From a candidate division Hyd24-12 bacterium UBA5074 (GTDB taxonomy: Bacteria > Fermentibacterota > Fermentibacteria > Fermentibacterales > Fermentibacteraceae), in the NCBI GenBank assembly GCA_002414865.1, contig DIAQ01000033.1, positions 26,958-90,957 on the forward strand: 64,000 nt of DNA. The letters run 5' to 3'. This document shows, piece after piece, positions 1-64,000 of the stretch. The translations under genes and the position numbers were made by a program. Positions within the stretch are counted from its first letter, which is position 1. The number at the start of each line of letters is the position of its first letter. Below the pieces are notes generated by a model. The model did no database searches, was not told where the DNA came from, and saw nothing but the letters and a program-made list of their open reading frames with translations.

Positions 1-1609
1 CACGGCGCTCCTGGGCAGGCGCGACGTGATCGTGGTGGCCTCGGTGAGCTGCATCTACGGCCTGGGCAATCCCTCCTCCTTCAGGACCACGTGCGTGGAG
101 GTGTCGAAGGGAGGCGGGCGGGGCCTGGAGGAGCTGCTCGGGGAGCTGGTGGCCGTCCAGTACGAGAGGAACGACATCGCGCTCGTCCGCGGGCGGTTCC
201 GCGTGCGGGGCGACGTCGTCGACATCGTGCCGTCGTACATGGACACCGGGTACCGGATCGAGTTCTTCGGGAACGAGGTCGAGTCCATCAGGGCCATCGA
301 CCATCTCACGGGCCATGTCCAGGCCGATCTCGAATCGGTGCTGATCTATCCGGCGAAGCACTTCGTCATCACCGAGGCCGATCTCGCACTCGGGATGGGC
401 AGGATCGAGGAGGAGCTGGAGGCCAGGCTGCGCACTCTCAAGGTCAACGGCCGCATACTCGAGGCCCAGAGGCTCGAGTCCAGGACCAGGTACGACCTCG
501 AGCTGCTCGGGCAGACCGGCTACTGCCCGGGCATCGAGAACTACAGCAGGCACCTCTCGGGAAGGGGTGAGGGCGAGAGGCCTGCATGCCTGCTCGACTA
601 TTTCCCCTCCGACATGCTCGTGGTAATCGACGAGTCGCACCGGACCATCCCGCAGATCAGGGGCATGTACTCCGGGGACAGGGCGAGGAAGGAGACGCTG
701 GTCGAGCACGGCTTCAGGCTGCCGTCCGCGCTGGACAACAGGCCGCTCTTCCTCGACGAGTTCATCGGCATGGCCGGGCAGAAGATCTGCCTGTCCGCCA
801 CTCCGGCCGAGTACGAGCTCTCGAGATCCTCGGCCATCATCCCCCTCATCGTGAGACCCACCGGCCTGGTAGACCCGGAGCTGATCGTGAGACCCGCGCA
901 GGGCCAGATAGACGATCTCGTGCGCGACATCAGGGAGACCACCTCGGTCGGCGGGAGAGTCCTCGTCACCACGCTCACGAAGAAGATGGCCGAGCAGGTC
1001 TCCTCGTATCTCGAGGACCTGGGGATAAAGGCCAGATATGTCCACAGCGAGATCGACGCCCTCGAGAGGGTCTCGATCCTGCGGGATCTCAGGCTGGCCT
1101 CCTACGACGTCCTGGTGGGCGTGAACCTGCTGAGGGAGGGGCTCGATCTCCCCGAGGTCTCCCTGGTCGCGATACTCGACGCAGACAAGGAGGGCTTCCT
1201 CCGCTCACGCACCAGCCTGATCCAGACGGCCGGGCGGGCGGCGAGGAACATGGCGGGCCGGGTGGTGCTATATGCCGACACGGTCACCGACTCCATGAGG
1301 GACGCCATGGAGGAAACCGCGAGGAGACGGGATATCCAGCTCCGGTACAACGAGGAGCACGGGATCATCCCCCGCGGCATCACGAAGACCCGGGAGGAGA
1401 TACTACGGGCCACCAGCATAGCCGACTCGTTCGCGCCGAAGGAGCTGAAGTCGCAGCAACGGGAGAGTCTCCCGGACGATCCCGCGGCAGCCGCGGCGCT
1501 GCTGGAGAAGCGCATGATGGAAGCCGCCTCCAGGCTCGAGTTCGAAGAGGCGGCAAGGCTCCGGGACGCCTTGCGGAAGCTTATCGAGCCGCGGAGGAAC
1601 GGGGGTTGA
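1..1609 (+). CDS. uvrB: Excinuclease ABC subunit B (UvrB), 5'-truncated by window edge
   Basis: The frame is open from nt 2. The translation matches UvrB helicase motifs (VVVASVSCIYGLG, DESH). The C-terminal UVR domain (EFEEAARLRDALRKL) is present. Confidence 0.93.
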   Translation, partial: TALLGRRDVIVVASVSCIYGLGNPSSFRTTCVEVSKGGGRGLEELLGELVAVQYERNDIALVRGRFRVRGDVVDIVPSYMDTGYRIEFFGNEVESIRAIDHLTGHVQADLESVLIYPAKHFVITEADLALGMGRIEEELEARLRTLKVNGRILEAQRLESRTRYDLELLGQTGYCPGIENYSRHLSGRGEGERPACLLDYFPSDMLVVIDESHRTIPQIRGMYSGDRARKETLVEHGFRLPSALDNRPLFLDEFIGMAGQKICLSATPAEYELSRSSAIIPLIVRPTGLVDPELIVRPAQGQIDDLVRDIRETTSVGGRVLVTTLTKKMAEQVSSYLEDLGIKARYVHSEIDALERVSILRDLRLASYDVLVGVNLLREGLDLPEVSLVAILDADKEGFLRSRTSLIQTAGRAARNMAGRVVLYADTVTDSMRDAMEETARRRDIQLRYNEEHGIIPRGITKTREEILRATSIADSFAPKELKSQQRESLPDDPAAAAALLEKRMMEAASRLEFEEAARLRDALRKLIEPRRNGG

Positions 1610-1679
1610 CAGCCCTGATACCCTCGTCCATAGTACGGACGCGAAGGTGTAATTGTTAACCCGTGAAAGGGGGTTGTTC

Positions 1680-2303
1680 ATGAGAAGGGTGCTTTTCGTA
1701 CTGGCCGCACTGTCGGCCATGGCGTTCGCGAGCGGCAGCAACTTCCTGCTTGACCGCCCGGTAGTCGCCGGTTCGACCGATGACCTTCTTCAGTACGACG
1801 ACGGCAGCGCGTACTGGCTGACCTGGGGTGGTCTCTACAGGGGTACGTGGTTCAACCTCGACGACTTCCTCCCCGGTGGCATGGGCGCCGCCAACAACCT
1901 GCAGTACTGGTTCTACCACCACGCCAGCTATCCCTGGGACACCGCTTCGTTCTACTCCGAGCTCTACAATGGCGATGCGGCCGCCCCTGTGACCCAGCTG
2001 AACCAGACCTCCTGCCTCGCAACCCACTACACTCCGATCACCGCCACCTATGCGACCCCCATCGTCACCGAGTCCGACTTCTGGGGTCTCATCAACACCG
2101 AGATGTCCGCGGGCGGCTGGCCTTCGGTCCTCGGCGACAACAGTGCCGGCTCCGTGAGCCACAGCATGTTCAGCGATGACTTCATCGTCTGGGAGCCCTG
2201 GATCATCAGCGGCTCCTACTCGAACGACTACCTCATCCGCTGCACCTTCACGTTCGGGCTCGAGAGCACTACCTGGGGCGCCATCAAGGGTCTGTACAAC
2301 TAG
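1680..2303 (+). CDS. Hypothetical secreted protein (signal peptide, W/Y/T-rich)
   Basis: ATG at 1680 is preceded by GAAAGGGGG. The N-terminus MRRVLFVLAALSAMAFASG looks like a signal peptide. No recognisable family. Confidence 0.5.
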   Translation: MRRVLFVLAALSAMAFASGSNFLLDRPVVAGSTDDLLQYDDGSAYWLTWGGLYRGTWFNLDDFLPGGMGAANNLQYWFYHHASYPWDTASFYSELYNGDAAAPVTQLNQTSCLATHYTPITATYATPIVTESDFWGLINTEMSAGGWPSVLGDNSAGSVSHSMFSDDFIVWEPWIISGSYSNDYLIRCTFTFGLESTTWGAIKGLYN

Positions 2304-2393
2304 ACAACCCTTGTTCCCGTTCCTTGGGGCGCCGGCTCTTCGGAGCCGGCGCCCTTCTTATGAGGGAGTCTGCCTGATGGAGGACCGGCGCCG

Positions 2394-4115
2394 ATGAGCG
2401 TCATGGTGGCAAGGACTGCAGGTTTCTGCTGGGGGGTCCGACGCGCGGTGGACCTCGTGCTCGCCGAGCTCAAGAGGGGAGGCGGGCCCTGCAGGGTGTC
2501 CGGTCCATTGGTCCACAATCCGCAGGTGCTGGACGCTCTCGCGGAGCGAGGCGTGGAATGCTGCAGGGATACCGGCGAGGTGCGGGGCGGGGTGCTCTTC
2601 CTCCCCACGCACGGCACGACCCTCGAAGAGCGAGGCAGACTCGATGCGCTCGATGTGCGGCTGAGGGATCTGACCTGTCCCAGGGTCGGCAGGGCGCTGG
2701 CCCTCGCCAGGAGGAAGTCGTCCGACGGCTGCAGCGTGATAATCCTGGGCGATCCCGACCATCGCGAGGTCCACGCCCTGAAGTCGTACGGGGGGGAATC
2801 CGCCGTCGTCGTGACGGGCCCGGGCGACGTGGAAGGGCTGCCCGATCTTCAGCGGCCGTTCCTGCTGTCCCAGACCACTCAGGACACCGAGGTCTTCAGG
2901 CGGACGGAGGAGGCTCTCCGGGCCAGGTTCCCCGGTCTCCAGTCCGAGAATACCATCTGCGATTCCACCGGCCTGCGCCAGGAGGAGCTCAGGAAACTGT
3001 GCCCGAAGGCCGACTGCGCGGTCGTGGTCGGCGGCAGGGACAGCGCCAACACCGCGAGGCTCGCGGATATCGCGAAGAGCTGCGGACTGCCGGTCTTCCT
3101 GATCGAGTCCGACGCCGGGCTCGACCCCCGTGCGCTGCAGGGCTACCGGCGGATCCTTGTGACCTCTGGCGCCTCGACCCCCGGCTGGGTGATAAGGAGG
3201 GTGCGGGGCAGGCTGCTCGAGATGCAGGGCGCGACTGCCGGAAGGGCTCTCGAGCTTCTGTCGGACGCGTTCCACGGGAGCTTCCACGTGCTTCCCTCGG
3301 CGTTCCTTCTCGGCACCGCGGGAGCCCTGGCTCTCGGAGGCGCCGGCTGGATGCTGCCTGTGGTGGCCGCCTCCCTCGCCCTCTCGGCGCTCCACATGCT
3401 CAACGCCTTGCTGGAATCGGGATTTTCGCATTCGGTCAGCGTGCAGAGGCATTCCTTCCTCCGCCGCAACAGGGGTCTCCTCACACTCGCGGCAGTTCTC
3501 TCGCTGTGCGGAGCGGCCGCGATCTCGCTCTTCCTCCCTCCGCTCTGGGGTCTCCCGCTGGCGGGAGGCGTGGTGCTCTTCTCGCTCTACTCGATGCCGC
3601 TCATCAGGAATCCTGGAAAGCCCCCGCGCGGCGTGAGGGCGATCCCGGGCTCGCGCGACCTGATCTTCGCCGCCGCCTGGGCATTCCTGCTGTCCCTGCT
3701 CCCCTCGATCTCGCTCGGCATCCCCCGGTGCGGGCTCCCGGGCGTGGCCGCCTGGTCGGCCACCCTGTTCATGCTCCTGCTCGCGAGGTCCATCCTCCTG
3801 GACCTCGTGGATCTCCAGAGCGACGCGATGATGGGCAGGGACACGATCCCGCTGGCACTCGGCTGGGTCTGGAGCCGCATCCTCTTCTGGGCCTGCGTCA
3901 CACTGCCGGTTGTCATCGTCACTGCGTCCGTCGCCTTGGACCTGCTGGCCCTGCCGGCTCTCGGGATCCTGGCCGGATACGCATGGTTGACCGCTGGCTA
4001 TATCGTATTGCGCCGAACACCCTTCCCGTCCGATCTCCTCGCGAGGACTGCCGCTGACGGCAGCCTGCTCGCGGCGGGTATATTACCGCTGCTGCTCGCA
4101 CTGAACGTCCCCTGA
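2394..4115 (+). CDS. ispH: 4-hydroxy-3-methylbut-2-enyl diphosphate reductase (IspH/LytB) fused to a C-terminal polytopic membrane domain resembling UbiA-type prenyltransferases
   Basis: Residues 1-285 are IspH-like (AGFCWGVRRAV, TSGASTPGWVIRRV). A multi-TM region of about 285 aa follows, with a UbiA-like second Asp-rich motif (DLVDLQSDAMMGRDTIPLALG). The first motif looks degenerate (NALLESGFS). Confidence 0.75.
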   Translation: MSVMVARTAGFCWGVRRAVDLVLAELKRGGGPCRVSGPLVHNPQVLDALAERGVECCRDTGEVRGGVLFLPTHGTTLEERGRLDALDVRLRDLTCPRVGRALALARRKSSDGCSVIILGDPDHREVHALKSYGGESAVVVTGPGDVEGLPDLQRPFLLSQTTQDTEVFRRTEEALRARFPGLQSENTICDSTGLRQEELRKLCPKADCAVVVGGRDSANTARLADIAKSCGLPVFLIESDAGLDPRALQGYRRILVTSGASTPGWVIRRVRGRLLEMQGATAGRALELLSDAFHGSFHVLPSAFLLGTAGALALGGAGWMLPVVAASLALSALHMLNALLESGFSHSVSVQRHSFLRRNRGLLTLAAVLSLCGAAAISLFLPPLWGLPLAGGVVLFSLYSMPLIRNPGKPPRGVRAIPGSRDLIFAAAWAFLLSLLPSISLGIPRCGLPGVAAWSATLFMLLLARSILLDLVDLQSDAMMGRDTIPLALGWVWSRILFWACVTLPVVIVTASVALDLLALPALGILAGYAWLTAGYIVLRRTPFPSDLLARTAADGSLLAAGILPLLLALNVP

Positions 4116-4155
4116 ACACCCGCGCCGCCGCGGTGCCGGCATTTGGAGGCCTCAC

Positions 4156-5451
4156 TTGATAGAGCGCTACAGCATCCCCGAGATGGAGGCGATCTGGTCG
4201 GACGAGAACCGCTTCTCGCGCTGGCTGGAGATCGAGCTGCTGGCCGTCGAAGCCCGCTGCGGGCTCGGTGCCGTTCCGAGAGCCGACCTGGATCTGCTGA
4301 GGAGCAAGGCCCGCTTCGACCCGGCCAGGATAGCCGTGATCGAGAACACAGTGAAGCACGATGTGATCGCATTCCTCATGTCGGTTTCGGAGAGCCTGGG
4401 ACCGGAGTCGAGGCATATTCACTATGGGATGACCTCCAGCGACATCCTCGATACCGCACTCGCCACGCAGCTCAGGGATGCGGGAGCGCTGCTGACCGGG
4501 GCGCTCGACGCCTGGGGCGGGTCGCTCGCGGGGCTCGTGAGGAGGACCAGGGGCATCCCCTGCATGGGGCGGACTCATGGAATGCACGCCGAGCCTACCA
4601 CCTTCGCCCTCAAGTTCGCAGGGCACCATGCCGAGTACCGGAGGTGCAGGGAGAGGCTGGAATCGGCGCTCGCAGACGTATGCACGGGCAAGCTCAGCGG
4701 AGCGGTGGGCACCTATGCCCATCTGGATCCCTCGGTGGAGGAGTTCGTCTGCGCGAGGCTGGGCCTCCGGCCTGAAACCGTGGCCACCCAGGTGGTCCCG
4801 CGAGACCGCCACGCGGCGTTCCTTTGGGCCCTGGCCAGCATCGGGGGAGCCCTGGAGCGCTTCGCCACGGAGATCAGGCACCTCCAGAGGACCGAGGTCT
4901 CGGAGGCGGAGGAGCCCTTCGGCAAGGGCCAGAGGGGCTCGAGCGCCATGCCGCATAAGCGGAATCCCATCACCTGCGAGAGGCTCTGCGGGATGGCCCG
5001 CCTCCTCCGGTCCTACCTGCTCGTGGGTCTAGAGGACACCTGCCTCTGGCACGAGCGCGACATCAGCCACTCGTCCGCGGAGAGGTTCGTCCTCCCGGAT
5101 GCCTGCGGCGTGGCCCTCTACTCGCTCAGGAAAGCCTGCGAGGTGGCCGACGGGCTTTGCATCTGCGAACAGGGCGCGATGGGGCACCTGGCCTCGGCGG
5201 GCGACGGCTTCTACTCCCAGACGGTCCTGCTCGCGATGGTCGACTCGGGAGCCGACAGGAACGCTGCATACGCCTCTGTCCAGGCAGCTGCCGCGCGGGC
5301 ATCGGAAGCCGGGAGGAGCTTCGTCGAGGAGGTCTGCGGAGATCCTTCGATAACCGCCGTCCTGCCATCCGGAAGCATCCGCGCCATGTGCAGCCTCGAG
5401 CGGCACCTCAGGCACGAAGGGGATATCCTGAAGCGGGCAGGCCTGGAGTAG
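4156..5451 (+). CDS. purB: Adenylosuccinate lyase
   Basis: The N-terminus MIERYSIPEMEAIWSDENRFSRWLEIELLAVEA is a canonical PurB start. Fumarate-lyase family signature. Confidence 0.93.
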   Translation: MIERYSIPEMEAIWSDENRFSRWLEIELLAVEARCGLGAVPRADLDLLRSKARFDPARIAVIENTVKHDVIAFLMSVSESLGPESRHIHYGMTSSDILDTALATQLRDAGALLTGALDAWGGSLAGLVRRTRGIPCMGRTHGMHAEPTTFALKFAGHHAEYRRCRERLESALADVCTGKLSGAVGTYAHLDPSVEEFVCARLGLRPETVATQVVPRDRHAAFLWALASIGGALERFATEIRHLQRTEVSEAEEPFGKGQRGSSAMPHKRNPITCERLCGMARLLRSYLLVGLEDTCLWHERDISHSSAERFVLPDACGVALYSLRKACEVADGLCICEQGAMGHLASAGDGFYSQTVLLAMVDSGADRNAAYASVQAAAARASEAGRSFVEEVCGDPSITAVLPSGSIRAMCSLERHLRHEGDILKRAGLE

Positions 5452-5541
5452 CGCCGGTGGCCCCCGGGCGCACCTTGGCCCATATTCGCTTCGGAGCAGG
5501 CCGGCATCTGCCGGTCCTTTCTCCGTGAAGGGTGGTCGGGA

Positions 5542-6696
5542 GTGGAAATTCTCATGCTCTTCCTTGGCCTGATCGTCGGCGCGACGGTGGCCTGGCTCTG
5601 GGTCTCGGCCGCGATGAAGCGCAGGCTGCAGGTCGAGGAGGATCGGGCGGCCGGCCTGAACCGCGAGCTGACCACGATCAAGCACGAGAACCGCGAGGTC
5701 TGCTCCAACGTCACCCAGCAGGCGCGGGAGATCCAGAATCATCGCGACCTCGCCGTCCTGCTGCCCGAGCTGGTCAAGCAGATCTTCTCGGCGCGCTCCG
5801 TCAACGAGCTGGCCGACTTCGTGGCCAGGGCAGTCAGCATGATGACGAACACGGAGAAGGTTGCCGTCTTCCTATCCGACAGGACCGGCAGGCGTCTGGG
5901 CCTCGTCGAGGCCAGGGGGCTCTCCGACGTTCTCCAGATGCCGCTCGCATTGAATGTGGGCGAAGGTCATGTCGGCTTCTCCGCCGAGACCGGGAGGGTG
6001 TTCTCCATCGAGGACCTGGAGAAGGAGAGCACTCTCGTCAGGAAGCATATCGAGGACTCGGCCATCCCGGGCTACGCCCCCGAGCTCGCCGCCCCCATGA
6101 CCAGCCAGGGAGTGCTCTACGGAGTGCTCTGCCTCAACGGCATACCCAAGGGGTCCAACCTGGTGAGGGAAAGGGTCCGGGCCATCGCCGCCATCGGGGC
6201 GGCGGCCAGCGAAAACATCAGGCTCCTCGAGAGATTCGAGACCGCTGCGGATCTCGACCCCGACACCGCACTCCCTGGGAAGAGCCAGATGCGCCACCGC
6301 ATGGATTCCGAGCTCGAGAGGGTCAGGCGCTTCAACAGCCCGCTCTCCATCATCGAGCTCCAGCTCCCTCAGGGAGCCTCCACCGACAGGCTCCTCGCCA
6401 AGGAGGTGATGCGCATGTGCGCCAACCAGCTCAAGGCCACCATGCGCAACATCGATACAGGCGTGCGCGTCGCGAGGGACCGGGTGATGCTCCTCCTCCC
6501 GGGCACGAATGCGGAAGGCCTGGTCAGCGTGGTCGCCCGCCTCGGAGTCGACCTCCCGGGCATGACCAACGAGGAGGGCGACAGGATCGCGTCCGTCAGG
6601 ATGCGCTTCCTCACCTGCGAACCCGGTGAGGACCTCTCGGTGGACCCTGTTCTCCAGAGGCTGGATCTGATGGAGTTCAGGGAGTTCTCATCCTGA
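5542..6696 (+). CDS. Membrane-anchored GAF domain protein with degenerate GGDEF-like C-terminal domain
   Basis: N-terminal TM helix, then a coiled coil, then a GAF-like block (VAVFLSDRTGRRLGLVEARGL...GEGHVGFSAETG). The C-terminal region is DGC-like (RFNSPLSIIELQL...RVARDRVMLLLPG) but lacks the GG(D/E)EF motif. Confidence 0.55.
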   Translation: MEILMLFLGLIVGATVAWLWVSAAMKRRLQVEEDRAAGLNRELTTIKHENREVCSNVTQQAREIQNHRDLAVLLPELVKQIFSARSVNELADFVARAVSMMTNTEKVAVFLSDRTGRRLGLVEARGLSDVLQMPLALNVGEGHVGFSAETGRVFSIEDLEKESTLVRKHIEDSAIPGYAPELAAPMTSQGVLYGVLCLNGIPKGSNLVRERVRAIAAIGAAASENIRLLERFETAADLDPDTALPGKSQMRHRMDSELERVRRFNSPLSIIELQLPQGASTDRLLAKEVMRMCANQLKATMRNIDTGVRVARDRVMLLLPGTNAEGLVSVVARLGVDLPGMTNEEGDRIASVRMRFLTCEPGEDLSVDPVLQRLDLMEFREFSS

Positions 6697-6719
6697 CGCC
6701 CGACACGCCGGAGGCAGGC

Positions 6720-8984
6720 ATGGAAGGGCTCAGGGCGGCCCTGGAGAAGTCGATCGCCTCCCGCGGGCTCTCGCTCACTCCGGACGAAGCGCTGAAAGTG
6801 GCCTCCTGGGTGGGACGGATGCCCACTCCGGTCGAGCTCCACCTGTTCGACACGATGTGGAGCGAGCACTGCTCGTACAAGAGTTCCCGCAGGCTCCTTT
6901 CGGTTCTGCCCACGAACTCGCCCGACGTGACCCTCGGACCCGGCGAGGATGCCGGGGCTTTCCGGTTCGCGGAGCACGCGGGGAAGTGCTGGGATGTGGT
7001 GGTCGCCCACGAGAGCCACAACCATCCCTCCCAGGTCCTCCCGGTCGAGGGAGCCGCAACGGGAGTCGGCGGCATCGTCCGCGATGTCTACTGCATGGGT
7101 GCCACGGTCACCGGCGTGATGGACATGCTCCGATTCGGCGATCCCCTGGGTCCTGCGGGCAGCAGGGTCCGCTCCATCGCCAGGGGTGTCGTGAACGGGA
7201 TATGGCAGTACGGTAACGCTCTCGGCGTGCCCAATCAGGGCGGAGATACCTGCTTCCATCCCGGCTACGACGACAACTGCCTCGTGAACGTGGTGGCCAT
7301 GGGCGTCGTCGAGTCCTCCCGCCTCGTGCACAGCCGGGTGCCGGAAGCCGCCCACGGCGAGCCCTACGTGCTCGTCCTCGTGGGGAAACCCACCGATTCC
7401 ACCGGGTTCGGCGGCGCCACCTTCGCCTCGGCCGATCTCGACGAAGGCGGCCTGAGGGCGGTGCAGGTGGCCGATCCATTCCTGAAGAGGGTGGTTTCGA
7501 TCGCGAATGCCGCGGCGCTCGATTTCCTGTTCGAGAGCGGCGCCAGCTTCGGGTTCAAGGATCTGGGCGCCGGCGGCATCGCCTGCGTCAGCAGCGAGAT
7601 GGCCGCAGCGGGCGGGATGGGGGTCGAGCTCTTCCTGGATGAAGTCCCCACAGCCGTCGAAGGGCTGCCGCCCGAGGTCATCGCCTGCTCCGAGACGCAG
7701 GAGAGATACGGCCTCGCCGTCCCCGAGCGCCTGGCCGCCAGGATCCTGGCCATATACAACGAGGACTACGAGATGCCGAAGCTGCACCCCGGGGCGGGCG
7801 CGGCGCTCATAGGGCGCTTCGTGGACGATCCCGTGTACAGGGTCTGGTGCAGGGGCACGGAGGCCGCCTGCGCTCCTGTCGAGGCCATCACCAGAGGCAT
7901 CCACCACGAGCGCCCCTGGAGGGAGGCCCCGATCACCGCGCCAGGGATGCCGTCGCGGGAGTTCTCCCCGGCACAGGACATCTCGAGGATGGCCCTGTCG
8001 CTCTCCGGATGCTCGAGGAAGCCGCTGTTCTCGTACTACGACTGTGAAGTGCAGGGCATCGCCCTGTTCAGGCCGGGCGAAGCCGACGCTTCCGTAAGCC
8101 TGCCGGTGCCGGGCTGCATGGCCGGGCTGGCCGTGTCAGGAGCCGGGAACCCGTGGATAGGGGAGCTCGATCCGTTCCTCGGAGGAGCATCAGCCGTCGC
8201 CGAGGCTGTCCGGAACGTCGTTGCCGTCGGGGCGACTCCGCTCGCGGCCACGGACTGTCTCAACTACGGCAGCCCCGAGGTGCCCGAGGTCATGTGGCAG
8301 TTCCGCAGGGGGCTCGAGGGCATATCCGAGGCCTGCAAGGCTTTCGGTTTCACGGGCGGCCCGCTCCCCATAGTGTCCGGAAACGTGAGCTTCTACAATC
8401 AGACCCCTGCCGGCCGCGCGATACCTCCATCTCCCGTGGTGGCCGTGTTCGGCCGCATCTCCGACGCCTCCAAGGCGGTGGACATCTCCCTCAAGGAGCC
8501 CGGGAACCTGCTGGTCCTCTTCGGTCCGAGGCGCGGGGAGCTCGGCGGCAGCCTCTACGCGAGGGAGTTCTGCGGCGGCTCGGGAGGTCCTCCTCCCGGA
8601 TTCCGCCCCGCGGAGGAGAGGGAGATGGCCGGGGAGATCCTCGAGTGGATCTCCGCGGGCAGGGCGCGGGCATGCCATGACATCTCGGAGGGCGGCATGG
8701 CCCTGGCCGCCCTGGAGATGATCCTCGCCGACTCGGATGCCGGAGGATGCGGAATCGAGCTGTCCTGCTCCTGCGATGCGATCGCCCTGTGCGCTGAGAA
8801 TGCAGGCTACCTCGTCGAGGTGAGGCCGGGCGACCTCCCTCCGCAGATGCCCGGATTCGCCTCCGTCATCGGAACGGTGACGGGAGACGGCTCCCTCTCC
8901 GGTCCGGGATGGAGGCTCGAGGTCTCCTTGCTGCGACCGGCGTGGGCGGACAGGCTCGCATCGGTCGTCTGGAGGGAGGAATGA
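6720..8984 (+). CDS. purL: Phosphoribosylformylglycinamidine synthase subunit PurL
   Basis: Small-PurL architecture with the HESHNHPS motif. Repeated AIR-synthase-like domains. Confidence 0.92.
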   Translation: MEGLRAALEKSIASRGLSLTPDEALKVASWVGRMPTPVELHLFDTMWSEHCSYKSSRRLLSVLPTNSPDVTLGPGEDAGAFRFAEHAGKCWDVVVAHESHNHPSQVLPVEGAATGVGGIVRDVYCMGATVTGVMDMLRFGDPLGPAGSRVRSIARGVVNGIWQYGNALGVPNQGGDTCFHPGYDDNCLVNVVAMGVVESSRLVHSRVPEAAHGEPYVLVLVGKPTDSTGFGGATFASADLDEGGLRAVQVADPFLKRVVSIANAAALDFLFESGASFGFKDLGAGGIACVSSEMAAAGGMGVELFLDEVPTAVEGLPPEVIACSETQERYGLAVPERLAARILAIYNEDYEMPKLHPGAGAALIGRFVDDPVYRVWCRGTEAACAPVEAITRGIHHERPWREAPITAPGMPSREFSPAQDISRMALSLSGCSRKPLFSYYDCEVQGIALFRPGEADASVSLPVPGCMAGLAVSGAGNPWIGELDPFLGGASAVAEAVRNVVAVGATPLAATDCLNYGSPEVPEVMWQFRRGLEGISEACKAFGFTGGPLPIVSGNVSFYNQTPAGRAIPPSPVVAVFGRISDASKAVDISLKEPGNLLVLFGPRRGELGGSLYAREFCGGSGGPPPGFRPAEEREMAGEILEWISAGRARACHDISEGGMALAALEMILADSDAGGCGIELSCSCDAIALCAENAGYLVEVRPGDLPPQMPGFASVIGTVTGDGSLSGPGWRLEVSLLRPAWADRLASVVWREE

Positions 8985-9796
8985 GCCGGCCCGGGGTCGC
9001 TGTCATCCAGTTCCCTGGCTCCAACTGCGAGCGTGAGACCGCCCGGGCCCTGGAATCGGCGGGTCTGTCCGCCACGATAATCAGGTGGAACGAGGGCGCC
9101 CGGCTGATCTCCTCCTGCCATGCATGCGTTCTCCCTGGTGGATTCTCGTTCCAGGACAGGATCAGGGCCGGCGCCGTCGCCGCCAAGGAGCCGGTGATGG
9201 AGGCCGTCGCCGCGATGGCGGATTCCGGAAGGCCCGTGCTGGGCATCTGCAACGGCGCCCAGATACTCGTCGAGAGCGGCCTGGTTCCGGGCTGGGCTCC
9301 GGGCTCCGTCGAGGCCGCGCTTGCCGCCAATGACATACCGGGCCGGAGCGGCTACCTCTCTGGATGGGCGTTCGTGCGTGTGGCCGAGGGTGCCTCCCGC
9401 TCACCCTGGCTTGCGGAGGCTCCGGGGGGAGCCATCCCGCTGCCGTTCGCCCACGCCGAGGGACGGTTCGAGTTCGCCCAGGGCACATCGCTGGATCACC
9501 TGATCTCGAGGGGCACGCCGGGACTCCTCTACTGCCGGCGCGACGGCTCGCCGGCCCTGGGCTTCCCCGCGAATCCCAACGGCTCCTCCTTCAGCCTGGC
9601 AGGCATCCTCAACCCGGGCGGGAACGTGCTCGCGATGATGCCTCATCCCGAGAGGGCGGCGATGCTCTGGCAGGTGCCGCCCGCGCTGGGTGGAAGCTGG
9701 GGAGGCCTCAGGAGGGCTTCCCGCCGTCTCGACGTCCCCGGTCCGGGAGCGGCCCTCTTCCTGAGCCTGGCGACCTTCCTGGGGGCAGGCAGCTGA
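8981..9796 (+). CDS. purQ: Phosphoribosylformylglycinamidine synthase glutaminase subunit PurQ
   Basis: MSRPGVAVIQFPGSNCERE is a class-I GATase start. Its ATG overlaps the purL stop (ATGA). Confidence 0.9.
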   Translation: MSRPGVAVIQFPGSNCERETARALESAGLSATIIRWNEGARLISSCHACVLPGGFSFQDRIRAGAVAAKEPVMEAVAAMADSGRPVLGICNGAQILVESGLVPGWAPGSVEAALAANDIPGRSGYLSGWAFVRVAEGASRSPWLAEAPGGAIPLPFAHAEGRFEFAQGTSLDHLISRGTPGLLYCRRDGSPALGFPANPNGSSFSLAGILNPGGNVLAMMPHPERAAMLWQVPPALGGSWGGLRRASRRLDVPGPGAALFLSLATFLGAGS

Positions 9797-10323
9797 TGGC
9801 CGTCGTGCGGGCGGCCATAAGGCTCAAGTCGTCGGACCCCGTGGCCGGAACAGCTCTGCGGGCCCTCTCCAGGGCCATGCCGGACTCCTGTCCCGAGGCG
9901 CTCTCCCGCTACGACCTGTGGGAGTTCGACCTCCCGGGCGGCCGCGAGGAGGTCCTGGCCATCCTCGCGAGGTTCCCCGACATATTGAATCCCAACAAAC
10001 AGGAGTGCTTCTTCCCGGAGGAGGGACTCCTGCCGGGTGAGAGCCCCTCGCTGACATGGGTCTCCGTGGAGGTCTCCGAGAGATCAGGCTCCACAGGCTC
10101 CACCTGGAGCCAGGTGATAGGCCGTGCAGGCTTCGAGCTGCGGGGATTGAGGCTCCTGACGCTCTGGAGGCTGGGGTACCCCTCGGCCGTGGGTTCCGCC
10201 CGGGCCCTCGAGGCTGCGGGGGAGACCGCAGTCTCCGTCTCGAGGAACCGCGGGCTGCTTTCCAACCCTGTTTCACAGTCCGCGGAAGTATCGGCCGCAC
10301 TTTCAGGAGCCCGAAGCCTTTGA
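9796..10323 (+). CDS. purS: PurS, tandem-duplicated (two PurS-like repeats in one polypeptide)
   Basis: ATG overlaps the purQ stop. Two consecutive PurS-like segments of about 80 aa each; the second carries the ...LLSNPV signature. Confidence 0.7.
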   Translation: MAVVRAAIRLKSSDPVAGTALRALSRAMPDSCPEALSRYDLWEFDLPGGREEVLAILARFPDILNPNKQECFFPEEGLLPGESPSLTWVSVEVSERSGSTGSTWSQVIGRAGFELRGLRLLTLWRLGYPSAVGSARALEAAGETAVSVSRNRGLLSNPVSQSAEVSAALSGARSL

Positions 10324-12728
10324 CGTCCCCCGTCTCCTGGGAGGACCTCCTCGGAGGGCTCTCCCATCCCCAGCAGTATGTCGGATGCGAGTGGAACACC
10401 GTGGCTGCCAGGTCCGGCCTGGCCGACGTCGCTCTGGTTTATCCGGACATCTACGAGCTCGGGGCGTCCAACTTCGGCCTGTCGGTCGTGCGCCACGCGC
10501 TCCTGCGCTCGGGGGCCTTCAACGTGCGCAGGGCGTTCTGCCCCGCGCCCGATCTGGCCGGCCTCATAGAGTCGGGGAGGAGCCCCTGGCGCTGCGTCGA
10601 GGACGGCTTCCCCGTGGCATCGTGCCGTGTCATCGGATTCGGGGTCCCTTCCGAGGCGCTCTTCTCCAACGTCCTGTTCCTCCTCCGGCTCGCGGGGCTC
10701 CAGACCAGGTCGACCGGCAGGAGGGATTCCGACCCCCTGATCCTGGCAGGCGGAGGGGGCATCTCGAATCCTCTCCCCCTTTCGCCCTTCGTCGACGTCT
10801 TCTTCCTGGGGGAGGCCGAGGAGCAGGCGGCGGCTCTCTTCGAGTCTCTCTCCGGACAGGGCTCCAGGCAGGATAGACTGGAGTCCGCGGCAGGGATACC
10901 GGGCGTCTGGGTCCCCGCCCTCGGGGTGAAGCCCGTCGAGCTCCAGAGGGTGCGCCGGCTGACCATGGAGGATGCTCCGGTAAGGCAGCTCGTCCCGCTC
11001 GCTCAGATATCCCACGACAGGGCCGTCGTGGAGATAGCCCGCGGCTGCACCCGGGGGTGCAGGTTCTGCCAGGCCACGCAGCTGACGCGGCCGGTCAGGG
11101 AGAGGCCGGTAGGGGACGTCCTCGAGCTGGCCGCGTCCTGTCTCAGGCAGACGGGCTGGGAGGAGGCGGGATTCCTGTCGCTCTCCTTCTCGGACTATGG
11201 AGACCTGGACACGCTGCTGGCGGGGGCCTCGAATCTCGAGAGGGAGCTGGGAATAGCGGTTTCCAAGCCTTCGCTGAGGCCGGACAGCTTCGCCAGGCTC
11301 GCAGCGGGGGGCAGGATGCGGGGCAGGGTCACCCTCGCCCCGGAGGCTGGATCGGAAAGGCTCAGATACAGCCTGAATAAGATCCTCCCGGACGATGACA
11401 TCCTCTCGGCTGCCGACACGGCCTTCCGTCTCGGCGCGACCGGGATCAAGCTCTATTTCATGATCGGGCTGCCCGGCGAGTCCTGTGAAGATCTCGACGC
11501 CATGGTCGAGCTCCTCGGGAGGCTGCGGAGCGTCGCCGCGTCCAGGGGCCGCAGGGGGCGGGACGTGATCGGAGCAGCCCTCTCGCCGTTCGTCCCCAAG
11601 CCGCACACTCCTCTTCAGTGGGCTCCGCAGCTCGCCCCCGACGAGGTCCGCGGCAGGATCGAGCGCATCTGCTCGGCCATAAGGTGGGGGAAGCCGGGAT
11701 GGAACGACCCGAGACTCGCCCTCCTCGAGGCGGTTCTCGGCCTGGGTGATGGGCACGGGACGGCAGACATGCTCGAAGAGGCCGTCCTCACCGGGGCGAG
11801 GTTCGATGCCTGGAGCGATCGCTTCCGGTGGGACATCTGGGAGCCGGTCCTCCGGAGTGGAGGAGCCTTCTCGCCGGATGGCCCCCAGGCCGGCCGGGAC
11901 CCCTCTGCCGATCTCCCCTGGAGCTTCGTCAGGGCGGGGTCATCAGTCGAGTTCCTCCGCGCCGAGTACGGGCGGTTCCTGGCGGGCGTGCCCACCCCTG
12001 ACTGCAGGGAGGCCGGATGCTCGGGCTGCGGTGCATGCCGGGACGCCGGGACAGTCGGAGAGGTGGCGACAGGAGGCCTGGAGTCCGGGAACCCCGCCGT
12101 GCCCGCCCTCGCAAAGGCGCAGCACCAGCCGGTGGCCGTCCTCAGGATTCGATGGGGGAGGCACGGGCTGGCGAGATTCTCGTCCCACCTCGACATGGTG
12201 AGGCTCTGGACCAGAACGATCAGGAGGTCGGGGCTCCCCGCCGCCGGCAGGGGCGACTTCGTCAGGCGCCTGAGGGTCCGCTTCGGACCGGCGTTGCCGC
12301 TGGGGTTTGAGAGCGGGGCCGAAGTTCTGGATATTCTGCTGGAGGCGGTGCCTGCCCCGGGCGCCCTTGCGGCGCTCGCCGCGGCCCTGCCGCAGGGCTT
12401 CGAGATCTGCGAGGGACGCCTGCTGCCCCCTGGTGCGGGGGCGCCCGACGCGGAGGCGGAAGTGGCCGAGTACGAGTTCACCGGGGCCGAGGATGGCCCC
12501 TTGCGGGAAGTCCTCTCCCGGGCGCCGGGAATTGTGTTGTCCGGCGCAGGAGCGGACGGGAAGACCCGCGCGATGATCGGGCTGGGAGGCGGTTCGCCGA
12601 GGGTGGACAGGCTCCTCTCCGAAGCGGGCGTCCGGGTTGGCCTCATAAAGAGGACCGGGCTCTTCGCGCTGCGTGGAGGGGAACCGACCCCGCTGCTGTC
12701 TCTCCATGAGGGGGATGATCTCACTTGA
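10320..12728 (+). CDS. TIGR03960-like B12-binding-domain radical SAM protein fused to DUF2344 (TIGR03936-like) domain
   Basis: TTG start overlaps the purS stop (TTGA). The N-terminal motif is LLGGLSHPQQYVGCEWN. The radical-SAM CxxxCxxC is IARGCTRGCRFC. The C-terminal region (RIRWGRHGLARFSSHLDMVRLW) is DUF2344-like. No ATG lies near the annotated start. Confidence 0.75.
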   Translation: MTSPVSWEDLLGGLSHPQQYVGCEWNTVAARSGLADVALVYPDIYELGASNFGLSVVRHALLRSGAFNVRRAFCPAPDLAGLIESGRSPWRCVEDGFPVASCRVIGFGVPSEALFSNVLFLLRLAGLQTRSTGRRDSDPLILAGGGGISNPLPLSPFVDVFFLGEAEEQAAALFESLSGQGSRQDRLESAAGIPGVWVPALGVKPVELQRVRRLTMEDAPVRQLVPLAQISHDRAVVEIARGCTRGCRFCQATQLTRPVRERPVGDVLELAASCLRQTGWEEAGFLSLSFSDYGDLDTLLAGASNLERELGIAVSKPSLRPDSFARLAAGGRMRGRVTLAPEAGSERLRYSLNKILPDDDILSAADTAFRLGATGIKLYFMIGLPGESCEDLDAMVELLGRLRSVAASRGRRGRDVIGAALSPFVPKPHTPLQWAPQLAPDEVRGRIERICSAIRWGKPGWNDPRLALLEAVLGLGDGHGTADMLEEAVLTGARFDAWSDRFRWDIWEPVLRSGGAFSPDGPQAGRDPSADLPWSFVRAGSSVEFLRAEYGRFLAGVPTPDCREAGCSGCGACRDAGTVGEVATGGLESGNPAVPALAKAQHQPVAVLRIRWGRHGLARFSSHLDMVRLWTRTIRRSGLPAAGRGDFVRRLRVRFGPALPLGFESGAEVLDILLEAVPAPGALAALAAALPQGFEICEGRLLPPGAGAPDAEAEVAEYEFTGAEDGPLREVLSRAPGIVLSGAGADGKTRAMIGLGGGSPRVDRLLSEAGVRVGLIKRTGLFALRGGEPTPLLSLHEGDDLT

Positions 12729-14257
12729 AATCGGATTTCATTGTCAACTCGCATCCTGATGTGACGCGGATAGCGATCCTCGAGGACGGCCGGCTCATGG
12801 AGCTGATCGTCGAGAAGACCGAGGAGAAGCGCATCGTCGGCAACATCTATCTGGGGCGCGTGAACGCCGTGCTGCCTGGGATGCAGGCCGCATTCGTGGA
12901 CATTGGCCTCGAGCGGAGCGCCTTCCTGCACTCCTCCGACGTGAGGAGCGGGGTGATCGATGCGAAGGCCTTCGCCCAGTCCCTCGTGGAGGAGAAGCCC
13001 CTTCCCGCAGAGGAGTCCAACCAGCCCATCGAGGACCTCCTGCGCCGGGGGCAGGACATACTCGTCCAGGTGACGAAGGAGCCGATCGGCACCAAGGGGG
13101 CGCGCGTCAGCTCCAGGATCTCGATCGCCGGGAGATACGTGGTCAGCATGCCGGGCGACCCGGTCGCGGGCGTGTCCCGGAAGATAGGCGACAGGAAGGA
13201 GCGGACCCGCCTCCGCGAGATCGTCCAGAGGATGCGCGGCGAAGGCTTCGGCATCATCGCGAGGACTGCGGGGACCGATCAGAGCGAGGATGCCTTCAAG
13301 TCGGACGTGGAGAGGATCATCGACCGCTGGAAGGAGATAGGGGAGCTCACGCTCCGCTCCAGGGCGCCGGCCCTGCTACACCAGGAGTACGACATCATCA
13401 CGATGACGATGCGCGACCTGGTCTCCGCCGAGATGAGCTCCTTCGTGACCGATTCGAAGGACGTCTTCTCGATAGCGCGGACCTACATGAAGCGGATCAC
13501 GCCCGACATGTCGGCGCGCGTGAGGCTCTACAGGGGCAAGACCCCGATCTTCGACCAGTACGGGGTGGAGCAGGAGATAGTGCAGATACTCAACAGGGAG
13601 GTGCCTCTCAAGAGCGGCGGCTCCCTCGTGATCGACCAGACAGAGGCGCTCGTGGCCATCGATGTGAACACCCGTCGATACGTCGGCAAGAGGAGCCAGG
13701 AGAACACTATCCTGAAGACGAACCTCGAGGCCGCCAAGGAGGTCGCGCGGCAGCTCCGGCTGAGGGACATCGGTGGGATCATCGTCATAGACTTCATCGA
13801 CATGGACATCGAGGACCACAGGGAGAAGGTCGTGAACTCCCTCCGCAGCGAGCTGGGGCGTGACAGGTCTCCCACGAAGACATGCCAGGTCAGCTCGCTC
13901 GGCCTGGTCGAGATGACCCGCAAGAGGGTGAGACCCAGCCTCGTGCAGGCTCTCTCGGAGCCCTGCCCGCACTGCGGCGGAACCGGCAGGGTGCTCTCGG
14001 CGCTCTCGGCCGCCACGCGGCTCGAGCGCCTCCTCGAGAGGGCGTCTCTCCAGAAGAACCACAGGAACATCGTCGTCTCGATCCATCCCGACCTGTCCGA
14101 GTATCTCATGAGGGATGACGGCAGGCGGATGGATCACATCCTGGAAAAGGCGAAGCTCGCGGTGGAGTTTCATGAGGACAGGAGGATGAAGGTCGACCAG
14201 TTCAGGGTGTTCTCCCTGGACACGCACGAGGAGATCACCTCGCTGTACGACTCATGA
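12725..14257 (+). CDS. rng: Rne/Rng family ribonuclease (RNase G-like)
   Basis: S1 domain (NIYLGRVNAVLPGMQAAFVDIG) plus an RNase E/G catalytic core. Start overlaps the upstream stop. Confidence 0.9.
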   Translation: MKSDFIVNSHPDVTRIAILEDGRLMELIVEKTEEKRIVGNIYLGRVNAVLPGMQAAFVDIGLERSAFLHSSDVRSGVIDAKAFAQSLVEEKPLPAEESNQPIEDLLRRGQDILVQVTKEPIGTKGARVSSRISIAGRYVVSMPGDPVAGVSRKIGDRKERTRLREIVQRMRGEGFGIIARTAGTDQSEDAFKSDVERIIDRWKEIGELTLRSRAPALLHQEYDIITMTMRDLVSAEMSSFVTDSKDVFSIARTYMKRITPDMSARVRLYRGKTPIFDQYGVEQEIVQILNREVPLKSGGSLVIDQTEALVAIDVNTRRYVGKRSQENTILKTNLEAAKEVARQLRLRDIGGIIVIDFIDMDIEDHREKVVNSLRSELGRDRSPTKTCQVSSLGLVEMTRKRVRPSLVQALSEPCPHCGGTGRVLSALSAATRLERLLERASLQKNHRNIVVSIHPDLSEYLMRDDGRRMDHILEKAKLAVEFHEDRRMKVDQFRVFSLDTHEEITSLYDS

Positions 14258-14262
14258 CGCGG

Positions 14263-14292
14263 TTGACCGGAGCGCAGCCTCCTGCGTATAAA
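14263..14292 (+). promoter_or_regulatory. Sigma70-like promoter upstream of rplU (TTGACC-18 nt-TATAAA)
   Basis: TTGACC at 14263-14268 and TATAAA at 14287-14292. GGAGGTG is a ribosome-binding site at 14319-14325. Confidence 0.5.
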
Positions 14293-14329
14293 CGCAATCG
14301 TTTTGCCGGAGATAACCTGGAGGTGTCCT

Positions 14330-14644
14330 TTGTACGCCATAATCGAAACAGGGGGGCTGCAGTTCCGTGTCCAGCCCGGTCTGAAGCTCATCGTGCCCCG
14401 CCTGCCGCAGGAGGAAGGCGCCAGCGTCAGGATCGAGAAGGTTCTCCTCCTCGGCGGGGAGGGTGACGCGAAGATCGGTGCCCCCACGGTCGCGGGCTCC
14501 AGCGTCGATGCGCTGATAGTCAGGCATCTGCGCGGACCCAAGCTCGACGTGTACCACCGCAAGCGCCGCAAGGGCTACGAGAAGAAGACGGGCCATCGCC
14601 AGGAGCTCACCGAGATCCAGATAACCGGCATCGCCGGAAGCTGA
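14330..14644 (+). CDS. rplU: 50S ribosomal protein L21
   Basis: TTG start 5 nt after GGAGGTG. The translation MYAIIETGGLQFRV is the canonical L21 N-terminus. Confidence 0.9.
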   Translation: MYAIIETGGLQFRVQPGLKLIVPRLPQEEGASVRIEKVLLLGGEGDAKIGAPTVAGSSVDALIVRHLRGPKLDVYHRKRRKGYEKKTGHRQELTEIQITGIAGS

Positions 14645-14646
14645 GC

Positions 14647-15486
14647 TTGGCCCTGCTCCTCGAAGGCAGGGGGCTGGCCGCCTCGATCAGGGCCCGCGTG
14701 GCTTCGGAAGCCGCAGCCCTGGGCGGCCGCCCGCCCGGCCTCGCCGTCATACTCGTGGGCGACGACCCGGCCAGCGAATCCTATGTGGCGGGCAAGCGGA
14801 AGGCCTGCGAGAAGGCCGGCTTCGTCTCATCGGTCTCAAGGTTCTTCGATTCTGTCGGCCCGGAGGTCCTGCTGGCGGAGATCGCAAGGTTGAACGCCGA
14901 CCCTTCGATAGACGGCATACTCTGCCAGCTCCCTCTGCCGGGCCACATCCCGCTCGATGCGGTTGCACGGGCGGTGCTCCCTTCCAAGGACGTCGACGGC
15001 TTCCACCCCCAGAACGTGGGAAGCCTCTGGCGCGGAGAGAGGGGCATCGTGCCCTGCACTCCGGCCGGCATAATGAGGCTCCTCGACGCCAACGGGATCG
15101 ATCCTTCGGGCAGGCGCGCCGTGGTGGTCGGCCGCAGCGGGATCGTCGGCAAGCCCGTCGCCGCTCTGCTCCTCGCCGCGAATGCCACCGTCACCATCGC
15201 CCATTCGAAGACGCGCGACCTCGCCTCCGTCTGCCGCGAGGCCTACATCCTGGTCACGGCCGCGGGGATCCCGGGGCTCATAGGTGCCGATTTCGTGGCT
15301 CCCGGAGCCGTCGTGATCGATGTCGGGATCACCCGGACGGCCGGAGGGCTCGCCGGGGATGTCGATTTCGAATCCGTGGAGCCGCTCTGCTCCGCGATAA
15401 CACCCGTGCCCGGAGGGGTGGGTCCGCTCACCATCGCTCTCCTGCTCGAGAACACGCTTGCCTGCAGGAAGCTGGCAGCGGGCTGA
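14647..15486 (+). CDS. folD: Bifunctional methylenetetrahydrofolate dehydrogenase/cyclohydrolase
   Basis: ESYVAGKRKACEKAGF, DGILCQLPLP and DVDGFHP motifs. TTG start immediately after the rplU stop. Confidence 0.9.
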   Translation: MALLLEGRGLAASIRARVASEAAALGGRPPGLAVILVGDDPASESYVAGKRKACEKAGFVSSVSRFFDSVGPEVLLAEIARLNADPSIDGILCQLPLPGHIPLDAVARAVLPSKDVDGFHPQNVGSLWRGERGIVPCTPAGIMRLLDANGIDPSGRRAVVVGRSGIVGKPVAALLLAANATVTIAHSKTRDLASVCREAYILVTAAGIPGLIGADFVAPGAVVIDVGITRTAGGLAGDVDFESVEPLCSAITPVPGGVGPLTIALLLENTLACRKLAAG

Positions 15487-15626
15487 ACAGGCCCCGGGCT
15501 TTCTCCGGAACGCGCTCCCTGCGATAATAGACCGGATGACGAGGGGTCCGCGGGGCTTCAGATGCTCCGCACGTCCCGCGCGCAGATCCGGTCCGGCGGC
15601 CGCCCGCCGTTTTCGGGAGGAGTTCC

Positions 15627-15980
15627 GTGAGCTCGACCGACATCATCCTTCTCGCAGGAGTCGCCGGTGTCTGGATCGGTCTTCTCGTCGCCGCAATCGC
15701 GGTGTTGAGGGCGCTGCGTGCCGTCTACAGGCTCGAGTTCGAGATGGAGCGTCTCCGGAGGGAAATGGACGGCCTCGTGCCCAGGGTGGGTGGAGCTCTC
15801 GACGAGCTGGCCCGGATGGGTTCCGAGATATCGAAGACGGCTTCGTCGGCCCGGACCCTGATGGAGTCTGCCGACAAGCGATTCTTCAAGAGCGCGGCGG
15901 CCGGGGTCGCGGGGTATCTTCCCCTCGCCGCAGGCATCGCCCGCATCGTCCTGCCGATCGTCTTCAGGAGGCACAGATGA
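15627..15980 (+). CDS. Small membrane-anchored protein (N-terminal TM + coiled coil, DUF948-like)
   Basis: GTG start after GGGAGGAG. A hydrophobic N-terminus is followed by a charged helical region. Confidence 0.45.
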   Translation: MSSTDIILLAGVAGVWIGLLVAAIAVLRALRAVYRLEFEMERLRREMDGLVPRVGGALDELARMGSEISKTASSARTLMESADKRFFKSAAAGVAGYLPLAAGIARIVLPIVFRRHR

Positions 15981-16921
15981 GGCTCGCGATTTCGTGTGCG
16001 CTGCTCGCAGGCCTTCTGGCGGCGGGCTGCAGGAGCGGCGCGGAGGGCCCCCTGAAGGGCGTCCTCCTCGTCTATCCGCAGGGTATGGAGGAGCAGGCCG
16101 ATTCGCTCTCCTCCGCCCTGCAGATCGTGGTGGCCACCGTGGATCCCGAGCCCGTGTTCGCCTTCTCATACGCGTCGGAGGACGAGCTGGACGCCTCGCT
16201 CGAGAGGCGCAGGACGATCCTGTTCCTCTGCCCCTCCGTCGAGGACGTGCCGGACGGCCTGGAGAGGGTGGGTTCCCACTGGGCGGGCAGCGACCGCTGG
16301 GCGCTCGACCAGGCGGTCTTCGCAGCCGTGCCGGGAGTGACCGACGCATCGGAGCTCTCGACCGCCATGCAGCTCGCATACGACGCCCATCTGAGGAGCT
16401 ATCTCTACCGGTCCTTCGTCAGCACAGGCATGTCGAGCCCCGAGAGGATCGACAGCCTCAGGGCGGTGGGCTTCTCCATGGACGTCCCCAGATCGTACCG
16501 GACGGCGGAGTGGAGGCCGGAGGACGGCTTCATCCAGTTCCAGCGCACCGTCTCCGACGAAGGCGCGATCATGATCAGCATACGCTGGACCGAAGGCGAC
16601 ACCCTGCTCTCGGCCGGCGAAGCCGTGCTGAGGCGGGAGGCCGTCGCGAGGCGCTTCTTCTACGACGCCGGCGCCGACTCGGTGGACAGGTCGAGGCTGG
16701 ACCTCAGGGCGATGAGCCTGGGGGGCCTCGGCGGATGGAGGCTGCTGGGGGCCTGGCGCAATCCGGAGCATCTTAACGCAGGTGCGTTCACGAGCTATGT
16801 TCTCCAGTCGGATAGCGGTGTCTGGGTCCTCGATACCGAGGTCTTCAACCCCGGTGAGGAGAAGGAGCCGTTCATACGCGAGGGGTGGATCATCATGAAC
16901 ACCTTCTCGCTGGAGGGCTAG
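15977..16921 (+). CDS. Hypothetical lipoprotein
   Basis: ATG overlaps the upstream stop (ATGA). The lipobox is LLAAGC in MRLAISCALLAGLLAAGCRS. Confidence 0.55.
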   Translation: MRLAISCALLAGLLAAGCRSGAEGPLKGVLLVYPQGMEEQADSLSSALQIVVATVDPEPVFAFSYASEDELDASLERRRTILFLCPSVEDVPDGLERVGSHWAGSDRWALDQAVFAAVPGVTDASELSTAMQLAYDAHLRSYLYRSFVSTGMSSPERIDSLRAVGFSMDVPRSYRTAEWRPEDGFIQFQRTVSDEGAIMISIRWTEGDTLLSAGEAVLRREAVARRFFYDAGADSVDRSRLDLRAMSLGGLGGWRLLGAWRNPEHLNAGAFTSYVLQSDSGVWVLDTEVFNPGEEKEPFIREGWIIMNTFSLEG

Positions 16922-16922
16922 A

Positions 16923-18053
16923 ATGCCTGACGCCCTGGAAAACGAGATAAGGGGCCTGTACGACGACTGGATCTCCAGTCCGTCAGCGTCCGTGTGCGCC
17001 AGGCTGGCCGACCGGCTGAGGATCGCGGGAAGGCCGGACGAGGCTCTGGAAGTGGCTTCGAGGGGTCTGCAGGACTGGCCGGCCAACAATGCCATCCTGC
17101 TGGCAGCGGCGAGGTGCCACCGGGATACCGGGAACATCGTCTCCGCCTCGGAGGCCTTCGACAAGGTCCTCGGAACGGATCCCTTCAACCTTGTAGCCCT
17201 CCGCGCGTCCGCCGAGATCGCCATGACCCGGGGCAGGCACGAGGATGCCATCCGCATCCTGGGCGACTACCTCTTCGAGAACCCCGCCGACACTGATGCC
17301 GAGAAGCTCCTGGACGAAGCGAAGGAGGCCGTGAGGAAAGGCGGCGGGCCGGATGCCCGGGCCACGGTCCAGACGCCTGCTGAAGCCTCTGCCGCGGAAG
17401 CTGCAGCCGCCCCGGAACAGCCTCCTTCCGAGCCCGTCGCTCCGCCGGCGCCGGTAGAGCCGCCCTCCGGAATCCCCCGGGATGTCCCCCCGGGTGTTCC
17501 GGAAGCCCTTCCCGGACCCGAGCCCGGGGAGGAGCCCGGCCCGGAGCAGCAGGCCGTTCAGCTGCCGGAGGCCTCCGCCGGTCAGGCGTCCGGACAGGAG
17601 CAGGAGGACAAGGAGGATCCGGGATACCCGCGGACGGCCAGGATGGAGAGGATATTCCAGGAGCAGGGCAAGGACCCCGGCGCGTTCCCGATGCCGCCGA
17701 CCCCCGGTGATGCGCCCGCCTCTGCCGCCGTCGAAGAGACGACGCCCCCGCCGGCGGCCGGGGATGCCGGGATGGATGCGGCGGCCGCCCCGGAAGAACC
17801 AGCCCCTTCAGTCGCGGCGACCCCTCAGGCGTTCCTGACGCCGGATCCCTCGTCTGTCGTCAGCGATTCCCCTTCCGTGGAAGAGCCCGAAACCCCCGCC
17901 GCTGCCGGGCCGGAACGGCTCCAGCCCGCTCCCGTCGACGCCCCGGCGGCGAAGAGCGCTCCGAGGAGGGATCCCAGGAGCCTCCTCGACCTCTTCTCGC
18001 TCGAAGAGCGCGACGAACTCGGACTCGAGCCGTACAGGTCGGAGGAGGCATGA
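16923..18053 (+). CDS. TPR-repeat protein with long Pro/Ala/Glu-rich low-complexity C-terminal region
   Basis: N-terminal TPR-like helices. The C-terminal 200 aa are PxxP/PEP-rich. Confidence 0.55.
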   Translation: MPDALENEIRGLYDDWISSPSASVCARLADRLRIAGRPDEALEVASRGLQDWPANNAILLAAARCHRDTGNIVSASEAFDKVLGTDPFNLVALRASAEIAMTRGRHEDAIRILGDYLFENPADTDAEKLLDEAKEAVRKGGGPDARATVQTPAEASAAEAAAAPEQPPSEPVAPPAPVEPPSGIPRDVPPGVPEALPGPEPGEEPGPEQQAVQLPEASAGQASGQEQEDKEDPGYPRTARMERIFQEQGKDPGAFPMPPTPGDAPASAAVEETTPPPAAGDAGMDAAAAPEEPAPSVAATPQAFLTPDPSSVVSDSPSVEEPETPAAAGPERLQPAPVDAPAAKSAPRRDPRSLLDLFSLEERDELGLEPYRSEEA

Positions 18054-18538
18054 CCCGTCTGCGCGTGGCGGTCATCAACGGGCCGAACCTCTCCCATCTG
18101 GGGAGCCGCCAGCCTGAGATCTACGGATCAGGAACCGCCTCCGATCTCGGAGCCCTCCTCGAGGACGCATCCCGGGAGCTCGGCATGGAGATCGATCTCG
18201 TCCAGCACGACGGCGAGGGAGAATTCGTATCCGCCGTCTGGCAGGCGTCGCGCGACTGCTGCGCCCTCATCGTCAATCCGGGGGGGTACTCACACACTTC
18301 CGTCGCTGTGCTGGACGCCCTGGAGGCCTTCCCGGGGATCGTCGCCGAAGTGCATATAAGCCAGGTTTTCCGCCGGGAGGAGGAGAGGAGGAACCTCCTC
18401 ACCGCCCGGGCGGCTGATCTCGTGATAGTGGGCGCGGGCCTGCAGGGCTACCGGCTCGCAGCGGAATACATCGCCCGCTCGGTTGCCGAGAAGGCTTCGA
18501 GAGGCATCTCCGGAGGATCTGATGATAACCACCAATGA
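18050..18538 (+). CDS. aroQ: 3-dehydroquinate dehydratase type II
   Basis: RVAVINGPNLSHLGSRQPEIYG is a type II DHQase signature. Confidence 0.9.
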   Translation: MTRLRVAVINGPNLSHLGSRQPEIYGSGTASDLGALLEDASRELGMEIDLVQHDGEGEFVSAVWQASRDCCALIVNPGGYSHTSVAVLDALEAFPGIVAEVHISQVFRREEERRNLLTARAADLVIVGAGLQGYRLAAEYIARSVAEKASRGISGGSDDNHQ

Positions 18539-19085
18539 CCTGAGGCGGGGAACGGTCATCGAAGCCGAGGGAGTGCTCTACCAGGTCGTGGAGTTCCAGC
18601 ATGTCAAGCCGGGCAAGGGTCCCGCGTTCGTGAGGACGAAGCTGCGCGAGATCCACACCGGCAAGGTGCTCGACAGGACCTGGAGGGCCGGGGAGAAGGT
18701 CAAGGACGTCCGCCTCGAGCGCAGGGTCTTCGACCTGCTGTACCGCACCGAGGACGGATTCGTCCTGATGGATCCGGACAGCTTCGAGCAGGTGGTGCTC
18801 GACTCGTCGGTGGTGGGCGATGCCGAGAAGTACCTTGTCGACAACACCAGGCTCGATGTCCTGTTCAACGGGTCCGAGCCGATAATCGTCGAGCCCCCGA
18901 CATTCGTGGAGCTGGCCATCGTCACCACCGATCCCGGGATGAAGGGTGACACAGCGAGCGGGGGCTCCAAGCCGGCAACGCTGGAGACGGGCCTCGTGAT
19001 CCAGGTACCGCTGTTCGTGCGCGAGGGGGACAAGGTCCGCATCGACTCGCGGACCGACACCTACATCGAACGCGTGAAGAGCTGA
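18522..19085 (+). CDS. efp: Elongation factor P
   Basis: MITTNDLRRG...VKPGKGPAFVRTKLR. The KPGKG loop carries the conserved Lys. Start overlaps the aroQ 3' end. Confidence 0.9.
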   Translation: MITTNDLRRGTVIEAEGVLYQVVEFQHVKPGKGPAFVRTKLREIHTGKVLDRTWRAGEKVKDVRLERRVFDLLYRTEDGFVLMDPDSFEQVVLDSSVVGDAEKYLVDNTRLDVLFNGSEPIIVEPPTFVELAIVTTDPGMKGDTASGGSKPATLETGLVIQVPLFVREGDKVRIDSRTDTYIERVKS

Positions 19086-19093
19086 CATCCGGG

Positions 19094-19837
19094 ATGCCCC
19101 GAAGCGTCGTACTCGTCCCGACCTACAACGAAGCCACCAACATCCGCGAGTTCCACAGGTCGTTCCGGGAGCATTGCGATCACGACCTGCTCGTGATAGA
19201 CGACTCCTCGCCCGACGGTACCGCCGAGCTGGTGCGGCAGATCGCCTCGGAGGACCCGGGCGTGAGGCTCCTCCTCAGACCCGGGAAGGAGGGGCTCGGG
19301 AAGGCCTATGCCGAGGGCTTCGGGATGATCAGCTCCGAGGGCCGGTACGACAGGGTCTTCATGATGGACGCAGACCTGTCGCATCAGCCCTCCCATCTCC
19401 CGGCGCTCGCGGAGGCCCTCGACCGCGTACACATGTCCATAGGATCCAGATACATCCACGGCGTGAGCGTCCTCAACTGGTCCATCCTGCGCCTGAATCT
19501 CAGCTACACGGCCAACTGGTACATCAGGACGGCCACCGGCCTTCCCGTGAGGGACTGCACCAGCGGTTTCAGGGGCTTCCGGGCCGAGGTGCTCCCCGTC
19601 CTGCTCTCCTCGGAGTTCCGGGCTTCCGGCTACGCTTTCCTGGTCGAGATGCTGCACAGGGTCTGGATGGCCGGGATGGAACTGGGAGAGGTTCCCATCG
19701 TGTTCCTGGAGAGGCGTTCGGGCAGTTCCAAGATCAGCCGCAGGGTGCTCCTGGAATCCCTTCTGCTGCCGCTGCGACTCGTGCCCGGGAGATTCCGCCG
19801 GCGGCGCGCGCCGGGCCGGTCTCAGAGCGAGTTGTAG
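19094..19837 (+). CDS. Family 2 glycosyltransferase (polyprenol-phosphate mannosyl/glucosyltransferase-like)
   Basis: VVLVPTYNEATNI, DDSSPDGT and FMMDADLSH motifs of Dpm1-like GT2 enzymes. Confidence 0.8.
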   Translation: MPRSVVLVPTYNEATNIREFHRSFREHCDHDLLVIDDSSPDGTAELVRQIASEDPGVRLLLRPGKEGLGKAYAEGFGMISSEGRYDRVFMMDADLSHQPSHLPALAEALDRVHMSIGSRYIHGVSVLNWSILRLNLSYTANWYIRTATGLPVRDCTSGFRGFRAEVLPVLLSSEFRASGYAFLVEMLHRVWMAGMELGEVPIVFLERRSGSSKISRRVLLESLLLPLRLVPGRFRRRRAPGRSQSEL

Positions 19838-21180
19838 ATCTCCCTTATCACCGCGTCCTGCCAGTTCCTGGCGGCGTACACCGAGCCCTGGGGGACCTCC
19901 GCCATGAGCACGACTGCAATCCTCCGGCCCGAGGCCGTGGAGACGATCCCCGCGATCGAGGACGTGTCGTTCAGCGAGCCCGTCTTGCCGCGGAAGGCTC
20001 CCTCCGGCAGATCGGTGAGCCTCGTGGAGAGAGTTCCCTCCTGCCCGTTGACCGCCAGGGAGGCCAGGTACTCGGGTCCGTAGCCGAACGAGCCCACCCC
20101 TTCGAGCAGGACGGCGGCCAGGGCTCTCGGCGTGAGGCGGTTGAGCCTGCTCAGTCCCGAGCCGTCGGCCAGAAGGATATCCCCTGGAGAGGGCGTCAGA
20201 TCGGAGATCATCGCGCCGGCCATCTCGCAGCCGGCGGCGGTCGATGCAGGGGGTCCGAAGGCCTGGAGGGCGGAAGCCCTGAGCAGGAGCTCGGCCACGC
20301 CGTTCAAGCTCCACTTGTCCATCTCCGCCGTGATCTGCCAGAGGGGGCGGGAGGAGATGACGGAGATCGATCTGATGCCCGGCCCCCCTGGAGCCTGTCC
20401 TTCCGAGATGGAGGCCACGCGGATGCCATACTCCCCCAGGGCGTCGGCGAAGAGGAGCGCAAACTCCAGGGACGGATCGGGGAATGGTGTCCACAGCGTA
20501 CGGACGCTCCGCGCCGGCAGGGATCCCTGGACGGTCACCCGGTCCGGTGACTCGTCCCATCCCGAGACGGAGACAGTCAGATCGTCGGCGCCGATGCCGG
20601 CAGCGGGCCTGAGTTCGGCTCCGGGCAGATCCGGCCATCCCGAGACCCGGAGCGGTCCGCCGACGGTCGAGACGACTATCTCGAGCAGGTTGCCCCCGAA
20701 CGAGAGAGCCTCGACTGGAGGGCAGTAGGCCCTGCCCCAGTCGTCCTCGTCCCAGCCCAGGCAATGGGAGTCGTCCTCGAAGCAGCCTGTGTCGTAGATC
20801 AGCCTCCATGGCACGGAGGGATCTATGGAGAGGGCGGTCTCCATGGCCGATCTCTCGATGTCGTCGAGTTCCAGCAGCGGGGCGCCTGAGCCGGCGAGGC
20901 AGATGCACGCCGACGACGTATCGACGAGGACCGGCGTCCTGAAGACGTAGTCGGGACCCAGGGTGCGCATCGCCAGGAGCGAAGTCACGAGCTTCACCGT
21001 CGAGGCGGGGCGGAAGGCCTGGTCCGACCGGGTGTCCAGGATGACCTCGCCGGTCTCGGCGTCTATCGCCAGGGCGCCGGTGCGCCAGCTCTGCTGCGGT
21101 TGCGGGAACTCGAGCGCCAGGAGGATCGACAGGACAAGGGCCGGGCTCAAGACGAACCTCCGGATCGGAAGTTGACACAA
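19822..21180 (-). CDS. dacB: D-alanyl-D-alanine carboxypeptidase/endopeptidase (PBP4 family, peptidase S13)
   Basis: Signal peptide. SxxK (ASTVKL) and KTG (KTGSL) motifs. Convergent with the GT2 gene. Confidence 0.82.
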   Translation of the reverse strand: MCQLPIRRFVLSPALVLSILLALEFPQPQQSWRTGALAIDAETGEVILDTRSDQAFRPASTVKLVTSLLAMRTLGPDYVFRTPVLVDTSSACICLAGSGAPLLELDDIERSAMETALSIDPSVPWRLIYDTGCFEDDSHCLGWDEDDWGRAYCPPVEALSFGGNLLEIVVSTVGGPLRVSGWPDLPGAELRPAAGIGADDLTVSVSGWDESPDRVTVQGSLPARSVRTLWTPFPDPSLEFALLFADALGEYGIRVASISEGQAPGGPGIRSISVISSRPLWQITAEMDKWSLNGVAELLLRASALQAFGPPASTAAGCEMAGAMISDLTPSPGDILLADGSGLSRLNRLTPRALAAVLLEGVGSFGYGPEYLASLAVNGQEGTLSTRLTDLPEGAFRGKTGSLNDTSSIAGIVSTASGRRIAVVLMAEVPQGSVYAARNWQDAVIREIYNSL

Positions 21181-21254
21181 TCAGCCTCGAACCTACATTT
21201 GAAGGGTACTCTTGTGCAACCGCAAGGGATTTCGGAGCCGGGAGGAGATCGAGC

Positions 21255-22877
21255 GTGGGACGAATGCTGGCCATCGCCGTTTCGCTGCTGTTCCTGTCGT
21301 CATGCGCGCGCCGCGAGGAAGCCCTGAGAGTCGGGGACCTCTCGTACGACAGGCAGGAGCTCTCGGAGATACTCCGCCCTGTCGCCGGCGACTCGCAGGC
21401 GGTGGAGAACAGGCTCCAGTCGTTCATCGCAGGCCGGCTGATCCTCGTCGATGCCGATGCGCGCGGAATAACGGGAGACAGGATCGTCACCGAGCAGCTC
21501 TGGGAGAGGTCCAGGGAGAGGCTCCAGGCAGCCTACATCTCCGCCAAGCTGGGAGCCATCGTCATCCCGGAGGACAGTGTGACGGCCTTCTATGACGCGA
21601 GCGGAACCATGCTGCAGTACACGGTGATGAACGTCGCCGACAGCGCGCTGGCCGACAGCCTGCGGACGCTGGTCCTCGCAGGGGAGGACATGAGCGGCCT
21701 GGTGCGCAGGTTCTCCACGCTCTCGGTCGATGTCGAGACCGGCGGGCTGGTGGGCCCGAGGGATTCGATGAGGACCTCGGCGGCAGACGGGATGCTGCTT
21801 GCCGGTCTATCCCGGGGGGAGGTGTCCCCCGTGGCGAGGTTCGATTCCGGATGGCGCTTCCTGAGGCTCGACAGCATCTACCAGGCACCCATGCCCCGCT
21901 TCGAGGAAGCCAGGCAGGGCATCTACGATTTCATCTGGGGCCACGAGGCCGAGATCTACAAGGTGGGCCTGGAGGACAGCCTCAGGTCCGCGTACTCGAT
22001 AAGAGTGCCCGAAGGCGCGGTCGACCTCCTGGTCTCCCACGCCCTGACGCCTTCCGGCGAGTTCTCGCCGTATTCTCCGGAGGAGGACTCGACCATCGTA
22101 TGCGAGTGGGACGGGGGCCACAGGACCGCCGGCTTCGTGGCCAGGAACATCATCGCAATCCCGTCGTTCCTGCCCAGGGATGCCACCGACTCCTCGTGGG
22201 TGGACGGATACGTCAGGCTTCTCGGCCTGTACGACGTCATGGCAACGAGGGCGGTAGAGATGGGGCTCGACACGATCCCCGAGACCGCCGCCCTGGTCAC
22301 GCAGGCCAGGGAGGGCGTGATCCTGGAAGCCTGGCGCTCGAGGGTGCTCCTCCCGAGGATCTCACCTGACGAGCAGCAGATAGTCGCGTCCTACGAGGCC
22401 CATCGAGCCGCTCTCGTCATCCCGGAGAGGCGCAGGCTGCGCGCGATCGCCGCGGTGGACGAGGCGCAGGTCGCGAGGCTCGAAAGCCTCCTCTCGGCCG
22501 GGGGGGACCCTCTTGATTCGCCGGATCTCTTCACACCCGTGAGGTCGCTCCTGGAAGAGGGGGAGACCGTTCTGACAAGGCCCCTGGCCGCATCGGACCT
22601 GCCTCCCGAGATAGCCTCGGAAGTCGCCTCGCTCGAGCCGGGCGAAGCTCGGGCCTGCTCGCTATCGGGCGGCTCGGTCCTCTACATGGCGCTCGAGGAG
22701 GTCATCCCCGCCCGCCAGGCAACCCTGGAGGAGGCCCGGGAAAGCATTGCCGCCGCTCTTTCCGACTCCACCGAGCGCGTCATGCTCAGGGGACTTGTAG
22801 ACAGCCTGCGGTCTGCGTATCCTTGTCGTGTAGATTCCGAGTTCGTTTCCCGGTTCTGGAGTCCATCCCAGCGCTGA
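21255..22877 (+). CDS. Lipoprotein peptidyl-prolyl isomerase (parvulin/SurA-PrsA-like)
   Basis: GTG start 7 nt after GGAGGAG. Lipobox LSSC. Parvulin-like block ETGGLVGPRDSM...GEVSPVARFDSGWRFLRLD. Confidence 0.6.
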   Translation: MGRMLAIAVSLLFLSSCARREEALRVGDLSYDRQELSEILRPVAGDSQAVENRLQSFIAGRLILVDADARGITGDRIVTEQLWERSRERLQAAYISAKLGAIVIPEDSVTAFYDASGTMLQYTVMNVADSALADSLRTLVLAGEDMSGLVRRFSTLSVDVETGGLVGPRDSMRTSAADGMLLAGLSRGEVSPVARFDSGWRFLRLDSIYQAPMPRFEEARQGIYDFIWGHEAEIYKVGLEDSLRSAYSIRVPEGAVDLLVSHALTPSGEFSPYSPEEDSTIVCEWDGGHRTAGFVARNIIAIPSFLPRDATDSSWVDGYVRLLGLYDVMATRAVEMGLDTIPETAALVTQAREGVILEAWRSRVLLPRISPDEQQIVASYEAHRAALVIPERRRLRAIAAVDEAQVARLESLLSAGGDPLDSPDLFTPVRSLLEEGETVLTRPLAASDLPPEIASEVASLEPGEARACSLSGGSVLYMALEEVIPARQATLEEARESIAAALSDSTERVMLRGLVDSLRSAYPCRVDSEFVSRFWSPSQR

Positions 22878-22901
22878 AGGATAGACCGGAGGGCATATCT
22901 G

Positions 22902-23837
22902 ATGTTCTGCCGTGCATGCGGGCATGACAATGGTGAGAATAGCAGGGGCAAGTGCTCGAACTGCGGATTCGATCTCGAGTTCCAGACGCTTCCGCTCCGC
23001 GAGCAGAGAGAGGGTCTCCAGAAGCCTGTCGAAGGCAGGCTGGACATAGGCGATACCACCTTCAGGACGCACCATTACAGACGGACGGGTCTGACCGGCG
23101 TCGTGATAGGCATCGCCGGCCTGGTGGTGACGATCTTCATCATCTCCACGTTCGACAGGGCGCAGATCGTCGGCAGTGACGAAGAGCTGCAGGCCGTGGC
23201 GGACACCCTCGCCGCCCCTTCTGACTCGCTGCCCATCGAGATCGGGGCGGACATCGTCTATGTCCTCAACGACAGCGGCACCAGCGCGGAGCCCAGGACG
23301 AACCTGAACCTCAGCCTGATCCCCGAAGGCAGCTCCGTGGCGTTCCTGGGCAGCAGATCCGTCCCGATCCGCCCGCTCGTGAGCTTCATCGAGCGAAAGC
23401 GAGCGGAGGGCGAGACCGCCCGTCTGGACCTCAACGCTCTCTGCTGCTGGAACGACGACTCACACAGCACCTTCACGAGGATCCCGCTCGTGGTCACGGA
23501 TCCGACGCCCGCCGACAGCGCAACCGCTCCCGTGACCTTGAAGCTGATCTTCACCGAGGAGTGGCTCGTGGGCAGGGTGGACGAGTTCGGCATCGACATC
23601 ACGGCCCCGGTGCGCGCAGGAGAGTTCAGCGCATGGAAGCTCGACAGCGTCCTGACGCAGGTTTCGAGCCGCCTCTCCAGGAGGGATCTCGGAGGAAGGG
23701 CCGTCGAGGTTACCGCGATGTTCTCGGAGGGCTCGAACCTCGGCCATGCCATGGACATCATGCTGCAGGTCCAGCCGTCCGTCGACAGCCTCGGCTACAG
23801 GGGCCTCGGACTGAAGTACTTCCTGCTCGAGGACTAG
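22902..23837 (+). CDS. Hypothetical zinc-ribbon membrane protein
   Basis: An N-terminal CxxC...CxxC ribbon (CRACGH...CSNCGF) is followed by a TM helix and an extracytoplasmic domain. Confidence 0.5.
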   Translation: MFCRACGHDNGENSRGKCSNCGFDLEFQTLPLREQREGLQKPVEGRLDIGDTTFRTHHYRRTGLTGVVIGIAGLVVTIFIISTFDRAQIVGSDEELQAVADTLAAPSDSLPIEIGADIVYVLNDSGTSAEPRTNLNLSLIPEGSSVAFLGSRSVPIRPLVSFIERKRAEGETARLDLNALCCWNDDSHSTFTRIPLVVTDPTPADSATAPVTLKLIFTEEWLVGRVDEFGIDITAPVRAGEFSAWKLDSVLTQVSSRLSRRDLGGRAVEVTAMFSEGSNLGHAMDIMLQVQPSVDSLGYRGLGLKYFLLED

Positions 23838-23963
23838 GCCGGGCGCGCTCCGGCGCCTCCGGCGGACCCGGCATCTCCAGGCCGATCCGGCAAGCGCGGA
23901 CCAGCGTTCCGCGCACCCGGCGGAAACTGTCGCAGGAGGCCGCATCCTGCAGAAGGCGGATCG

Positions 23964-25154
23964 ATGAGCGCCACTCTTGTACTGCTCCCGCACAGGGAGA
24001 AGTCGCTCCTGAACAGGCATCCATGGATATTCTCGGGTGCGGTCGCGGGAGTCACGGGGGAGCCGTCCCCCGGCGACGTCATCGACGTACACGCCAGCGA
24101 CGGCCGTCTCCTCGCGAGAGGATTCTACAATCCCAGGTCGCAGATCGTCTTCAGAGCCCTCACATGGGCTGACGAAGACGTCAGGCAGCCCTCGTTCTGG
24201 ACTCGCAGGATAGCCGACGCCCTCTCGTACAGGATCAGGACCCTAGGCATGGAGCTCGACGGCCGCGCCCTGAGGGTCATATCCGCCGAGGCCGACGGGC
24301 TGCCCGGGCTCATCGTGGACATGTACGACGGCTGTGCGGTGATCCAGATGCTCTGCATGGGCATGGACATCCGCAGGCGGGAGATCGTGGACGCCCTGAA
24401 CGCCATCCTCGCCCCGCGCTGCATCTACGAGCGCAGCGACAGCGAGGTTCGACGGCTCGAGGGCCTCTCCACCGTCTGCGGGCTCGTGCAGGGGGAGGAG
24501 CCCCCGGCCCTCGTGGAATTCTCGGAAGGTGCCGTCAGGCTGCTGGCCGACATCAGGACCGGTCACAAAACCGGTTTCTACCTCGACCAGGCGGTCAACC
24601 GGAGGATCGTCGCAGGCTACGCCCGCGGGAGGACCGTGTTGAACTGCTACAGCTACACCGGGGCGTTCGGCGTGCACTGTGCAGCATCCGGGAGCTCTGT
24701 CGTGACGAGCCTCGACTCGTCCGCCCCGGCTCTGTCCCTGGCCACCGCCAACATGGATCTCAACGGCTTCGGCGAACTCCATGCGCCGGAGGACTGCGAC
24801 GTGCCCGAGAGGCTCAGGACCCTCTCCAGGGAGGGCAGGTCGTTCGGCATGGCGATACTCGACCCGCCTCGTTTCGTGCCCAACAGATCGGCTCTCGAGA
24901 AGGGGGCCAGGGCCTACAAGGACATCGCCCGCCTGGCATTCATGCTGCTCGAGCCGGGTGGCATCCTGGCAACCTTCAGCTGCTCGGGCCAGGTGGACGC
25001 AGACCTGTTCCAGAAGATCATCTTCTCCGCCTCGGTCGAGGCCGGCAGGGACGCCAGGATCATCTCCAGGCTGGGTCAGGCGCCCGACCACCCCGCCCTG
25101 CTCTCCTGCCCGGAGGGGACCTATCTGAAGGGGCTGCTCTGCAGCGCAGTGTAG
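23964..25154 (+). CDS. rlmI: Class I SAM-dependent rRNA methyltransferase (RlmI/RlmK-like, PUA + MTase)
   Basis: N-terminus LLNRHPWIFSGAV. A Rossmann-fold MTase core follows. Confidence 0.8.
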   Translation: MSATLVLLPHREKSLLNRHPWIFSGAVAGVTGEPSPGDVIDVHASDGRLLARGFYNPRSQIVFRALTWADEDVRQPSFWTRRIADALSYRIRTLGMELDGRALRVISAEADGLPGLIVDMYDGCAVIQMLCMGMDIRRREIVDALNAILAPRCIYERSDSEVRRLEGLSTVCGLVQGEEPPALVEFSEGAVRLLADIRTGHKTGFYLDQAVNRRIVAGYARGRTVLNCYSYTGAFGVHCAASGSSVVTSLDSSAPALSLATANMDLNGFGELHAPEDCDVPERLRTLSREGRSFGMAILDPPRFVPNRSALEKGARAYKDIARLAFMLLEPGGILATFSCSGQVDADLFQKIIFSASVEAGRDARIISRLGQAPDHPALLSCPEGTYLKGLLCSAV

Positions 25155-25264
25155 TCTTCCTTCTTGAACCGGCCGGGTGTTCCGGCTATAATGAAGAACA
25201 GGCTTGTGCCGATGCCGGCCGCGAGCCGCGCCGCAGGACAACGACCCGCGGAGGGTGGGTATAA

Positions 25265-25759
25265 ATGAGTTTCAGATTCGTCAGCAGCGCCGTCGATCCC
25301 ACTGGCTATCTGCCCTGCTGGTACGCGAAGGCGGGGAATGACTGCTCGCCTCCCGTCGGATGGGCCGGACTCCCTCCGGAGACCGGGAGCATCGCGGTGA
25401 CCTGCGAGAACCTCTCGGCCACACCCGAGGTTCTGCACTGGGTGCTGTACGATCTGGCACCCTATCCCGCAACCGTCTTCGGCGGGCTGCCGAAGCGCCC
25501 CGTGCTCGATTTCGGGTCGCACCAGGCTACGAACAGCTTCGGGGTCACGGGCTGGACGGGTCCCGGCGAGGACGGCGGCATCGTCACGCTCACGTTCACC
25601 GGATACGCCCTTCCCGGTCCCCTCGGGCTCCCCGGTGGCGCCCCCGCCGCGGAAGTGGCGGAGCTGGCGCGGGAGAATGCACTGGCGATCTGCAGCTTCA
25701 CCGGAACGTACTTCCCGAGAAGGCGCAGACCGGCATGCGCCTCCGGTGCAGGGGGATGA
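25265..25759 (+). CDS. PEBP/YbhB-YbcL family protein (divergent paralog)
   Basis: A DxSPPxxW-like N-terminal motif. The C-terminus parallels the downstream paralog. Confidence 0.6.
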   Translation: MSFRFVSSAVDPTGYLPCWYAKAGNDCSPPVGWAGLPPETGSIAVTCENLSATPEVLHWVLYDLAPYPATVFGGLPKRPVLDFGSHQATNSFGVTGWTGPGEDGGIVTLTFTGYALPGPLGLPGGAPAAEVAELARENALAICSFTGTYFPRRRRPACASGAGG

Positions 25760-25762
25760 GAA

Positions 25763-26230
25763 ATGGCCGCTCTGTTGCTCTTCAGCAGCGCGTTCAGTGA
25801 TGGCGGGCCGATCCCTGCACTCCATACCTGCGACGGGGCCGACATCTCGCCCCCGCTCTCCTGGCAGGCACAGGACAGCTCGATCGTCTCCTTTGCCCTC
25901 GTCTGCGAGGACCCCGACGCGCCTCTCACGACATGGACCCACTGGGTGATCTTCAACATCCCTGCCACGACCGATTCGCTCCCCCAGGGTCTTTCCACGG
26001 AGTCCCGCCTTCCCGACGGCTCCTGCCAGGGTCTCAACAGCTGGGGGCGCACCGGATACGGCGGACCCTGCCCTCCTTCCGGCACCCATCGCTACTTCTT
26101 CAGGCTCTACGCCCTCGATGCAATGCTCGATCTCCCGTCCCGCTCACGCCCCGCGGAAGTCGCGAGGGCCATGGACGGCCATGTCATCTACTCGGCGAGC
26201 CTGATGGGCACCTACTCCAGGCACAGGTAG
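25763..26230 (+). CDS. PEBP/YbhB-YbcL family protein
   Basis: GGPIPALHTCDGADISPPLSW, DPDAP and PCPPSGTHRYFFRLYALD are canonical. Confidence 0.85.
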   Translation: MAALLLFSSAFSDGGPIPALHTCDGADISPPLSWQAQDSSIVSFALVCEDPDAPLTTWTHWVIFNIPATTDSLPQGLSTESRLPDGSCQGLNSWGRTGYGGPCPPSGTHRYFFRLYALDAMLDLPSRSRPAEVARAMDGHVIYSASLMGTYSRHR

Positions 26231-26238
26231 GGCGCCCC

Positions 26239-27453
26239 GTGCGCCCCGAAGGCCTCCAGGGCAGCGTCCATTCACCGCTGTGGGCGCTGGACCCCGGCGT
26301 TGTGTTCCTCAACCACGGTTCGTTCGGGGCCTGCCCCCGCGAAGTGCTCGCCCACCGGAGGGCGCTCATCGAGGAACTCGAGTCCGAGCCCATGGACTTC
26401 CTCGTCAGGAGATACCCTGGCCTTCTCGGCGAGCAGATATCCTTCCTCGAGTCGTTCCTCGATGCCGAGCCCGGCTCGATCGTGCTCGTGCAGAACGCCA
26501 CGGTAGGCGTGAACACGATCCTCCGGAGCCTCCGGCTCGGACCCGGCGACGAAGTCCTGGTGACCGGCAGCGAGTACTTCTCGACGAGGAACTCCGCGCG
26601 CTCCGTCACCGAGGCCGCAGGAGCCTCGGTCAGGATGGTCGGGATCCCGTTCCCGCTCTCTGATCCCTCCGAGGCCTCGGATGCCATCCTGTCCGCCGTG
26701 ACCCCCCGGACGCGGCTCGCTGTGATCGACCACATCGCGAGCCCGACGGCCCTTGTATTCGACGTCGAACAGATAACGGCCGCGCTGACATCGAGGGGCA
26801 TCGAGGTGCTGGTCGACGGGGCGCACGGACCGGGCGGCGTCGATCTGAGCCTCCGCTCCGTAGGCGCGTCATACTACACCGGCAACTGCCACAAGTGGCT
26901 TTGCAGCCCGAAGGTGTGCGCTATACTCTATGTCAGGCCGGACAGGCAGGAGGGCGTCCACCCGCTCGCGATATCGCATGTCCGGGCCGACCTCGACACC
27001 CCTCTGTCGGATTTCCAGCTCGAGTTCATGTGGAACGGCACGCCCGACCCCACGGCCGCGCTGAGCGTCAGGAAGAGCGTGGAATACATGGCCTCGATCC
27101 TGCCGGGGGGCTGGACGGCCATAAGGGAGCGGAACAGGGCGTTGGCGACCGAGGCCGGCCGCAGGCTCTCGTCGGCTCTGGGGCTCCCGCCTCAGGCGCC
27201 CGACTCCATGACGGGGCCCATGGCGGCGGTCCTGCTGCCGTGGAGGCAGCCTCCCGAACCTCCCGGAGTTCTCTGGCTCGATCCGCTTCAGGTCTGGCTG
27301 AGGGAGGAGAGGGGCATAGAGGTGCCGGTCACCTGGACTCCCGGACCGCGGAGCAGGCTCCTGCGGCTCTCCGCTCAGCTCTACAACTCGCCGGAGGAGT
27401 ACGACTACCTGATCGAATCCGTCCTCGAGTGCCCATTCCTCGGAGCCGACTGA
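26239..27453 (+). CDS. Class V aminotransferase (cysteine desulfurase / IPNS-epimerase-like)
   Basis: GTG start after the PEBP stop. VFLNHGSFGACP N-terminus. PLP-fold family. Confidence 0.75.
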   Translation: MRPEGLQGSVHSPLWALDPGVVFLNHGSFGACPREVLAHRRALIEELESEPMDFLVRRYPGLLGEQISFLESFLDAEPGSIVLVQNATVGVNTILRSLRLGPGDEVLVTGSEYFSTRNSARSVTEAAGASVRMVGIPFPLSDPSEASDAILSAVTPRTRLAVIDHIASPTALVFDVEQITAALTSRGIEVLVDGAHGPGGVDLSLRSVGASYYTGNCHKWLCSPKVCAILYVRPDRQEGVHPLAISHVRADLDTPLSDFQLEFMWNGTPDPTAALSVRKSVEYMASILPGGWTAIRERNRALATEAGRRLSSALGLPPQAPDSMTGPMAAVLLPWRQPPEPPGVLWLDPLQVWLREERGIEVPVTWTPGPRSRLLRLSAQLYNSPEEYDYLIESVLECPFLGAD

Positions 27454-27460
27454 CCGGCGA

Positions 27461-28651
27461 TCAGGCTGCCGGCTCGAACCAGCCCCGCGTCCGCAGGCAT
27501 ATCTTCACGAGCATCAGCATCACGGGCACTTCGATCAGCACACCGACCACGGTCGCCAGCGCCGCTCCCGACGAGAGGCCGAACAGCATCGTGGCCGTGG
27601 CGATGGCCACCTCGAAATGGTTCGAGGCCCCGATCATCGCCGCCGGCGCCGCATCCTCGTAGCGGAGTTTCAGGAGCCTCGCGAGCCAGTACCCGAGCCA
27701 GAAGATCAGGTTGGTCTGGATGAAGAGGGGAATGGCGATCCAGAGGATCGTGAGGGGATTCGAGAGGATCGTCCCGCCCTTGAAACTGAACAGGAGGACC
27801 AGGGTCGTGAGAAGGGCGACGATCGTGATGGGCGTGAGGACATGGAGGAACTTCTCCCTGAACCACCGCTCGCCCCTTGCCCTGACGATCCACCTCCTGG
27901 AGAGGTATCCCGCCACCAGGGGCAATGCCACGTAGATTGCGATGGACAGCGCCAGTGCCTGCCATGGGACCGGCAGCCTCCCGACGCCCAGCAGGAATCC
28001 GCCGAGCAGTCCGTAGAGAACCAACATCGACAGAGAGTTGATGGCGACCATCACGAGCGTCAGCCCGTCGTTGCCCCTGGCGAGATAGCTCCAGACAAGG
28101 ACCATGGCCGTGCATGGCGCTATCCCCAGCAGGATGCATCCTGCGAAATAGCTGCGCCACAGTGGTACCTGCAGCATCTTGATCCCGTCGGAGAGGACCA
28201 CCGTGCCCGCCCCGTGTGTCGCTCCGACCGGCAGGTCCAGGCCGAAAGGCATCTTCACCAGGTCCGTCGCGTCGGTTCCGATGAACGCGCGGAAGAGAAC
28301 CCCCAGAAACAGCAGGGCGATGGCGTACATCGTGAAGGGCTTGATCGCCCAGTTCACGAATAGAGTCAGCCATACGGGCCTGCCGCTCCTGCCGGCCCTG
28401 ACCACCGAAGCGAAGTCGATCTTCACCATGATCGGGTACATCATCAGGAAGAGGCAGATGGCGATCGGGATGGAAACCACCGGCGCGCCGTTCACGAAGA
28501 TCGAGAATCCATCCAGCCTGGTCGCCAGAGCGGGCGCGAGCCTGCCGAGTATGATCCCCGCGACGATGCACAAGCCAACCCACACGGTCAGATACCGCTC
28601 GAACACGTTCGACATCCTGCGGTCTGCAGCCGGGCACGAGGTTCCGCTCAT
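27461..28651 (-). CDS. arsB: ACR3 family arsenite/antimonite efflux transporter
   Basis: FERYLTVWV...[14 protein letters not shown] and [12 protein letters not shown] are ACR3 signatures. The start could instead be the internal Met at MSNVFERY. Confidence 0.85.
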
Positions 28652-28727
28652 CGCCCCTCCCTGTCCACGATCGCCTCAATCCCTGCGCAGCTCGCGAATC
28701 CATTTCGCGCAGGAGTTGGAAGGCGCT

Positions 28728-29435
28728 TCATATGGCTTTTTGCAGCATATAGATACCTGCCAGGATGACGAGGGCTCCGGCGGCGCGCCGCAGGATGGCG
28801 AGAGCTCGGGACTTCTCGTTCCAGCTCAGCAGTCTGCAGGCTGTCCCGGAGAAGGTGCCTGCGGCGACGATCACGCCACAATGGCCGATGGCGAAGCAGC
28901 CCATCATGGCTGCGGAGAGGACTGGCCGAACGGCCTGTGCGGCCAGGACCACCCCGAGCAGCGGGGCGATGAAGGCAAAGGTGCAGGGCCCCGCCGCAGC
29001 CCCGAAGACGAGGCCATAAAGGGCGGAACCCAGGAGCCCCGACCTTCTCCGTCCCGGCATCGCAACTCGTGGCGCCGGCAGGGTGAAGACCTCCATCAGG
29101 TTCAGACCGAACAGCATCAGCAGGACGGCAAGAATGATGCCCCCGGGTTTCCCCATGTCTCCCGCAATGCGCCCCGCGCTTAACGTGATGACTCCCAGGG
29201 CCGAAACGGCAACCAGGACCCCGGCGGCGAATGACGCCGAGATTCGGAACGCCTTTCTCGTGGAGGTCTCGGGATCCTTCGAGATGTAGCCCACGAGCAG
29301 GGGGATGCTGGCGAGATGGCATGGGCTGAGAAGAATGCTCAGCATTCCCCAGACCATGGCGGCGGCAAGCCCGACAACGGGGGAGGATCCTTCGACCGCT
29401 CTCCCCAGGCCGGTCAGGAATTCACTCACCGGCAT
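28728..29435 (-). CDS. ccdA: Cytochrome c biogenesis protein CcdA / DsbD-core transmembrane thiol-disulfide electron transporter
   Basis: LSPC motif (SILLSPCHLASIPLLVGYI) and the second Cys region (GAAAGPCTFAF). Six TM helices. Confidence 0.8.
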   Translation of the reverse strand: MPVSEFLTGLGRAVEGSSPVVGLAAAMVWGMLSILLSPCHLASIPLLVGYISKDPETSTRKAFRISASFAAGVLVAVSALGVITLSAGRIAGDMGKPGGIILAVLLMLFGLNLMEVFTLPAPRVAMPGRRRSGLLGSALYGLVFGAAAGPCTFAFIAPLLGVVLAAQAVRPVLSAAMMGCFAIGHCGVIVAAGTFSGTACRLLSWNEKSRALAILRRAAGALVILAGIYMLQKAI

Positions 29436-29838
29436 CCTCCGGTATCACGTCGTATCCCAGCTCGGTCCACTTCGCGACCATGTCCTCGGCCGATACGACG
29501 CCCTCGTGCCTCCAGAGCTCGGTTCCGGTCTCCGAGAGGAAGATCTGCGTCGGGATCACCCTGATGCCGTAGGTGCGCGCTGCCGCCTGGTTCTCGTTCA
29601 CGTCGACGAAAGAGATCTCGAGGGTCCCCTGCGTCATGTCCTCGAGACGGTCGAGCTCGGTCATCATGGTCTGGCACGGTATGCACATCTGCGAACCGAG
29701 ATCGAGGACCTTCGGCAATGCCGTCAATGTCGTGTCCGGAGCTTCCAGGCGCTCGGTTCCCGTGTCACGGGTCAGGACTGCTGCGGCTGCAAGCCCGCCG
29801 ACTACCAGGACTATCGCTGCCTTGGTCAATGTCTTCAT
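29422..29838 (-). CDS. Membrane-anchored thioredoxin-fold protein (TlpA/ResA-like), CxxC = CIPC
   Basis: N-terminal TM anchor. Thioredoxin fold with CIPC. Overlaps ccdA by 14 nt. Confidence 0.75.
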   Translation of the reverse strand: MKTLTKAAIVLVVGGLAAAAVLTRDTGTERLEAPDTTLTALPKVLDLGSQMCIPCQTMMTELDRLEDMTQGTLEISFVDVNENQAAARTYGIRVIPTQIFLSETGTELWRHEGVVSAEDMVAKWTELGYDVIPEDAGE

Positions 29839-29872
29839 CGGAGTGAATCCGTCCTTCGGAATCTGATGTTGT

Positions 29873-30112
29873 CTACTTCCCGGTCAGTATGGCCGCTATC
29901 TCATCCACTCCCGGGACTCTGCCCATGACCCTGACCTCTCCATCCACAACGAGAGCCGGAGTCATCATCACGCCGAACTTCATGATCTCCCTGATGTCCG
30001 TAACCTTCTCGATCGACACGCCCTGGAGCTCCGCCTTCTCGACTGCCTTGTGGACGTGCTCCATGAGCTTGATGCATTTCGGGCAGCCCGTTCCCAGCAC
30101 TTGAATAGTCAT
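29873..30112 (-). CDS. Small thioredoxin-family protein (redox-active disulfide protein 2-like), CxxC = CPKC
   Basis: MTIQVLGTGCPKCIK. This 79-aa family commonly pairs with COG0701 permeases in ars-type operons. Confidence 0.8.
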   Translation of the reverse strand: MTIQVLGTGCPKCIKLMEHVHKAVEKAELQGVSIEKVTDIREIMKFGVMMTPALVVDGEVRVMGRVPGVDEIAAILTGK

Positions 30113-30132
30113 CTCTTACCTCCAGTTCCGCA

Positions 30133-31428
30133 TCAGCTCGCGAAGGTGCCGAAGATGAACCCGGTGAAAGTTGCGAGAACGACCACGAGAGAAACGAAGA
30201 CCACCGTTTTCTTCGCACCCATGATGCTCCTGAGGACGAGCATGCTGGGCAGGGACAGTGCCGGGCCGGCAAGGAGAAGGGCCAGGGCCGGGCCTTTGCC
30301 CATCCCGGAACCGAGCAGTCCCTGAAGGATGGGTATCTCCGTGAGCGTGGCGAAGTACATCAGCGCGCCGGAAACGGAGGCGAAAAGATTCGCGAGCAGC
30401 GAGTTGCCGCCGACGGCTCCAGCGATCCATGTGGATGGGATCATCGCCTCATGGCCGGGCCTGCCCAGGAGGAACCCGGCGACGAGCACGCCTCCCAGGA
30501 GCAAGGGAATGATCTGACGGGCGAAGCCGACCGTCGCGTCGAACCACTCCCGGAGCTGGGGGCCACCTGTGGCGGAGAGGGCGCCCACAGCGATGACACC
30601 AGCCGAGAACGCGTAGATCGGATGCTCCGGCCACAGCAGCGCAAGGGCAGTGACGGGAACGGAACCCAGAAGCACTCTCCTCCATCCGACCTTGAACTCG
30701 AGCACGAGGATCACGGCCAGGAGAACGGAGAATGCCGATGTGATGTACCACTTGATCTGAGCTACGAAGGCCCAGAAGGGAGCCGCCCCTTCAGGGCTGC
30801 CCCAGTTGGCGAAGACGAGGATTCCGGCCATGGAGGCGAAGTACAGAGCTGTTTTCCAGAGTGGTCGCTGAGGAGCCCCCGGCGCCGTCGCCATGCTGGT
30901 TCGCGTCTTCTCTGACGAAGCCTTGCGGAAGAACAGGCTCATCAGGAGGCCGATGACAACGCTGAAGGCTACTGCGCCGACGGCGCGGGCGACTCCGATC
31001 TCCAGCCCGAGCACCCTCGCCGTCATCACGATGGCCAGGATATTGATGGCGGGGCCGCTGTATAGAAATGCCGTCGCTGGCCCGAGCCCTGCTCCCATCG
31101 TATAGATGCCGGCGAAGATGGGCAGCACCGTGCACGAGCAGACGGCCAGAACGGTCCCGGATACCGAAGCGACTCCGTACGCCTTGAATCTGTTCGCCCC
31201 CGGTCCGAGGTATCGCAGGACGGAGTCCTTGTTCAGGAAGACGCCGATGGCGCCCGCGATGAACAGGGCGGGGACCAGGCAGAGGATCACATGAAGGCGG
31301 GCGTATTCGTTGAGCATGAAGAGGGATTCCCGGACTGCACCCTCGAACCGCGGCGAACCGACCGGAAGGAACCAGGCTGCGAGAAGAGCGGCAGCCAGGA
31401 GGAGAAGCGTCTTCGTCGTCGAAGTCAC
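30133..31428 (-). CDS. COG0701/DUF318 permease (ArsP-like), CSC motif
   Basis: Polytopic membrane protein with the LAVCSCTVLPIF motif. GTG start overlaps the arsR stop (GTGA). The ATG at 31515 would overlap arsR by 90 nt. Confidence 0.75.
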   Translation of the reverse strand: MTSTTKTLLLLAAALLAAWFLPVGSPRFEGAVRESLFMLNEYARLHVILCLVPALFIAGAIGVFLNKDSVLRYLGPGANRFKAYGVASVSGTVLAVCSCTVLPIFAGIYTMGAGLGPATAFLYSGPAINILAIVMTARVLGLEIGVARAVGAVAFSVVIGLLMSLFFRKASSEKTRTSMATAPGAPQRPLWKTALYFASMAGILVFANWGSPEGAAPFWAFVAQIKWYITSAFSVLLAVILVLEFKVGWRRVLLGSVPVTALALLWPEHPIYAFSAGVIAVGALSATGGPQLREWFDATVGFARQIIPLLLGGVLVAGFLLGRPGHEAMIPSTWIAGAVGGNSLLANLFASVSGALMYFATLTEIPILQGLLGSGMGKGPALALLLAGPALSLPSMLVLRSIMGAKKTVVFVSLVVVLATFTGFIFGTFAS

Positions 31429-31754
31429 TGCTTGTTCTCCTTCGGGCAGGCCGGGAGCCTGCAGGCCCCTCCCGCGATCACGTTCTCCACGCACTGGAAG
31501 AAATCGAGGACGCATCTCACCGCGAGGGTGTAGTACACCTTCGTGCCCTCCTTGCGGTCCGCCGCGAGGCCCGCGCTTCTAAGGACGGAGAGGTGTCTCG
31601 ACACCGTAGAGATGTCCAGGCCGACCTCTGCGGAGAGGTCGCCCACGGTCCTCTCACCTGTCGAGAGCGCATCCACGAGATGCAGGCGGGCGGGATTGGC
31701 GAGGGCGGAGAGTATCGATGCCCTTCTTCGATAGATCTCGTTGTTCGACGACAT
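31425..31754 (-). CDS. arsR: ArsR/SmtB family transcriptional regulator
   Basis: HTH block LSALANPARLHLVDALSTGERTVGDLSAEVGLDISTVSRHL. C-terminal Cys pairs. GGAGGAG ribosome-binding site. Confidence 0.85.
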   Translation of the reverse strand: MSSNNEIYRRRASILSALANPARLHLVDALSTGERTVGDLSAEVGLDISTVSRHLSVLRSAGLAADRKEGTKVYYTLAVRCVLDFFQCVENVIAGGACRLPACPKENKQ

Positions 31755-31895
31755 GGTTCTCCTCCTTGCAAACTTATGCAAATATACAAATATTCGTTCC
31801 TGGATCAACAGGAGCTCGATCTTGGCAATCGCGGACATTTCCGCGATACTGATCGAAACCGCGTGGAAAAGCAGCCTTGCATGCGAGGAGGCAAG
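31755..31895. promoter_or_regulatory. AT-rich divergent intergenic region (putative arsR operator / bidirectional promoters)
   Basis: The only AT-rich stretch for kilobases. Direct repeat CAAATAT-A-CAAATAT and palindromic TTGCAA, between divergent arsR and the selenoprotein candidate. Confidence 0.45.
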
Positions 31896-32537
31896 ATGGG
31901 GAAGATTCTGGCTGTTCTGCTGCTGGCCGTGCTGCCCGTCACCGCAGCCACCATAACGGTCGGCAGCCCTCAGATATCGTCGAGCGATCCCTGGTGCGGC
32001 TCCTGAAGCCCCCAGATGCGCTACCAGGCGGTAGTGCTGGGCGAAGAGATGCAGGGAGCCTGTGACATCCTCTCGGTGGCATGGCAGCGGACCACTTCGG
32101 GGAACGACCAGGGCCATTACTATGACGTCAACATCTACATGGGCCTCTGTGCATCGGACCAGCTCGGCTCGGTCTTCGAAGACAACTGGGTGCCGGGCAC
32201 CAAGACGCTGGTATTCTCCACCGACCAGCTCGACCTGTCCGCCGGCGTCAACGAATGGGAGCCGATCACGCTCGATGCGCCATACTGGTACGGCGGTCAG
32301 CAGAACCTGCTCCTCGAGGTCGAGTGGGGCTCCGCCAACACCTCCTACAGTTTCTACACATGGAAATGGGATACCGGGGCCGTGCGATCGATCAAGGCCG
32401 TCGACCTCGCCGCGCCGTCGGGCATAATGTCGACCCAGATGTCCGAGCTCCAGTTCACGGCAGACCTCGACCTGGAGGTCGACACCTTCGGCTGCATCAA
32501 GACCCTGTTCATCGGCGGAGAGGAGCGGGGGGAATGA
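31896..32537 (+). CDS. Candidate secreted selenoprotein 1 (signal peptide; C-G-S-U with in-frame TGA at 32004-32006)
   Basis: ATG sits 5 nt after GAGGAGG. Signal peptide MGKILAVLLLAVLPVTAA. The upstream and downstream ORFs share one frame and are split only by TGA. The downstream region is homologous to paralog 2 from the first codon after TGA. A hairpin begins 11 nt after TGA. Confidence 0.6.
32018..32037 (+). promoter_or_regulatory. Candidate bacterial SECIS-like hairpin (8-bp stem, AGGC loop) 11 nt downstream of TGA
   Basis: GCGCTACC-AGGC-GGTAGTGC. Same position and stem as in paralog 2. Confidence 0.45.
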
Positions 32538-33172
32538 AGATCCTGCCGCTGCCCCTGCTGGCCCTTGCATTCCTCGCGCCGGCCGCGACGATAACCATCG
32601 GGCAGGAGGAGCTCTCGGGCGGCGAGCCGCTCTGCTGCTCCTGAGTCGAGTCCCTGCACTACCAGGTGGTGGTGCTCGATTCGGAGATCGGGGGAGCGTT
32701 CCAGATCCAGGAGCTGTCACTCGTGCGGCACAGCTCGGGTTCTACGCCCGCCCCGACGAACTTCAGCGATTTCCAGATCTGGTTCGGACTGACCGATTCC
32801 GACCAGCTCTCGTCGATGTTCGAGGACAATTTCATCCCCGGCACACGCACGCTCGTGTTCGACCGCGACTCGCTCTACCTTTCCGCGAGTCCGGGCGAGC
32901 AGATCGACTTCGAGCTGGACCAGCCCTTCTGGTACGGAGGAACGCACAACCTCGTGGTCGAGATCCTCTGGTCGGACGGCGAGGAGATCGGCTCCGAGTG
33001 CGTGTACACCTGGCAGTGGAACACGGGCGCCATGAGGTGCGCGTCAGGCCCGTACACGGCGTCCTCGGGCAGCCTCACCAGCATGATCCCGATGCTGGTC
33101 CTCACAGGAGTGCAGGCGCTCGACCAGACCACTTTCGCGGCGGTGAAGTCGTCCTTTTCCGGGAGCCCCTGA
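32534..33172 (+). CDS. Candidate secreted selenoprotein 2 (signal peptide; C-C-S-U with in-frame TGA at 32642-32644)
   Basis: ATG overlaps the gene 1 stop (ATGA). Signal peptide MKILPLPLLALAFLAPAA. Single frame interrupted only by TGA. About 40% identity to paralog 1 across the TGA. Hairpin 11 nt after TGA. Confidence 0.6.
32656..32675 (+). promoter_or_regulatory. Candidate bacterial SECIS-like hairpin (8-bp stem, AGGU loop) 11 nt downstream of TGA
   Basis: GCACTACC-AGGT-GGTGGTGC. Confidence 0.45.
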
Positions 33173-33288
33173 GCGGCGCCGGACGGGTTCCGAGCGATTT
33201 CCGGGATATCGATGCACATGACCCGGCAGGGATCCGGGGTCGCAGTGTTGCCTCCTCCGGGCGGCGCTTGGCAATATTCGCGTGCGGT

Positions 33289-33365
33289 GCGCCCGTAGCT
33301 CAGCTGGATAGAGCAGCGGACTTCTAATCCGCAGGTCTCGCGTTCGAGTCGCGACGGGCGTACCA
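33289..33365 (+). tRNA. tRNA-Arg (anticodon TCT)
   Basis: Cloverleaf GCGCCCG-TA-GCTC...CTTCTAA...TTCGAGT...CGGGCGT-A-CCA. CCA is encoded. G1-U72 wobble. Confidence 0.85.
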
Positions 33366-33371
33366 CTCTCC

Positions 33372-33399
33372 GGAAGGCCTTCCCGGCAGGCGGCCTTCC
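33372..33399 (+). terminator. GC-rich hairpin downstream of tRNA-Arg (GGAAGGCC...GGCCTTCC)
   Basis: 8-bp perfect stem with a 12-nt loop. No U-tract. Confidence 0.4.
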
Positions 33400-33478
33400 G
33401 TTCCACCATCTCCAGGCCCGCCCTCCCGTGGGCCGGCACCGACTCAAGGCTCCCGCACGGACCCGGGCACGATACGGA

Positions 33479-33506
33479 GGAAGGCCGCCCTAACGGACGG
33501 CCTTCC
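33479..33506 (-). terminator. GC-rich hairpin downstream of tRNA-Lys (GGAAGGCCG...CGGCCTTCC)
   Basis: 9-bp stem with a 10-nt loop. It shares the stem sequence of the hairpin at 33372. Confidence 0.4.
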
Positions 33507-33513
33507 TGCACGA

Positions 33514-33589
33514 TGGTACGCCCCCCGGGAATCGAACCCGGAACCCACGGATTAAGAGTCCGTTGCTCTACCAATTGAGCTAGGGGCGC
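33514..33589 (-). tRNA. tRNA-Lys (anticodon CTT)
   Basis: Reverse complement gives GCGCCCC-TA-GCTC...CTCTTAA...TTCGATT...GGGGCGT-A-CCA. Confidence 0.85.
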
Positions 33590-33597
33590 AAAAATCC

Positions 33598-33674
33598 TGG
33601 GGTGGGAGACCGGACTCGAACCGGCGACCACTTGATCCACAGTCAAGGGCTCTACCAACTGAACTACTCCCACC
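33598..33674 (-). tRNA. tRNA-His (anticodon GTG, with G-1)
   Basis: Reverse complement gives G-GTGGGAG-TA-GTTC...CTGTGGA...TTCGAGT...CTCCCAC-C-CCA. G-1 and C73 are typical of tRNA-His. Confidence 0.85.
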
Positions 33675-33707
33675 AGAGCAGGCCGCATATATAGACGAGC
33701 CCCTCGA

Positions 33708-33757
33708 TGCGTCAAGCAATACAAGCTCTTGACGCAGCTTCCGCGGCAGGATACGCT
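33708..33757 (+). promoter_or_regulatory. Inverted repeat TGCGTCAAG-N11-CTTGACGCA overlapping a TTGACG-17 nt-TACGCT promoter-like element upstream of nrdR
   Basis: Perfect 9-bp arms at 33708-33716 and 33728-33736. TTGACG at 33729-33734 and TACGCT at 33752-33757. Confidence 0.35.
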
Positions 33758-33791
33758 TCGTCGACCAGACGCGAACGGGGGGCCCTTTCCG

Positions 33792-34250
33792 ATGAGATGC
33801 CCGCGCTGCGGGAGCATGGACGACAGGGTTGTCGATTCGAGGAGCGCCAAGGAGGGCAGGGCCACCCGGCGCCGTCGCGAATGTCTCGACTGCGGCTACA
33901 GGTACACCACCTACGAATTCATCGAGACCAGCTATCCCGGAGTCGTCAAGAAGGACGGGAGGCGCGAGCCTTTCGATACCGCCAAGCTGGAGAAGGGCAT
34001 CGCCAGGGCCTGCGAGAAGCGCCCGGTCTCCGCACAGGAGATCAAGGACGTCGTCGAGAAGCTCACTGCGCGGATCACGGAGGAATTCCCCGATGAGGTC
34101 AGCTCGGGTTTCATAGGAGAATGCGTGATGGAGACTCTTCGCGGGATCGACGAAGTCGCCTACGTAAGGTTCGCGAGCGTCTACAGGCAGTTCCGGGATG
34201 TCGCTCAGTTCAAGGAGGAGCTGGAGAGGCTGCTGAAGAACCAGAAGTGA
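33792..34250 (+). CDS. nrdR: Transcriptional repressor NrdR
   Basis: [17 protein letters not shown] zinc ribbon plus an ATP-cone. Confidence 0.92.
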
Positions 34251-34414
34251 GTTACCCGCCTTGTGGCGGCACTTCGGATTCCCTATGAATGGCCAGTCAC
34301 AGCAAGGCATTGGAGCATCCTGCAGGGTCGGGATGGAACACGCCGGTCCTTCCCGGGCGATTTCCTTCGACCATACAGGCTTGTTGCATCGGGAAGGTCT
34401 GTCCATGGAGGCTT

Positions 34415-35728
34415 ATGGGGAAACGCAGAACCTTTTCGGGGGGGGCGCACCCTGACGAGCGCAAGGAGCTGGCCGAGCACAGCGCCGTTCGGAAGCTGCC
34501 CGCGCCGAAGGTGATCCGGGTGGCCCTGTGCCAGCATCTCGGAGCCCCCTCGACGCCGCTTGTCGCCAAGGGTGACAGGGTTACGCGCGGCCAGGAGATC
34601 GGTGCTCAGAACGGCTTCATCAGCCTGCCCACCCATTCTCCGGTCGGCGGAACCGTGCTGGCTCTCGAGGATGCGGCGCTGCCGCACAGGAGGTCTGGCC
34701 CCACGATCGTGATCGAGACCTCTTCGGAGGAGGGAGGCGCGGTATTCGAGCCCTGGCCCGAATACTCCAGCCGTTCTCCCCAGGAGGTCATCGAGAGGAT
34801 AAGGGCTGCCGGAGTCTGCGGAATGGGGGGCGCGAGCTTCCCCACCCATGTCAAGCTCTCCCCGCCCAGGGACAAGAAGGTCGACACCCTCATCCTCAAC
34901 GGCGCCGAGTGCGAACCCTACCTCACCTCGGACGCCCGCCTGATGGTCGAGCGCACGGCCGACGTCATCGATGGGATGAGGATCCTGGCCCACGCTCTCG
35001 GAGTCGGGCGGGTCTTCGCGGGCGTCGAGGCCAACAAGCCGGAGGCAGCCGCCGCTCTCGAGGGAGCCGGCGCGGAAGTCATCACTCTGAAGGTGAAGTA
35101 TCCGCAGGGCGCCGAGAAGCAGCTGATCAAGGCCGTCACCGGGCGCGAGGTGCCGGTGGGAGGCCTTCCCATGGATGTCGGAGTCGTCGTGCAGAACGTC
35201 GGGACGGCGGCCGCAGCTGCAGAGGCCGTTCGCGACGGCATGCCCTGCATGCGGCGCATAGTCACCGTCTCGGGCGGTGGGATAAAGGCACCCGGCAATT
35301 TCGACGCATGCGTCGGCACCTCCTTCGCGGATCTCGTCGAGGCTGCGGGGGGCTACTCCGGAGAAGTCGTCAGGCTGCTCTCCGGAGGACCCATGATGGG
35401 CATCGCTCAGTTCACCGACGCCGTGCCCGTGACGAAGGGGACCAGCGGGATCGTCGCGCTGACCTCGCGCGAGGCGAGGTCGCTCTCCGAGGGTCCGTGC
35501 ATCAGGTGCGGGAAATGCGTGGACGCATGCCCGATGGGTCTGGCCCCGTGTCTCATCTCGGAAGCCGCGGAGCACTCCGGCTGGAAGTCGGCCGACGAAG
35601 CCGGCGCCCTGAGCTGCATGGCCTGCGGCACCTGCACCTTCGTCTGCCCCAGCTCCCGCTTCCTCGTCCATTACATCAAGAGGGCCCAGGAGGCAATCCG
35701 CGCCTCCAAGCGCTCCAGGGAGGCATGA
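34415..35728 (+). CDS. rnfC: Rnf electron transport complex subunit C
   Basis: GMGGASFPTHVKL NADH/FMN site. Two 4Fe-4S CxxCxxCxxxCP motifs. Confidence 0.9.
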   Translation: MGKRRTFSGGAHPDERKELAEHSAVRKLPAPKVIRVALCQHLGAPSTPLVAKGDRVTRGQEIGAQNGFISLPTHSPVGGTVLALEDAALPHRRSGPTIVIETSSEEGGAVFEPWPEYSSRSPQEVIERIRAAGVCGMGGASFPTHVKLSPPRDKKVDTLILNGAECEPYLTSDARLMVERTADVIDGMRILAHALGVGRVFAGVEANKPEAAAALEGAGAEVITLKVKYPQGAEKQLIKAVTGREVPVGGLPMDVGVVVQNVGTAAAAAEAVRDGMPCMRRIVTVSGGGIKAPGNFDACVGTSFADLVEAAGGYSGEVVRLLSGGPMMGIAQFTDAVPVTKGTSGIVALTSREARSLSEGPCIRCGKCVDACPMGLAPCLISEAAEHSGWKSADEAGALSCMACGTCTFVCPSSRFLVHYIKRAQEAIRASKRSREA

Positions 35729-36804
35729 TGGCTGAACCGCGCCTCTTCCAGCTGTCCATGTCGCCTCATGTGACATCGCCGCTCAACACGCGGCGGGTGA
35801 TGCTCGACGTGGTGACGGCCCTGCTGCCCGCCCTGGCGGGCGCGATCTGGTTCTTCGGCTTCGTCGACTCTCTGCTGCCCGTCCTCGTGAGCGTCGTCAC
35901 GGCCGTGGCTGCCGAGTACTTCTGCCTCAGGATAATGAAGCGGCCCGTGAACGCCGCGCTGGACGGCAGCGCGATCGTGACCGGCCTTCTGCTGGCCTAC
36001 AACCTGCCGCCGGGAGTCCCCTGGTGGCTGCCCGTCATCGGCTCGGGCTTCGCCATCGTGGTGGCCAAGCAGGCCTTCGGAGGTCTGGGGCACAACATGA
36101 TCAACCCAGCCCTGCTCGGCCGGGCCTTCCTGATGGCGAGCTTCCCGGTCCTGATGACATCCGGATGGCAGGCCCCCTTCGAGTGGAGCGCGCCGGAATC
36201 CCACTTCGAGACGTCCGGCATACCCGTGGAGAACCTGCAGGCCATCCCTGACGCCGACGCCATCTCCGGTGCCACGCCGCTGCGGGTGATGAAGGACTCC
36301 TTCACAATGGAGCGGCACCGCGGCAACGCCGTGAGGGCGCAGCTCGCGAGCGAGGGCACCTACCTCAACCTCTTCCTCGGTCGCCGCGGAGGCTGCATTG
36401 GGGAGACCTCGGGCCTCCTGCTCCTGCTGGGGGCGATCTACCTCGTGGTCCGCGGCGTCCTGGAGCTGAGGCTCCCGCTTAGCTACCTCGGCTCCGTGGC
36501 CCTCTTCGGATGGATCATCGGCGGCCCGGGCCTGCTCCAGGGGGATCCCCTGTTTTCCGTGCTCGCAGGCGGGGTGATCCTGGGCGGCTTCTTCATGGTC
36601 ACGGACATGGTCACCACGCCGGTCACGCCCTGGGGCAAGATCCTGTTCGGCTTCCTGGCCGGTTTCATCACGATCGTCATTCGACGCTGGGGAGGCTATC
36701 CGGAAGGATGCTCATACTCCATCCTCATCATGAACCTCGCCACGCCGCTGCTCGACCGGTTCACCCGGCCGAGGATCCTCGGGGAGGTGGGGAAGCATGC
36801 GTGA
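35725..36804 (+). CDS. rnfD: Rnf complex subunit D
   Basis: ATG overlaps the rnfC stop. NqrB/RnfD polytopic membrane protein. Confidence 0.88.
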   Translation: MMAEPRLFQLSMSPHVTSPLNTRRVMLDVVTALLPALAGAIWFFGFVDSLLPVLVSVVTAVAAEYFCLRIMKRPVNAALDGSAIVTGLLLAYNLPPGVPWWLPVIGSGFAIVVAKQAFGGLGHNMINPALLGRAFLMASFPVLMTSGWQAPFEWSAPESHFETSGIPVENLQAIPDADAISGATPLRVMKDSFTMERHRGNAVRAQLASEGTYLNLFLGRRGGCIGETSGLLLLLGAIYLVVRGVLELRLPLSYLGSVALFGWIIGGPGLLQGDPLFSVLAGGVILGGFFMVTDMVTTPVTPWGKILFGFLAGFITIVIRRWGGYPEGCSYSILIMNLATPLLDRFTRPRILGEVGKHA

Positions 36805-37411
36805 GATGATGCGCCTCGGCCTCATCCTGATGGGCATGAGTCTCATCTGCGCCGCTGCCCTGGGCTTCGTCAACAACCAGACGGAGGACAGGATCGCCGC
36901 CCAGAAGGAGCTCATCCGCCAGCAGGCCATGCAGTCCGTGTCGGCCTCCTTCGGTTCCGACCTCGAGTTCGACTCGCTGTCGGTGGCAGGCCTGGCCAAC
37001 CCCTACGAGGAGACAGGCAGGGTTCTGACCCCCATGGAGATCGTCTCCGGCGGCAGGCGGGTGGGCTTCGTGTTCACGGCCTACCGCAAGGGCTACTCGA
37101 GCGTCATCGAGACCCTCGTCGCGGTCGACACCACCGGGGTGATCTGCGGCAGCAGCATCCTCTACCAGTCCGAGACGCCGGGCCTGGGCACGAAGGCGCA
37201 GGCGCCCGAGTGGATGGCGCAGCTCGCCGGCCGTGACGAGAACGCCCTCGCCGTGGACAAGGACGGCGGGGAGATACACTCCATCACCGGGGCCACCGTC
37301 AGCTCCAGGGCGATAGTCGGCTCGGTCGCCGAGGGCCTGGAGGCCATGAGGGCGGCGGGGCTGTTCGTCGCAGGAGCCCCTGCCGCAGCTGCTGCCGGAG
37401 GTGCTGAATGA
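36797..37411 (+). CDS. rnfG: Rnf complex subunit G (FMN-binding)
   Basis: SITGATVSSRA FMN-attachment motif. Confidence 0.88.
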   Translation: MREMMRLGLILMGMSLICAAALGFVNNQTEDRIAAQKELIRQQAMQSVSASFGSDLEFDSLSVAGLANPYEETGRVLTPMEIVSGGRRVGFVFTAYRKGYSSVIETLVAVDTTGVICGSSILYQSETPGLGTKAQAPEWMAQLAGRDENALAVDKDGGEIHSITGATVSSRAIVGSVAEGLEAMRAAGLFVAGAPAAAAAGGAE

Positions 37412-38016
37412 GCAGGTGGAAGGATCTCACCAACGGGTTCTACACCGAGAACCCGATCTTCAGGATCACACTCGGGATGTGTCCCTTCCTCGCCCTCAGC
37501 ACCTCGGTGCAGAACGCGGTCGGGATGGGCTCTGCAGCCACTTTCGTGCTCATCTGGTCGAACGTGGCGATCTCCGCGCTCCGCAACTTCATACCGGACA
37601 AGATCCGGATTCCGTGCTACATCGTCTTCATCGCAACCTTCGTGAGCCTGGTCGACATGGTCATGGCCGCGTTCATGCCACCTCTCCACAAGGCACTCGG
37701 CATCTACATCCCGCTCATCGTGGTCAACTGCATCATCCTGGGCCGCGCCGAGGCCTTCGCGAACAAGAACACGGTCATGAGCTCGTTCCTCGACGGCATC
37801 GGGATGGGAGTGGGCTTCACCCTCGCCATGCTCCTGATGGCCTCGATCAGGGAGATCCTCGGCAACGGCACATGGTACGGCATCAACATCCTGGGCCATG
37901 CCTACACCAGCCAGCCTGTGCTGCTCGCCATCCTCCCGCCGGGAGCCTTCATACTGATGGGCTTCGTGCTCGGCGTCTTCGCCATCATCGACCGCAGGAA
38001 GGAGCGTGCAGCGTGA
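37408..38016 (+). CDS. rnfE: Rnf complex subunit E
   Basis: NPIFRITLGMCPFLA is an RnfE/NqrD signature. Confidence 0.88.
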   Translation: MSRWKDLTNGFYTENPIFRITLGMCPFLALSTSVQNAVGMGSAATFVLIWSNVAISALRNFIPDKIRIPCYIVFIATFVSLVDMVMAAFMPPLHKALGIYIPLIVVNCIILGRAEAFANKNTVMSSFLDGIGMGVGFTLAMLLMASIREILGNGTWYGINILGHAYTSQPVLLAILPPGAFILMGFVLGVFAIIDRRKERAA

Positions 38017-38651
38017 GCCCGGCTCTACTGCTCTCGGCGGCCGTCTCTTCCACCGGTGCGGGAGACGGGGGCTTCGCCCAGATCATGGGTCTCGTGATAG
38101 GCGGCATCCTGATCAACAACTACGTCCTGTCGCGATTCCTCGGCATCTGCCCGTTCCTCGGGGTCTCGAAGCAGCTCGACTCGGCCATCGGCATGGGCGC
38201 CGCCGTGGTTTTCGTCATGGCGATGACCGGTGCGGCGTGCTGGGCTCTCTGGGAGCTGGTCCTGATCCCGATGCACCTCGAGTACCTTAGCACGATCGTC
38301 TTCATCCTCATCATCGCCGCCCTGGTCCAGCTCGTGGAGATGATCCTGCTGAAATACAGCCCCGCCCTCTACAAGGCCCTCGGGATCTATCTCCCGCTCA
38401 TCACGACGAACTGCGCCGTCCTCGGCGTCGCAGTTCTCAACAAGGACGCCGGCTACAACCTGGCGATGAGCGTCATCAATGCAGTGTCGGGCGCCCTCGG
38501 GTTCGGCCTGGCTCTCATCCTGATGGCCGGCTTGAGGATGAGGATGGAGTACTCGGACATCCCCCTGGCCCTAAGAGGAAAACCCATCACCTTCATCCTC
38601 GCGGGCCTCATGTCCATAGCCTTCCTCGGCTTCGCCGGGCTGGGGGTGTAG
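38013..38651 (+). CDS. rnfA: Rnf complex subunit A
   Basis: GTG overlaps the rnfE stop. NNYVLSRFLGICPFLGVS is an RnfA/NqrE signature. Confidence 0.88.
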   Translation: MSPALLLSAAVSSTGAGDGGFAQIMGLVIGGILINNYVLSRFLGICPFLGVSKQLDSAIGMGAAVVFVMAMTGAACWALWELVLIPMHLEYLSTIVFILIIAALVQLVEMILLKYSPALYKALGIYLPLITTNCAVLGVAVLNKDAGYNLAMSVINAVSGALGFGLALILMAGLRMRMEYSDIPLALRGKPITFILAGLMSIAFLGFAGLGV

Positions 38652-38652
38652 G

Positions 38653-39708
38653 ATGCACTCCCTAATCATCCAGGCGATGATCTCCTCGCTCCAGGCTCCC
38701 GCTCTCGGCGAAGCGGTCGCCATCCCGGCCGCGCTGCTGGGAGCCACCGGCCTGCTGCTCGGCGTCGGGCTCGCCGTCGCCGCCCGGAAGCTGGCCGTGG
38801 AGAAGGACCCGCTCGTCGCAGAGCTCGAAGCGCTGCTCCCGGGGGCCAACTGCGGAGGCTGCGGATTCCCTGGCTGCAGCGGCTTCGCCAGGGCGCTGGC
38901 CGAGAAGAGGGCCGAGCCCTCCTGCTGCGTTGCGGCCAATGCGGCGACGCTCTCCTCCCTGGCCAGGGCGATGGGTGTCGAGCTGTCCGAGCAGGTGCGC
39001 AAAGTCGCGCTCGTCCAGTGCAACGGCGGCCGTTCCGCCGTCGATGCCTTCGCCTACGACGGTCCCCGCTCCTGCACCTCGGCCATGCTCGTCATGGGAG
39101 GGTCGAAGGCCTGCAGGTTCGGGTGCCTCGGCATGGGTGACTGCGTGTCCTCCTGCCCGTTCGGTGCGCTCTCGATGGGCGAGAAGGGGATTCCCTCCGT
39201 GAACCGCGAGAAGTGCACCGGATGCGGAAAGTGCGTCTCGACCTGTCCCAAGAAGCTCATCGTCCTGTGGCCCGGGAACCGGGAGGTGGCCGTAGCCTGC
39301 AGCAACAGGGAGCGCGGACCCGTCGCCCGGAAGGGATGCGGCGTCGCCTGCATCGCCTGCGGGAAATGCGAGAAGGAATGCCCGGTCCAGGCGATCGCGA
39401 TCACCGACTTCCTGTCCCGCATCGATGCCGCGAAATGCATCAACTGCGGGATATGCGCCACGGTGTGCCCCACGGGCGCGATCATCGACAGGGCGCCGGC
39501 CCGCCCCAGGGCTTATATCGACACGAGCTGCATCGGCTGCACGATATGCGCCAAGGTGTGCCCCACCAAGGCAATAACCGGCGAGTTGAAGCAGAAGCAC
39601 GAGGTCGATGCCGCGAAGTGCGTGGGCTGTGGCCAGTGCGTTCCCAAGTGCCCCAAGAAGGCGATCAGGCTGATGGGTTCGCTGGCCTACTCCAAGGAGG
39701 TCCGCTAG
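38653..39708 (+). CDS. rnfB: Rnf complex subunit B (polyferredoxin, extended form)
   Basis: N-terminal anchor plus the GANCGGCGFPGCSGFA motif. Multiple 4Fe-4S ferredoxin repeats. Confidence 0.88.
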   Translation: MHSLIIQAMISSLQAPALGEAVAIPAALLGATGLLLGVGLAVAARKLAVEKDPLVAELEALLPGANCGGCGFPGCSGFARALAEKRAEPSCCVAANAATLSSLARAMGVELSEQVRKVALVQCNGGRSAVDAFAYDGPRSCTSAMLVMGGSKACRFGCLGMGDCVSSCPFGALSMGEKGIPSVNREKCTGCGKCVSTCPKKLIVLWPGNREVAVACSNRERGPVARKGCGVACIACGKCEKECPVQAIAITDFLSRIDAAKCINCGICATVCPTGAIIDRAPARPRAYIDTSCIGCTICAKVCPTKAITGELKQKHEVDAAKCVGCGQCVPKCPKKAIRLMGSLAYSKEVR

Positions 39709-39710
39709 CC

Positions 39711-41080
<1,370 letters not shown>

Positions 41081-41090
<10 letters not shown>

Positions 41091-42958
41091 TAGCAGGCAC
41101 CGCCGGCCACATCGACCACGGCAAGAGCTCTCTCGTCAGGTGGCTCACCGGGCGCGATCCCGACCGCCTGAAGGAGGAGAAGCTCCGGGGCATCACCATC
41201 GAGCTCGGATACGTCTTCATGCCCCTGCCGGACGGAGGCGTGCTCGCGTTCATAGACGTTCCCGGACACGAGAAGTTCGTCCGCCAGATGGTAGCAGGCG
41301 TCGCCACCGTGGATTTCTTCCTCCTGGTCGTGGCAGCCGACGAAGGGGTCATGCCCCAGACCCGCGAGCATTTCGATATCCTGAGGCTTCTGGGGGTCAG
41401 GGACGGAATGGTGGCTCTGACGAAATGCGACATGGTGGACCGGGAAGTCCAGGACATGGCGGAGGAGGAGGTCTCGGACCTGTTCGCCGGGGCCGGCCAT
41501 GCCTCGATCCCCGTCCACAGGGTCTCCTCCGTCACCGGGGAAGGCATGGAGGATCTGCGCGCGGCGTTGATCGCCAGGGCCGCCAGCATCAGGAGGAGGG
41601 ACGCCAGCGACCGCTTCAGGCTGGCCATCGACAGGGTCTTCACCCTCCAGGGCCACGGCACTGTCGTCGCCGGTACGGTTCTGTCCGGTTCGGTGCACAG
41701 CGGTGAGACCGTGGAGCTCCTGCCCGCCGGGAAACCTTACCGGGTCAGGGAGATACGAGTAAACGAGGGAAGGACCCAGGGGGCCGGCACGGCAGGGGAC
41801 AGGGTCGCCCTCAATCTGGTCGGTCTCGAGAAGGAGGACGCCTGGAGGGGGAGCTGCCTCGCAGTGCCGGGATGGCTCCAGGCCCGGAGCGGCTTCGACG
41901 CCGAGTGCACCATGCTTCCGGACGCCATGCTCGAACACAGGCAGAGGGTGCGTTTCCACACAGGGACCGCCGAGGTCATGGCCTGGGCCATACCGATCTC
42001 TACCGAGGGGCTCGCCCCGGGCATGACGGGCTTCGTCCATTTCGAGCTCGAGGAGCCCGTCGTCGCCGTTCCCGGCGACAGGTTCGTCATCAGGAGGTAT
42101 TCCCCGGTGTCCACCATCGGGGGAGGGCTGATACTGGAGGCCGGCACCGCCCGCATCAGGGCGAAGGCCAGGGACGAGCGCCTCAGGCGGGTTGAAATGC
42201 TCTCCGGGGGCGACATCCGGGGCATTCTCCTGGCCAAGCTCGCATCGAAGCGCTGGGAGGGATTCGCCCTGGCCGAGGCCTCCCGGGAGCTGGGCAGGGG
42301 AGCGGAGGAGATCGCGTCCGCGATGTCCTCCCTGGCAGCGGACGGGGAAGCGCTCATCCTCAGGGACGGCTCCGCGGAGAGAGCCGTGGCTGCATCGACA
42401 GCTTCCGAAGCCATGGCAAGGCTGACCGCAGCACTTTCGGACTATCACGCCGAGAGACCGCTCAGCGCAGGTCTTCTCTCCTCGCAGGTCGCTCGTCTCC
42501 TGCCCGAGGCGCCCCAGTGGTTCCTGAGGGGGATTCTCGGGAGGATGGCCGAGTCCTCGACCATCCGCAGATCCGGCGACAGGATCGCCCTCGGCTCCTT
42601 CCCCGCGGAGATCCCGGACCCTCTTCCCGCAAGCGTCCGCTCCCTTCTCGAAGCGGTCGGAGGCGCCGGCTTCCAGGGCTGGGAGCCGCCTCAGGGGACC
42701 GGCTCTGCGCTCGTCGAGTCCCTCCTCGAGCGGGGGCTGCTTCTCGAGCTCGAGAAGGGGCTGCTCACCTCTCCATCCGTCGCGAAGGATGCGGAGGCCT
42801 CTCTGAGATCCACATTCGGCACGGCCGGGTTCCGCCTCGGGGAACTGCGCCAGGCCCTCGGCGTTCCACGGAAAGCTGCCGTGCTCTGGGCCGAGCTGCT
42901 CGACCGGCTGGGCCTCACAGGCCGGAAGGGGGACCTCCGCTTCCTGACGGCCGGCTAG
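41081..42958 (+). CDS. selB: Selenocysteine-specific translation elongation factor SelB
   Basis: GTAGHIDHGKSSLVRWLTG G1 motif, EKLRGITIELGY, and an extended winged-helix C-terminal region of 625 aa. Overlaps selA by 10 nt. Confidence 0.88.
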
Positions 42959-43035
42959 GGTGCGGCTTTACAGCCCGTCGGCGCTTGTCTATTCTCGCAG
43001 CTGTCTCACAACTACGCTCAGACCCTGGAGGAAAG

Positions 43036-44337
43036 ATGCGGATCGCAGTAGTGGGTAGCGGCTATGTAGGACTCGTGGCCGCCACGTGCCTCGCTGAGAT
43101 GGGCAACGATGTCATCTCGGTGGACAAGGACGAGCGCAAGATCTCCGATCTGGGACGGGGGATAATCCCCATCTTCGAGCCGGGCCTCGACGAGATGGTC
43201 CATCGGAACACGGCCGAGGGCAGGCTGACCTTCAGCACGGACGTGGCCGACTCTGTCAGGAAGAGCGACATCATCTTCATCGCCGTGGGCACGCCTCCCG
43301 ACGAGGACGGCTCGGCCGACCTGAAGCACGTGCTCTCGGTGGCCCGGGAGATAGGCCACAACATGGACGGTCCCAGGATCGTCGTGAACAAGAGCACTGT
43401 CCCCGTCGGCACCGCTGACCTGGTGAAGGCCGAGATACAGGCCATCACCTCCCATCCCGTCAACGTCGTCAGCAACCCCGAGTTCCTCAAGGAAGGCACC
43501 GCCATAGATGACTTCATGAAGCCCGACAGGGTGGTCATCGGCACTGACGATCCCGCGACCGCGGAGGCCATGAAGGAGCTCTATTCCCCGTTCGTGCGTA
43601 CCAACAACCCCATACTCGTGATGAGCAACCGAAGCGCCGAGATGACGAAGTACGTGGCCAACAGCCTCCTCGCGGCGCGCATCTCCTTCATGAACGAGAT
43701 AGCCAACCTGTGCGACATCATCGATGCCGACGTCAACGAAGTCAGGATAGGCGTCGGATCCGACCGGAGGATAGGCCCGAGCTTCCTCTTCCCCGGAGTC
43801 GGGTTCGGGGGCTCCTGCTTCCCCAAGGATGTCCGCGCTCTCATGGCCACCGCCAGGGAGAACGGCTACCGCCTCCGCTCGCTCGAAGCGGCGCACGAAG
43901 TGAACGAGGAACAGAAGCGCGTATTCGTCCACAAGGCCGTGAAGCACTTCGGCACGAACATGGACGGACTCAGGTTCGGCATCTGGGGTCTGTCGTTCAA
44001 GCCCAACACCGACGACATCCGCGAATCCCCCGCCCTCGTGATAATCGACGAGCTCCTGGAACGGGGAGCCGCCGTCTCCGTTTTCGACCCGCAGGCCATG
44101 CGCAACACGACCGATCGGTACGGCGACAGGCTCACTTTCTGCCGCACGGCCTACGACGCCACCTCGGGGGTCGACGCCCTGTTCCTCCTGACGGAGTGGA
44201 TGGAGTTCCGCGAGCCCGATTTCGCCAGGATCAGGACCCTGATGAGGGGATCGGTCGTGTTCGACGGCAGGAACGTCTGGAATCCCGAGAAGATCAAGAA
44301 GCTGGGCTTCACGTATTACGGAGTCGGACGGAGATAG
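43036..44337 (+). CDS. ugd: UDP-glucose 6-dehydrogenase
   Basis: MRIAVVGSGYVGLV Rossmann N-terminus. UDPG/GDP-mannose dehydrogenase family. Confidence 0.88.
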   Translation: MRIAVVGSGYVGLVAATCLAEMGNDVISVDKDERKISDLGRGIIPIFEPGLDEMVHRNTAEGRLTFSTDVADSVRKSDIIFIAVGTPPDEDGSADLKHVLSVAREIGHNMDGPRIVVNKSTVPVGTADLVKAEIQAITSHPVNVVSNPEFLKEGTAIDDFMKPDRVVIGTDDPATAEAMKELYSPFVRTNNPILVMSNRSAEMTKYVANSLLAARISFMNEIANLCDIIDADVNEVRIGVGSDRRIGPSFLFPGVGFGGSCFPKDVRALMATARENGYRLRSLEAAHEVNEEQKRVFVHKAVKHFGTNMDGLRFGIWGLSFKPNTDDIRESPALVIIDELLERGAAVSVFDPQAMRNTTDRYGDRLTFCRTAYDATSGVDALFLLTEWMEFREPDFARIRTLMRGSVVFDGRNVWNPEKIKKLGFTYYGVGRR

Positions 44338-44762
44338 TGAGAGCGACCTTCTGCGCGCTCCTGCTCGCAGGCATCTGCACCGCGTCGGGGCTGGAGGGCT
44401 ACGTGGTGCCCGGGCTCGAGACCGGCGAAGTGCTCATGAGCGTGCATGTCTGGGGCTGCGTCAACGTCCCGGGCACCCAGCTCCTGCCCGCCGGATCCGA
44501 CCTCGTGGCGGCCCTTTCCGCGGCGGGCGGCCCCTCGGCGGACGCCGACCTGACGGAGGTCAGGATGGTCTTCGATTCCACCGAGTCGATCTATGACCTC
44601 GAGAGCTTCCTGATGGGTGAAGGACCCCCGGTTCCCTCCCTCGTGCCTGGCGTGACGGTGTACGTTCCGAGGTCGACCTCGGACTGGTGGAAGGAAGCTC
44701 TCGACGTCGCATACAAGCTGCTCGTGACAGCCAACCTCGTCTGGATAATGCTGGACAGATGA
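44337..44762 (+). CDS. Short polysaccharide export protein (Wza/SLBB-like periplasmic protein)
   Basis: GTG start overlaps the ugd stop. Signal-peptide-like N-terminus. Adjacent to the BY-kinase gene. Confidence 0.5.
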   Translation: MRATFCALLLAGICTASGLEGYVVPGLETGEVLMSVHVWGCVNVPGTQLLPAGSDLVAALSAAGGPSADADLTEVRMVFDSTESIYDLESFLMGEGPPVPSLVPGVTVYVPRSTSDWWKEALDVAYKLLVTANLVWIMLDR

Positions 44763-47002
44763 CAGGAGCAACCGAGGAGAGAGATTCCATAAATCTGGCG
44801 GAGTACGTGTGGCTCATCCGCCAGGGCAAGTGGATAATCCTGGCCTTCGTCGTGATCGCGATGGCGGTGAGCATCTACGTGACCATGCGAACCGCTCCGG
44901 TCTACCAGTCCAGCACTACCTTCATCTACGACTTCACGAACACCATGTCCCAGACCCTCGACTTCCAGGGCGTGTTCTGGTTCGAGGTGGAGCCCCAGAA
45001 GAACAACCAGATCCAGATCATCCGCAGCAGGAGCATGGCCGAGGCCGTCGCCGACTCGGTGCTGCGCTCCCCCGACTCGGACAGCCTCGTCGCACTTCTC
45101 TTCGACGGCATGGTCCCCGAGGGCCCCGCCCTCAGGTCCGCGCTCGTCTCTCTCAGCGCGGGGAACATCTCCGTAAGCGTGATGAAGGACACGGACTTCT
45201 TCATCCTCTCCGCCACCGGCAGCTCTCCCTCGGCCTCGGCGGCACTTGCCAACCTGGTGGCGCATACCTACTACAGGAGAAACCTCGAGGACGTCCGCGG
45301 CGAGAACCGGGAGATCAGGGAATTCCTCGCGAGCCAGCTCACCGAGATGGAGCAGAAGCTCCTCGGCGACGAAGCCTCCCTGAGGGATTACAAGGAGCAG
45401 CACGGACTCGTCGATCTCGACACCGAGACCAGGGAGCTCGTGACCAACCTCTCGACGCTCGAGACCCAGTCGGCCCTCGCTGCAACGGAACTCGGAGCCC
45501 TTGAAGCCACCCGCAACTACCTCTATTCGAGGAGCGAGGGCTTCAGGAGCAGTCTGCCGGAGGACCTCGAGTCCCTGAACAGCGCCCTCGTATCCTCACT
45601 CCAGTCCGACCTGGCCCTCCTGGAGGGCTCCAGAGCGTCTCTGCTCGCCAGGGGAGCCGACGAGGGCGATCCAGCGGTCGCAGACATCGATGCCGAGATA
45701 TCCTCCAGGCGCTCCTCCCTGGCGGATGCCCTCGCCGACCTCGCGGGCAGCGACTTCCCGGCCGATCCCTCGGGTGCCGTTCAGGGTGTCATGTCCGACC
45801 TTCTCAGGACCGAGGCCGATATCAGGGGCGAGAGGACCAGGAAGTCGGTTCTCGACGGTCTGGTGGCCGACATGGACTCGAGGCTGCTGGAACTGCCCGA
45901 GGCCGAGATGAGCCTGGCCCGCCTCGAGAGGAACAGGACCGTCAGCGAGAACGTCTATCTCCTCATGAGGACCAAATACGAGGAGATCCGTATCGCCGAA
46001 GCCGGCCAGATCGGCAACGTGACCATAATCGACACGGCTCTGCCCGGAGGGCTCATCAAGCCCTCCAAACAGCGCAATCTGATGATGGGCCTTCTGATCG
46101 GCCTGGCCCTCGGCGTCGGCACGGTATTCCTCCGGGAGAAGCTGGACACGAGCCTCTCGAGTCCGGAGCATGTGGAGGCTCTCGGGATCTCTATCCTCGG
46201 CGTGGTCCCCCGCATCAGGCGGCCATCGGCGGCGCCCTTCTCGGCGGGAACCGGCATGTCGACGAGCCTCGTCACCTACTTCGCCCCGCGCGACCCGGTG
46301 AGCGAGGCCTACCGCGACCTGAGAACCAGCCTGAAGTTCAGCAGGACCGACCTGCAGATCCGCACGATCCTCGTCACCAGCGCGGGACCCCGCGAGGGCA
46401 AGTCCACCACATCGGCCAACCTGGCGATAGCCTTCGCCCAGTCGGGGCAGAAGTGCCTGCTGGTCGATGCCGATCTCCGGCGCCCGGTGGCGCACAACCT
46501 CTTCAACGTGCCCAGGGAGCCCGGCCTGTCTGAAGCCGTGGCAGGCATGGCCCCGCTCGAGAAGTGCATCAGGGAGACCGGGGTCGACAACCTCAGCGTC
46601 CTGCCCTGCGGGTTCATCCCGCACAACCCGTCCGAGCTCCTGGGCAGCGCGAAGCTGCGCGAGCTCATGGGTGTCCTCAAGGCGGGATGGGACATGGTCA
46701 TCTTCGACAGCCCGCCTGTCGCGGTCGTGACCGACGCACTCCTGCTGAGCCCCGAGTTCGACGGAACGCTGATCGTCGTGGGGGCGAAGCTCGGCAACAA
46801 GAGGGTCGTCCAGACCGCTCTCTCCAAGCTCGCGCGGGCCTCCGCCCATGTCGTGGGCGCCGTGCTGAACGGTTTCGATCCCCTCAGGATGTACACCAGT
46901 TACGGCTACTACACCTACAGGTACTACTACTACTACTCGGACGGAAGGCGTAAGAAGCCGGAGTCCGGGAAGTCACGCAAGGCCAGCAGAGAAACCCCCT
47001 AG
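44759..47002 (+). CDS. wzc: Polysaccharide co-polymerase / BY-kinase (Wzc-like tyrosine autokinase)
   Basis: ATGA overlap with the upstream gene. Wzz-like N-terminal domain with TM helix. Walker A LVTSAGPREGKSTTSANLAIAFA. C-terminal Tyr cluster YTSYGYYTYRYYYYYSD. Confidence 0.85.
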   Translation: MTGATEERDSINLAEYVWLIRQGKWIILAFVVIAMAVSIYVTMRTAPVYQSSTTFIYDFTNTMSQTLDFQGVFWFEVEPQKNNQIQIIRSRSMAEAVADSVLRSPDSDSLVALLFDGMVPEGPALRSALVSLSAGNISVSVMKDTDFFILSATGSSPSASAALANLVAHTYYRRNLEDVRGENREIREFLASQLTEMEQKLLGDEASLRDYKEQHGLVDLDTETRELVTNLSTLETQSALAATELGALEATRNYLYSRSEGFRSSLPEDLESLNSALVSSLQSDLALLEGSRASLLARGADEGDPAVADIDAEISSRRSSLADALADLAGSDFPADPSGAVQGVMSDLLRTEADIRGERTRKSVLDGLVADMDSRLLELPEAEMSLARLERNRTVSENVYLLMRTKYEEIRIAEAGQIGNVTIIDTALPGGLIKPSKQRNLMMGLLIGLALGVGTVFLREKLDTSLSSPEHVEALGISILGVVPRIRRPSAAPFSAGTGMSTSLVTYFAPRDPVSEAYRDLRTSLKFSRTDLQIRTILVTSAGPREGKSTTSANLAIAFAQSGQKCLLVDADLRRPVAHNLFNVPREPGLSEAVAGMAPLEKCIRETGVDNLSVLPCGFIPHNPSELLGSAKLRELMGVLKAGWDMVIFDSPPVAVVTDALLLSPEFDGTLIVVGAKLGNKRVVQTALSKLARASAHVVGAVLNGFDPLRMYTSYGYYTYRYYYYYSDGRRKKPESGKSRKASRETP

Positions 47003-47035
47003 CACATCCATCCCCGGCTCCCTCCACACGGAGCG

Positions 47036-47055
47036 CTCCCCCTGCAAGGGGGGGT
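47036..47055 (+). terminator. GC hairpin after wzc stop (CCCCC-TGCAA-GGGGG)
   Basis: Perfect 5-6 bp G/C stem directly after the stop. No U-tract. Confidence 0.3.
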
Positions 47056-47113
47056 GACCGCGACCGCACCTCGCGACCTCATCCTTCTGTGGGTGAAATT
47101 CCCATGAAATGGG

Positions 47114-47141
47114 TTGACAGTGGTAGGAAGTGGGGTAGAAT
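47114..47141 (+). promoter_or_regulatory. Sigma70-like promoter of the dcw cluster (TTGACA-16 nt-TAGAAT) upstream of mraZ
   Basis: TTGACA at 47114-47119 and TAGAAT at 47136-47141. Confidence 0.5.
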
Positions 47142-47160
47142 ATCCCTCACAGGGGGGAAC

Positions 47161-47598
47161 ATGGGCGAGTTCACTGGCACTCATCAGCACACGCTCGACG
47201 AAAAGGGCCGGGTGAGTGTGCCCGCCCAGTTCCGGAGGCAGCTCACCGGCGAGGACCTCTACCTGAACCTCGGGATGGACGGCTGTCTCGAGCTGTATAC
47301 GCCCGAGAAATGGTCCTCCCTCCGCGACTCCCTAGGAAAAGTCTCCCGCAACCAGGAGCGCAACAGGTTCTTCGTGCGGAGGTTCGCAAGCTTCGTGCGA
47401 CCCGTCAGCGTCGATGCGCAGGGGCGGATCTCCATCCCTGCCGATCTGCAGAGCCTCGCGGGGATGAAGAGCGAGGTCGTGTTCCTGGGCCAGCTGGACA
47501 AGATCGAGATCTGGTCGCCCGACCGGCTGGCAGCGTTCATGAAACGCGAGGACATCTCGTTCGAAGAGGTGGCTGAAGGGCTCGAGATAGATCTCTGA
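47161..47598 (+). CDS. mraZ: Transcriptional regulator MraZ
   Basis: MGEFTGTHQHTLDEKGRVSVPAQFR. Duplicated MraZ fold. Confidence 0.88.
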   Translation: MGEFTGTHQHTLDEKGRVSVPAQFRRQLTGEDLYLNLGMDGCLELYTPEKWSSLRDSLGKVSRNQERNRFFVRRFASFVRPVSVDAQGRISIPADLQSLAGMKSEVVFLGQLDKIEIWSPDRLAAFMKREDISFEEVAEGLEIDL

Positions 47599-47628
47599 CG
47601 CCGGGCTCCACCCGGGGGTCGGATTGGT

Positions 47629-48522
47629 ATGGCTCTGCAGGAAAGCGTCCGCGAGGTATCCCGCAGCGTCCCGGTCGCCCGTCACGAGCCCGTGATGGTC
47701 GGGGAGATCGTCGATTTCCTCCGCCCGGCCGCGCAGGCGCTCGTCGTGGACGGTACGGCCGGGGGTGGAGGGCACCTGGCTGCGCTCATGGCTGCCTTCC
47801 CCGGAGCCCGTTTCCTCGCGGTCGACCTCGATCCCGAAGCCGTCCGCAGAGTGGGGGAGACCCTTGATGACGAGAGGCTCGAGATCATCGCATCGGGATT
47901 CGACTGCATCCCCGAGCTGCTCGCATCGCACGGTCTCGGGGGAGCCGCCGCCGCCCTGTTCGATCTCGGGCTCTCCTCGATCCAGCTCGACGACGCGGAA
48001 AGGGGTTTCGCCCATTCCCTCGACGGGCCTCTGGACATGAGGTTCGACCGCGGCACCGGCGTGCCCGCATCCGAGCTGCTCGAGGGCATGTCTGAGACGG
48101 AGATCGCCGACCTCGTCTACACCTTCGGACAGGAAGGCAGGAGCCGCTCGATCGCTCGCGAGATAGTCAGGGCGCGTCCCGTGGAGACCACGGGCGACCT
48201 CGCCCGCGCGGTGTGCCGGGCTGTGAGGGGCCGTCCGGTCAAGCCCCTGTCCAGGGTCTTCCAGGCCCTCAGGATGGCGGTCAACGACGAGCCGGGAAGG
48301 CTTGCGAGGCTCCTTTCGGGGCTTCCAGGATGGACCCTGCCCGGAGCCAGGGTGGCGTTTCTCACATTCCATTCGCTCGAGGACAGGGCGGTGAAGCGCT
48401 TCTTCATCGACGATCCTGCCTTCACGCCCTGGGATCCCCCGTGGATGGCCCCCTCCAGGGAGGAGATACGGAGGAACCCCAGGTCCCGGTCCGCCAAGCT
48501 GCGCATGGGGGTCAGGTCGTGA
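47629..48522 (+). CDS. rsmH: 16S rRNA (cytosine1402-N4)-methyltransferase
   Basis: VDGTAGGGGH SAM motif. MraW family. Confidence 0.88.
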   Translation: MALQESVREVSRSVPVARHEPVMVGEIVDFLRPAAQALVVDGTAGGGGHLAALMAAFPGARFLAVDLDPEAVRRVGETLDDERLEIIASGFDCIPELLASHGLGGAAAALFDLGLSSIQLDDAERGFAHSLDGPLDMRFDRGTGVPASELLEGMSETEIADLVYTFGQEGRSRSIAREIVRARPVETTGDLARAVCRAVRGRPVKPLSRVFQALRMAVNDEPGRLARLLSGLPGWTLPGARVAFLTFHSLEDRAVKRFFIDDPAFTPWDPPWMAPSREEIRRNPRSRSAKLRMGVRS

Positions 48523-48818
48523 GCCGCATGCGGCAGGCCCTGCTGGTCGCGGCAGTGCTGCTCGTCGCGCTGGCCATGGGCGAGGTGGTCCTGTACAACT
48601 TCCGGCTCTCGCTCGCCCTGCGCATGGAGGACCTCGAGACCGAGCGCACCGCTCTGATCAGGGAGAGGGAGGAGCTGGAGAACCTGAAGGCCGCGCTCCT
48701 GGCGCCGTACAGGCTGGAGGAGGCCGGAAGGGCGCTGGGGCTGGAGCCCCTTCCGCTGTCGCAGCTGGCGCTCGTCCCCGGGGAGGTGGGAGAGGATGCC
48801 ATTGCTTCTCTCAGATGA
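48519..48818 (+). CDS. ftsL: Cell division protein FtsL
   Basis: Small bitopic protein with a TM helix and a leucine-zipper-like coiled coil. Sits in the conserved dcw position. Confidence 0.6.
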   Translation: MSRMRQALLVAAVLLVALAMGEVVLYNFRLSLALRMEDLETERTALIREREELENLKAALLAPYRLEEAGRALGLEPLPLSQLALVPGEVGEDAIASLR

Positions 48819-50511
48819 TCTCTCCGCCAGGAGGAGGTCCGCCAGGCTCAGACTTGCATCGGCGCTGGCAGTGGCGCTGTTCGGCGTCACGATCTGCCGG
48901 ATGGCGCGGCTGCAGCTCATAGAGCACGATGCTTATGCAGCGAAGGCCGAGGCCCAGCACACGCACAGGGTGATTCTCGAGCCGCAGCGCGGGAGGATAT
49001 ACGACAGGAATGGGTTCCTCCTGGCCGGCAACCGTTCCGTAGTGTCGATAGAAGTCTACTGGCCGAACGTGCCGGTAGGCAGCGAGGCCCAGATAGACAG
49101 CCTCTGCCTGAGGCTCTCCGCGGCGGGAGCGGAGGCCAGCAGCCCGGACAGGACGGGCAGGAATCAGATCCTGGCCCGCGACATGCCTTACGAGCAGGCG
49201 CTGGGCATCATCTCCGGCCCGCTGCCGCGCGGAGTGAACTGGACCATCGGCGCCCGGAGGACCTATCCATTGGGAGACGTCGCCGCCGCGGTGATCGGCA
49301 GAGCCGGCACGGGTGGCACGGAGGGCCTCGAGAGGGAGTACGACGGCCTTCTCTCGGGCACGGCGGGCGTCCGGTTCGTTGAGCGCAGCGCCTTTCCCGG
49401 CATGAGCGTGACCGATCCCGAGGCCGACAACATCCCTCCCGTCGACGGGGCCGACCTCCGACTGACGATCGACGCCCGGTTCCAGTGCATCGTCCAGTCC
49501 GAGCTGGAGGCGGCCCTCGAGATGTCCGGCGGGAGCTGGGCCGCCGCGGTGGTCATGGATCCCGACAACGGAGACATCCTGGCCATGGGCAGCTGCCCGG
49601 TCCGCACCGACAACGGCTCGATAGACATGAACCGTTGCGTCGAGAGCATGTCGGAGCCCGGTTCGACCTTCAAGATCGTCACCCTCGCAGCATGCCTGCA
49701 GGAGAGCCTCGTGGCCCTGCAGGACTCGTTCGACTGCAGCAGGGGCATCATCGAGGTCGCTGACAGGACGATCTCCGACTGCCACACCTTCGGGACGCTC
49801 TCGGTGAGGCAGATCATCTCCAACTCGAGCAATGTCGGCACGATCCGGCTAGTCTCCCTGATCCCCGACTCGGTCTTCTTCGACTACTGCAGATCGTTCG
49901 GATTCGGCGCGCCCACGGGAATCGAGCTGCCCGGCGAGCAGTGGGGGATACTCCGGCCCCCGTCCGAGTGGTCGGGCATGTCGAAGGCGAGCATGGCGAT
50001 CGGCCAGGAGGTCGCGGTGACCCCCCTCCAGCTCGCGAGGGCGTTCTGCGTGATCGCCAACGGTGGCAGGCTCGTGCAGCCCCGGCTGGTGGAGGCGAGC
50101 AACACCAGCAGCCACTGGAGGAGCTGGGCGGTCTTCCCCACAAGCCAGGTGCTGGAAGCATCCGTGGCCGACACCATGCGATCAGTCCTCGCCACGGCGG
50201 TGGAATCAGGCACCGGGACGACGGCCGCGGTCGCCGGGGTGACCGTCGCAGGCAAGACCGGCACCGCCGAGCGGCTCGGCTTCGGACGCGGGGCATACCT
50301 CTCCGCGTTCGCCGGCATGATCCCTGCAGAGGACCCGAGGCTCGTCGCCGTGGTGATCATCGACCGCCCGGGTTACATCTACCGTTTCGGAAGCACCCTG
50401 GCAGCCCCCGTCTTCGCGCGCATGATGAGCCGCATCCTCGCCACCGAGCCGGAGCTGGCCTTCGGAGGCCGCGAGCCCGGGTCCCAGCAATCCTGGATGG
50501 CACTCCGGTGA
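48796..50511 (+). CDS. ftsI: Peptidoglycan D,D-transpeptidase FtsI (PBP3)
   Basis: STFKIVT (SxxK), SNS and KTGTA motifs. Confidence 0.88.
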   Translation: MPLLLSDDLSARRRSARLRLASALAVALFGVTICRMARLQLIEHDAYAAKAEAQHTHRVILEPQRGRIYDRNGFLLAGNRSVVSIEVYWPNVPVGSEAQIDSLCLRLSAAGAEASSPDRTGRNQILARDMPYEQALGIISGPLPRGVNWTIGARRTYPLGDVAAAVIGRAGTGGTEGLEREYDGLLSGTAGVRFVERSAFPGMSVTDPEADNIPPVDGADLRLTIDARFQCIVQSELEAALEMSGGSWAAAVVMDPDNGDILAMGSCPVRTDNGSIDMNRCVESMSEPGSTFKIVTLAACLQESLVALQDSFDCSRGIIEVADRTISDCHTFGTLSVRQIISNSSNVGTIRLVSLIPDSVFFDYCRSFGFGAPTGIELPGEQWGILRPPSEWSGMSKASMAIGQEVAVTPLQLARAFCVIANGGRLVQPRLVEASNTSSHWRSWAVFPTSQVLEASVADTMRSVLATAVESGTGTTAAVAGVTVAGKTGTAERLGFGRGAYLSAFAGMIPAEDPRLVAVVIIDRPGYIYRFGSTLAAPVFARMMSRILATEPELAFGGREPGSQQSWMALR

Positions 50512-51947
50512 GGCTCGGCGAACTCCTCGGACCCAGCTGCGTGCCTGTTCCGGAGGGTCTCGCCGGCCTGGAGGTCACGGGGCTGGAGAACGACTCCCGG
50601 AGGGTGGCCCCGGGATTCCTCTTCGTGGCCGTGAGGGGATTCACCGAAGACGGGCACGCATATGCGGCCCGGGCCATCGAGGCAGGCGCGTCGGCGGTGC
50701 TGGCCGAGCGCCCCCTCGAGATGCCGTCGTGCATCGTCAATCCCCGCGGAGACAACAGGAGGCTCCTGGGCGAGATCGCCGCCAGGTTCTACGGCAGGCC
50801 CTGGGAGAGCCTCGTCGTGGTCGGCGTGACGGGCACGAACGGGAAGACCTCCACAGCCCACATGATCAGATGGATGCTGGAGCGGCAGGGCCTCAGGTGC
50901 GGACTGCTGGGGACGGTCGGGCATATCGTGGCCGGCAGGGAGGTGGCCGCGTCCGAGACCACTCCCGATGCCCTCGCCCTCGCCCGCCTGTTTTCCGGGA
51001 TGGCGGAGGGCGGCGACGCCGCGGCGGTCATGGAGGTTTCCAGCCACGCCCTGGCTCTCTCGCGGGTCGAGGAGATCCGTTTCGACGCCGCGGTCTTCAC
51101 GAACATCACGCAGGACCATCTCGACTTCCACTCCTCGATGGACGGATACCTCCGCGCCAAGATGCACCTGCTCGACCTGCTCAAGCCTTCCGGGAAGGCG
51201 GTATTCGGGACCTACGCGCCGGGATGGCCCGAGGTATCCGGGGCGGTGACCTTCGGGACCTCGCCGGGAAGCGCCTTCAGGATCTGCGGACTCACCTGCG
51301 ATCCTTCCGGGATCTCGTTTGACATCCAGCACGAGGGGGATTCGGCCAGGGTATCCATGGCCACGCCCGCGAGGGTGAATGCCTACAATTCGGCAGGGGC
51401 CATTGCCGCCTGCGTGACGCTGGGGCTTCCGATGGCGGAGTGCGCCGCCGCTCTCGCCGGTTTCCCGGGAGTGCCGGGAAGGCTCGAGATCATCGGGAAC
51501 GACCGGGGATTCCTGGTCGCCGTCGACTATGCCCATACGCCCGACGCCCTCGAGCGCGTTCTGCGGCAGGCCAGGGAGTTCACGAGGAACAGGCTGGCCG
51601 TCGTATTCGGAGCCGGCGGCGACAGGGACAGGGCCAAGAGGCCCAGGATGGGAGCCATTGCCGCGCGTCTCGCCGACAGGGTCGTGGTCACGAGCGACAA
51701 TCCGCGCACGGAGGATCCTCTCTCGATCATCGGGGAGATACTCGCCGGAATCCCGTCGGGATGCGGCACGGTCTCCGTGGAGTCCGACAGGAGGAAGGCC
51801 ATCCGCATGGCGGTTGAGGGCTCACTCCCCGGCGACGTCGTGATCATCGCCGGCAAGGGGCACGAGGACTACCAGATAGTCGGGCACACCCGTTCGCACT
51901 TCGATGACAGGGAAGAAGCCAGGGCCGCGCTGGAGGCCGGGTCATGA
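50508..51947 (+). CDS. murE: UDP-N-acetylmuramoyl-L-alanyl-D-glutamate--2,6-diaminopimelate ligase
   Basis: GTG overlaps the ftsI stop. GVTGTNGKTST P-loop. DNPR motif (VVVTSDNPRTEDP). Confidence 0.88.
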   Translation: MRLGELLGPSCVPVPEGLAGLEVTGLENDSRRVAPGFLFVAVRGFTEDGHAYAARAIEAGASAVLAERPLEMPSCIVNPRGDNRRLLGEIAARFYGRPWESLVVVGVTGTNGKTSTAHMIRWMLERQGLRCGLLGTVGHIVAGREVAASETTPDALALARLFSGMAEGGDAAAVMEVSSHALALSRVEEIRFDAAVFTNITQDHLDFHSSMDGYLRAKMHLLDLLKPSGKAVFGTYAPGWPEVSGAVTFGTSPGSAFRICGLTCDPSGISFDIQHEGDSARVSMATPARVNAYNSAGAIAACVTLGLPMAECAAALAGFPGVPGRLEIIGNDRGFLVAVDYAHTPDALERVLRQAREFTRNRLAVVFGAGGDRDRAKRPRMGAIAARLADRVVVTSDNPRTEDPLSIIGEILAGIPSGCGTVSVESDRRKAIRMAVEGSLPGDVVIIAGKGHEDYQIVGHTRSHFDDREEARAALEAGS

Positions 51948-53275
51948 ACTTCACCCTCGGCGACCTCGCGCTTTTTTCCGGCGGGGTCATGAGCGGGTCC
52001 GACAGGGCTCTCTCGCAGGCGGTGACGGACTCCAGGAAGGCTTTTCCCGGCTCGGTGTTCTTCGCTCTGAGAGGCTCGAGGGCGGACGGGCACGAGTTCG
52101 TCTCCGGAGCGCTCGCCCTGGGAGCCGCAGCCGTGGTCTCACGCGGGGAGGCTCTCGAAGGCACCGTGCGCGTCGCCTCTGTGGAGAAGGCCCTGCTCGA
52201 CTGCGCCTCCGGCATGCGCTCCAGGATGGAGTTCCCGGTGGTGGCCGTGACAGGATCGAGCGGGAAGACCACCACGCGCGAGATGATCCGCCTGGCCCTC
52301 TCGCCTCGCTACAGGGCCGGCGCCAGCCCGGGGAATCTCAACAACTCCATCGGGCTTCCGCTCTCGCTGCTGAACCTGGACCCGTCCTGCGACGCCGCCG
52401 TTGTCGAGCTGGGCATGAACGCCCCGGGCGAGTTGACCCTGCTGGGCGGGATCGCGCGTCCGGACGTCACGGTGATAACCAACATCGGCACAGCCCACAT
52501 CGAGTTCCTCGGATCAAGGGAGGGCATCGCCGCGGCCAAGGCGGAGCTCCTGGCGCAGACGGCGGAGGGCGGTCTCTGTGTGATACCTTCCGGCGAGCCG
52601 CTGCTCGATGAAGCGGCCGCCTCGAGAGGTCTCAGGATCCTGAGGCACGGGCCCGGCGGAGACGCCTGGCTGGATTCCTCGGGCCCGGTCCCTGTGGCGA
52701 TGCCGTGGGGGCTCCCTGTGCGGCTGCGGATGCCGGGTCTCCACAATTGCGGGAACGCAGTCTGTGCAGCTCTGACCGCATCGGGGCTGGGAATCCCGGC
52801 CGGCCGGGCCCTCGAGGCCTTGAGCTCTCTGGAGCCCTTGGAAGGCAGGGGGAGCGTCTTCGAGGCAGGCCGGTTCAGGGTGATAGACGAGAGCTACAAC
52901 GCCAATCCCGAATCCATGCGAGCCTGCCTGTCCACGCTCGCCGGGATGCCAGGGAACAAGGCCGCGGTCCTTGGGGACATGCTGGAGCTGGGCCCGCGCT
53001 CAGCGGCAGAGCACGAGGAGCTTCTGCGCTCGGCGGACCTACTCGGCCTGACAGCCCTCGTGCTGGTGGGCGACGGCATGGCGTCGGCCTCCCCTGCGGC
53101 ATCCAGGACCAGGGTCCTGCTCGCGCACGACTGGCAGGGCGCCCTGGAGCAGCTCGGAAGGATCGGAGGCGAGCTGACGCTGCTCGTGAAGGGCAGCCAT
53201 TCCATCGGGCTCGAGAGCCTTGTCGAGGCTCTGCGGACGGAGGGGAAATGCTGTACTGGCTGCTGTATCCGCTGA
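51944..53275 (+). CDS. murF: UDP-N-acetylmuramoyl-tripeptide--D-alanyl-D-alanine ligase
   Basis: VAVTGSSGKTTTREM P-loop. Mur ligase family. Confidence 0.88.
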   Translation: MNFTLGDLALFSGGVMSGSDRALSQAVTDSRKAFPGSVFFALRGSRADGHEFVSGALALGAAAVVSRGEALEGTVRVASVEKALLDCASGMRSRMEFPVVAVTGSSGKTTTREMIRLALSPRYRAGASPGNLNNSIGLPLSLLNLDPSCDAAVVELGMNAPGELTLLGGIARPDVTVITNIGTAHIEFLGSREGIAAAKAELLAQTAEGGLCVIPSGEPLLDEAAASRGLRILRHGPGGDAWLDSSGPVPVAMPWGLPVRLRMPGLHNCGNAVCAALTASGLGIPAGRALEALSSLEPLEGRGSVFEAGRFRVIDESYNANPESMRACLSTLAGMPGNKAAVLGDMLELGPRSAAEHEELLRSADLLGLTALVLVGDGMASASPAASRTRVLLAHDWQGALEQLGRIGGELTLLVKGSHSIGLESLVEALRTEGKCCTGCCIR

Positions 53276-54402
53276 GGGACAGCATCTCTCTATTCAACCT
53301 GTTCGGGTACATCACCTTCAGGGCAGCCTATGCGACAGTTACCGCCCTGCTGATAGCGTTCTTCATCGGCCCCGTCATCATCAGGTTCCTCAGGAAGAGG
53401 CAGATCGGGCAGCACGAGAGAAGCGACGGCCCCGGCACCCATCTCGTCAAGGAGGGCACTCCCACGATGGGAGGGCTGATCATCCTGCTCTCGGTGATCG
53501 TGCCCACCCTCCTCTGGGGCAGGCTCGACAACCAGTACCTGCTGCTCGTGCTCGTGAGCACCGTTTGGATGGGCCTCATAGGGCTCCTGGACGACTATCT
53601 GAAGGTCATGAGACACTGCTCGAAGGGTCTCATCGGGAGATACAAGCTGATAGGACAGTTCGCACTCGGCCTCGCTGTCGGCTGCTGGCTGTACTTCGCG
53701 CCGCTCGCGGGGAACGCCTCGCCCGGACCCGGTGTCGCCCCGGGCATCCACACCGTGGACCTCGAGCAGGGCGAGACCTCGATCTCCCCGAGCGAGACGA
53801 CGGTGCCGTTCGTGAAGCAGGCTCGGATCGACTTCGGCATCCTCTACATCGCCTTCGTGGCCCTGGTGCTGGCCGGTACCTCGAATGCGGTCAACCTCAC
53901 CGACGGCCTGGACGGGCTCGCCACGGGGACGAGCCTGGTCTCCATCATGACATTCGGAGTGATGGCCTACCTGCTGGGGAATGCGCGTTTCGCGTCCTAT
54001 CTGCAGTTCCCGTTCCTGCTGGGGGCGGGGGAGCTCGCCGTGTTCGCCGGGGCCGCCGCAGGGGCGTGCCTCGGATTCCTCTGGTTCAATGCGCCTCCCG
54101 CATCGGTCTTCATGGGCGATACGGGGTCGCTGGCGCTCGGCGGCGCCATCGGGGCTCTGGCCGTGGCGACCAAGAGCGAGCTCCTGCTGGCGATCGTGGG
54201 CGGGATCTTCGTGATCGAGGTGCTGAGCGTGACGATCCAGGTGGGCCACTTCAGGCGCACCGGGCGCCGCATCTTCAGGATGGCCCCCATCCACCATCAT
54301 TTCGAGCTCCTCGGATGGTCCGAGAGCAAGGTCGTCATAAGGTTCTGGATCGTGGCCGCTCTGCTCGGACTGCTCGGGCTGAGCACGCTCAAGATCCGAT
54401 AG
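53248..54402 (+). CDS. mraY: Phospho-N-acetylmuramoyl-pentapeptide-transferase
   Basis: Conserved MraY motifs (NAVNLTDGLDGLA, FMGDTGSLALGG). Confidence 0.88.
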   Translation: MLYWLLYPLRDSISLFNLFGYITFRAAYATVTALLIAFFIGPVIIRFLRKRQIGQHERSDGPGTHLVKEGTPTMGGLIILLSVIVPTLLWGRLDNQYLLLVLVSTVWMGLIGLLDDYLKVMRHCSKGLIGRYKLIGQFALGLAVGCWLYFAPLAGNASPGPGVAPGIHTVDLEQGETSISPSETTVPFVKQARIDFGILYIAFVALVLAGTSNAVNLTDGLDGLATGTSLVSIMTFGVMAYLLGNARFASYLQFPFLLGAGELAVFAGAAAGACLGFLWFNAPPASVFMGDTGSLALGGAIGALAVATKSELLLAIVGGIFVIEVLSVTIQVGHFRRTGRRIFRMAPIHHHFELLGWSESKVVIRFWIVAALLGLLGLSTLKIR

Positions 54403-54411
54403 GAAGAAGCG

Positions 54412-55755
54412 ATGCCTCGATACTGGACCGAGGGGGAGGGCAGGAGGGTCGGAGTCGCCGGGCTCGGGAAGAGCGGCAGGGCGGCGGCACGCCTCCTCGC
54501 CGGGAAAGGCTTCACCGTCATCGGATACGACGACAACCCCGCTGTCGAGCCCTGCGAGTGCTGCTCGGAGAACTACATCGGGGGAGGCGGCTTCGAAGCG
54601 CTCCCGACCCTCGAGGGGATAGTCCTCTCGCCGGGGATCGGCCCTTCGGCTCCCATCCCGGCGGCCGCGGCCGCGGCGGGGCTCCCCGTCATAGGCGAGA
54701 TCGAGCTGGCGTTCCGCAACACCCAGGTCCCGATCCTCGCGGTCACCGGATCCAACGGGAAGACCACAACGGCCGAATGGACAGGCTTCATCCTGAGGAA
54801 GGCCGGCCTGCGGGCGGTGGTCGCGGGGAACGTCGGCTACCCCTTCACAGCGGCGGTGCTCGATCATCCCAGCCTGGACTGGTTCGTGCTGGAGGTCAGC
54901 AGCTACCAGCTGGAGACCATCGACAAGTTCAGGCCCGCCGGAGCGGCGGTGCTCAACCTGACCCCCGACCACCTCCAGCGGCACGGGAACATGGAGGGCT
55001 ATCGGAACGCCAAGGCCCGCATCTTCATGAATCAGCACTCCGAGGATCTGGCAATCCTGAACGCGGATGACCCGGAATCGGCTCCGCTCCTCGGGCTGGC
55101 CCGCGGCATCGAAGGGCTCTTCAGCCTGTCGAGGAGCGTGGAGACCGGCGCATTCCTGGAGGACGGGCAGATCATCCAGGCCTGGGGAGGGGAGAGGACG
55201 GCGCTGCTCCCGGCATCGGGGATCTCCATCCCGGGACTGCACAACGTCGCCAACGCCCTCGCGTCGATCTGCCTCGCGGCGCGCACGGGGATCCCGGGCT
55301 CCGCGATGCTCGAAGGCCTGAAGACATTCCCAGGGGTGGCGCACAGGATAGAGCGGATCAGGTCCCTGGGCGGCGTCGAGTGGGTGAACGACTCCAAGTC
55401 GACCAATCAGGACTCTCTCAGAGTGGCGCTCGAGAGCTTCGGTGCGAGAGTCATCCTCATCGCCGGGGGGCTCTCAAAGGGCACCGACTACGGCTCGCTC
55501 AGGGCGCTGGTAGCTGAGAAGGTGCGGCATCTGGTGCTCATCGGGAGCGCTGCGGAGGAACTCGCCGAAGCCTGGGAAGGAGCCGCTCCCGTGACGCGCG
55601 CCGGAGACCTCGCCAGGGCGGTGGGAGTCTGCCGCGAGCTGGCCGGTCCAGGAGACACCGTGCTCCTCTCTCCCGCCTGCGCCAGCTTCGACCAGTACAG
55701 GAACTTCGAGGAGCGTGGAGATCACTTCCGCAGGCTCGTGGAGGAGCTTTCCTGA
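54412..55755 (+). CDS. murD: UDP-N-acetylmuramoylalanine--D-glutamate ligase
   Basis: GLGKSGRAAARLL Rossmann start. VTGSNGKTTT P-loop. Confidence 0.88.
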   Translation: MPRYWTEGEGRRVGVAGLGKSGRAAARLLAGKGFTVIGYDDNPAVEPCECCSENYIGGGGFEALPTLEGIVLSPGIGPSAPIPAAAAAAGLPVIGEIELAFRNTQVPILAVTGSNGKTTTAEWTGFILRKAGLRAVVAGNVGYPFTAAVLDHPSLDWFVLEVSSYQLETIDKFRPAGAAVLNLTPDHLQRHGNMEGYRNAKARIFMNQHSEDLAILNADDPESAPLLGLARGIEGLFSLSRSVETGAFLEDGQIIQAWGGERTALLPASGISIPGLHNVANALASICLAARTGIPGSAMLEGLKTFPGVAHRIERIRSLGGVEWVNDSKSTNQDSLRVALESFGARVILIAGGLSKGTDYGSLRALVAEKVRHLVLIGSAAEELAEAWEGAAPVTRAGDLARAVGVCRELAGPGDTVLLSPACASFDQYRNFEERGDHFRRLVEELS

Positions 55756-56858
55756 TGCGGATCCGGGTGAGCTCCGACGGGCGCGCGCTGATCTTCCTCA
55801 CGGCGGGCCTGCTCGTGGCCGGGGCGATGGCGGTGCTCTCCGCCAGCTCGTTCGCGGCCATGAAGACCTTCGGGAACACCCATCAGTACTTCGTCGGGCA
55901 CCTCGTCAGGGTCCTGATCGGCATACTCTGCGCCCTTGCAGCCTGGAGGATCCCCCTCTCGGCGTGGAGGCTCGTCTCGGTCCCGCTCTATCTGGTCTCG
56001 GTCCTGCTAGTGCTCCTGACCGCCATACCGGGCTTCCCGCTCGCCCCGGCGGTGAACGGGTCGAGCCGCTGGCTGGTCCTGGGTTCCTTCAGGATCATGC
56101 CGTCCGACCTCGTCAGGTTCTCGTACATCCTGATGATATCTACACTCACTGCAAGAGGTTTCATTGCGCCGAGGAAGTTCTCAGGCGTCCTCTTCACGGC
56201 CGGTACCGCCCTGCTCCCGGCAGCCCTGGTGATACTGCAGCCCGACTTCGCGGGAGCCGCCTACCTGCTCGTCATGATGGTGGTGATGCTGTACTTCGCC
56301 GAGTCCAGATTCAGGCACATGGCGGTCCTGTTCGTCGCTCTCGCCTGCCTCGGAGCCGCCTTCGTCCTGACCTCGGGATACAGGGTCGAGCGAGTCCGTG
56401 GCTGGCTGGACCAGGAGGCCGGCATCCAGGAGGAGAATTTCCAGCCGCAGCAGGCCTGCATTGCGATAGGCAGCGGAGGCCTCCTGGGGAGGGGGCTCGG
56501 CAGGGGGAGGCAGCAGAGGGGCTTCCTGCCCGAGGCATTCTCTGATTTCATCCTCGCGGTGATCGGCGAGGAGACCGGGTTCGTCGGGACCACGGTCCTG
56601 ATATCAGCCTTCATCGCCCTCGCTCTGCTGGGATGGAGGATCGCCGAAAGGGCTGATGACACCTTCGGCTCGCTGGCCGCGGCGGGGCTGACCGCTTCCA
56701 TCGCCATCGGAGCCCTGCTCAACATCGGTGTTGCCACGAGGCTCCTCCCAACCACGGGGATGACTCTCCCGCTGATCTCGTGGGGCGGCACGAGCATCTT
56801 CATGACGCTTGCCGGGATCGGCGTGATCGCCAGGATCTCGGGGGGCAAGGCGTCGTGA
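55755..56858 (+). CDS. ftsW: Peptidoglycan glycosyltransferase FtsW (SEDS family)
   Basis: Polytopic SEDS protein in the dcw position. ATGA overlap with murD. Confidence 0.85.
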   Translation: MRIRVSSDGRALIFLTAGLLVAGAMAVLSASSFAAMKTFGNTHQYFVGHLVRVLIGILCALAAWRIPLSAWRLVSVPLYLVSVLLVLLTAIPGFPLAPAVNGSSRWLVLGSFRIMPSDLVRFSYILMISTLTARGFIAPRKFSGVLFTAGTALLPAALVILQPDFAGAAYLLVMMVVMLYFAESRFRHMAVLFVALACLGAAFVLTSGYRVERVRGWLDQEAGIQEENFQPQQACIAIGSGGLLGRGLGRGRQQRGFLPEAFSDFILAVIGEETGFVGTTVLISAFIALALLGWRIAERADDTFGSLAAAGLTASIAIGALLNIGVATRLLPTTGMTLPLISWGGTSIFMTLAGIGVIARISGGKAS

Positions 56859-57934
56859 GGCTTCTGCTGGCGGGAGGGGGCACGGGAGGGCACATAGCGC
56901 CCGCGCTGGCCGTGGCGGAGGCCCTCGAGAGGGACTTCCCGGGCGTGGAGATACTCTTCGCAGCGACGCCGAGGCCGGTCGATGCGGCCATGTACGCAGC
57001 GCAGGCCTCGAGGCTCAGGATCCTCGATCCCCCGAGGCTTGATGGAGGCATGGCGGCCAAGCTTCTCCTGCCCCTGAGGGCCTCGTCCGCCCTCTCGGCG
57101 GCGCACAGAGTGGTCTCCGGCTTCCGCCCCGACGCCGTCCTCGCCACAGGAGGTTACTCGTCTTTCTTCTGCGTCCTGGCGGGATGGCTGGACGGGGTGC
57201 CCGTCCTGGTCCACGAATCGAACGCCGTGCCCGGGATGGCCAATCGCAGGGCCGCCCGCTTCGCGCGGAAGGCGCTCGTCGGATTCGAATCGGCTTCGAG
57301 CGCCTTCGGGCGCAAGGCGATTTTCACGGGCAATCCTGTCAGGCCCTCGCTGGTGCCGGTCGATGCCGGCGCGGCCAGGGCTTCCATGGGCCTGGACCCG
57401 GCCGTTCCCGTGGTCCTCGTGCTGGGAGGCAGCCAGGGGGCTTCCGCCCTGAACGACCTGGCCCTCGCAGGTGCGGGGGGCGAGGTCCAGATAATCCTCC
57501 AGTGCGGCGAGCGGGATGCAGCGAGGGTCTCGACCCGGTCATCCGGTCTCGGCTCCTTCGTCGTGACGCCGTTCGCGACCGATCCCGCCCCGCTCTACTC
57601 GGCCGCCGATTTCTGCGTCGCGCGCGCCGGTGCGATGACGATCGCCGAACTCTCGAGGTTCGGGCTGCCCTGCATCCTGGTCCCGTACCCCCACGCCGCG
57701 GGCGACCACCAGACTGCAAACGCCGCCGAAGTCGAACGGGCGGGCGGCGGCCTGCTCCGGCCCGAAGCCTCCCTGGACGCCGTGGCGCTCTGGGCGGAGA
57801 TAGGCTCGATCATTTCGGACCGCGGCAGACTGGCTTCGATGTCCTCGGCCATGAAGGCGATGTCTCCCGGCGACCCGGCCGGACTCGTCGCGAAGCTCCT
57901 GGTCGGAGAGGCGGGAGGTTCCCCGAAGTCATGA
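56855..57934 (+). CDS. murG: UDP-N-acetylglucosamine--N-acetylmuramyl-(pentapeptide) pyrophosphoryl-undecaprenol GlcNAc transferase
   Basis: GTG overlaps the ftsW stop. LLLAGGGTGGHIAPALAVAEAL is the MurG start. Confidence 0.88.
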   Translation: MRLLLAGGGTGGHIAPALAVAEALERDFPGVEILFAATPRPVDAAMYAAQASRLRILDPPRLDGGMAAKLLLPLRASSALSAAHRVVSGFRPDAVLATGGYSSFFCVLAGWLDGVPVLVHESNAVPGMANRRAARFARKALVGFESASSAFGRKAIFTGNPVRPSLVPVDAGAARASMGLDPAVPVVLVLGGSQGASALNDLALAGAGGEVQIILQCGERDAARVSTRSSGLGSFVVTPFATDPAPLYSAADFCVARAGAMTIAELSRFGLPCILVPYPHAAGDHQTANAAEVERAGGGLLRPEASLDAVALWAEIGSIISDRGRLASMSSAMKAMSPGDPAGLVAKLLVGEAGGSPKS

Positions 57935-59247
57935 GAGCTCATCTGGTGGGCATTTCGGGAAGCGGCATGAGCGGCCTCGCAGCGTGGCTCGCCGCTCTGG
58001 GATGGGAAGTCGACGGCTGCGACAGGAGCCCGGGAGGCGACAGGCATCTCGCGGAGCTCGGGATAGAAGTGGAGAGGGGCCACTCCTCCGGGCACGTCGA
58101 GGGCGCCTCGCTGGTCATCCATTCGGCTGCGGTCGACACGGGCTGTGCAGAGCTGGAGAGCGCCAGGAAGCTGGGCGCCAGGGTTCTGAGGAGGGGGGAG
58201 GCCCTCGCAGATCTCTGCGCCGGGAGGCGGGTGCTCGCGGTGGCGGGGGCGCACGGCAAGACCACCACCACGGCGATCACAGGCTGGATACTCCAGCAGC
58301 TCGGCCTCGACCCGCTGGTCCTCGCCGGAGGACGGGTCAGGGGCTGGCAGGGCGGCTTCAGAATGGGCTCCGGGGTGGCCGTGATCGAGGCGGACGAATA
58401 CGACAGGGCCTTCCTGAGGCTGCCGCACGAGCTGGCCGCAGTCACCTCCTACGACCTCGAGCACCTCGAGTGCTACGGCGGGCCCGACCAGTTGCACACC
58501 GCATTCCAGATCTTCCTGGAGCTGACAGCTCCCGGAGGTTCCGTAGTCGTGCCTGTCGAGAACAGGGACCTGGCGCACTGGGCTGCGAGGATCGGCAGGA
58601 GGGTGCTGACAGCAGGTCCCGGAGGCGACTGCGACTGCAGGAGCAGGGGCGCTTCCAGCTGGGGAGAGGTCTTCGACGCAGGCGGCGCCACAGGTCTGCT
58701 CCCCGTCCCAGGCCTCCAGAATCTCAGGAACCTGTCCACCGCCATGGCCGCGCTCTCCGCCCTCGGCGTGGGGACGAAGGAGGCCGCGGCCGCGGTCAGG
58801 GGCTTCCCGGGCGTGGGACGCAGGCTGGAGCGGCTGGGAAGGTTCGCCGGGCGGTTGATAATCTCCGACTACGCCCACCATCCCGCCGAGATGACCGCAT
58901 CCCTCGAGGCGCTGCGAAGAGCCTGCGGCGGAGAGAGTCTGGCAGTTGTGTTCGAGCCCCATCTCTACTCCCGCACCGCGAGGCTTGCCGGCGAGATGGG
59001 GACCGCGCTCGGTCTCGCCGACTCCAGCGCCGTGCTCCCGGTCTTCGGCGCCCGCGAGGAGCCGCTCGCGGGGGTCGACAGCTCTCTCGTCGTATCAGCC
59101 GCGAGGAGGGCCGGGGCCGAATGCTCCGCCTGCCCTCCGGAGGAGGTTCCCGGATTCGTGAGATCCGTCAGCGCCGGAGTCGTCGTCTTCATGGGAGCGG
59201 GGAACAGCGATTCGATCGCCAGGTCCCTGCCGCTGGAGCCCCTGTGA
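57931..59247 (+). CDS. murC: UDP-N-acetylmuramate--L-alanine ligase
   Basis: HLVGISGSGMSGLA and VAGAHGKTTTTA P-loop. Confidence 0.88.
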   Translation: MRAHLVGISGSGMSGLAAWLAALGWEVDGCDRSPGGDRHLAELGIEVERGHSSGHVEGASLVIHSAAVDTGCAELESARKLGARVLRRGEALADLCAGRRVLAVAGAHGKTTTTAITGWILQQLGLDPLVLAGGRVRGWQGGFRMGSGVAVIEADEYDRAFLRLPHELAAVTSYDLEHLECYGGPDQLHTAFQIFLELTAPGGSVVVPVENRDLAHWAARIGRRVLTAGPGGDCDCRSRGASSWGEVFDAGGATGLLPVPGLQNLRNLSTAMAALSALGVGTKEAAAAVRGFPGVGRRLERLGRFAGRLIISDYAHHPAEMTASLEALRRACGGESLAVVFEPHLYSRTARLAGEMGTALGLADSSAVLPVFGAREEPLAGVDSSLVVSAARRAGAECSACPPEEVPGFVRSVSAGVVVFMGAGNSDSIARSLPLEPL

Positions 59248-59939
59248 GGCGCAGAGCGGCGGCATTCCTGGTTTGGGCCTCGGTCGTGCTCGCCGCGGCG
59301 CTCGCCGCCCTCGGCTACAGGTGGCTCGAGCGCAGGGGCGAGTTCGAGCTGAGGAGGGTCCTCGTCTATGGCTGCAGGCCCGCCGATTCGGCCGAGGTGG
59401 CCTCGGCCGTGGAGGGCTGTTTCGGGAGATCCCTCGGGAAGATCGACCCGGAGCAGGTGGCGGAAGCCCTGGAGGGACTCCGCGGGTTCGAGTCCGCGGC
59501 GGTCTGGCGGAGCTGGCCCGATGCGATATGCGCCGAAATCTCCATCGCGAGGCCTGTGCTGGTCCTCCGCTCCGGGAGCTGGGCGTCACCGGTCTCGGAC
59601 CGGGGCGAGAACCTGCCGGCCTCCTTCCTCTCGGACACGCTCCCGGTGTTCGACCTCCAGGGCATGCCGGACCCCTCGGTCCTGAGGAGCGCAGTGGCCT
59701 GGGCGGCGCGCGGCGGGGTGCCCGAGGACGCTGCGGCACTGACGATACAGGGAGACTGCATCTCGGCGTTCATGGAGGGGCACGTGCTGCTCCTGGGAGC
59801 GGGCGACTACGAGGAGAGGCTGGCGGTCTACAGGAGAGTGTACGGGGCCGGGCTGATCGGGACTGGCTGGGATGTCATCGATCTCAGGTACGAAGGCCAG
59901 ACGGTCCTCAGAAGAAGTGATCAGGGGGTGTCCTCTTGA
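59244..59939 (+). CDS. ftsQ: Cell division protein FtsQ/DivIB (POTRA)
   Basis: GTG overlaps the murC stop. TM helix followed by a POTRA-like domain. murB and ddl are absent between murC and ftsQ. Confidence 0.7.
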   Translation: MRRRAAAFLVWASVVLAAALAALGYRWLERRGEFELRRVLVYGCRPADSAEVASAVEGCFGRSLGKIDPEQVAEALEGLRGFESAAVWRSWPDAICAEISIARPVLVLRSGSWASPVSDRGENLPASFLSDTLPVFDLQGMPDPSVLRSAVAWAARGGVPEDAAALTIQGDCISAFMEGHVLLLGAGDYEERLAVYRRVYGAGLIGTGWDVIDLRYEGQTVLRRSDQGVSS

Positions 59940-61177
59940 GCGACAGCCTGCTGGCTGGACTGGATGTGGGGACCAGCAAGGTCTGCTGCGTCACCGCGGA
60001 GCTGGACGAGTCGGGCGGCCTGACGATCACCGGAGCAGGTCAGGCCCCGGTCGAAGGCTGCCTGCGGGAGGGTGTCCTGCTGGATGTCCCGGGAGTTGCC
60101 GAAGCCATCGAGAAGGCGGTCTCCGAGGCCGAGCAGATAAGCTCCTCGGGAATCGAGAGGGTTTTTGCCGGAGTCAGCGGCGCGCATGTCAGGGGCTTCA
60201 GCGGGACCGGGACCGTGAGCGTAGGTCGCCAGGACGAGGTCGAATCCCGCGGCATAACGATGGAGGACGTAAGGAGAGCCGAAGAGGCGGCGAAGGCGGT
60301 CGGACTGCCTCCCGGCTGCCGGGTGCTGGGCGTGATCAGGCGGGATTACGGGGTGGACGGCTTCGACCGCGTGAGGAAGCCCCCGATAGGCCTCAGGGCT
60401 GAGCAGCTCAGCGCCAGCGTCTATACCGTCATCGCGGATCGCACCGCGGTCAGCAACCTGGAAGCGGCCATAAGATCGGCAGGCCTCGAGGTGGCTTCCG
60501 TCCTCCCATCAGCCCTCGCCACGGGAGCGGCCGTCCTGACCAGGGACGAGATGGAGATGGGAGTCGCCGTCGCGGACATCGGGGCCGGGACGACCGATGT
60601 CGCCGTCTACAAGTCCGGCTTCCCGGCGCATGTGGGTGTCGTCCCGCTGGGAGGGAACTACATCACCTCCGACCTCCAGGCGCTCCGGATTCCGCTCGAA
60701 CAGGCTGAGAAGATCAAGACCGGCTGGGCTGTCGCGTCTCCCGGCCTCGTCGATCCCAACATGAGCAGGAAGGTGCCGATGCTCGGCAACCGGGGAGTCT
60801 TCACCGTCTCGCACTCGGTGGTCTCCCAGGTGGTGGGTCAGAGGGTCGAGGAGATCTTCGAGGGCGTACTCGGAGAGCTTCTCAAGACCGGGATCGAGCT
60901 TTCGGACCTGCCGGCCGGGCTGGTGCTGTCCGGAGGATCGAGCCGCCTGGCGGGGATCTCGGATGTTGCAGGCCGCGTGACCGGGCTTCCTGTAGAGCAC
61001 GGCGTGCCGTCCGGCTTCGAGACTGCGACGGAAATGGTTCTTGCGCCAGAGTATGCGACTTGTGTGGGGCTCCTCGCGCTCGCGCTGGAAGGGGCTTCCG
61101 ATTCGAGGAGAAGCAGAGGTAAGGGCCTTTCGAGGCTGTTCTCGTGGCTTTCCGGCGCGGCCGGGAGGCTCCGCTAG
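59936..61177 (+). CDS. ftsA: Cell division protein FtsA
   Basis: LDVGTSKVCCV actin-fold start. TTG overlaps the ftsQ stop. Confidence 0.88.
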   Translation: MSDSLLAGLDVGTSKVCCVTAELDESGGLTITGAGQAPVEGCLREGVLLDVPGVAEAIEKAVSEAEQISSSGIERVFAGVSGAHVRGFSGTGTVSVGRQDEVESRGITMEDVRRAEEAAKAVGLPPGCRVLGVIRRDYGVDGFDRVRKPPIGLRAEQLSASVYTVIADRTAVSNLEAAIRSAGLEVASVLPSALATGAAVLTRDEMEMGVAVADIGAGTTDVAVYKSGFPAHVGVVPLGGNYITSDLQALRIPLEQAEKIKTGWAVASPGLVDPNMSRKVPMLGNRGVFTVSHSVVSQVVGQRVEEIFEGVLGELLKTGIELSDLPAGLVLSGGSSRLAGISDVAGRVTGLPVEHGVPSGFETATEMVLAPEYATCVGLLALALEGASDSRRSRGKGLSRLFSWLSGAAGRLR

Positions 61178-61189
61178 AGAGGGGGGACC

Positions 61190-62338
61190 ATGGTTGTGAC
61201 TTCGTTGACCGAGATAGGCGAGGAGAATACCGGGCGGGTCCGGCTGAAGGTGGTGGGCGTCGGCGGCTGTGGATGCAACGCCATCAACAGGATGATCCGC
61301 CAGAGGATCGGCGGCGTCGAGTTCGTCGCGATCAACACCGACGCGCAGGCGCTGAACGACTGCCTGTCCGAGAACCGGCTGCAGATCGGGCAGCGCGAAA
61401 CCCGCGGACAGGGCGCCGGAGGCAACTGCGAGGCGGGTCAGAGGGCGGCGGAGGAGAGCCTCAAGGAGATAGAGTCGACGATCGAGGGCAGCCATATGGT
61501 GTTCCTCGCCGCCGGCATGGGCGGCGGAACGGGCACCGGGGCGGCTCCGGTCATCGCGCGGGTGGCCCGCGAGGCCGGCGCCATAACGGTAGGCGTCGTG
61601 ACGAGTCCGTTCGAATACGAGGGGGATGTCAGGAGCCGTCAGGCCGAGAGCGGGATAGAGGAGCTCCGCAAGGAGGTCGACACGCTGATAGTGATACCCA
61701 ACGACCGCCTCAGGACCCTTGCCGATCCCGACTCGACCCTGACCGACGTCCTGGACATGGCCAACGACGTCCTTCTGAACGCGGTGGACGGCATCTGCAG
61801 GCTCATCTCGACGCCGGGACAGATAAACCGCGACTTCCAGGACGTGAAGACGGTCATAACCAAGGGCGGCGGCGCGATGATAGGGACCGGGCGCGCTTCG
61901 GGCCCGAGCAGGGCTTCCGAGGCGGCGAAGTGGGCGGTTTCGGGTCCCCTTCTCGACGGCGTGTCGATAGAGGGAGCCCAGGCCCTGCTCATCCATGTGC
62001 AGGCCTCGGCCGAGCTGAAGTTCAACGAGTTCGACGAGGCTGTCCGGACGATAACGAATGCCGCCGGCAGCCAGGCCCACGTGTTCCTCGGATCCACACA
62101 CTGCCCTGACCTCGGCGACGAGATGAGGGTGACGGTCATCGCGACCGGGTTCGGCCAGGCGGTGGAGCGCGAACCGGAGGATGTAACCTACCGGACCTAC
62201 AGCCAGTTCAACGCCGAGACGAAACCCGCCGTGAAGGACCGGGAGAGCATTCCGATGAACACAGGAGGCTCCGGTCCGCAGTTGGACAGGCGGGCCGATG
62301 CCCGCCTCCCGAGCTTCCTCAAGAAGGAGATCAACTGA
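61190..62338 (+). CDS. ftsZ: Cell division protein FtsZ
   Basis: GVGGCGCNAINRM and GGGTGTG tubulin signature. Confidence 0.93.
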   Translation: MVVTSLTEIGEENTGRVRLKVVGVGGCGCNAINRMIRQRIGGVEFVAINTDAQALNDCLSENRLQIGQRETRGQGAGGNCEAGQRAAEESLKEIESTIEGSHMVFLAAGMGGGTGTGAAPVIARVAREAGAITVGVVTSPFEYEGDVRSRQAESGIEELRKEVDTLIVIPNDRLRTLADPDSTLTDVLDMANDVLLNAVDGICRLISTPGQINRDFQDVKTVITKGGGAMIGTGRASGPSRASEAAKWAVSGPLLDGVSIEGAQALLIHVQASAELKFNEFDEAVRTITNAAGSQAHVFLGSTHCPDLGDEMRVTVIATGFGQAVEREPEDVTYRTYSQFNAETKPAVKDRESIPMNTGGSGPQLDRRADARLPSFLKKEIN

Positions 62339-62430
62339 GGCGCTGACGGAGTCTGCGGCTTCGTGCTGGTCCGCGGACGGGGACGGGGTTATATTTACGC
62401 ACTAATTACAGTCCGGGAGGGATCCTGGGA

Positions 62431-64000
62431 GTGAGCAGAGCCCCTGCGGCCGATCGTTACGAGCAGCGGAGGAAGAAGCTGCTCGAGTCAGAGGTGCAGT
62501 TGAGGCCGAGGAACTCCCGCGGCGTCTTCGAGACCGTGCTCGCCTATCCGAACTGCTACCAGGTCGGCATGTCATCCCTGGGGTTCCAGCAGGTCCTGCT
62601 GCAGCTCGGCAACTGGCCGGAAACCATCTGCGAGAGGGCCTTCCTCCCCGAACCGGACGAGCTGAACTGGCGCAAGCGCACGGGCAAGCCGATGGTGACT
62701 CTCGAGAGCGGGCGCTCGATCCGGAGCTGCGACCTCCTGGGATTCAGCATCGCGTACGAGCCCGACTATGTGAATGCCCTCGAGATGATGCGCCTGTCGG
62801 GGATCGCCCCCCTGAGCTCCGACAGGGACGACAAATGGCCGATCGTGCTTGCTGGAGGCCTCTGCGTCACTGCCAACCCGATGCCTCTGTCCCGCTTCTT
62901 CGACGCGATGGTGATCGGCGAGTCCGAGCCCACACTGGGCCCCCTGCTCGACACGATAAAGAGCATGGGCTCGCAGGGAGCGGGCAAGAAGAGGATCCTG
63001 AGGCTCCTGGCCGATCTGCCCGGCGTCTATGTACCTCAACTCCACGGCTTCTCGACTCCGAAGGCCACCATCATGCGCCAGTGGGCGAGCGCCGAGGCCA
63101 TAGGGGCTTCCTCCTGCATCCAGGCCAGCTCCAGTGCGCTCGGCGACATGATCATGGTCGAGATCTCGAGAGGTTGTCCGTACAGCTGCAGGTTCTGCCT
63201 GGCGGGATACGCATACCTGCCCTATCGCGAAGGACGCCTCGAGGACTTCTCGGAGACCCTGGCAGGCCTGCCGCGCGGCTCGAGGCTCGGCTTCGTGGCC
63301 TGCTCGCCCGACTCCCATCCTCTCTTCCCCGAGATGGTGGAGCTGGCCCGGTCCGGCGGACACGATGTCAGCATCGGGTCGCAGCGCGCCGAGGACCCTC
63401 TCCAGCTCAAGAAGGACGGCTTCGAGGAAACCACTCTCACGATCGCCCCCGAAGCCGGCTCGGACGGCCTGCGCAGGGTGATCGGCAAGAGCCTCCGCAA
63501 CGAAGCGATCCTGAGGACCGTCGAGGCGGCCACCGGGAAGGTCTCGAGGATACGGCTCTACTTCATCTACGGTTTCCCGTTCGAGACCGACGAGGACCGC
63601 GAGTCGATAGTCCAGCTCGTCAGGCAGATACGGGAGAAGACGGATCTCCCCCTGTCCCTCAGCCTCAATCCGTTCGTCCCGAAACCGTGGACCGCCTTCC
63701 AGTGGACCGCGATGGCCGACCTGAAGGACCTTCGTCGCTGGCGGGACGATCTGTCGCGCGATTTCCGGAGGATACCGGGCGTCGAGTTCCGCTTCCTCGG
63801 AGTGCATGAGGCTCACATACAGGCGCTGCTGGCCAGGGGCGACTCCAGGTCGGCCGAAGCCCTAATCTACAGGCTCGACGGGGACAGCTGGAGCACGGCA
63901 TTCGCCCGGGCGGGGATCGCGTTCGACTGGGTGTTCTCGCCTCTGAGGCCGGCCCAGCCCTTCGAGTGGGACTTCATCAACATGGGTTTCGGCCACACCA
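62431..64000 (+). CDS. TIGR03960-like B12-binding-domain radical SAM protein (paralog of 10320..12728), 3'-truncated by window edge
   Basis: GTG start 9 nt after GGGAGGG. A stop at 62344 bounds the frame upstream. VFETVLAYPNCYQVGMSSLGFQQV resembles the first paralog's N-terminus. CxxxCxxC is EISRGCPYSCRFC. Not in the ORF track because no stop falls inside the window. Confidence 0.7.
   Translation, partial: MSRAPAADRYEQRRKKLLESEVQLRPRNSRGVFETVLAYPNCYQVGMSSLGFQQVLLQLGNWPETICERAFLPEPDELNWRKRTGKPMVTLESGRSIRSCDLLGFSIAYEPDYVNALEMMRLSGIAPLSSDRDDKWPIVLAGGLCVTANPMPLSRFFDAMVIGESEPTLGPLLDTIKSMGSQGAGKKRILRLLADLPGVYVPQLHGFSTPKATIMRQWASAEAIGASSCIQASSSALGDMIMVEISRGCPYSCRFCLAGYAYLPYREGRLEDFSETLAGLPRGSRLGFVACSPDSHPLFPEMVELARSGGHDVSIGSQRAEDPLQLKKDGFEETTLTIAPEAGSDGLRRVIGKSLRNEAILRTVEAATGKVSRIRLYFIYGFPFETDEDRESIVQLVRQIREKTDLPLSLSLNPFVPKPWTAFQWTAMADLKDLRRWRDDLSRDFRRIPGVEFRFLGVHEAHIQALLARGDSRSAEALIYRLDGDSWSTAFARAGIAFDWVFSPLRPAQPFEWDFINMGFGHT

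What the first reader, a model, noticed from the sequence alone, without database searches (positions are those of the whole stretch)
2394..4115. IspH fused to a UbiA-like polytopic membrane domain
A single 573-aa ORF joins a complete IspH (the last MEP-pathway enzyme, making IPP/DMAPP) to a membrane domain of about 285 aa. Its loop D-L-V-D-L-Q-S-D-A-M-M-G-R-D-T resembles the second Asp-rich motif of UbiA prenyltransferases. The first NDxxDxxxD motif appears degenerate.

Known IspH fusions are to ribosomal protein S1, not to a membrane domain. A fusion that tethers IPP/DMAPP synthesis to a prenyl-utilising membrane enzyme would be a new arrangement.
Basis: partly seen in the sequence, partly recalled or inferred. 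Interest (0 to 1): 0.6.

Follow-up and report, generated by a model that had tools for sequence, protein, structure and literature searches.

The report
Known IspH–UbiA fusion, Fermentibacteria version
This gene really does join the last enzyme of the bacterial isoprenoid-precursor pathway (IspH) to a nine-helix UbiA-type membrane domain, but this fusion type was published in 2015, so this is a divergent new-phylum member of a known, still uncharacterised family.

Summary
The 573-aa ORF at 2394..4115 (+) is real. Residues 1-280 are a complete IspH. Residues ~299-571 fold confidently (pLDDT 93) into a nine-helix UbiA-type domain. Its best structural matches are archaeal DGGGP synthase, UBIAD1 and the archaeal UbiA homologues.

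The fusion is not an assembly or frameshift artefact. The same uninterrupted ORF, in the same gene neighbourhood, occurs in a closed Candidatus Fermentibacteria chromosome and in Ca. Fermentibacter daniensis. About 80 further full-length Fermentibacteria-tier proteins carry it.

The novelty claim fails. IspH-UbiA fusions were described by Rao et al. 2015 (Chem Sci, PMC4746011): 47 sequences, mostly Desulfobacterales, function unknown. An exhaustive profile search with the C-terminal domain finds 484 relatives. All 76 listed hits of at least 530 aa are IspH fusions.

What is new is modest:
- The fusion occurs across a fermentative phylum rather than in sulfate reducers.
- The first Asp-rich motif is even more degenerate (N-A-L-L-E...R) than in the rest of the family.
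- The second motif (R465, D470, D473, D477, G481, T484, P486, G490) is invariant.

Most likely this is a membrane-tethered IspH coupled to an uncharacterised prenyl-diphosphate-binding enzyme. A non-catalytic anchor or sensor role is not excluded.

The parts
2394..4115 (+). Whole ispH-ubiA-like fusion gene (573 aa plus stop)
   Evidence: ORF list. A 100% identical protein P0152 and about 80 full-length Fermentibacteria-tier homologues exist. The full-length AF2 model has pLDDT 92.6 and pTM 0.87.
2379..2383 (+). GGAGG ribosome-binding-site-like sequence, 10 nt upstream of the ATG
   Evidence: Read directly from the sequence. The N-terminus MSV(M/T)VAR..GFCWGV is conserved in L003 and L004.
2394..3224 (+). 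IspH (LytB) domain, residues 1-277
   Evidence: PF02401 E=3e-69. TIGR00216 scores 211 bits, above its 187.85 cutoff. It aligns end to end with A. aeolicus IspH 3DNF (E=2.6e-44) and E. coli IspH.
2427..2429 (+). Cys12, first [4Fe-4S] ligand (GFCWGV)
   Evidence: Aligned to the cluster Cys of 3DNF and E. coli IspH. Invariant in 97 sequences.
2676..2678 (+). Cys95, second [4Fe-4S] ligand (TCP)
   Evidence: invariant C95.
2958..2960 (+). Cys189, third [4Fe-4S] ligand (NTICD)
   Evidence: invariant C189.
3225..3287 (+). Linker, residues 278-298, including a predicted pre-membrane helix (280-294)
   Evidence: Secondary structure and pLDDT of 81-94 in the full-length model. There is no stop or frame change. 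The same junction is continuous in L002, L003 and L004.
3288..4106 (+). UbiA-superfamily nine-helix membrane domain, residues 299-571
   Evidence: AF2 model pLDDT 93.4 and pTM 0.91, with nine long helices. Foldseek top hits are DGGGP synthase 7bpu/6m31, UBIAD1 8djk_B, AfUbiA 4tq3 and ApUbiA 4od5, at TM 0.54-0.58. The positive-inside count is 8 K/R against 1. The Pfam UbiA match is sub-threshold, but all 21 sampled family members match PF01040.
3393..3458 (+). Remnant of the first Asp-rich motif, residues 334-355: H-M-L-N337-A-L-L-E341-S-G-F-S-H-S-V-S-V-Q-R352-H-S-F355
   Evidence: The spacing N(0)...acidic(+4)...R(+15) matches the DGGGPS motif N-D-I-F-D-I-E-I-D-R-I-N-K-P-S-R shown.
3588..3659 (+). 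Cytoplasmic loop 4-5 motif, residues 399-422: Y399...R415-A-I-P-G-S-R421-D
   Evidence: Y399 97%, P418 95%, S420 96% and K/R421 100% across the fusion family. In the Fermentibacteria tier Y399, G419 and R421 are invariant, and P418 (73/76) and S420 (72/76) nearly so.
3786..3863 (+). Second Asp-rich motif, residues 465-490: R-S-I-L-L-D470-L-V-D473-L-Q-S-D477-A-M-M-G481-R-D483-T-I-P-L-A-L-G490
   Evidence: Aligned to the second motif of 6m31 and 4od4. R465, D470, D473, D477, G481, T484, P486 and G490 are each 76/76 in the Fermentibacteria tier; D483 is 73/76. These positions are 86-99% conserved family-wide.

Best explanation
The gene encodes a membrane-tethered, probably bifunctional IspH of the published IspH-UbiA fusion family, in its Candidatus Fermentibacterota form.

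Shown:
- Residues 1-277 are a complete IspH with all three [4Fe-4S] cysteines and the conserved substrate-site residues. It should reduce HMBPP to IPP and DMAPP in the cytoplasm.
- A short helical linker leads into a nine-helix UbiA-fold domain with its N-terminus inside the cell.
- The conserved polar residues of this domain (E341, R352, Y399, R421, R465, D470, D473, D477, D483) lie in, or at the membrane-proximal ends of, the cytoplasmic loops, on the same side as IspH.
- The two domains are predicted with high overall confidence as one body.

Inferred:
- The domain still binds a Mg2+-prenyl diphosphate through its invariant second Asp-rich motif.
- It transfers the prenyl group to an unidentified lipophilic acceptor. 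Its nearest characterised relatives are archaeal DGGGP synthases.
- The fusion keeps isoprenoid-diphosphate supply next to the membrane enzyme.

I put about 0.95 on membership of the IspH-UbiA fusion family. I put about 0.5 on the C-terminal domain being a catalytically active prenyltransferase. The overall confidence given (0.6) is for the combined statement.
For: Domain identities.

Reality of the fusion.

Homology of the membrane domain to other fused domains:
- The exhaustive profile search gave 484 hits at E<1e-3 and 133 at E<1e-10.
- All 76 listed hits of at least 530 aa carry N-terminal IspH.
- All 21 sampled members match PF01040, the best at 7.7e-19.
- The nearest NCBIfam models are PRK13591 prenyltransferase and the DGGGP synthase models.

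Fold and topology:
- C-terminal domain model pLDDT 93.4 and pTM 0.91.
- Foldseek top hits are UbiA-superfamily structures.
- The positive-inside count is 8 against 1.

Conservation of cavity and loop residues holds despite only 20-25% overall identity in the domain. The second motif is invariant in 76 Fermentibacteria-tier sequences. This argues for a ligand-binding or catalytic site rather than a mere anchor.

The full-length model has pTM 0.87.

Prior literature: PMC4746011.
Against: - The canonical first Asp-rich motif, needed for Mg2+/diphosphate binding in characterised UbiA enzymes (established knowledge of ApUbiA and AfUbiA), is largely lost. Family-wide, D(+1) is usually R or H and D(+8) is variable. 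In the Fermentibacteria tier N337 is T in 50/76 and the N-D-P element is gone.
- The window's domain scores below Pfam's UbiA threshold.
- No activity has ever been shown for any member; expression failed in Rao et al. 2015.
- No isoprenoid or lipid genes are conserved next to the gene in any lineage examined.
- Fermentibacteria are described as non-respiring fermenters (PMC5030696), so a quinone acceptor is unlikely and no acceptor can be named.
Confidence: 0.6

Rival explanations
1. The UbiA-like domain is a non-catalytic derivative (pseudoenzyme). It would serve as a membrane anchor or as an isoprenoid-diphosphate sensor or regulator. In that role it would place IspH at the membrane, for example near ferredoxin-generating complexes, or tune its activity.
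For: The first Asp-rich motif has lost two of three Asp family-wide. In the Fermentibacteria tier it has lost nearly everything except E341 and R352. Rao et al. also raised localisation and sensor roles. The window encodes Rnf subunits and the lineage relies on reduced ferredoxin. The membrane domain evolves faster than the IspH domain, scoring 117-275 against 303-405 bits among close relatives.
Against: A simple anchor would not keep R465, D470, D473, D477, G481, T484, P486, G490, Y399 and K/R421 at 86-100% across a family that is otherwise only 20-25% identical. A sensor role is compatible with that conservation, so only the pure-anchor version is disfavoured.
Confidence: 0.3
2. The fusion is an assembly join or a sequencing frameshift that merged ispH with a downstream membrane-protein gene.
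For: One related record (L001, GCA_022707065.1) has a run of N exactly at the domain junction, and its annotation calls only a 210-aa C-terminal piece.
Against: Uninterrupted 573-581-aa ORFs occur in the window, in a closed 2.52-Mb chromosome (L003) and in Ca. F. daniensis (L004, which fills the N gap of L001). A JGI fragment (L002) also spans the junction. About 80 full-length Fermentibacteria-tier and 79 more distant full-length fusions were found. The linker is predicted as structured helix.
Confidence: 0.01
3. The C-terminal domain belongs to an unrelated polytopic membrane family, and the UbiA resemblance is due to chance or composition.
For: The window's own Pfam score is below threshold (24.8 and 20.8 bits against 34.2). 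A 3-sequence profile found nothing in the PDB.
Against: Transitive homology: all 21 sampled relatives match PF01040, down to 7.7e-19. The family profile aligns motif 2 to 6m31 and 4od4. The high-confidence model's best PDB matches are UbiA-superfamily enzymes over about 300 aligned columns. The motif-1 spacing N(0)/acidic(+4)/N(+11)/P(+13)/R(+15) in the wider family matches DGGGPS.
Confidence: 0.02

Closest known systems
IspH-UbiA 'Rosetta stone' fusion proteins (Rao et al. 2015, Chem Sci 6:6813, PMC4746011; classed there as CDD PT_UbiA_5)
   Same: The architecture is the same: a complete IspH at the N-terminus and a nine-helix UbiA-like domain at the C-terminus, about 570-590 aa in total. The C-terminal domains are homologous. 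All carriers are anaerobes. Function is unknown in both cases.
   Different: The host is a fermentative FCB-group phylum (Ca. Fermentibacterota) rather than sulfate reducers. Identity to the Desulfobacca, Desulfobaccales and Nitrospinae fusions is only about 30-35%. The paper states that two DxxxD repeats are present. Here the first-motif region keeps only N337, E341 and R352 and has lost the N-D-P element that 18-20 of 20 non-Fermentibacteria fusions retain. Clade-specific changes include K421R, E483D and an F544-P545 motif.
Archaeal digeranylgeranylglyceryl phosphate (DGGGP) synthase (PDB 6m31, 7bpu)
   Same: It is the best structural match (Foldseek E=3.8e-4, TM about 0.55) and the best PDB sequence match of the family profile (E=0.004). 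It shares the D-x-x-D-x-x-x-D-x-x-x-G form of the second motif. DGGGPS-type NCBIfam models are among the nearest.
   Different: Identity is only about 12%. DGGGPS has an intact N-D-x-x-D-x-x-x-D first motif and is not fused to IspH. No NCBIfam cutoff is approached. No evidence was found here that the organism makes isoprenoid ether lipids.
Canonical UbiA/MenA quinone prenyltransferases (ApUbiA 4od4/4od5; MenA NF004751)
   Same: UbiA fold, cytoplasm-facing Asp-rich loop and weak profile matches.
   Different: The first motif is not conserved. The host lineage is reported to lack respiration genes. Rao et al. note that fusion carriers have a separate UbiA/MenA. A quinone role is therefore unlikely.
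IspH-RPS1 fusions (NCBIfam NF000907)
   Same: The IspH half matches the IspH part of this model well (224 bits over positions 1-281). It is also an anaerobe-associated IspH fusion.
   Different: The partner domain is soluble S1 repeats, not a membrane domain. The full-model cutoff of 624 bits is not met.

Membership tests
IspH / LytB (HMBPP reductase) | Sequence-model membership (Pfam PF02401 gathering score; TIGR00216 equivalog cutoff) | tested here: met
   PF02401 scores 233.7 bits against 24.5. TIGR00216 scores 211 bits against 187.85.
IspH / LytB (HMBPP reductase) | Three conserved Cys ligands of the [4Fe-4S] cluster and the conserved His/Glu/Thr/Ser/Asn substrate-site residues | tested here: met
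   C12, C95 and C189 are present, together with H41, H73, H123, E125, T161/T162, S217, N219 and S261. They align to 3DNF and E. coli IspH. All are invariant in the 97-sequence alignment.
IspH / LytB (HMBPP reductase) | HMBPP reductase activity | not testable with these tools
   This needs an enzyme assay or complementation of E. coli delta-ispH.
UbiA superfamily (homology and fold) | Pfam PF01040 gathering score for this sequence | tested here: not met
   24.8 bits for the full protein and 20.8 bits for the domain alone, against 34.2.
UbiA superfamily (homology and fold) | Homology demonstrable through intermediate sequences | tested here: met
   All 21 sampled relatives of the domain match PF01040, the best at 7.7e-19. 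The family profile hits 6m31 and 4od4.
UbiA superfamily (homology and fold) | Nine-transmembrane-helix UbiA fold with cytoplasmic loops 2-3, 4-5 and 6-7 | tested here: met
   The model has pLDDT 93.4 and nine helices. The best PDB matches are 7bpu, 6m31, 8djk_B, 4tq3 and 4od5, at TM 0.54-0.58. The positive-inside rule holds, 8 against 1. The TM-scores are only moderate.
Canonical (catalytically typical) UbiA prenyltransferases | First Asp-rich motif N-D-x-x-D-x-x-x-D in loop 2-3 | tested here: not met
   The window reads N337-A-L-L-E341-S-G-F-S345. Only N(0) and an acidic residue at +4 remain. In 50 of 76 Fermentibacteria-tier sequences even N is T.
Canonical (catalytically typical) UbiA prenyltransferases | Second Asp-rich motif (D-x-x-x-D, with following G and T/S) in loop 6-7 | tested here: met
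   D470-L-V-D473-L-Q-S-D477-A-M-M-G481-R-D483-T484 aligns to the second motif of 6m31 and 4od4. Apart from D483 (73/76), these motif residues are invariant in the Fermentibacteria tier.
Canonical (catalytically typical) UbiA prenyltransferases | Mg2+-dependent prenyl transfer to an acceptor | not testable with these tools
IspH-UbiA fusion family (Rao et al. 2015) | Single polypeptide with IspH at the N-terminus and a UbiA-like domain at the C-terminus | tested here: met
   The architecture is conserved in independent assemblies.
IspH-UbiA fusion family (Rao et al. 2015) | The C-terminal domain is most closely related to the C-terminal domains of other IspH-UbiA fusions | tested here: met
   The exhaustive profile search shows that all 76 listed hits of at least 530 aa have N-terminal IspH, and 16 shorter fragments do too. 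Fusions annotated Desulfobacca, Desulfobaccales and Nitrospinae follow the Fermentibacteria hits.
IspH-UbiA fusion family (Rao et al. 2015) | Two DxxxD repeats in the UbiA-like domain (as stated in the paper) | tested here: not met
   Only the second is present. The first region has a single acidic residue, E341. In my sample the wider family also lacks a canonical first motif: acidic at +4 in 67% and at +8 in 16%.
IspH-UbiA fusion family (Rao et al. 2015) | Assignment to CDD subgroup PT_UbiA_5 | not testable with these tools
   No CDD library was available.
IspH-UbiA fusion family (Rao et al. 2015) | Common origin of the fusion event (congruent IspH and UbiA phylogenies) | tested here: inconclusive
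   Stand-alone IspH of Desulfobulbaceae and Desulfurivibrio score up to 250 bits. The IspH halves of the non-Fermentibacteria fusions sampled score roughly 155-231 bits. The NJ tree with 100 bootstraps supports the Fermentibacteria clade at 100% but nothing deeper, with support of 17% or less.

The most novel reading that the evidence does not exclude
In Ca. Fermentibacterota the fused UbiA-fold domain has abandoned the canonical two-metal diphosphate site. The changes are N337 to T, D(+1) to A or S, and loss of the N-D-P element. It still keeps an invariant second motif and packs rigidly against IspH. It could therefore be a neofunctionalised module. One possibility is a one-metal prenyltransferase that takes DMAPP (or even HMBPP) directly from the IspH active site. 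Another is an isoprenoid-diphosphate sensor that gates IspH at the membrane. Either would be a mechanism not described for any UbiA-superfamily member.
Probability: 0.2. Interest if true: 0.55.

Novelty: new member of a known kind. Interest (0 to 1): 0.25.

Why it matters
The architecture itself is not new. What this window adds is the following.

- **Wider distribution.** The IspH-UbiA fusion is far more widespread than the 47 mostly Desulfobacterales sequences known in 2015. It amounts to hundreds of 50%-identity clusters.
- **A new physiological setting.** Every IspH homologue annotated as Fermentibacteria, Aegiribacteria or Sabulitectum that I found is a fusion. This is a fermentative, non-respiring phylum. 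That weakens any link to sulfate reduction or quinones and narrows the possible roles of the membrane domain.
- **Targets for experiment.** The contrast between an invariant second motif and a decaying first motif gives concrete residues for mutagenesis.

The biochemical function of the fused domain has been an open, modest-sized question for a decade. If it were solved, it could reveal a new membrane isoprenoid product or a new way of controlling the last MEP-pathway step.

Tried and rejected
- **Assembly or frameshift artefact:** rejected.
- **Word-indexed search with the C-terminal domain alone:** it gave only 2 hits and wrongly suggested extreme rarity. The exhaustive profile search and the full-length search corrected this.
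- **PDB sequence search with a 3-sequence profile:** nothing found. A 21-sequence profile gave only weak hits at motif 2.
- **Genomic context as a clue to function:**
  - The Fermentibacteria neighbourhood is housekeeping: pheST, uvrB, secreted protein, the fusion, purB, GAF-GGDEF, purL, purQ.
  - Three distant fusion loci share no neighbours.
  - No other isoprenoid gene appeared among 20 large ORFs of the window.
- **Apparent stand-alone relatives:**
  - P0267 is merely cut by a contig end.
  - P0012 lies at a contig edge.
  - P0082 is a genuine 294-aa stand-alone homologue next to a second UbiA gene, but is uninformative.
- **IspH-domain NJ phylogeny to test a single origin of the fusion:** unresolved.
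- **Rao & Oldfield 2016 (PMC4961616):** not held.
- **D'Angelo et al. 2022 (PMC8896826):** it tested NadA and IspG of Ca. F. daniensis, not IspH.
- **Literature after 2015:** no characterisation of the fused domain turned up.
Full report
**1. The observation**

The ORF at 2394..4115 on the + strand (ATG start, 573 aa) exists exactly as described.
- A GGAGG lies 10 nt upstream of the ATG. A perfect 12-bp GC-rich hairpin follows the preceding gene.
- Pfam places LYTB/IspH on residues 3-273 (E=3e-69). NCBIfam TIGR00216 passes its equivalog cutoff, 211 against 187.85 bits.
- The domain aligns end to end with Aquifex aeolicus IspH 3DNF (E=2.6e-44) and with E. coli IspH.
- The three cluster cysteines (C12, C95, C189) are present. 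So are the conserved H41, H73, H123, E125, T161/162, S217, N219 and S261. All are invariant in a 97-sequence alignment.
- The C-terminal half gives only a sub-threshold UbiA match: PF01040, 24.8 bits against a gathering score of 34.2, on residues 360-542.

**2. Is the fusion real?**

Yes.
- A syntenic locus in NCBI assembly GCA_022707065.1 (L001) has the gene order pheS, pheT, uvrB, secreted protein, the fusion, purB, GAF-GGDEF, purL, purQ. It carries a 581-aa ORF interrupted only by a run of N.
- The same ORF is uninterrupted in Ca. Fermentibacter daniensis (L004, 581 aa) and in a closed 2.52-Mb Candidatus Fermentibacteria chromosome (L003, 580 aa).
- A JGI metagenome fragment (L002) also spans the junction.
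- A full-length search returned a 100% identical protein. It also returned many 570-580-aa proteins at 43-67% identity. Those with a source name are called IspH from Ca. Fermentibacteria, Aegiribacteria, Sabulitectum or Fermentibacteraceae. I counted 80 such full-length fusions.
- The lineage is the FCB-group phylum Ca. Fermentibacterota.

**3. What the membrane domain is**

I built an alignment of the window's C-terminal domain with 96 homologues. AlphaFold2 on this alignment gives a confident model (pLDDT 93.4, pTM 0.91) with nine long helices.

Its best matches among solved structures are all UbiA-superfamily enzymes:
- DGGGP synthase 7bpu (E=3.8e-4) and 6m31
- UBIAD1 8djk_B
- AfUbiA 4tq3
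- ApUbiA 4od5
- the membrane phosphoribosyltransferase 8j8j

These have TM-scores of 0.54-0.58 over about 300 aligned columns. Soluble trans-prenyl synthases follow. The TM-scores are moderate rather than high.

Loop charges obey the positive-inside rule, with 8 K/R against 1, for an N-in topology. This fits a cytoplasmic Fe-S domain attached to helix 1.

The window's own sequence scores below Pfam's threshold, but all 21 sampled relatives match PF01040 (best 7.7e-19). The family profile aligns its D-x-x-D-x-x-x-D-x-x-x-G-x-x-T loop to the second Asp-rich motif of 6m31 and 4od4. The nearest NCBIfam models are an archaeal-type prenyltransferase (PRK13591) and the DGGGP synthase models. None comes near its cutoff.

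**4. It belongs to a published fusion family**

[quoted passage not shown] That paper:
- reports 47 IspH proteins with a C-terminal UbiA-like domain, mainly in Desulfobacterales, classed as PT_UbiA_5;
- models one on ApUbiA;
- proposes that IspH supplies IPP/DMAPP locally or that the domain localises IspH to the membrane;
- reports failure to express intact protein.

The window's domain is homologous to that family. An exhaustive HMMER search of 1.84 billion cluster representatives with the C-terminal profile found 484 proteins at E<1e-3 and 133 at E<1e-10. Among the 150 listed hits, all 76 of at least 530 aa have an N-terminal IspH, as do 16 shorter fragments. Beyond the Fermentibacteria tier, the best full-length hits (30-37% identity) are fusions annotated Nitrospinae, Desulfobaccales and Desulfobacca. 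No later paper characterising the domain was found.

**5. The motifs**

Across the fusion family the loop 6-7 motif is strongly conserved: R465, D470, D473, Q475, D477, G481, E/D483, T484, P486 and G490, at 74-99%. So are Y399, P418, S420 and K/R421 in loop 4-5.

The first motif is non-canonical in the whole family. DGGGPS reads N-D-I-F-D-I-E-I-D-R-I-N-K-P-S-R (shown). Relative to that, the family keeps N(0) at 89%, an acidic residue at +4 at 67%, N(+11) at 51%, P(+13) at 74% and R/K(+15) at 83%. It has R or H at +1 and no conserved acid at +8.

The Fermentibacteria tier goes further:
- N337 is T in 50 of 76 sequences; the window keeps N.
- Position +1 is A or S.
- The N-D-P element is lost.
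- E341 (71/76) and R352 (74/76) remain.
- R465, D470, D473, D477, G481, T484, P486 and G490 are each 76/76.

**6. How it probably works**

Shown:
- an intact IspH;
- a UbiA-fold domain whose conserved polar residues face the cytoplasm;
- a structured helical linker (pLDDT 81-94);
- a full-length model with pTM 0.87. For a two-domain protein this implies a confidently fixed mutual arrangement. PAE was not available, so this is an inference.

Inferred: the domain binds a Mg2+-prenyl diphosphate through the second motif and transfers the prenyl group to an unknown lipophilic acceptor, with IspH held beside it.

The conservation pattern argues against a pure anchor. The loss of most first-motif acids argues against a textbook two-metal UbiA mechanism, so a sensor, regulator or pseudoenzyme role stays open (my estimate about 0.3).

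A quinone acceptor is unlikely. The lineage is described as fermentative without respiration genes (PMC5030696). Rao et al. also note separate UbiA/MenA genes in fusion carriers.

Genomic context gives no help. Neighbours are housekeeping genes in Fermentibacteria and are not conserved in three distant fusion loci. Twenty other large ORFs of the window include Rnf subunits, SelB, a radical-SAM protein and PBP2, but no isoprenoid genes.

**7. Origin of the fusion**

This is not settled. Stand-alone IspH proteins of Desulfobulbaceae and Desulfurivibrio score up to 250 bits against the window's IspH half. That is slightly more than the IspH halves of the non-Fermentibacteria fusions sampled, which score roughly 155-231 bits. 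A neighbour-joining tree with 100 bootstraps supports the Fermentibacteria clade at 100% but resolves nothing deeper. A sequence that looked like a stand-alone close relative (P0267) is simply cut by a contig end. One genuine stand-alone homologue of the membrane domain exists (P0082, 294 aa), next to a second UbiA gene.

**8. Verdict**

The novelty claim is not: this is a divergent, new-phylum member of the known IspH-UbiA fusion family. The proteins are already in public databases, annotated simply as IspH. Interest is low to moderate. The remaining open question is the function of the fused domain, unanswered since 2015. This lineage's contrast between an invariant second motif and an eroded first motif gives that question a slightly sharper handle.

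Noticed in passing
window 2327-2359: A perfect 12-bp GC-rich hairpin (GGGCGCCGGCTC-TTCG-GAGCCGGCGCCC) followed by TTCTT lies between the stop of the upstream 216-aa gene (2303) and the ispH-ubiA start. It looks like an intrinsic terminator, but the simple scan missed it because the T-run is short.
   Followed up: partly
window 1653-2303 (+); L001 4065-4748; L003 6302-6904; L004 6320-7003: A 200-227-aa protein with an N-terminal signal-like hydrophobic segment and no Pfam match. It is conserved immediately upstream of the fusion gene in every Fermentibacteria locus examined. Its function is unknown.
   Followed up: partly
L001 about 5640-5900 (GCA_022707065.1): A run of N sits exactly on the IspH/UbiA junction. 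As a result the record's gene calls split the fusion into a spurious 247-aa out-of-frame ORF and a 210-aa C-terminal piece (P0002). A 706-aa protein annotated Ca. F. daniensis (P0245) combines LYTB with PheT B5 domains and is probably a similar annotation or assembly chimera.
   Followed up: partly
window 5542-6696 (+); L005 4614-6743 and 9858-12563; L007 699-2681: Cyclic-nucleotide signalling genes lie near the fusion gene in unrelated lineages. These are a GAF-GGDEF protein two genes downstream here, HAMP-PAS-GGDEF and PAS-GGDEF-EAL proteins flanking it in a Nitrospinae genome, and a dCache-HAMP guanylate/adenylate cyclase in another locus. This may be coincidence.
   Followed up: no
window 34909-39708 (+): An Rnf-type cluster: an RnfD-like protein (631-aa ORF, domain at residues 282-625), an Rnf-Nqr membrane subunit, and an RnfB-like polyferredoxin. 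This is consistent with ferredoxin-based energy metabolism. Two of the listed ORFs extend far upstream of their Pfam-matched regions, so the true starts may lie further downstream.
   Followed up: partly
window 41081-42958 (+): A SelB-type selenocysteine-specific elongation factor, implying that this organism uses selenoproteins.
   Followed up: no
window 10056-12728 (+): A large 890-aa radical-SAM protein (Radical_SAM_N2 + Radical_SAM + DUF2344) directly upstream of an RNase E/G gene at 12725-14257.
   Followed up: no
window 2558-4057 (+), 2358-3452 (-), 3919-4956 (-): Very long alternative-frame ORFs (499, 364 and 345 aa) overlap the fusion gene. In this 66% GC sequence they are expected by chance and have no homology support. 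They are a reminder that ORF length alone is not evidence of a gene here.
   Followed up: partly

Follow-up and report, generated by a model that had tools for sequence, protein, structure and literature searches.

We describe a locus in the genome of an uncultured member of Candidatus Fermentibacteria that is probably an ArsR-controlled arsenic or organoarsenical resistance system, in which two divergent transcription units share one AT-rich control region. It lies in a 64-kb stretch of DNA, the whole of which is called the window here. One unit is a six-gene operon of an already known type; the other, a tandem pair of genes for exported Cys-x-x-Sec jelly-roll proteins (selA and selB), is specific to Fermentibacteria, and the link between this type of ars operon and selenoproteins is the new part. 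All eight genes recognized in the initial annotation (six on the minus strand plus the two C-x-x-U genes) are present where it had placed them, among the following features.

27461..28651, minus strand: acr3, ACR3 arsenite efflux transporter, the final operon gene (TIGR00832 equivalog, 378.5 bits, cut-off 282.8; PF01758)
28728..29429, minus strand: ccdA-like gene, membrane thiol-disulfide electron transporter of the DsbD_TM type; the Cys residues of SPCHL and GPCTF are invariant
29422..29838, minus strand: presumably periplasmic thioredoxin carrying CIPC and, at its N terminus, a hydrophobic anchor or signal (PF00085, 6e-9; PF13098, 3e-7)
29873..30112, minus strand: trx3, Trx_3 (MTH895/ArsE family) thioredoxin-like protein, 79 aa, cytoplasmic, CPKC (TIGR00412, 104.1 bits, cut-off 62; PF13192, 2e-25)
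30133..31428, minus strand: arsP, permease of the ArsP_1 family in which VCSC forms a vicinal Cys pair (PF03773, 2e-70)
31425..31754, minus strand: arsR, ArsR/SmtB repressor (PF01022, 3e-14; NF033788, 80.7 bits, cut-off 55)
31763..31784, no strand assigned: putative ArsR operator, TCCTTG-N10-CAAATA, two mismatches from the core TATTTG-N10-CAAATA; overlaps the arsR RBS and -10 region
31781..31808, minus strand: arsR promoter-like site, TTGATC-16-TATATT
31822..31850, plus strand: selA promoter-like site, TTGGCA-17-GATACT
31896..32537, plus strand: selA, secreted product comprising a signal peptide, ATITVGS...PWCGS-U, and a jelly-roll domain, in that order (CGSU; Sec codon 32004-32006)
32018..32037, plus strand: selA SECIS-like hairpin, GCGCUACC-AGGC-GGUAGUGC, 11 nt after the UGA
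32534..33172, plus strand: selB, paralogue of selA, about 40% identical, motif EPLCCS-U (CCSU; Sec codon 32642-32644)
32656..32675, plus strand: selB SECIS-like hairpin, GCACUACC-AGGU-GGUGGUGC
33289-33673: tRNA-Arg, tRNA-Lys, and tRNA-His, beyond selB

Gene identities and operon structure, like the Sec decoding signals, the conserved arsR-selAB linkage, and the recurrence of the operator described below, were established by computation. Read from the arsR end to the acr3 end, the junctions of the minus-strand genes measure -4, 20, 34, -8, and 76 nt (the first being a GTGA overlap of the arsP GTG start with the arsR stop, with the gene call taken from the identical contig L136), and this tightness bears out the earlier proposal of a single ArsR-type operon of six genes; a convergent aminotransferase gene stops 7 nt from the acr3 stop. 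The CcdA-like protein of the window had no match in a Pfam search; its 76% identical homologue P0033 matches PF02683 (DsbD_TM) at 40 bits (cut-off, 27.1), more than 4000 homologues are found at E<=1e-30, and those named by their source are CcdA or cytochrome c-type biogenesis proteins. An alignment of 30 operon ArsRs shows that the C81/C88 pair is conserved, that the C-terminal C-x4-C is present, and that the alpha-3 CVC motif is absent. The statement that the locus has no ArsC holds for the LMWP type, no homologue of which is detected by tblastn anywhere in the 64-kb window, but it needs amending, in that the absence reflects secondary loss: relatives carry an LMWPc-rhodanese, together with an ArsM-like methyltransferase, after ACR3.

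The selA and selB genes overlap by ATGA, and read-through of the UGA remains in frame in both. Sequence is conserved on both sides of the in-frame UGA in selA, and the 8-bp hairpin is paired in 93.8% of cells across 40 distinct sequences, with both sides changing in four of its eight pairs, a level of covariation reached in none of 500 shuffles. Because a conserved, covarying hairpin lies 11 nt after the UGA and homologues with CxxC in place of the selenocysteine motif exist (L040, P0169, P0175, P0193, and P0209), the predicted decoding of both UGA codons as Sec is well supported. UGA also serves as a normal stop codon at the locus, terminating arsR, selA, and selB. The AF2 model of SelA has a pLDDT of 87.8; SelA and SelB are jelly-roll proteins rather than thioredoxin folds and match no family in Pfam or NCBIfam. 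SelA-type proteins possess a third, nearly invariant Cys in an MGLC motif that SelB lacks. The family was found in Fermentibacteria only, where about 30 single-copy paralogues occur with no ars association. Its domain is also a building unit of giant surface proteins.

That the operon faces the C-x-x-U genes had been pointed out from this one stretch, and the pairing proves to be real and conserved: tandem selA-selB genes adjoin arsR or other ars genes at 9 of 14 distinct loci, in five different arrangements. In the window, the pair is divergent from the full operon; in L006, L010, L012, and L139, it converges on the 3' end of the operon; in L031 and L074, which have lost arsP and trx3, arsR-selA-selB is co-directional and divergent from acr3-trx-ccdA; in L137/L138, a lone arsR is divergent from the pair; and in L141/L142, a divergent arsR is accompanied by a convergent unit of arsR2, an ArsM-like methyltransferase, and a rhodanese. 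The arsR gene is divergent in three separate lineages (the window, L137/L138, and L141/L142) and is the only constant neighbor of the pair. At the five other tandem loci (L007, L008, L009, L011, and L032), the flank that is available contains no ars gene; in L011, this flank ends about 300 nt upstream of selA. Two close relatives, L135 and L055, carry the six ars genes with no adjacent selenoprotein pair; the L135 operon lies about 700 kb from the L007 pair on one chromosome, and in L055 the pair is absent from the approximately 800 nt upstream of arsR.

The intergenic region separating the two units (31755-31895) has a GC content of 0.489, and, of all 141-nt stretches in the window, the one with the lowest GC (0.447) begins at 31713, confirming the AT-rich divide noted initially. 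The exact operator core occurs upstream of arsR in L006, L010, and L012 and in eight operons from outside Fermentibacteria, where it is positioned roughly 50 to 60 nt upstream of arsR. Across 825 kb of loci, exact matches to TRTTTG-N10-CAAAYA are confined to the regions upstream of arsR (L006, L010, and L012) and of selA (L011 and L008). When 732 kb is scanned with a PWM, the highest-scoring nontraining sites lie upstream of selA in L011 (17.2 bits) and L009 (16.9 bits), followed in third place by the putative operator of the window (14.8 bits); L137 scores 16.3 bits and L008 scores 11.6 bits, a level that unrelated sites reach or exceed roughly three times per 732 kb. Three tandem loci with no ars neighbor (L008, L009, and L011) have an ArsR operator upstream of selA, and the probability of three such sites in four 200-nt regions is, by a rough estimate from this rate, far below 1e-5, even when intergenic DNA alone is counted. 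By the same PWM, no ArsR box is found upstream of selA in L006, L010, L012, L007, or L032. Because the pairing is conserved and the operator recurs upstream of pairs that are away from ars genes, the comparison with related genomes predicts that the same arsenic-sensing repressor, ArsR, likely regulates both units. In L008 and L011, the ArsR box overlaps the sole promoter-like site. The top-scoring selA promoter candidate in the window does not overlap the putative operator and contains a perfect 8-4-8 palindrome, ATCGCGGA-CATT-TCCGCGAT, within its spacer (31828-31847); a weaker alternative, TTGCAA-17-AATATT (31766-31794), does overlap the ArsR box, the arrangement also seen in L008 and L011.

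We infer arsenic induction, a direction of electron flow, and a chemistry for SelA and SelB, as follows. As(III) or a trivalent organoarsenical would bind ArsR and release it from its palindromic operator, and ACR3 and ArsP would export arsenicals from the cytoplasm. Reducing equivalents would cross the membrane by way of the cytoplasmic Trx_3, CcdA, and the anchored thioredoxin, and periplasmic SelA and SelB, probably as lineage-specific end-clients of this relay, would employ their Cys/Sec pair in binding or reducing arsenicals or thiols that arsenic has damaged.

It is plausible that CcdA and the thioredoxin keep the selenoproteins reduced, as first suggested; the narrower idea that they exist to do so is weaker than the initial annotation supposed, because the module is widespread without selA and selB and close relatives lack an adjacent pair. 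The arsR-arsP-trx3-trx-ccdA-acr3 module is common outside Fermentibacteria, and its gene order recurs in dozens of metagenome loci. Among 80 metagenome ccdA loci, the thioredoxin adjoins ccdA in 73, trx3 in 50, arsP in 43, acr3 in 38, and arsR in 29; selA/B is present in just 1, and since the other 79 have the relay without it, the relay does not need SelA/B. At this point of the operon, other lineages encode a different periplasmic thiol protein, either a fusion of thioredoxin with a MerB-like domain or a lipoprotein resembling ArsF (ArsF-family lipoproteins occur in the homologous operons L059 and L063), a pattern that fits a relay with variable end-clients.

The same 79 loci would also suit an explanation that we regard as possible, if rather unlikely, namely, that SelA and SelB are members of the ArsR regulon that act apart from the relay, for example, as an As(III)-binding Cys/Sec sponge or an As(III) chaperone in the periplasm, with the relay serving other targets (ArsP and ACR3 thiols or generic periplasmic proteins). 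The constancy of arsR as sole neighbor is consistent with this, as is its retention with selAB in L137/L138 and L141/L142, where no thioredoxin or ccdA adjoins, and, with their third Cys, SelA-type proteins could possess a full set of three ligands for As(III). However, SelB has no such Cys; CxxU and CxxC motifs are typically redox-active, so that a periplasmic reductant would be required; and L031 and L074 keep acr3-trx-ccdA beside arsR-selAB despite having lost arsP and trx3, which hints at a preferred association.

We consider it very improbable that selAB encodes a secreted protein of general redox or surface function that is unrelated to arsenic and incidentally shares an intergenic region with arsR. 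Single-copy paralogues in unrelated contexts (L004 adjoins rpmB and a PTS EIIA gene), the five tandem loci with no flanking ars gene, and the use of the domain in giant surface proteins would all agree with such an adjacency, but linkage at 9 of 14 loci through five arrangements and the operators at three unlinked loci argue against it. Similarly improbable is recent acquisition of the 6-kb block as an island inserted next to the tRNA cluster, a setting initially taken as typical of insertions: although the six-gene operon has nonsyntenic flanks in L055, L135, and L006/L010/L012, the pair in relatives adjoins an IS3-type transposase (L137/L138), a resolvase (L141), tmRNA (L008), or tRNA-Met (L031), and bulk GC of the block is slightly lower (0.59-0.65 versus 0.65-0.69), its genes have GC3 values (0.76-0.88) that fall inside the range for the remaining window (0.74-0.90), the block lies 5' of tRNA-Arg and not at its 3' end, and it contains no att or tRNA-derived repeats and, as originally observed, no integrase.

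Parts of the favored arsenic resistance reading have counterparts in known systems. ArsEFG is an organoarsenical system that serves in reduction of nitro-aromatic arsenicals and in efflux; the 79-aa protein of the window belongs to the MTH895/ArsE family (TIGR00412), but no ArsF or ArsG homologue is visible there. The arsR-arsP-trx3-trx-ccdA-acr3 module was described in 2010, when its redox trio was proposed to serve cytoplasmic ArsC and secreted selenoprotein genes went unmentioned (PMC2963123). It shares ArsR, the ArsP permease, Trx_3, the second thioredoxin, CcdA, and ACR3 with the window operon, which differs in having no ArsC or DGC gene and in being paired with secreted selenoprotein genes. 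Operon C of Pseudodesulfovibrio mercurii ND132, arsR5-arsP-arsE(PF13192)-DGC, is induced by As(III) and As(V) in RNA-seq (bioRxiv 10.1101/2022.10.17.512643) and has the ArsR-ArsP-Trx_3 core in common with the window but not CcdA, the periplasmic thioredoxin, ACR3, or selenoproteins. The Tso and SAO selenoprotein operons, with the ArsR-type regulator TsoR, the DsbD-like selenoprotein TsoB, and Sec proposed as a metal or metalloid ligand (PMC13188914), likewise combine several selenoprotein genes with a regulator of the ArsR/SmtB family and a membrane component of the DsbD type at one locus. The window proteins nevertheless score far below the Tso family cut-offs (TsoB, 36 bits versus 805; TsoR, 35 bits versus 115), its CcdA contains no Sec, and SelA and SelB leave all NCBIfam and Pfam models unmatched. 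Finally, the side-by-side genes for a two-Cys DsbD_TM protein and an anchored CxxC thioredoxin-fold partner resemble the cell-envelope reductive pathways of CcdA/DsbD with TlpA, ResA, or CcmG. The description of the anchored thioredoxin as TlpA-like stands only in the functional sense; by family, it is a classical thioredoxin (PF00085) that matches neither the Redoxin nor the AhpC-TSA Pfam models typical of TlpA and ResA, and its context is arsenic resistance instead of cytochrome c or CuA maturation.

The locus joins a known kind of arsenic-resistance operon to secreted jelly-roll proteins that carry a Cys-x-x-Sec motif and make up a new family, and gene order and shared candidate regulatory sites support a link between the two through ArsR. 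All eight genes that the initial annotation placed here were found, six of them forming the operon and two (selA and selB) encoding the predicted selenoproteins, as follows (related loci and homologous proteins in our comparisons bear L and P numbers, respectively).

27461-28651, minus strand: ACR3 arsenite efflux transporter (TIGR00832 equivalog, 378.5 bits against a cut-off of 282.8)
28728-29429, minus strand: CcdA-like protein (DsbD_TM, assigned via the homologue P0033)
29422-29838, minus strand: thioredoxin of 138 aa whose N-terminal segment is hydrophobic and whose motif is CIPC (PF00085)
29873-30112, minus strand: Trx_3/MTH895-ArsE protein of 79 aa with a CPKC motif (TIGR00412, 104 bits against 62)
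30133-31428, minus strand: ArsP_1 permease with a vicinal Cys pair, VCSC, read in translation (PF03773, 237.6 bits against a cut-off of 32.3)
31425-31754, minus strand: ArsR/SmtB repressor, first gene of the operon (PF01022, 2.9e-14; NF033788, 80.7 bits against a cut-off of 55)
31896-32537, plus strand: selA, with a signal peptide, a conserved A-T-I-T-V/I-G strand, CGSU, and in-frame read-through of UGA
32534-33172, plus strand: selB, with a signal peptide, a conserved A-T-I-T-V/I-G strand, CCSU, and in-frame read-through of UGA

The operon junctions, as given by gene calling of JGI contig L136 (100% identical), measure -4 (a GTGA overlap), 20, 34, -8, and 76 nt from arsR onward; the window is the same as JGI 3300000030 contig WSSedB1B_c000076 across 14.2 kb. 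The CcdA of the window has no Pfam match, even at an E value of 10, and no match in PDB sequence searches with profiles of 5 and 19 sequences, but its identity is settled by P0033, which is 76% identical to it and matches PF02683 (DsbD_TM) with 40 bits, the cut-off being 27.1. Homologues number more than 4000 at E ≤ 1e-30, and wherever a source gives one a name, it is CcdA or cytochrome c-type biogenesis protein. The adjacent thioredoxin, initially described as TlpA-like, is not a member of the TlpA/ResA family: its Pfam matches at E values up to 10 are limited to Thioredoxin, Thioredoxin_2, Thioredoxin_9, and Thioredoxin_8, with no Redoxin or AhpC-TSA model among them, and by these matches it is an anchored classical thioredoxin. 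The Tso selenoprotein operon was considered and set aside, as the window proteins fall below the NCBIfam cut-offs (TsoB, 36 bits against 805; TsoR, 35.2 against 115).

An ArsR gene in first position, ACR3, an ArsP_1 permease with vicinal cysteines, and adjacent Trx_3, thioredoxin, and CcdA genes distinguish this type of ars operon, and the window contains each of them; the Trx_3-thioredoxin-CcdA order is also present in L055, L056, L135, and many others. Scanning with a CcdA profile recovered 80 metagenome loci, mostly 42-49% identical, in which the genes next to ccdA encode a thioredoxin (73/80), Trx_3 (50/80), ArsP (43/80), ACR3 (38/80), ArsR (29/80), a DGC-domain protein (28/80), an ArsC-like LMWPc-rhodanese protein (20/80), an ArsM-like methyltransferase (7/80), and, at a single locus (L074), SelA/SelB. 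The six-gene operon is a known and widespread module. An operon of related type, arsR-arsP-arsE-DGC, is induced by arsenic in P. mercurii ND132 (bioRxiv 10.1101/2022.10.17.512643). The CcdA, thioredoxin, and Trx_3 genes of many ars operons were first described in 2010, in a paper that could only conjecture their role (PMC2963123), and we found no later test of it in the literature searched.

Other Fermentibacteria (L012/L049, L052, and L139) carry a longer operon, with a DGC gene before ACR3 and LMWPc-rhodanese and methyltransferase genes after it, so that the window holds a trimmed version. At the same operon position, other lineages encode different periplasmic thiol proteins. Outside the Fermentibacteria, the periplasmic thioredoxin can run on into a Cys-rich, MerB-like domain of ~290 aa (PF03243, 65 bits against 27), as in L070 (1402-2340), L082 (8102-9010), L123 (9052-9970), L124 (8060-8980), and L134 (1950-2870), and ArsF-family lipoproteins (NF040494, 103.6 bits against 60) are encoded between the DGC and thioredoxin genes of L059 (~9000-9460) and L063 (~1440-1900).

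Both selA and selB continue in frame for ~170 residues past the UGA codon, and the database homologues of SelA, 23 in number, are without exception ORFs of 152-173 aa beginning right past it. The UGA occupies one common position in 55 distinct sequences (the window pair and 53 from related loci), with coding conservation on both sides throughout. UGA serves arsR, selA, and selB as an ordinary stop codon too. Eleven nucleotides past the in-frame UGA (14 nt in a few) lies a SECIS-like hairpin with an 8-bp stem and the loop AGGY. In an alignment of 40 distinct sequences, its cells are 93.8% paired and 4 of its 8 pairs show changes on both sides, giving a covariation score reached by none of 500 shuffles; one compensatory change couples a synonymous Tyr codon, UAC to UAU, with Val to Ile/Met. 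Cysteine replaces the putative selenocysteine in L040 (PFCGDC), in P0169, P0175, P0193, and P0209 (CxxC), and in P0172 (SNGC). An Rfam E-value scan of positions 27000-34000 returned three tRNAs and no SECIS family, and tRNA-Sec is absent among the window's 3 tRNAs. Judged from this comparative evidence, the UGA codons of selA and selB are selenocysteine codons.

The motif varies among paralogues, with GCU in L033, L043, and L046, SCU in L037, SNGU in L042, and IGIGU in the selB of L031, L032, and L074. Some paralogues have a Cys directly beside the Sec and others have none within 3 residues, which shows that C-x-x-U spacing is not universal in the SelA/SelB family.

Relatives of SelA and SelB, encoded at 43 loci of which a single genome can hold several paralogous ones, were found only in MAGs of “Candidatus Fermentibacteria”/Hyd24-12 (Fermentibacter, Aegiribacteria, and Sabulitectum) and in a small number of unclassified MAGs. 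Neither protein was matched by a Pfam or NCBIfam model. A profile search with their domain (window 32007-32534 and 32645-33169; proteins P0148-P0292) yielded 2493 representatives at E ≤ 1e-3, a large domain family that lacks annotation. Besides the Sec forms, it includes Cys forms 201-209 aa long and proteins of ~560 aa in which three stretches match (the two inspected begin with lipoprotein-like signals). Others reach 1-6.5 kaa, have as many as 14 matched stretches, and are presumably located at the cell surface. We modelled the post-Sec domain of SelA and a natural full-length Cys homologue; fold searches returned generic jelly-roll, CBM, and PHR matches only, and no functional lead. Literature searches on Fermentibacteria with selenocysteine and on Hyd24-12 with arsenic found nothing relevant, and SelA and SelB appear to represent a selenoprotein family not described before.

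Tandem selA-selB pairs are present at 14 distinct loci, 9 of which abut arsR or other ars genes, in five arrangements.

Window: pair divergent from the full operon
L006, L010, L012, and L139: pair convergent on the 3' end of the operon
L031 and L074: arsR-selA-selB co-directional, divergent from acr3-trx-ccdA
L137/L138: lone divergent arsR orthologue (65% identical); behind it, a remnant of ACR3 and an IS3-type transposase
L141/L142: divergent arsR orthologue (59% identical), with a unit of arsR2, an ArsM-like methyltransferase, and a rhodanese converging on selB

The available flanks of the other five tandem loci (L007, L008, L009, L011, and L032) contain no ars genes, the contig of L011 ending ~300 nt upstream of selA, and the ~30 single-copy paralogues all lack a linkage to ars genes. 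In L137 (8092-9774) and L138 (16-1665), the transposase (HTH_Tnp_1 plus rve) lies behind the arsR that faces selA-selB, together with 24 aa left over from the N-terminus of ACR3, as though an IS element had cut short an ars operon. In L008 (Hyd24-12 bacterium UBA6080), the unlinked pair has immediately upstream of it a tmRNA gene (9271-9624; Rfam RF00023, 147.7 bits) that was not reported by ARAGORN.

Operon and pair occupy differing, non-syntenic sites in relatives (L055, L135, L006/L010/L012, L137, and L141), in some cases close to a tRNA, a tmRNA, or genes of mobile elements, and the flanks of the window share only ars and sel genes with L006, L010, L012, L055, and L074. On this comparison, both units are judged to move on an evolutionary scale, and the variable location expected of an accessory block was borne out. 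The accompanying proposal of an insertion beside the tRNA cluster was not: the window bears no sign of recent acquisition, with block-gene GC3 values of 0.76-0.88 against 0.74-0.90 elsewhere in the window and no recombinase or integrase among the eight genes that fill the block. A tRNA-targeted island was rejected on this normal GC3 and on the absence of tRNA-derived repeats, no repeat of ≥14 nt of the tRNA-Arg, tRNA-Lys, or tRNA-His sequences being present. In another Fermentibacteria lineage, resolvase and RadC/JAB genes adjoin the arsR-selAB unit (L141, 1762-2894), hinting at a mobile setting there.

The region between arsR and selA (31755-31895) is AT-rich, as first described, with a GC content of 0.489, and the lowest-GC 141-nt stretch of the whole window starts at 31713. 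Upstream of arsR in L006, L010, and L012 is a palindrome with the core TATTTG-N10-CAAATA. Since this core recurs upstream of arsR in non-Fermentibacteria operons (~50-60 nt upstream and exact in eight, with one mismatch in four more), we consider it the probable operator of this ArsR subfamily. Within the 825 kb of selenoprotein loci, exact TRTTTG-N10-CAAAYA is limited to the arsR sites of L006/L010/L012 and to positions upstream of selA in the unlinked L011 and L008. When a PWM built from arsR-proximal sites only was searched against 732 kb of non-redundant Fermentibacteria DNA, the top non-training sites lay, in descending order, upstream of selA in L011 (17.2 bits), upstream of selA in L009 (16.9 bits), in the window intergenic region (14.8 bits), and in the arsR/acr3 intergenic region of L031 (14.7 bits). 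L137 scores 16.3 bits and L008 11.6 bits, a value that only ~3 unrelated sites in the 732 kb reach. The ArsR box of L008 and L011 overlaps the sole promoter-like site upstream of selA. The PWM found no box upstream of selA in L006, L010, L012, L007, or L032 and none near single-copy paralogues. The corresponding sites in the window are as follows.

31763-31784: putative ArsR box with two mismatches, overlapping the arsR -10 region and RBS and a weak selA promoter candidate
31822-31850: better-scoring selA promoter candidate, 38 nt from the ArsR box
31828-31847: perfect 8-4-8 palindrome, ATCGCGGA-CATT-TCCGCGAT, within the spacer of this better-scoring candidate

This last palindrome, which does not resemble the ArsR box, could represent another operator. 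As the ArsR box of the window lies off the better selA promoter candidate, which holds the unrelated palindrome, control of selA in the window is uncertain. ArsRs of this operon type have in common a C-x6-C pair (C81 and C88); those of Fermentibacteria are without the alpha-3 CVC motif and possess a C-terminal C-x4/5-C, a pattern that would fit a thiol-based metalloid sensor.

The best-supported reading of the locus is a two-unit ArsR regulon. Arsenicals would release ArsR, ACR3 and ArsP would export arsenicals, the Trx_3 protein, CcdA, and anchored thioredoxin would form a conduit bringing reducing equivalents to the periplasm, and SelA and SelB would act there through their Cys/Sec pair. The observations of the initial annotation were confirmed, and its interpretation is partly supported. 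SelA and SelB may, as it proposed, be clients of this relay: L031 and L074 keep acr3-trx-ccdA with arsR-selAB while having lost arsP and trx3, and the periplasmic thiol proteins encoded at this point differ in other lineages, both of which favor this role, but it is weakened by the fact that the relay is common without SelA/SelB and that arsR-selAB is found without an adjoining relay. We regard as conceivable, but rather doubtful, the fuller proposal that this new periplasmic selenoprotein family captures or reduces extracytoplasmic arsenicals with a Cys-x-x-Sec motif on a jelly-roll, switched by ArsR and recharged by the relay, as the first selenium-dependent extracytoplasmic arm of arsenic resistance.

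Together with the MerB-like and ArsF-like periplasmic partners of other lineages, the locus leads to the testable idea that ars operons with these redox genes include a thiol-based arm outside the cytoplasm, whose end proteins differ from lineage to lineage and are here a selenoprotein pair tied to an arsenic repressor. Were Sec an arsenic ligand or redox centre, the pair would offer a molecular handle on arsenic-selenium interplay in the anaerobic sediments and digesters that Fermentibacteria inhabit. For work in vitro, an easily cloned set would consist of ArsR and its operator, the thioredoxin domain, and SelA along with the Cys homologues that occur in nature.

At the 3' end of the operon, 7 nt separate the stop codon of ACR3 (minus strand) from that of the class-V aminotransferase gene converging on it (26239-27453, plus strand; window 27453-27461), with no terminator-like site seen between them. 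Just past the aminotransferase gene lie tandem PEBP/PBP-family genes (PF01161) at 25265-25759 and 25763-26230.

Follow-up and report, generated by a model that had tools for sequence, protein, structure and literature searches.

The closest described counterparts of the genes reported here are canonical bacterial selenoprotein genes such as E. coli fdhF and the SelD genes, in which an in-frame UGA is followed just downstream by a short intragenic stem-loop whose small apical loop contains G-G/U. In the minimal SECIS of E. coli fdhF, the UGA is reportedly separated from the stem by 11 nt. The published bSECIS consensus comprises a loop of 3-9 nt, a stem of 4-16 bp, a G within the first two loop positions, a distance of 16-37 nt from UGA to loop and a minimum free energy (MFE) of -7.5 kcal/mol or lower (PMC13188914). 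The same source catalogues 119 prokaryotic selenoprotein families (PMC13188914, Table 1), with DUF1573 (PF07610, UGC) and the FCYXU-type TonB-dependent receptor (NF049945, CxxU) as extracytoplasmic examples, and a review points out that proteins of transport and resistance can use selenocysteine (Sec) to ligate metals. Pfam or NCBIfam models define nearly all of the catalogued families.

Members of the candidate phylum Fermentibacteria (Hyd24-12) are common in anaerobic digesters and sediments, and no mention of Sec use in this group was found in the literature searched. Here we describe two tandem Fermentibacteria genes, located in a 64-kb stretch of DNA that was analysed as a whole (the window), which resemble fdhF and the SelD genes in the internal UGA and the downstream stem-loop and have the same 11-nt spacing as fdhF. 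Both are very likely genuine selenoprotein genes of a previously undescribed, Fermentibacteria-specific family. A first-pass annotation had proposed them as likely unannotated selenoproteins, a proposal supported by the conserved TGA, the Cys alternative, the hairpin and the selA and selB genes of the window.

Organization and coding capacity of the gene pair

The features of the locus are collected in Table 1. Re-reading of the sequence reproduced exactly the coordinates and sequence details first given for the tandem paralogs, including the Cys at position -3 from the TGA in both genes and the additional Cys at -2 in gene 2. The start of gene 2 and the stop of gene 1 overlap as ATGA, and the translations run across the internal TGA (asterisk) as MGKILAVLLLAVLPVTAATITVGSPQISSSDPWCGS*SPQMRYQAVVL... 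in gene 1 and ...TITIGQEELSGGEPLCCS*VESLHYQVVVL... in gene 2. The two proteins share 41% identity over 193 aa in an alignment that passes through the TGA (BLASTP E = 9e-46), as had been claimed from the sequence alone. A perfect inverted repeat in the promoter region of gene 1 is not kept in the orthologs and thus does not represent a conserved operator.

Table 1. Positions of the gene pair, its expression signals and the selenocysteine genes within the window
Feature	Coordinates	Strand	Description
Gene 1, predicted selenoprotein precursor	31896..32537	+	213 aa: signal peptide, N-terminal strand, C-G-S-U loop, beta-sandwich, TFGxIK tail; ATG at 31896, terminal TGA 32535-32537
Gene 1 Shine-Dalgarno AGGAGG	31886..31891	+	4 nt 5' of ATG, read from sequence
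Gene 1 predicted Sec-type signal peptide MGKILAVLLLAVLPVTAA	31896..31949	+	judged by eye
Gene 1 in-frame TGA, predicted to be read as selenocysteine	32004..32006	+	
Gene 1 bSECIS-like hairpin GCGCUACC-AGGC-GGUAGUGC	32018..32037	+	11 nt past UGA, -12.1 kcal/mol
Gene 2, predicted paralogous selenoprotein precursor	32534..33172	+	212 aa; ATG at 32534, terminal TGA 33170-33172
Gene 2 Shine-Dalgarno GAGGAG	32520..32525	+	8 nt 5' of ATG, read from sequence
Gene 2 predicted signal peptide MKILPLPLLALAFLAPAA	32534..32587	+	judged by eye
Gene 2 in-frame TGA, predicted to be read as selenocysteine	32642..32644	+	
Gene 2 bSECIS-like hairpin GCACUACC-AGGU-GGUGGUGC	32656..32675	+	11 nt past UGA, -12.2 kcal/mol
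selA, L-seryl-tRNA(Sec) selenium transferase	39213..41090	+	TIGR00474, 509 bits vs cutoff 268; tblastn
selB, Sec-specific elongation factor	41081..42958	+	TIGR00475, 302.5 bits vs cutoff 242

Coding-like codon-position GC is found on both sides of these two TGAs and of no others within the 64-kb window. The 19 codons 5' of the TGA show third-position-dominated substitutions in four subfamilies, and purifying selection acts on both sides of the codon. Reassignment of UGA throughout the genome was excluded, as genes end in TGA more often than in any other stop and the two internal TGAs are alone in having a coding signal on both sides. The standard code is in use, as originally stated: the 42 rough gene calls in the window end in TGA (29) or TAG (13) and never in TAA, and conserved genes such as NrdR, ACR3 and RnfD match their profiles through to the end before terminating at TGA.

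Conservation of the TGA codon

Homologous copies were counted in the window and in 43 Fermentibacteria loci, tandem second copies included (n = 53). The aligned codon is TGA in 52 copies, drawn from about 30 assemblies, and a Cys codon in one; TAA and TAG never occur. When loci with upstream sequence are considered, 41 of 42 carry the in-frame TGA at the same aligned codon, 3' of the signal peptide, again with no TAA or TAG, and the locus L035 has TGC in its place. The frame is kept across the TGA, with the domain conserved downstream, as the first-pass annotation had noted for the two window copies. Pseudogenes or assembly errors, with the TGA as a nonsense mutation, would account for the internal stop codon itself and for nothing more; the recurrence of TGA at the same codon in 52 independent copies, the purifying selection on its two sides and the co-conserved RNA hairpin leave this explanation with practically no probability.

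Gene callers had been expected to split such genes, and they do: 23 of 23 database homologs are 152-173 aa long and start 3' of the TGA. The truncated downstream ORF alone is present in NCBI, JGI, ENA and Logan, and spurious antisense ORFs are called across the N-terminus of family genes. Taken literally, these calls would describe two genes per locus, a 36-aa secreted pre-peptide ending at the TGA and a separately (re)initiated cytoplasmic protein of 170 aa, and an ATG four codons past the TGA in gene 1 and many orthologs is indeed the start that gene callers use. This start is not conserved, since homologs have M, L, N, I or F there; in many of them, gene 2 included, Leu, Asn, Ile or Phe leaves no start codon. 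A strong Shine-Dalgarno sequence stands before every signal-peptide ATG in all orthologous loci, all homologs have a hydrophobic N-terminus equivalent to that of gene 1, and the downstream ORFs show neither a Shine-Dalgarno sequence, even before the downstream ATG, nor a conserved start codon. Signs of independent starts for these ORFs, named at the outset as evidence that would speak against a selenoprotein, did not emerge from these comparisons. Moreover, the frame is kept in 52 of 52 TGA forms, the Cys forms are single continuous ORFs, and the strand preceding the Cys is an integral part of the sandwich in the AF2 model of a full-length Cys form (pLDDT >90). The terminal stops of family genes are of all three kinds (TGA 23, TAG 17, TAA 12), whereas the internal one is always TGA. 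Two separate genes per locus are accordingly held to be extremely improbable.

Orthologs with Cys aligned to the TGA, which the first-pass annotation had suggested looking for, exist both as L035 and as eight full-length database homologs of about 205 aa (P0049, P0052, P0055, P0073, P0081, P0082, P0089 and P0093), and the sequences PFCGDC, PFCGFC, PWSNGC, PFGSC and LDPC are found at this position among the full-length homologs. One metagenome-assembled genome, JAFGKQ01, contains three TGA forms and one Cys form. Such natural Sec/Cys paralog pairs inside single genomes are suited to testing the advantage of Sec over Cys.

RNA hairpin downstream of the TGA

The TGA is followed, after 11 or 14 nt, by a hairpin with a stem of 6-8 bp and an AGGU-type loop. 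All 51 scored TGA forms lie within every limit of the bSECIS consensus: the 4-nt loop has G as its second nucleotide and G or U as its third, the distance from UGA to loop is 19 or 22 nt and the MFE ranges from -7.5 to -14.0 kcal/mol. The hairpin is also present in L042, scored separately, and the standard form is absent from one divergent metagenomic member (L052, TGA at 3886). The core motif of the hairpin had 54 matches in 0.77 Mb searched on both strands, of which 53 lie at the family distance after a TGA and the remaining one is cut by a contig end.

The six inner pairs form in every one of the 43 sequences compared. One pair covaries between C-G (27) and U-A (16) and is never broken, another occurs as G-C (20), G-U (14) or A-U (9), and changes on both sides are seen in 32 cells, where shuffles that ignore phylogeny give 9.2 +/- 3.4. 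Slid-register controls of the covariation collapse. The switch from C-G to U-A may reflect just a few independent events. A bSECIS-type structure after both TGAs, for which a search had initially been recommended, is thus present, fitting the published criteria and displaying compensatory changes.

The stem lies wholly inside conserved codons, and CAG encodes its Gln in all 51 hairpins and accounts for 91% of the Gln codons elsewhere in family genes. The hairpin might on these grounds be a by-product of the conserved peptide R-Y-Q-V-V-V-L with no RNA function. However, the hairpin is absent in six of six Cys-form genes examined (3-5 of 8 pairs, -0.5 to -5 kcal/mol), and Cys forms with a similar peptide (RYQxLxL, HFQVLYL) lack the pairing. 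In TGA forms the synonymous TAT replaces TAC solely where the partner codon has the complementary change of G to A (16 of 16), and His (CAC) is never paired with Ala (GCG). Two positions past Gln, all eight Cys forms seen have Leu, which breaks the stem, and TGA forms have Val, Ile or Met. We regard a mere peptide by-product as exceedingly unlikely. The uniformity of the hairpin over about 50 paralogs and orthologs is unusual.

Selenocysteine machinery and proposed decoding

The selA and selB genes lie 7-10 kb downstream of the gene pair. The selA domain covers residues 173-616 of its ORF, so that the true start is probably near 39700, and tblastn with E. coli SelB covered residues 1-605 of the query. 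All matches of the E. coli SelA, SelB and SelD queries were re-verified with NCBIfam. No selD was found within the 64-kb window. In the relative L029, selD itself contains a TGA at the canonical Sec site; genes for an EF2568-type cysteine desulfurase and YedF lie on either side of it, and this csd-selD-yedF selenium-gene cluster is directly upstream of a family member.

Searches for selC (tRNA-Sec) with ARAGORN and Rfam, at gathering and permissive thresholds, returned no hit in the window or in the loci, and the incorporation of selenium is beyond the reach of computation. Both points would be compatible with a hairpin-stimulated read-through of the UGA that inserts no Sec and relies on near-cognate Trp or Cys insertion or on a lineage-specific suppressor tRNA. 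Against this, the natural replacement is always Cys, a signature of Sec and not of Trp or Gly; spacing and loop of the hairpin fit the SelB-type bSECIS model; selA and selB are in the window; and relatives possess a canonical SelD(U). We therefore consider read-through of this kind very improbable, and the internal UGA of each gene almost certainly encodes selenocysteine. On this basis the uncultured phylum Fermentibacteria almost certainly possesses a family of secreted, lectin-like selenoproteins that has so far gone unannotated, with these two genes as its founding members.

In the proposed mechanism, translation would start at the signal-peptide ATG with its strong Shine-Dalgarno sequence, and the hairpin located 11 nt past the UGA, with its 8-bp stem and A-G-G-N loop, would bring in SelB-GTP-Sec-tRNA(Sec), leading to selenocysteine insertion in place of termination. 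A mature protein of about 195 aa would then be exported. The actual insertion of Sec and its role are what we infer from these data.

Protein fold and C-x-x-U motif

The mature domain had been reported to match no recognised family. This held in scans of both proteins against Pfam and NCBIfam release 20.0 (no match at E <= 1), and a PDB sequence profile search also gave no match. Neither the window proteins nor the Cys forms and 3-repeat relatives matched Pfam, hence the domain belongs to no curated CBM family. The description can now be refined at the level of the fold. AF2 models of the post-TGA domain and of a natural Cys-form homolog (pLDDT 89 and 92.6) indicate that the mature domain is a CBM/lectin-like jelly-roll beta-sandwich. 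The first strand (TITVG) and the C-x-x-U loop are integral parts of this CBM/lectin/PHR-type sandwich. The C-terminal TFGxIK tail, common to other secreted Fermentibacteria proteins, is probably a sorting tag.

The C-x-x-U motif occurs in both window genes, as described initially, and in most members, and is not universal across the family. C-U replaces it in L028, L032, L038 and L041, and C-x-x-U is absent in L037, L026b and L027b; the upstream Cys is missing in PWSNG-U and PIGIG-U members and directly adjacent in PFGC-U members. The constant position is that of Sec/Cys. Since the upstream Cys is missing or adjacent in some members, a classical dithiol-type oxidoreductase is a poor fit.

Genomic context and possible role

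In several genomes the tandem pair adjoins an arsR-arsP-thioredoxin-CcdA-ACR3 cluster. Most subfamilies are found in unrelated housekeeping contexts, the neighbours of the DPFCAS-U subfamily being ftsZ, rpmB, a gene with a PTS EIIA domain and PFOR, and no operon partner conserved across subfamilies was found. The family is lineage-specific and multi-paralog, with at least four genes per genome. Neighbours in the window weakly resemble TsoR, TsoB, SaoE and SO_0444-type proteins; every score is far below the curated cutoffs, and membership in a Tso or Sao system was therefore rejected.

The proximity of the arsR-arsP-thioredoxin-CcdA-ACR3 cluster and, in one genome, of csd-selD-yedF leads us to propose, with low confidence, that the binding module serves as a scaffold for an exposed selenol which, usually together with a vicinal thiol, might act outside the cytoplasm as a reactive or ligand-binding centre. 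Equally tentatively, its action might consist in selenylsulfide cycling or in the binding of a soft metalloid, e.g. As(III), or of a selenium species. The fold is that of a binding module and not a redox fold, an observation that counts against the functional proposal, as do the housekeeping contexts of most subfamilies and the variable upstream Cys.

A more speculative reading, which we think is possible though rather unlikely, is that the family is the first selenoprotein class built on an extracellular binding module and not on a redox enzyme. A surface selenol on the lectin-like scaffold would capture an external ligand by covalent bonding or coordination, and the protein would be delivered through an undescribed C-terminal (T/S)(W/F)GxIK sorting tag common to Fermentibacteria exoproteins. 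Candidate ligands would be As(III), selenium species, and thiols or disulfides on a polymer or cell surface.

Comparison with known systems

These results provide the candidate phylum Fermentibacteria/Hyd24-12 with a well-supported new selenoprotein family and would widen the range of selenoproteins to a secreted, lectin-like fold that is not a thioredoxin fold, with several paralogs per genome. They also expose a present annotation error, public databases holding a truncated ORF, and the almost invariant minimal SECIS is suited to tests of SECIS recognition.

None of the 119 catalogued families is matched through its Pfam or NCBIfam model, and those keyed to CDD or PANTHER identifiers alone are set apart by their description. 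As in catalogued families, Sec lies in a short Cys-containing motif, and some of those families are likewise exported and beta-rich; the F-C-x-x-U of the TonB-dependent receptor resembles the P-F-C-x-x-U of the new family. However, no catalogued family is described as a secreted CBM-like beta-sandwich.

The vicinal thiol-selenol motif recalls thioredoxin-fold CxxU/UxxC oxidoreductases, CxxC metallochaperones (MerP, CopZ) and the Sao/Tso selenoproteins. Unlike the thioredoxin-fold CxxU/UxxC proteins, the family lacks the thioredoxin fold, and some of its members do without the upstream Cys. In fold it is likened to the CBM/galactose-binding-like jelly-rolls of acetylxylan esterases (PbeAcXE, 7tog; FjoAcXE, 7tok), to PHR domains (3gbw, 3no8) and to the tail spike gp29 of mycobacteriophage Bxb1 (9d93). 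Sequence identity to these modules is at most 12%, and in the CBM, PHR and gp29 modules, unlike in the new family, strand 1 is not followed by a Cys/Sec loop.

The structure after the UGA of the L029 SelD looks different from the family hairpin. By analogy with canonical bacterial selenoprotein genes (E. coli fdhF; SelD), expression of the new genes would depend on selA and selB, while the protein itself is related neither to FdhA or SelD nor to any of the catalogued families.

Conservation of the in-frame TGA codon

Re-reading of the sequence returned exactly the coordinates, in-frame TGAs and cysteine positions that the first-pass annotation had described for gene 1 and gene 2, the tandem genes with a proposed selenocysteine (Sec) codon. 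Both open with a hydrophobic N-terminus predicted as a typical signal peptide, each has a strong Shine-Dalgarno sequence, and the gene 2 ATG overlaps the gene 1 stop as ATGA. The residue-for-residue alignment claimed across the TGA was reproduced, the two products showing 41% identity over 193 residues with continuous alignment through this codon. Gene callers and, for the window, the mechanical ORF list overlay the signal-peptide half of family genes with spurious antisense ORFs.

Among 5.8 billion proteins, the homolog search hit 23 clusters, each of 152-173 aa and limited to the post-TGA part, NCBI-sourced entries being likewise truncated; gene callers everywhere thus truncate the family, as had been anticipated for the window genes. 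The called "start" residue was M, L, N, I or F among homologs, so that no start codon is conserved there. Scanning a single genome for each species gave 43 homologous loci, the named ones all belonging to Candidatus Fermentibacteria, Fermentibacteraceae, Aegiribacteria, Sabulitectum or Hyd24-12. Reading these loci upstream in frame, TGA occupied the same aligned codon in 41 of the 42 with upstream sequence, preceded by a signal peptide and the motif xIxIG...P(F/W)C(A/G)S, while TAA or TAG never occurred and locus L035 carried TGC. The type-1/type-2 tandem arrangement was kept in L001-L007, L026 and L027, where second copies also carried TGA. Including these copies, the tally was 52 TGA and one Cys codon among 53, confirming that the frame is kept across the TGA; at their ends, these genes use TGA 23 times, TAG 17 times and TAA 12 times. 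Substitutions in the 19 codons 5' of the TGA were third-position-dominated in four subfamilies, and the peptide DPFCAS, for instance, was constant although the codons used for Asp, Pro, Cys, Ala and Ser varied. The family copy on one short contig (L042, 94-396) has a second in-frame TGA after about 100 residues, which may reflect a frameshift, pseudogene decay or faulty assembly.

The genome has a G+C content of 62-69%. A rough gene call by codon-position GC counted 29 TGA, 13 TAG and no TAA among the ordinary stops of the window, TGA being the commonest, and NrdR, ACR3 and RnfD reach their profile ends and then stop at TGA, in agreement with the standard code deduced earlier from TGA-ending genes. 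Throughout the window, only the gene 1 and gene 2 TGAs showed coding-like composition on both flanks.

Coordinates of the features discussed (window positions unless a locus is named)
Feature	Position	Strand	Remark
Gene 1	31896-32537	+	TGA at 32004; Cys at -3
Gene 2	32534-33172	+	TGA at 32642; Cys at -3 and -2
Shine-Dalgarno, gene 1	31886-31891		AGGAGG
Shine-Dalgarno, gene 2	32520-32525		GAGGAG
Hairpin, gene 1	32018-32037
Hairpin, gene 2	32656-32675
C-terminal tail, gene 1	32490-32534
C-terminal tail, gene 2	33125-33169
Promoter-like site	31822-31850		upstream of gene 1; -35 and -10 hexamers
Inverted repeat	31828-31847		ATCGCGGA-CATT-TCCGCGAT
Spurious antisense ORF	31425-32720	-	431 aa; ArsR frame extended across gene 1
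Spurious antisense calls, L044	7577-7987	-	54 aa and 76 aa
tRNA Arg-TCT	within 33289-33673	+	cluster directly downstream of gene 2
tRNA Lys-CTT, tRNA His-GTG	within 33289-33673	-	same cluster
Class-V aminotransferase	25933-27453
ACR3	27461-28651	-	TIGR00832, 378 bits
CcdA/DsbD-like protein	28728-29435	-	weak TsoB similarity
Thioredoxin	29422-29838	-	N-terminal extension
MTH895/ArsE thioredoxin-like protein	29873-30112	-
ArsP-type permease	30133-31515	-	ArsP_1; weak SO_0444, SaoE similarity
ArsR/SmtB regulator	31425-31757	-
Rnf-type cluster with selA/selB	34909-42958	+
selA and selB	39213-42958	+
Signal-peptide protein	1653-2303	+	unrelated; ends ...GLESTTWGAIKGLYN
Selenium-metabolism cluster, L029	6520-10495	+	directly upstream of family member; desulfurase SclA-like

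A SECIS-like hairpin tied to the TGA

In both window genes a hairpin of 8 bp, closed by a 4-nt loop, begins 11 nt downstream of the UGA, and the element was present in every TGA form examined, with the exception of a divergent metagenomic copy in L052. This locus (3001-4383) contains a Cys-form gene (3001-3618) followed by a TGA-form gene (TGA at 3886) reading PFSC*GSQVVVVQED; this second gene has a deletion of the RYQ segment and lacks the standard hairpin, and it could be an exception, use a different SECIS or be a decaying copy.

Covariation was analysed on a 43-sequence alignment with shuffle and slid-register controls. The six inner pairs were intact in all 43 sequences. Pair 27-34 was C-G in 27 and U-A in 16 and never broken, its switch coupling a TAC-to-TAT change, synonymous for Tyr, to replacement of Val by Ile/Met in the partner codon; pair 23-38 was G-C in 20, G-U in 14 and A-U in 9, and pair 25-36 U-A in 29, U-G in 11 and C-G in 3. 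Two-sided changes occupied 32 cells against 9.2 +/- 3.4 after shuffling, and pairing collapsed when the register was slid.

The bacterial SECIS (bSECIS) consensus comprises a loop of 3-9 nt with a G in its first two positions, a stem of 4-16 bp, a UGA-to-loop distance of 16-37 nt and an MFE <= -7.5 kcal/mol (PMC13188914). The bSECIS-type element sought after the TGAs was found, all 51 scored genes agreeing with this consensus (loops AGGU 39, AGGC 6, AGGG 3, AGUU 2 and AGGA 1; spacer from UGA to stem 11 nt in 45 and 14 nt in 6; MFE -7.5 to -14.0 kcal/mol). The hairpin was absent from all six Cys-form genes with DNA (L035, L047, L049, L050, L051 and L052), which form 3-5 of the 8 pairs at -0.5 to -5 kcal/mol while keeping a related peptide. 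The core motif matched 54 times in 0.77 Mb on both strands, 53 times at the family distance from a preceding TGA and once truncated by a contig end. Its absence from Cys forms and its occurrence after TGA tie the hairpin to the TGA.

Selenocysteine machinery

The mechanism of UGA recoding is textbook knowledge. The sel genes were searched by tblastn, the queries being SelA, SelB and SelD of E. coli, and matches were verified by NCBIfam. Both selA and selB are encoded in the window, selA scoring 509 bits with TIGR00474 (cutoff 268) and selB 302.5 bits with TIGR00475 (cutoff 242). Since the longest selA ORF overlaps an RnfB-like gene through 172 additional N-terminal residues, translation probably begins near 39700. 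There is no selC beside selAB in the window, and no tRNA-Sec was found in the 64 kb or in the loci. In L029, an EF2568-type cysteine desulfurase, selD, yedF (TIGR03527) and a family member follow one another on one strand, and SelD itself (TIGR00476, 326 bits) reads TAVG*AAKVGPG, its TGA occupying the canonical Sec site. Directly before selA/selB lies an Rnf-type cluster that encodes RnfD, an RnfG-like protein with FMN-binding domain, a membrane subunit of Rnf-Nqr type and an RnfB-like ferredoxin.

Protein fold and relatives

Searches of Pfam, NCBIfam and PDB gave no sequence match, in line with the earlier failure to recognise a family for the mature domain; Pfam holds no model for the beta-sandwich module. 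AlphaFold returned a confident all-beta structure (pLDDT 89 with the post-TGA domain alone, 92.6 with P0049, a natural full-length Cys form whose pre-Cys strand, VITIGS, belongs to the sandwich). Exhaustive profile searching recovered 2,493 relatives in four groups: truncated calls (~160 aa); full-length Cys forms (~205 aa) with Cys aligned to Sec (PFCGDC, PFCGFC, PWSNGC, PFGSC, LDPC); three-repeat lipoproteins (~560 aa) without the Cys; and giant surface proteins (1,400-6,500 aa, up to 14 repeats), some also bearing CBM96, disaggregatase or Big_5 domains. The orthologs with Cys at the TGA codon that the first-pass annotation proposed to look for were found, both in the ~205-aa database forms and as the L035 TGC. 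In the three-repeat lipoproteins and the giant surface proteins (P0028, P0035, P0051, P0056 and others) the module lacks the Cys/Sec loop. This range of relatives identifies the scaffold as an extracellular repeat module of wide occurrence, with the Cys/Sec loop as a specialisation of small stand-alone proteins. The C-x-x-U motif proposed previously holds in both window genes but not family-wide, where the constant residue is the Sec/Cys position and the upstream Cys lies at -3, at -1 or is absent.

The family C-terminus is near-invariant, ...(L)(E/D)xx(T/S)(W/F)GxIKx(L/F)-COOH. The same tail terminates unrelated small signal-peptide proteins in Fermentibacteria DNA, among them window ORF 1653-2303, which has no NCBIfam match and a low-confidence AF2 model. 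Tail-bearing ORFs end at L001(-) 18623, L004(-) 19950, L008 14996, L009 11446, L010 16346, L023(-) 1829, L029(-) 10631, L031 4460 and L049 6011. The shared tail looks like a lineage-wide sorting or anchoring tag.

Genomic neighbourhood and possible function

A minus-strand arsenic-resistance-like cluster (27461-31757) diverges from gene 1. In L001, L005 and L007 this cluster is again found, no more than ~7 kb away from the orthologous pair, and L026 has CcdA, thioredoxin and ACR3 homologs just 5' of the pair, with ArsR directly upstream on the same strand. The contexts of other subfamilies are unrelated and housekeeping. The promoter-like site upstream of gene 1 holds, between its -35 and -10 hexamers, a perfect inverted repeat of 8 bp that could be an ArsR operator; this repeat is not conserved 5' of orthologous pairs. 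A class-V aminotransferase gene lies ~4.5 kb from the window pair and immediately 5' of the pair in L002, and other subfamilies adjoin tRNA-Asp or lie close to tRNA-Ser genes.

We tentatively propose that the exported protein might use its binding-module scaffold to present a reactive selenol, in most cases accompanied by a vicinal thiol. This centre may work by selenylsulfide redox chemistry, with the CcdA/thioredoxin pair possibly keeping it reduced, or the selenol may serve as ligand for a soft metalloid. A classical oxidoreductase of the thioredoxin type is disfavoured by the fold and by the fact that the upstream Cys is dispensable.

Comparison with known selenoprotein families

The conserved TGA, the Cys forms, the TGA-linked hairpin and selA/selB support the selenoprotein reading of the first-pass annotation, and gene 1 and gene 2 are very probably selenoprotein genes; some doubt persists because selC and selD of UBA5074 were not seen within the 64-kb window and the support is computational. 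Among the papers searched, none tied Fermentibacteria to selenocysteine or selenoproteins, and public databases hold the family as a truncated ORF only. In a review of May 2026, prokaryotic selenoproteins are catalogued in 119 families, almost every one of them tied to a Pfam or NCBIfam model (PMC13188914). The present family matches none of these models, and none of the catalogued families is described as a secreted CBM-like protein; together with the absent literature link and the truncated database ORFs, this comparison points to a new selenoprotein family.
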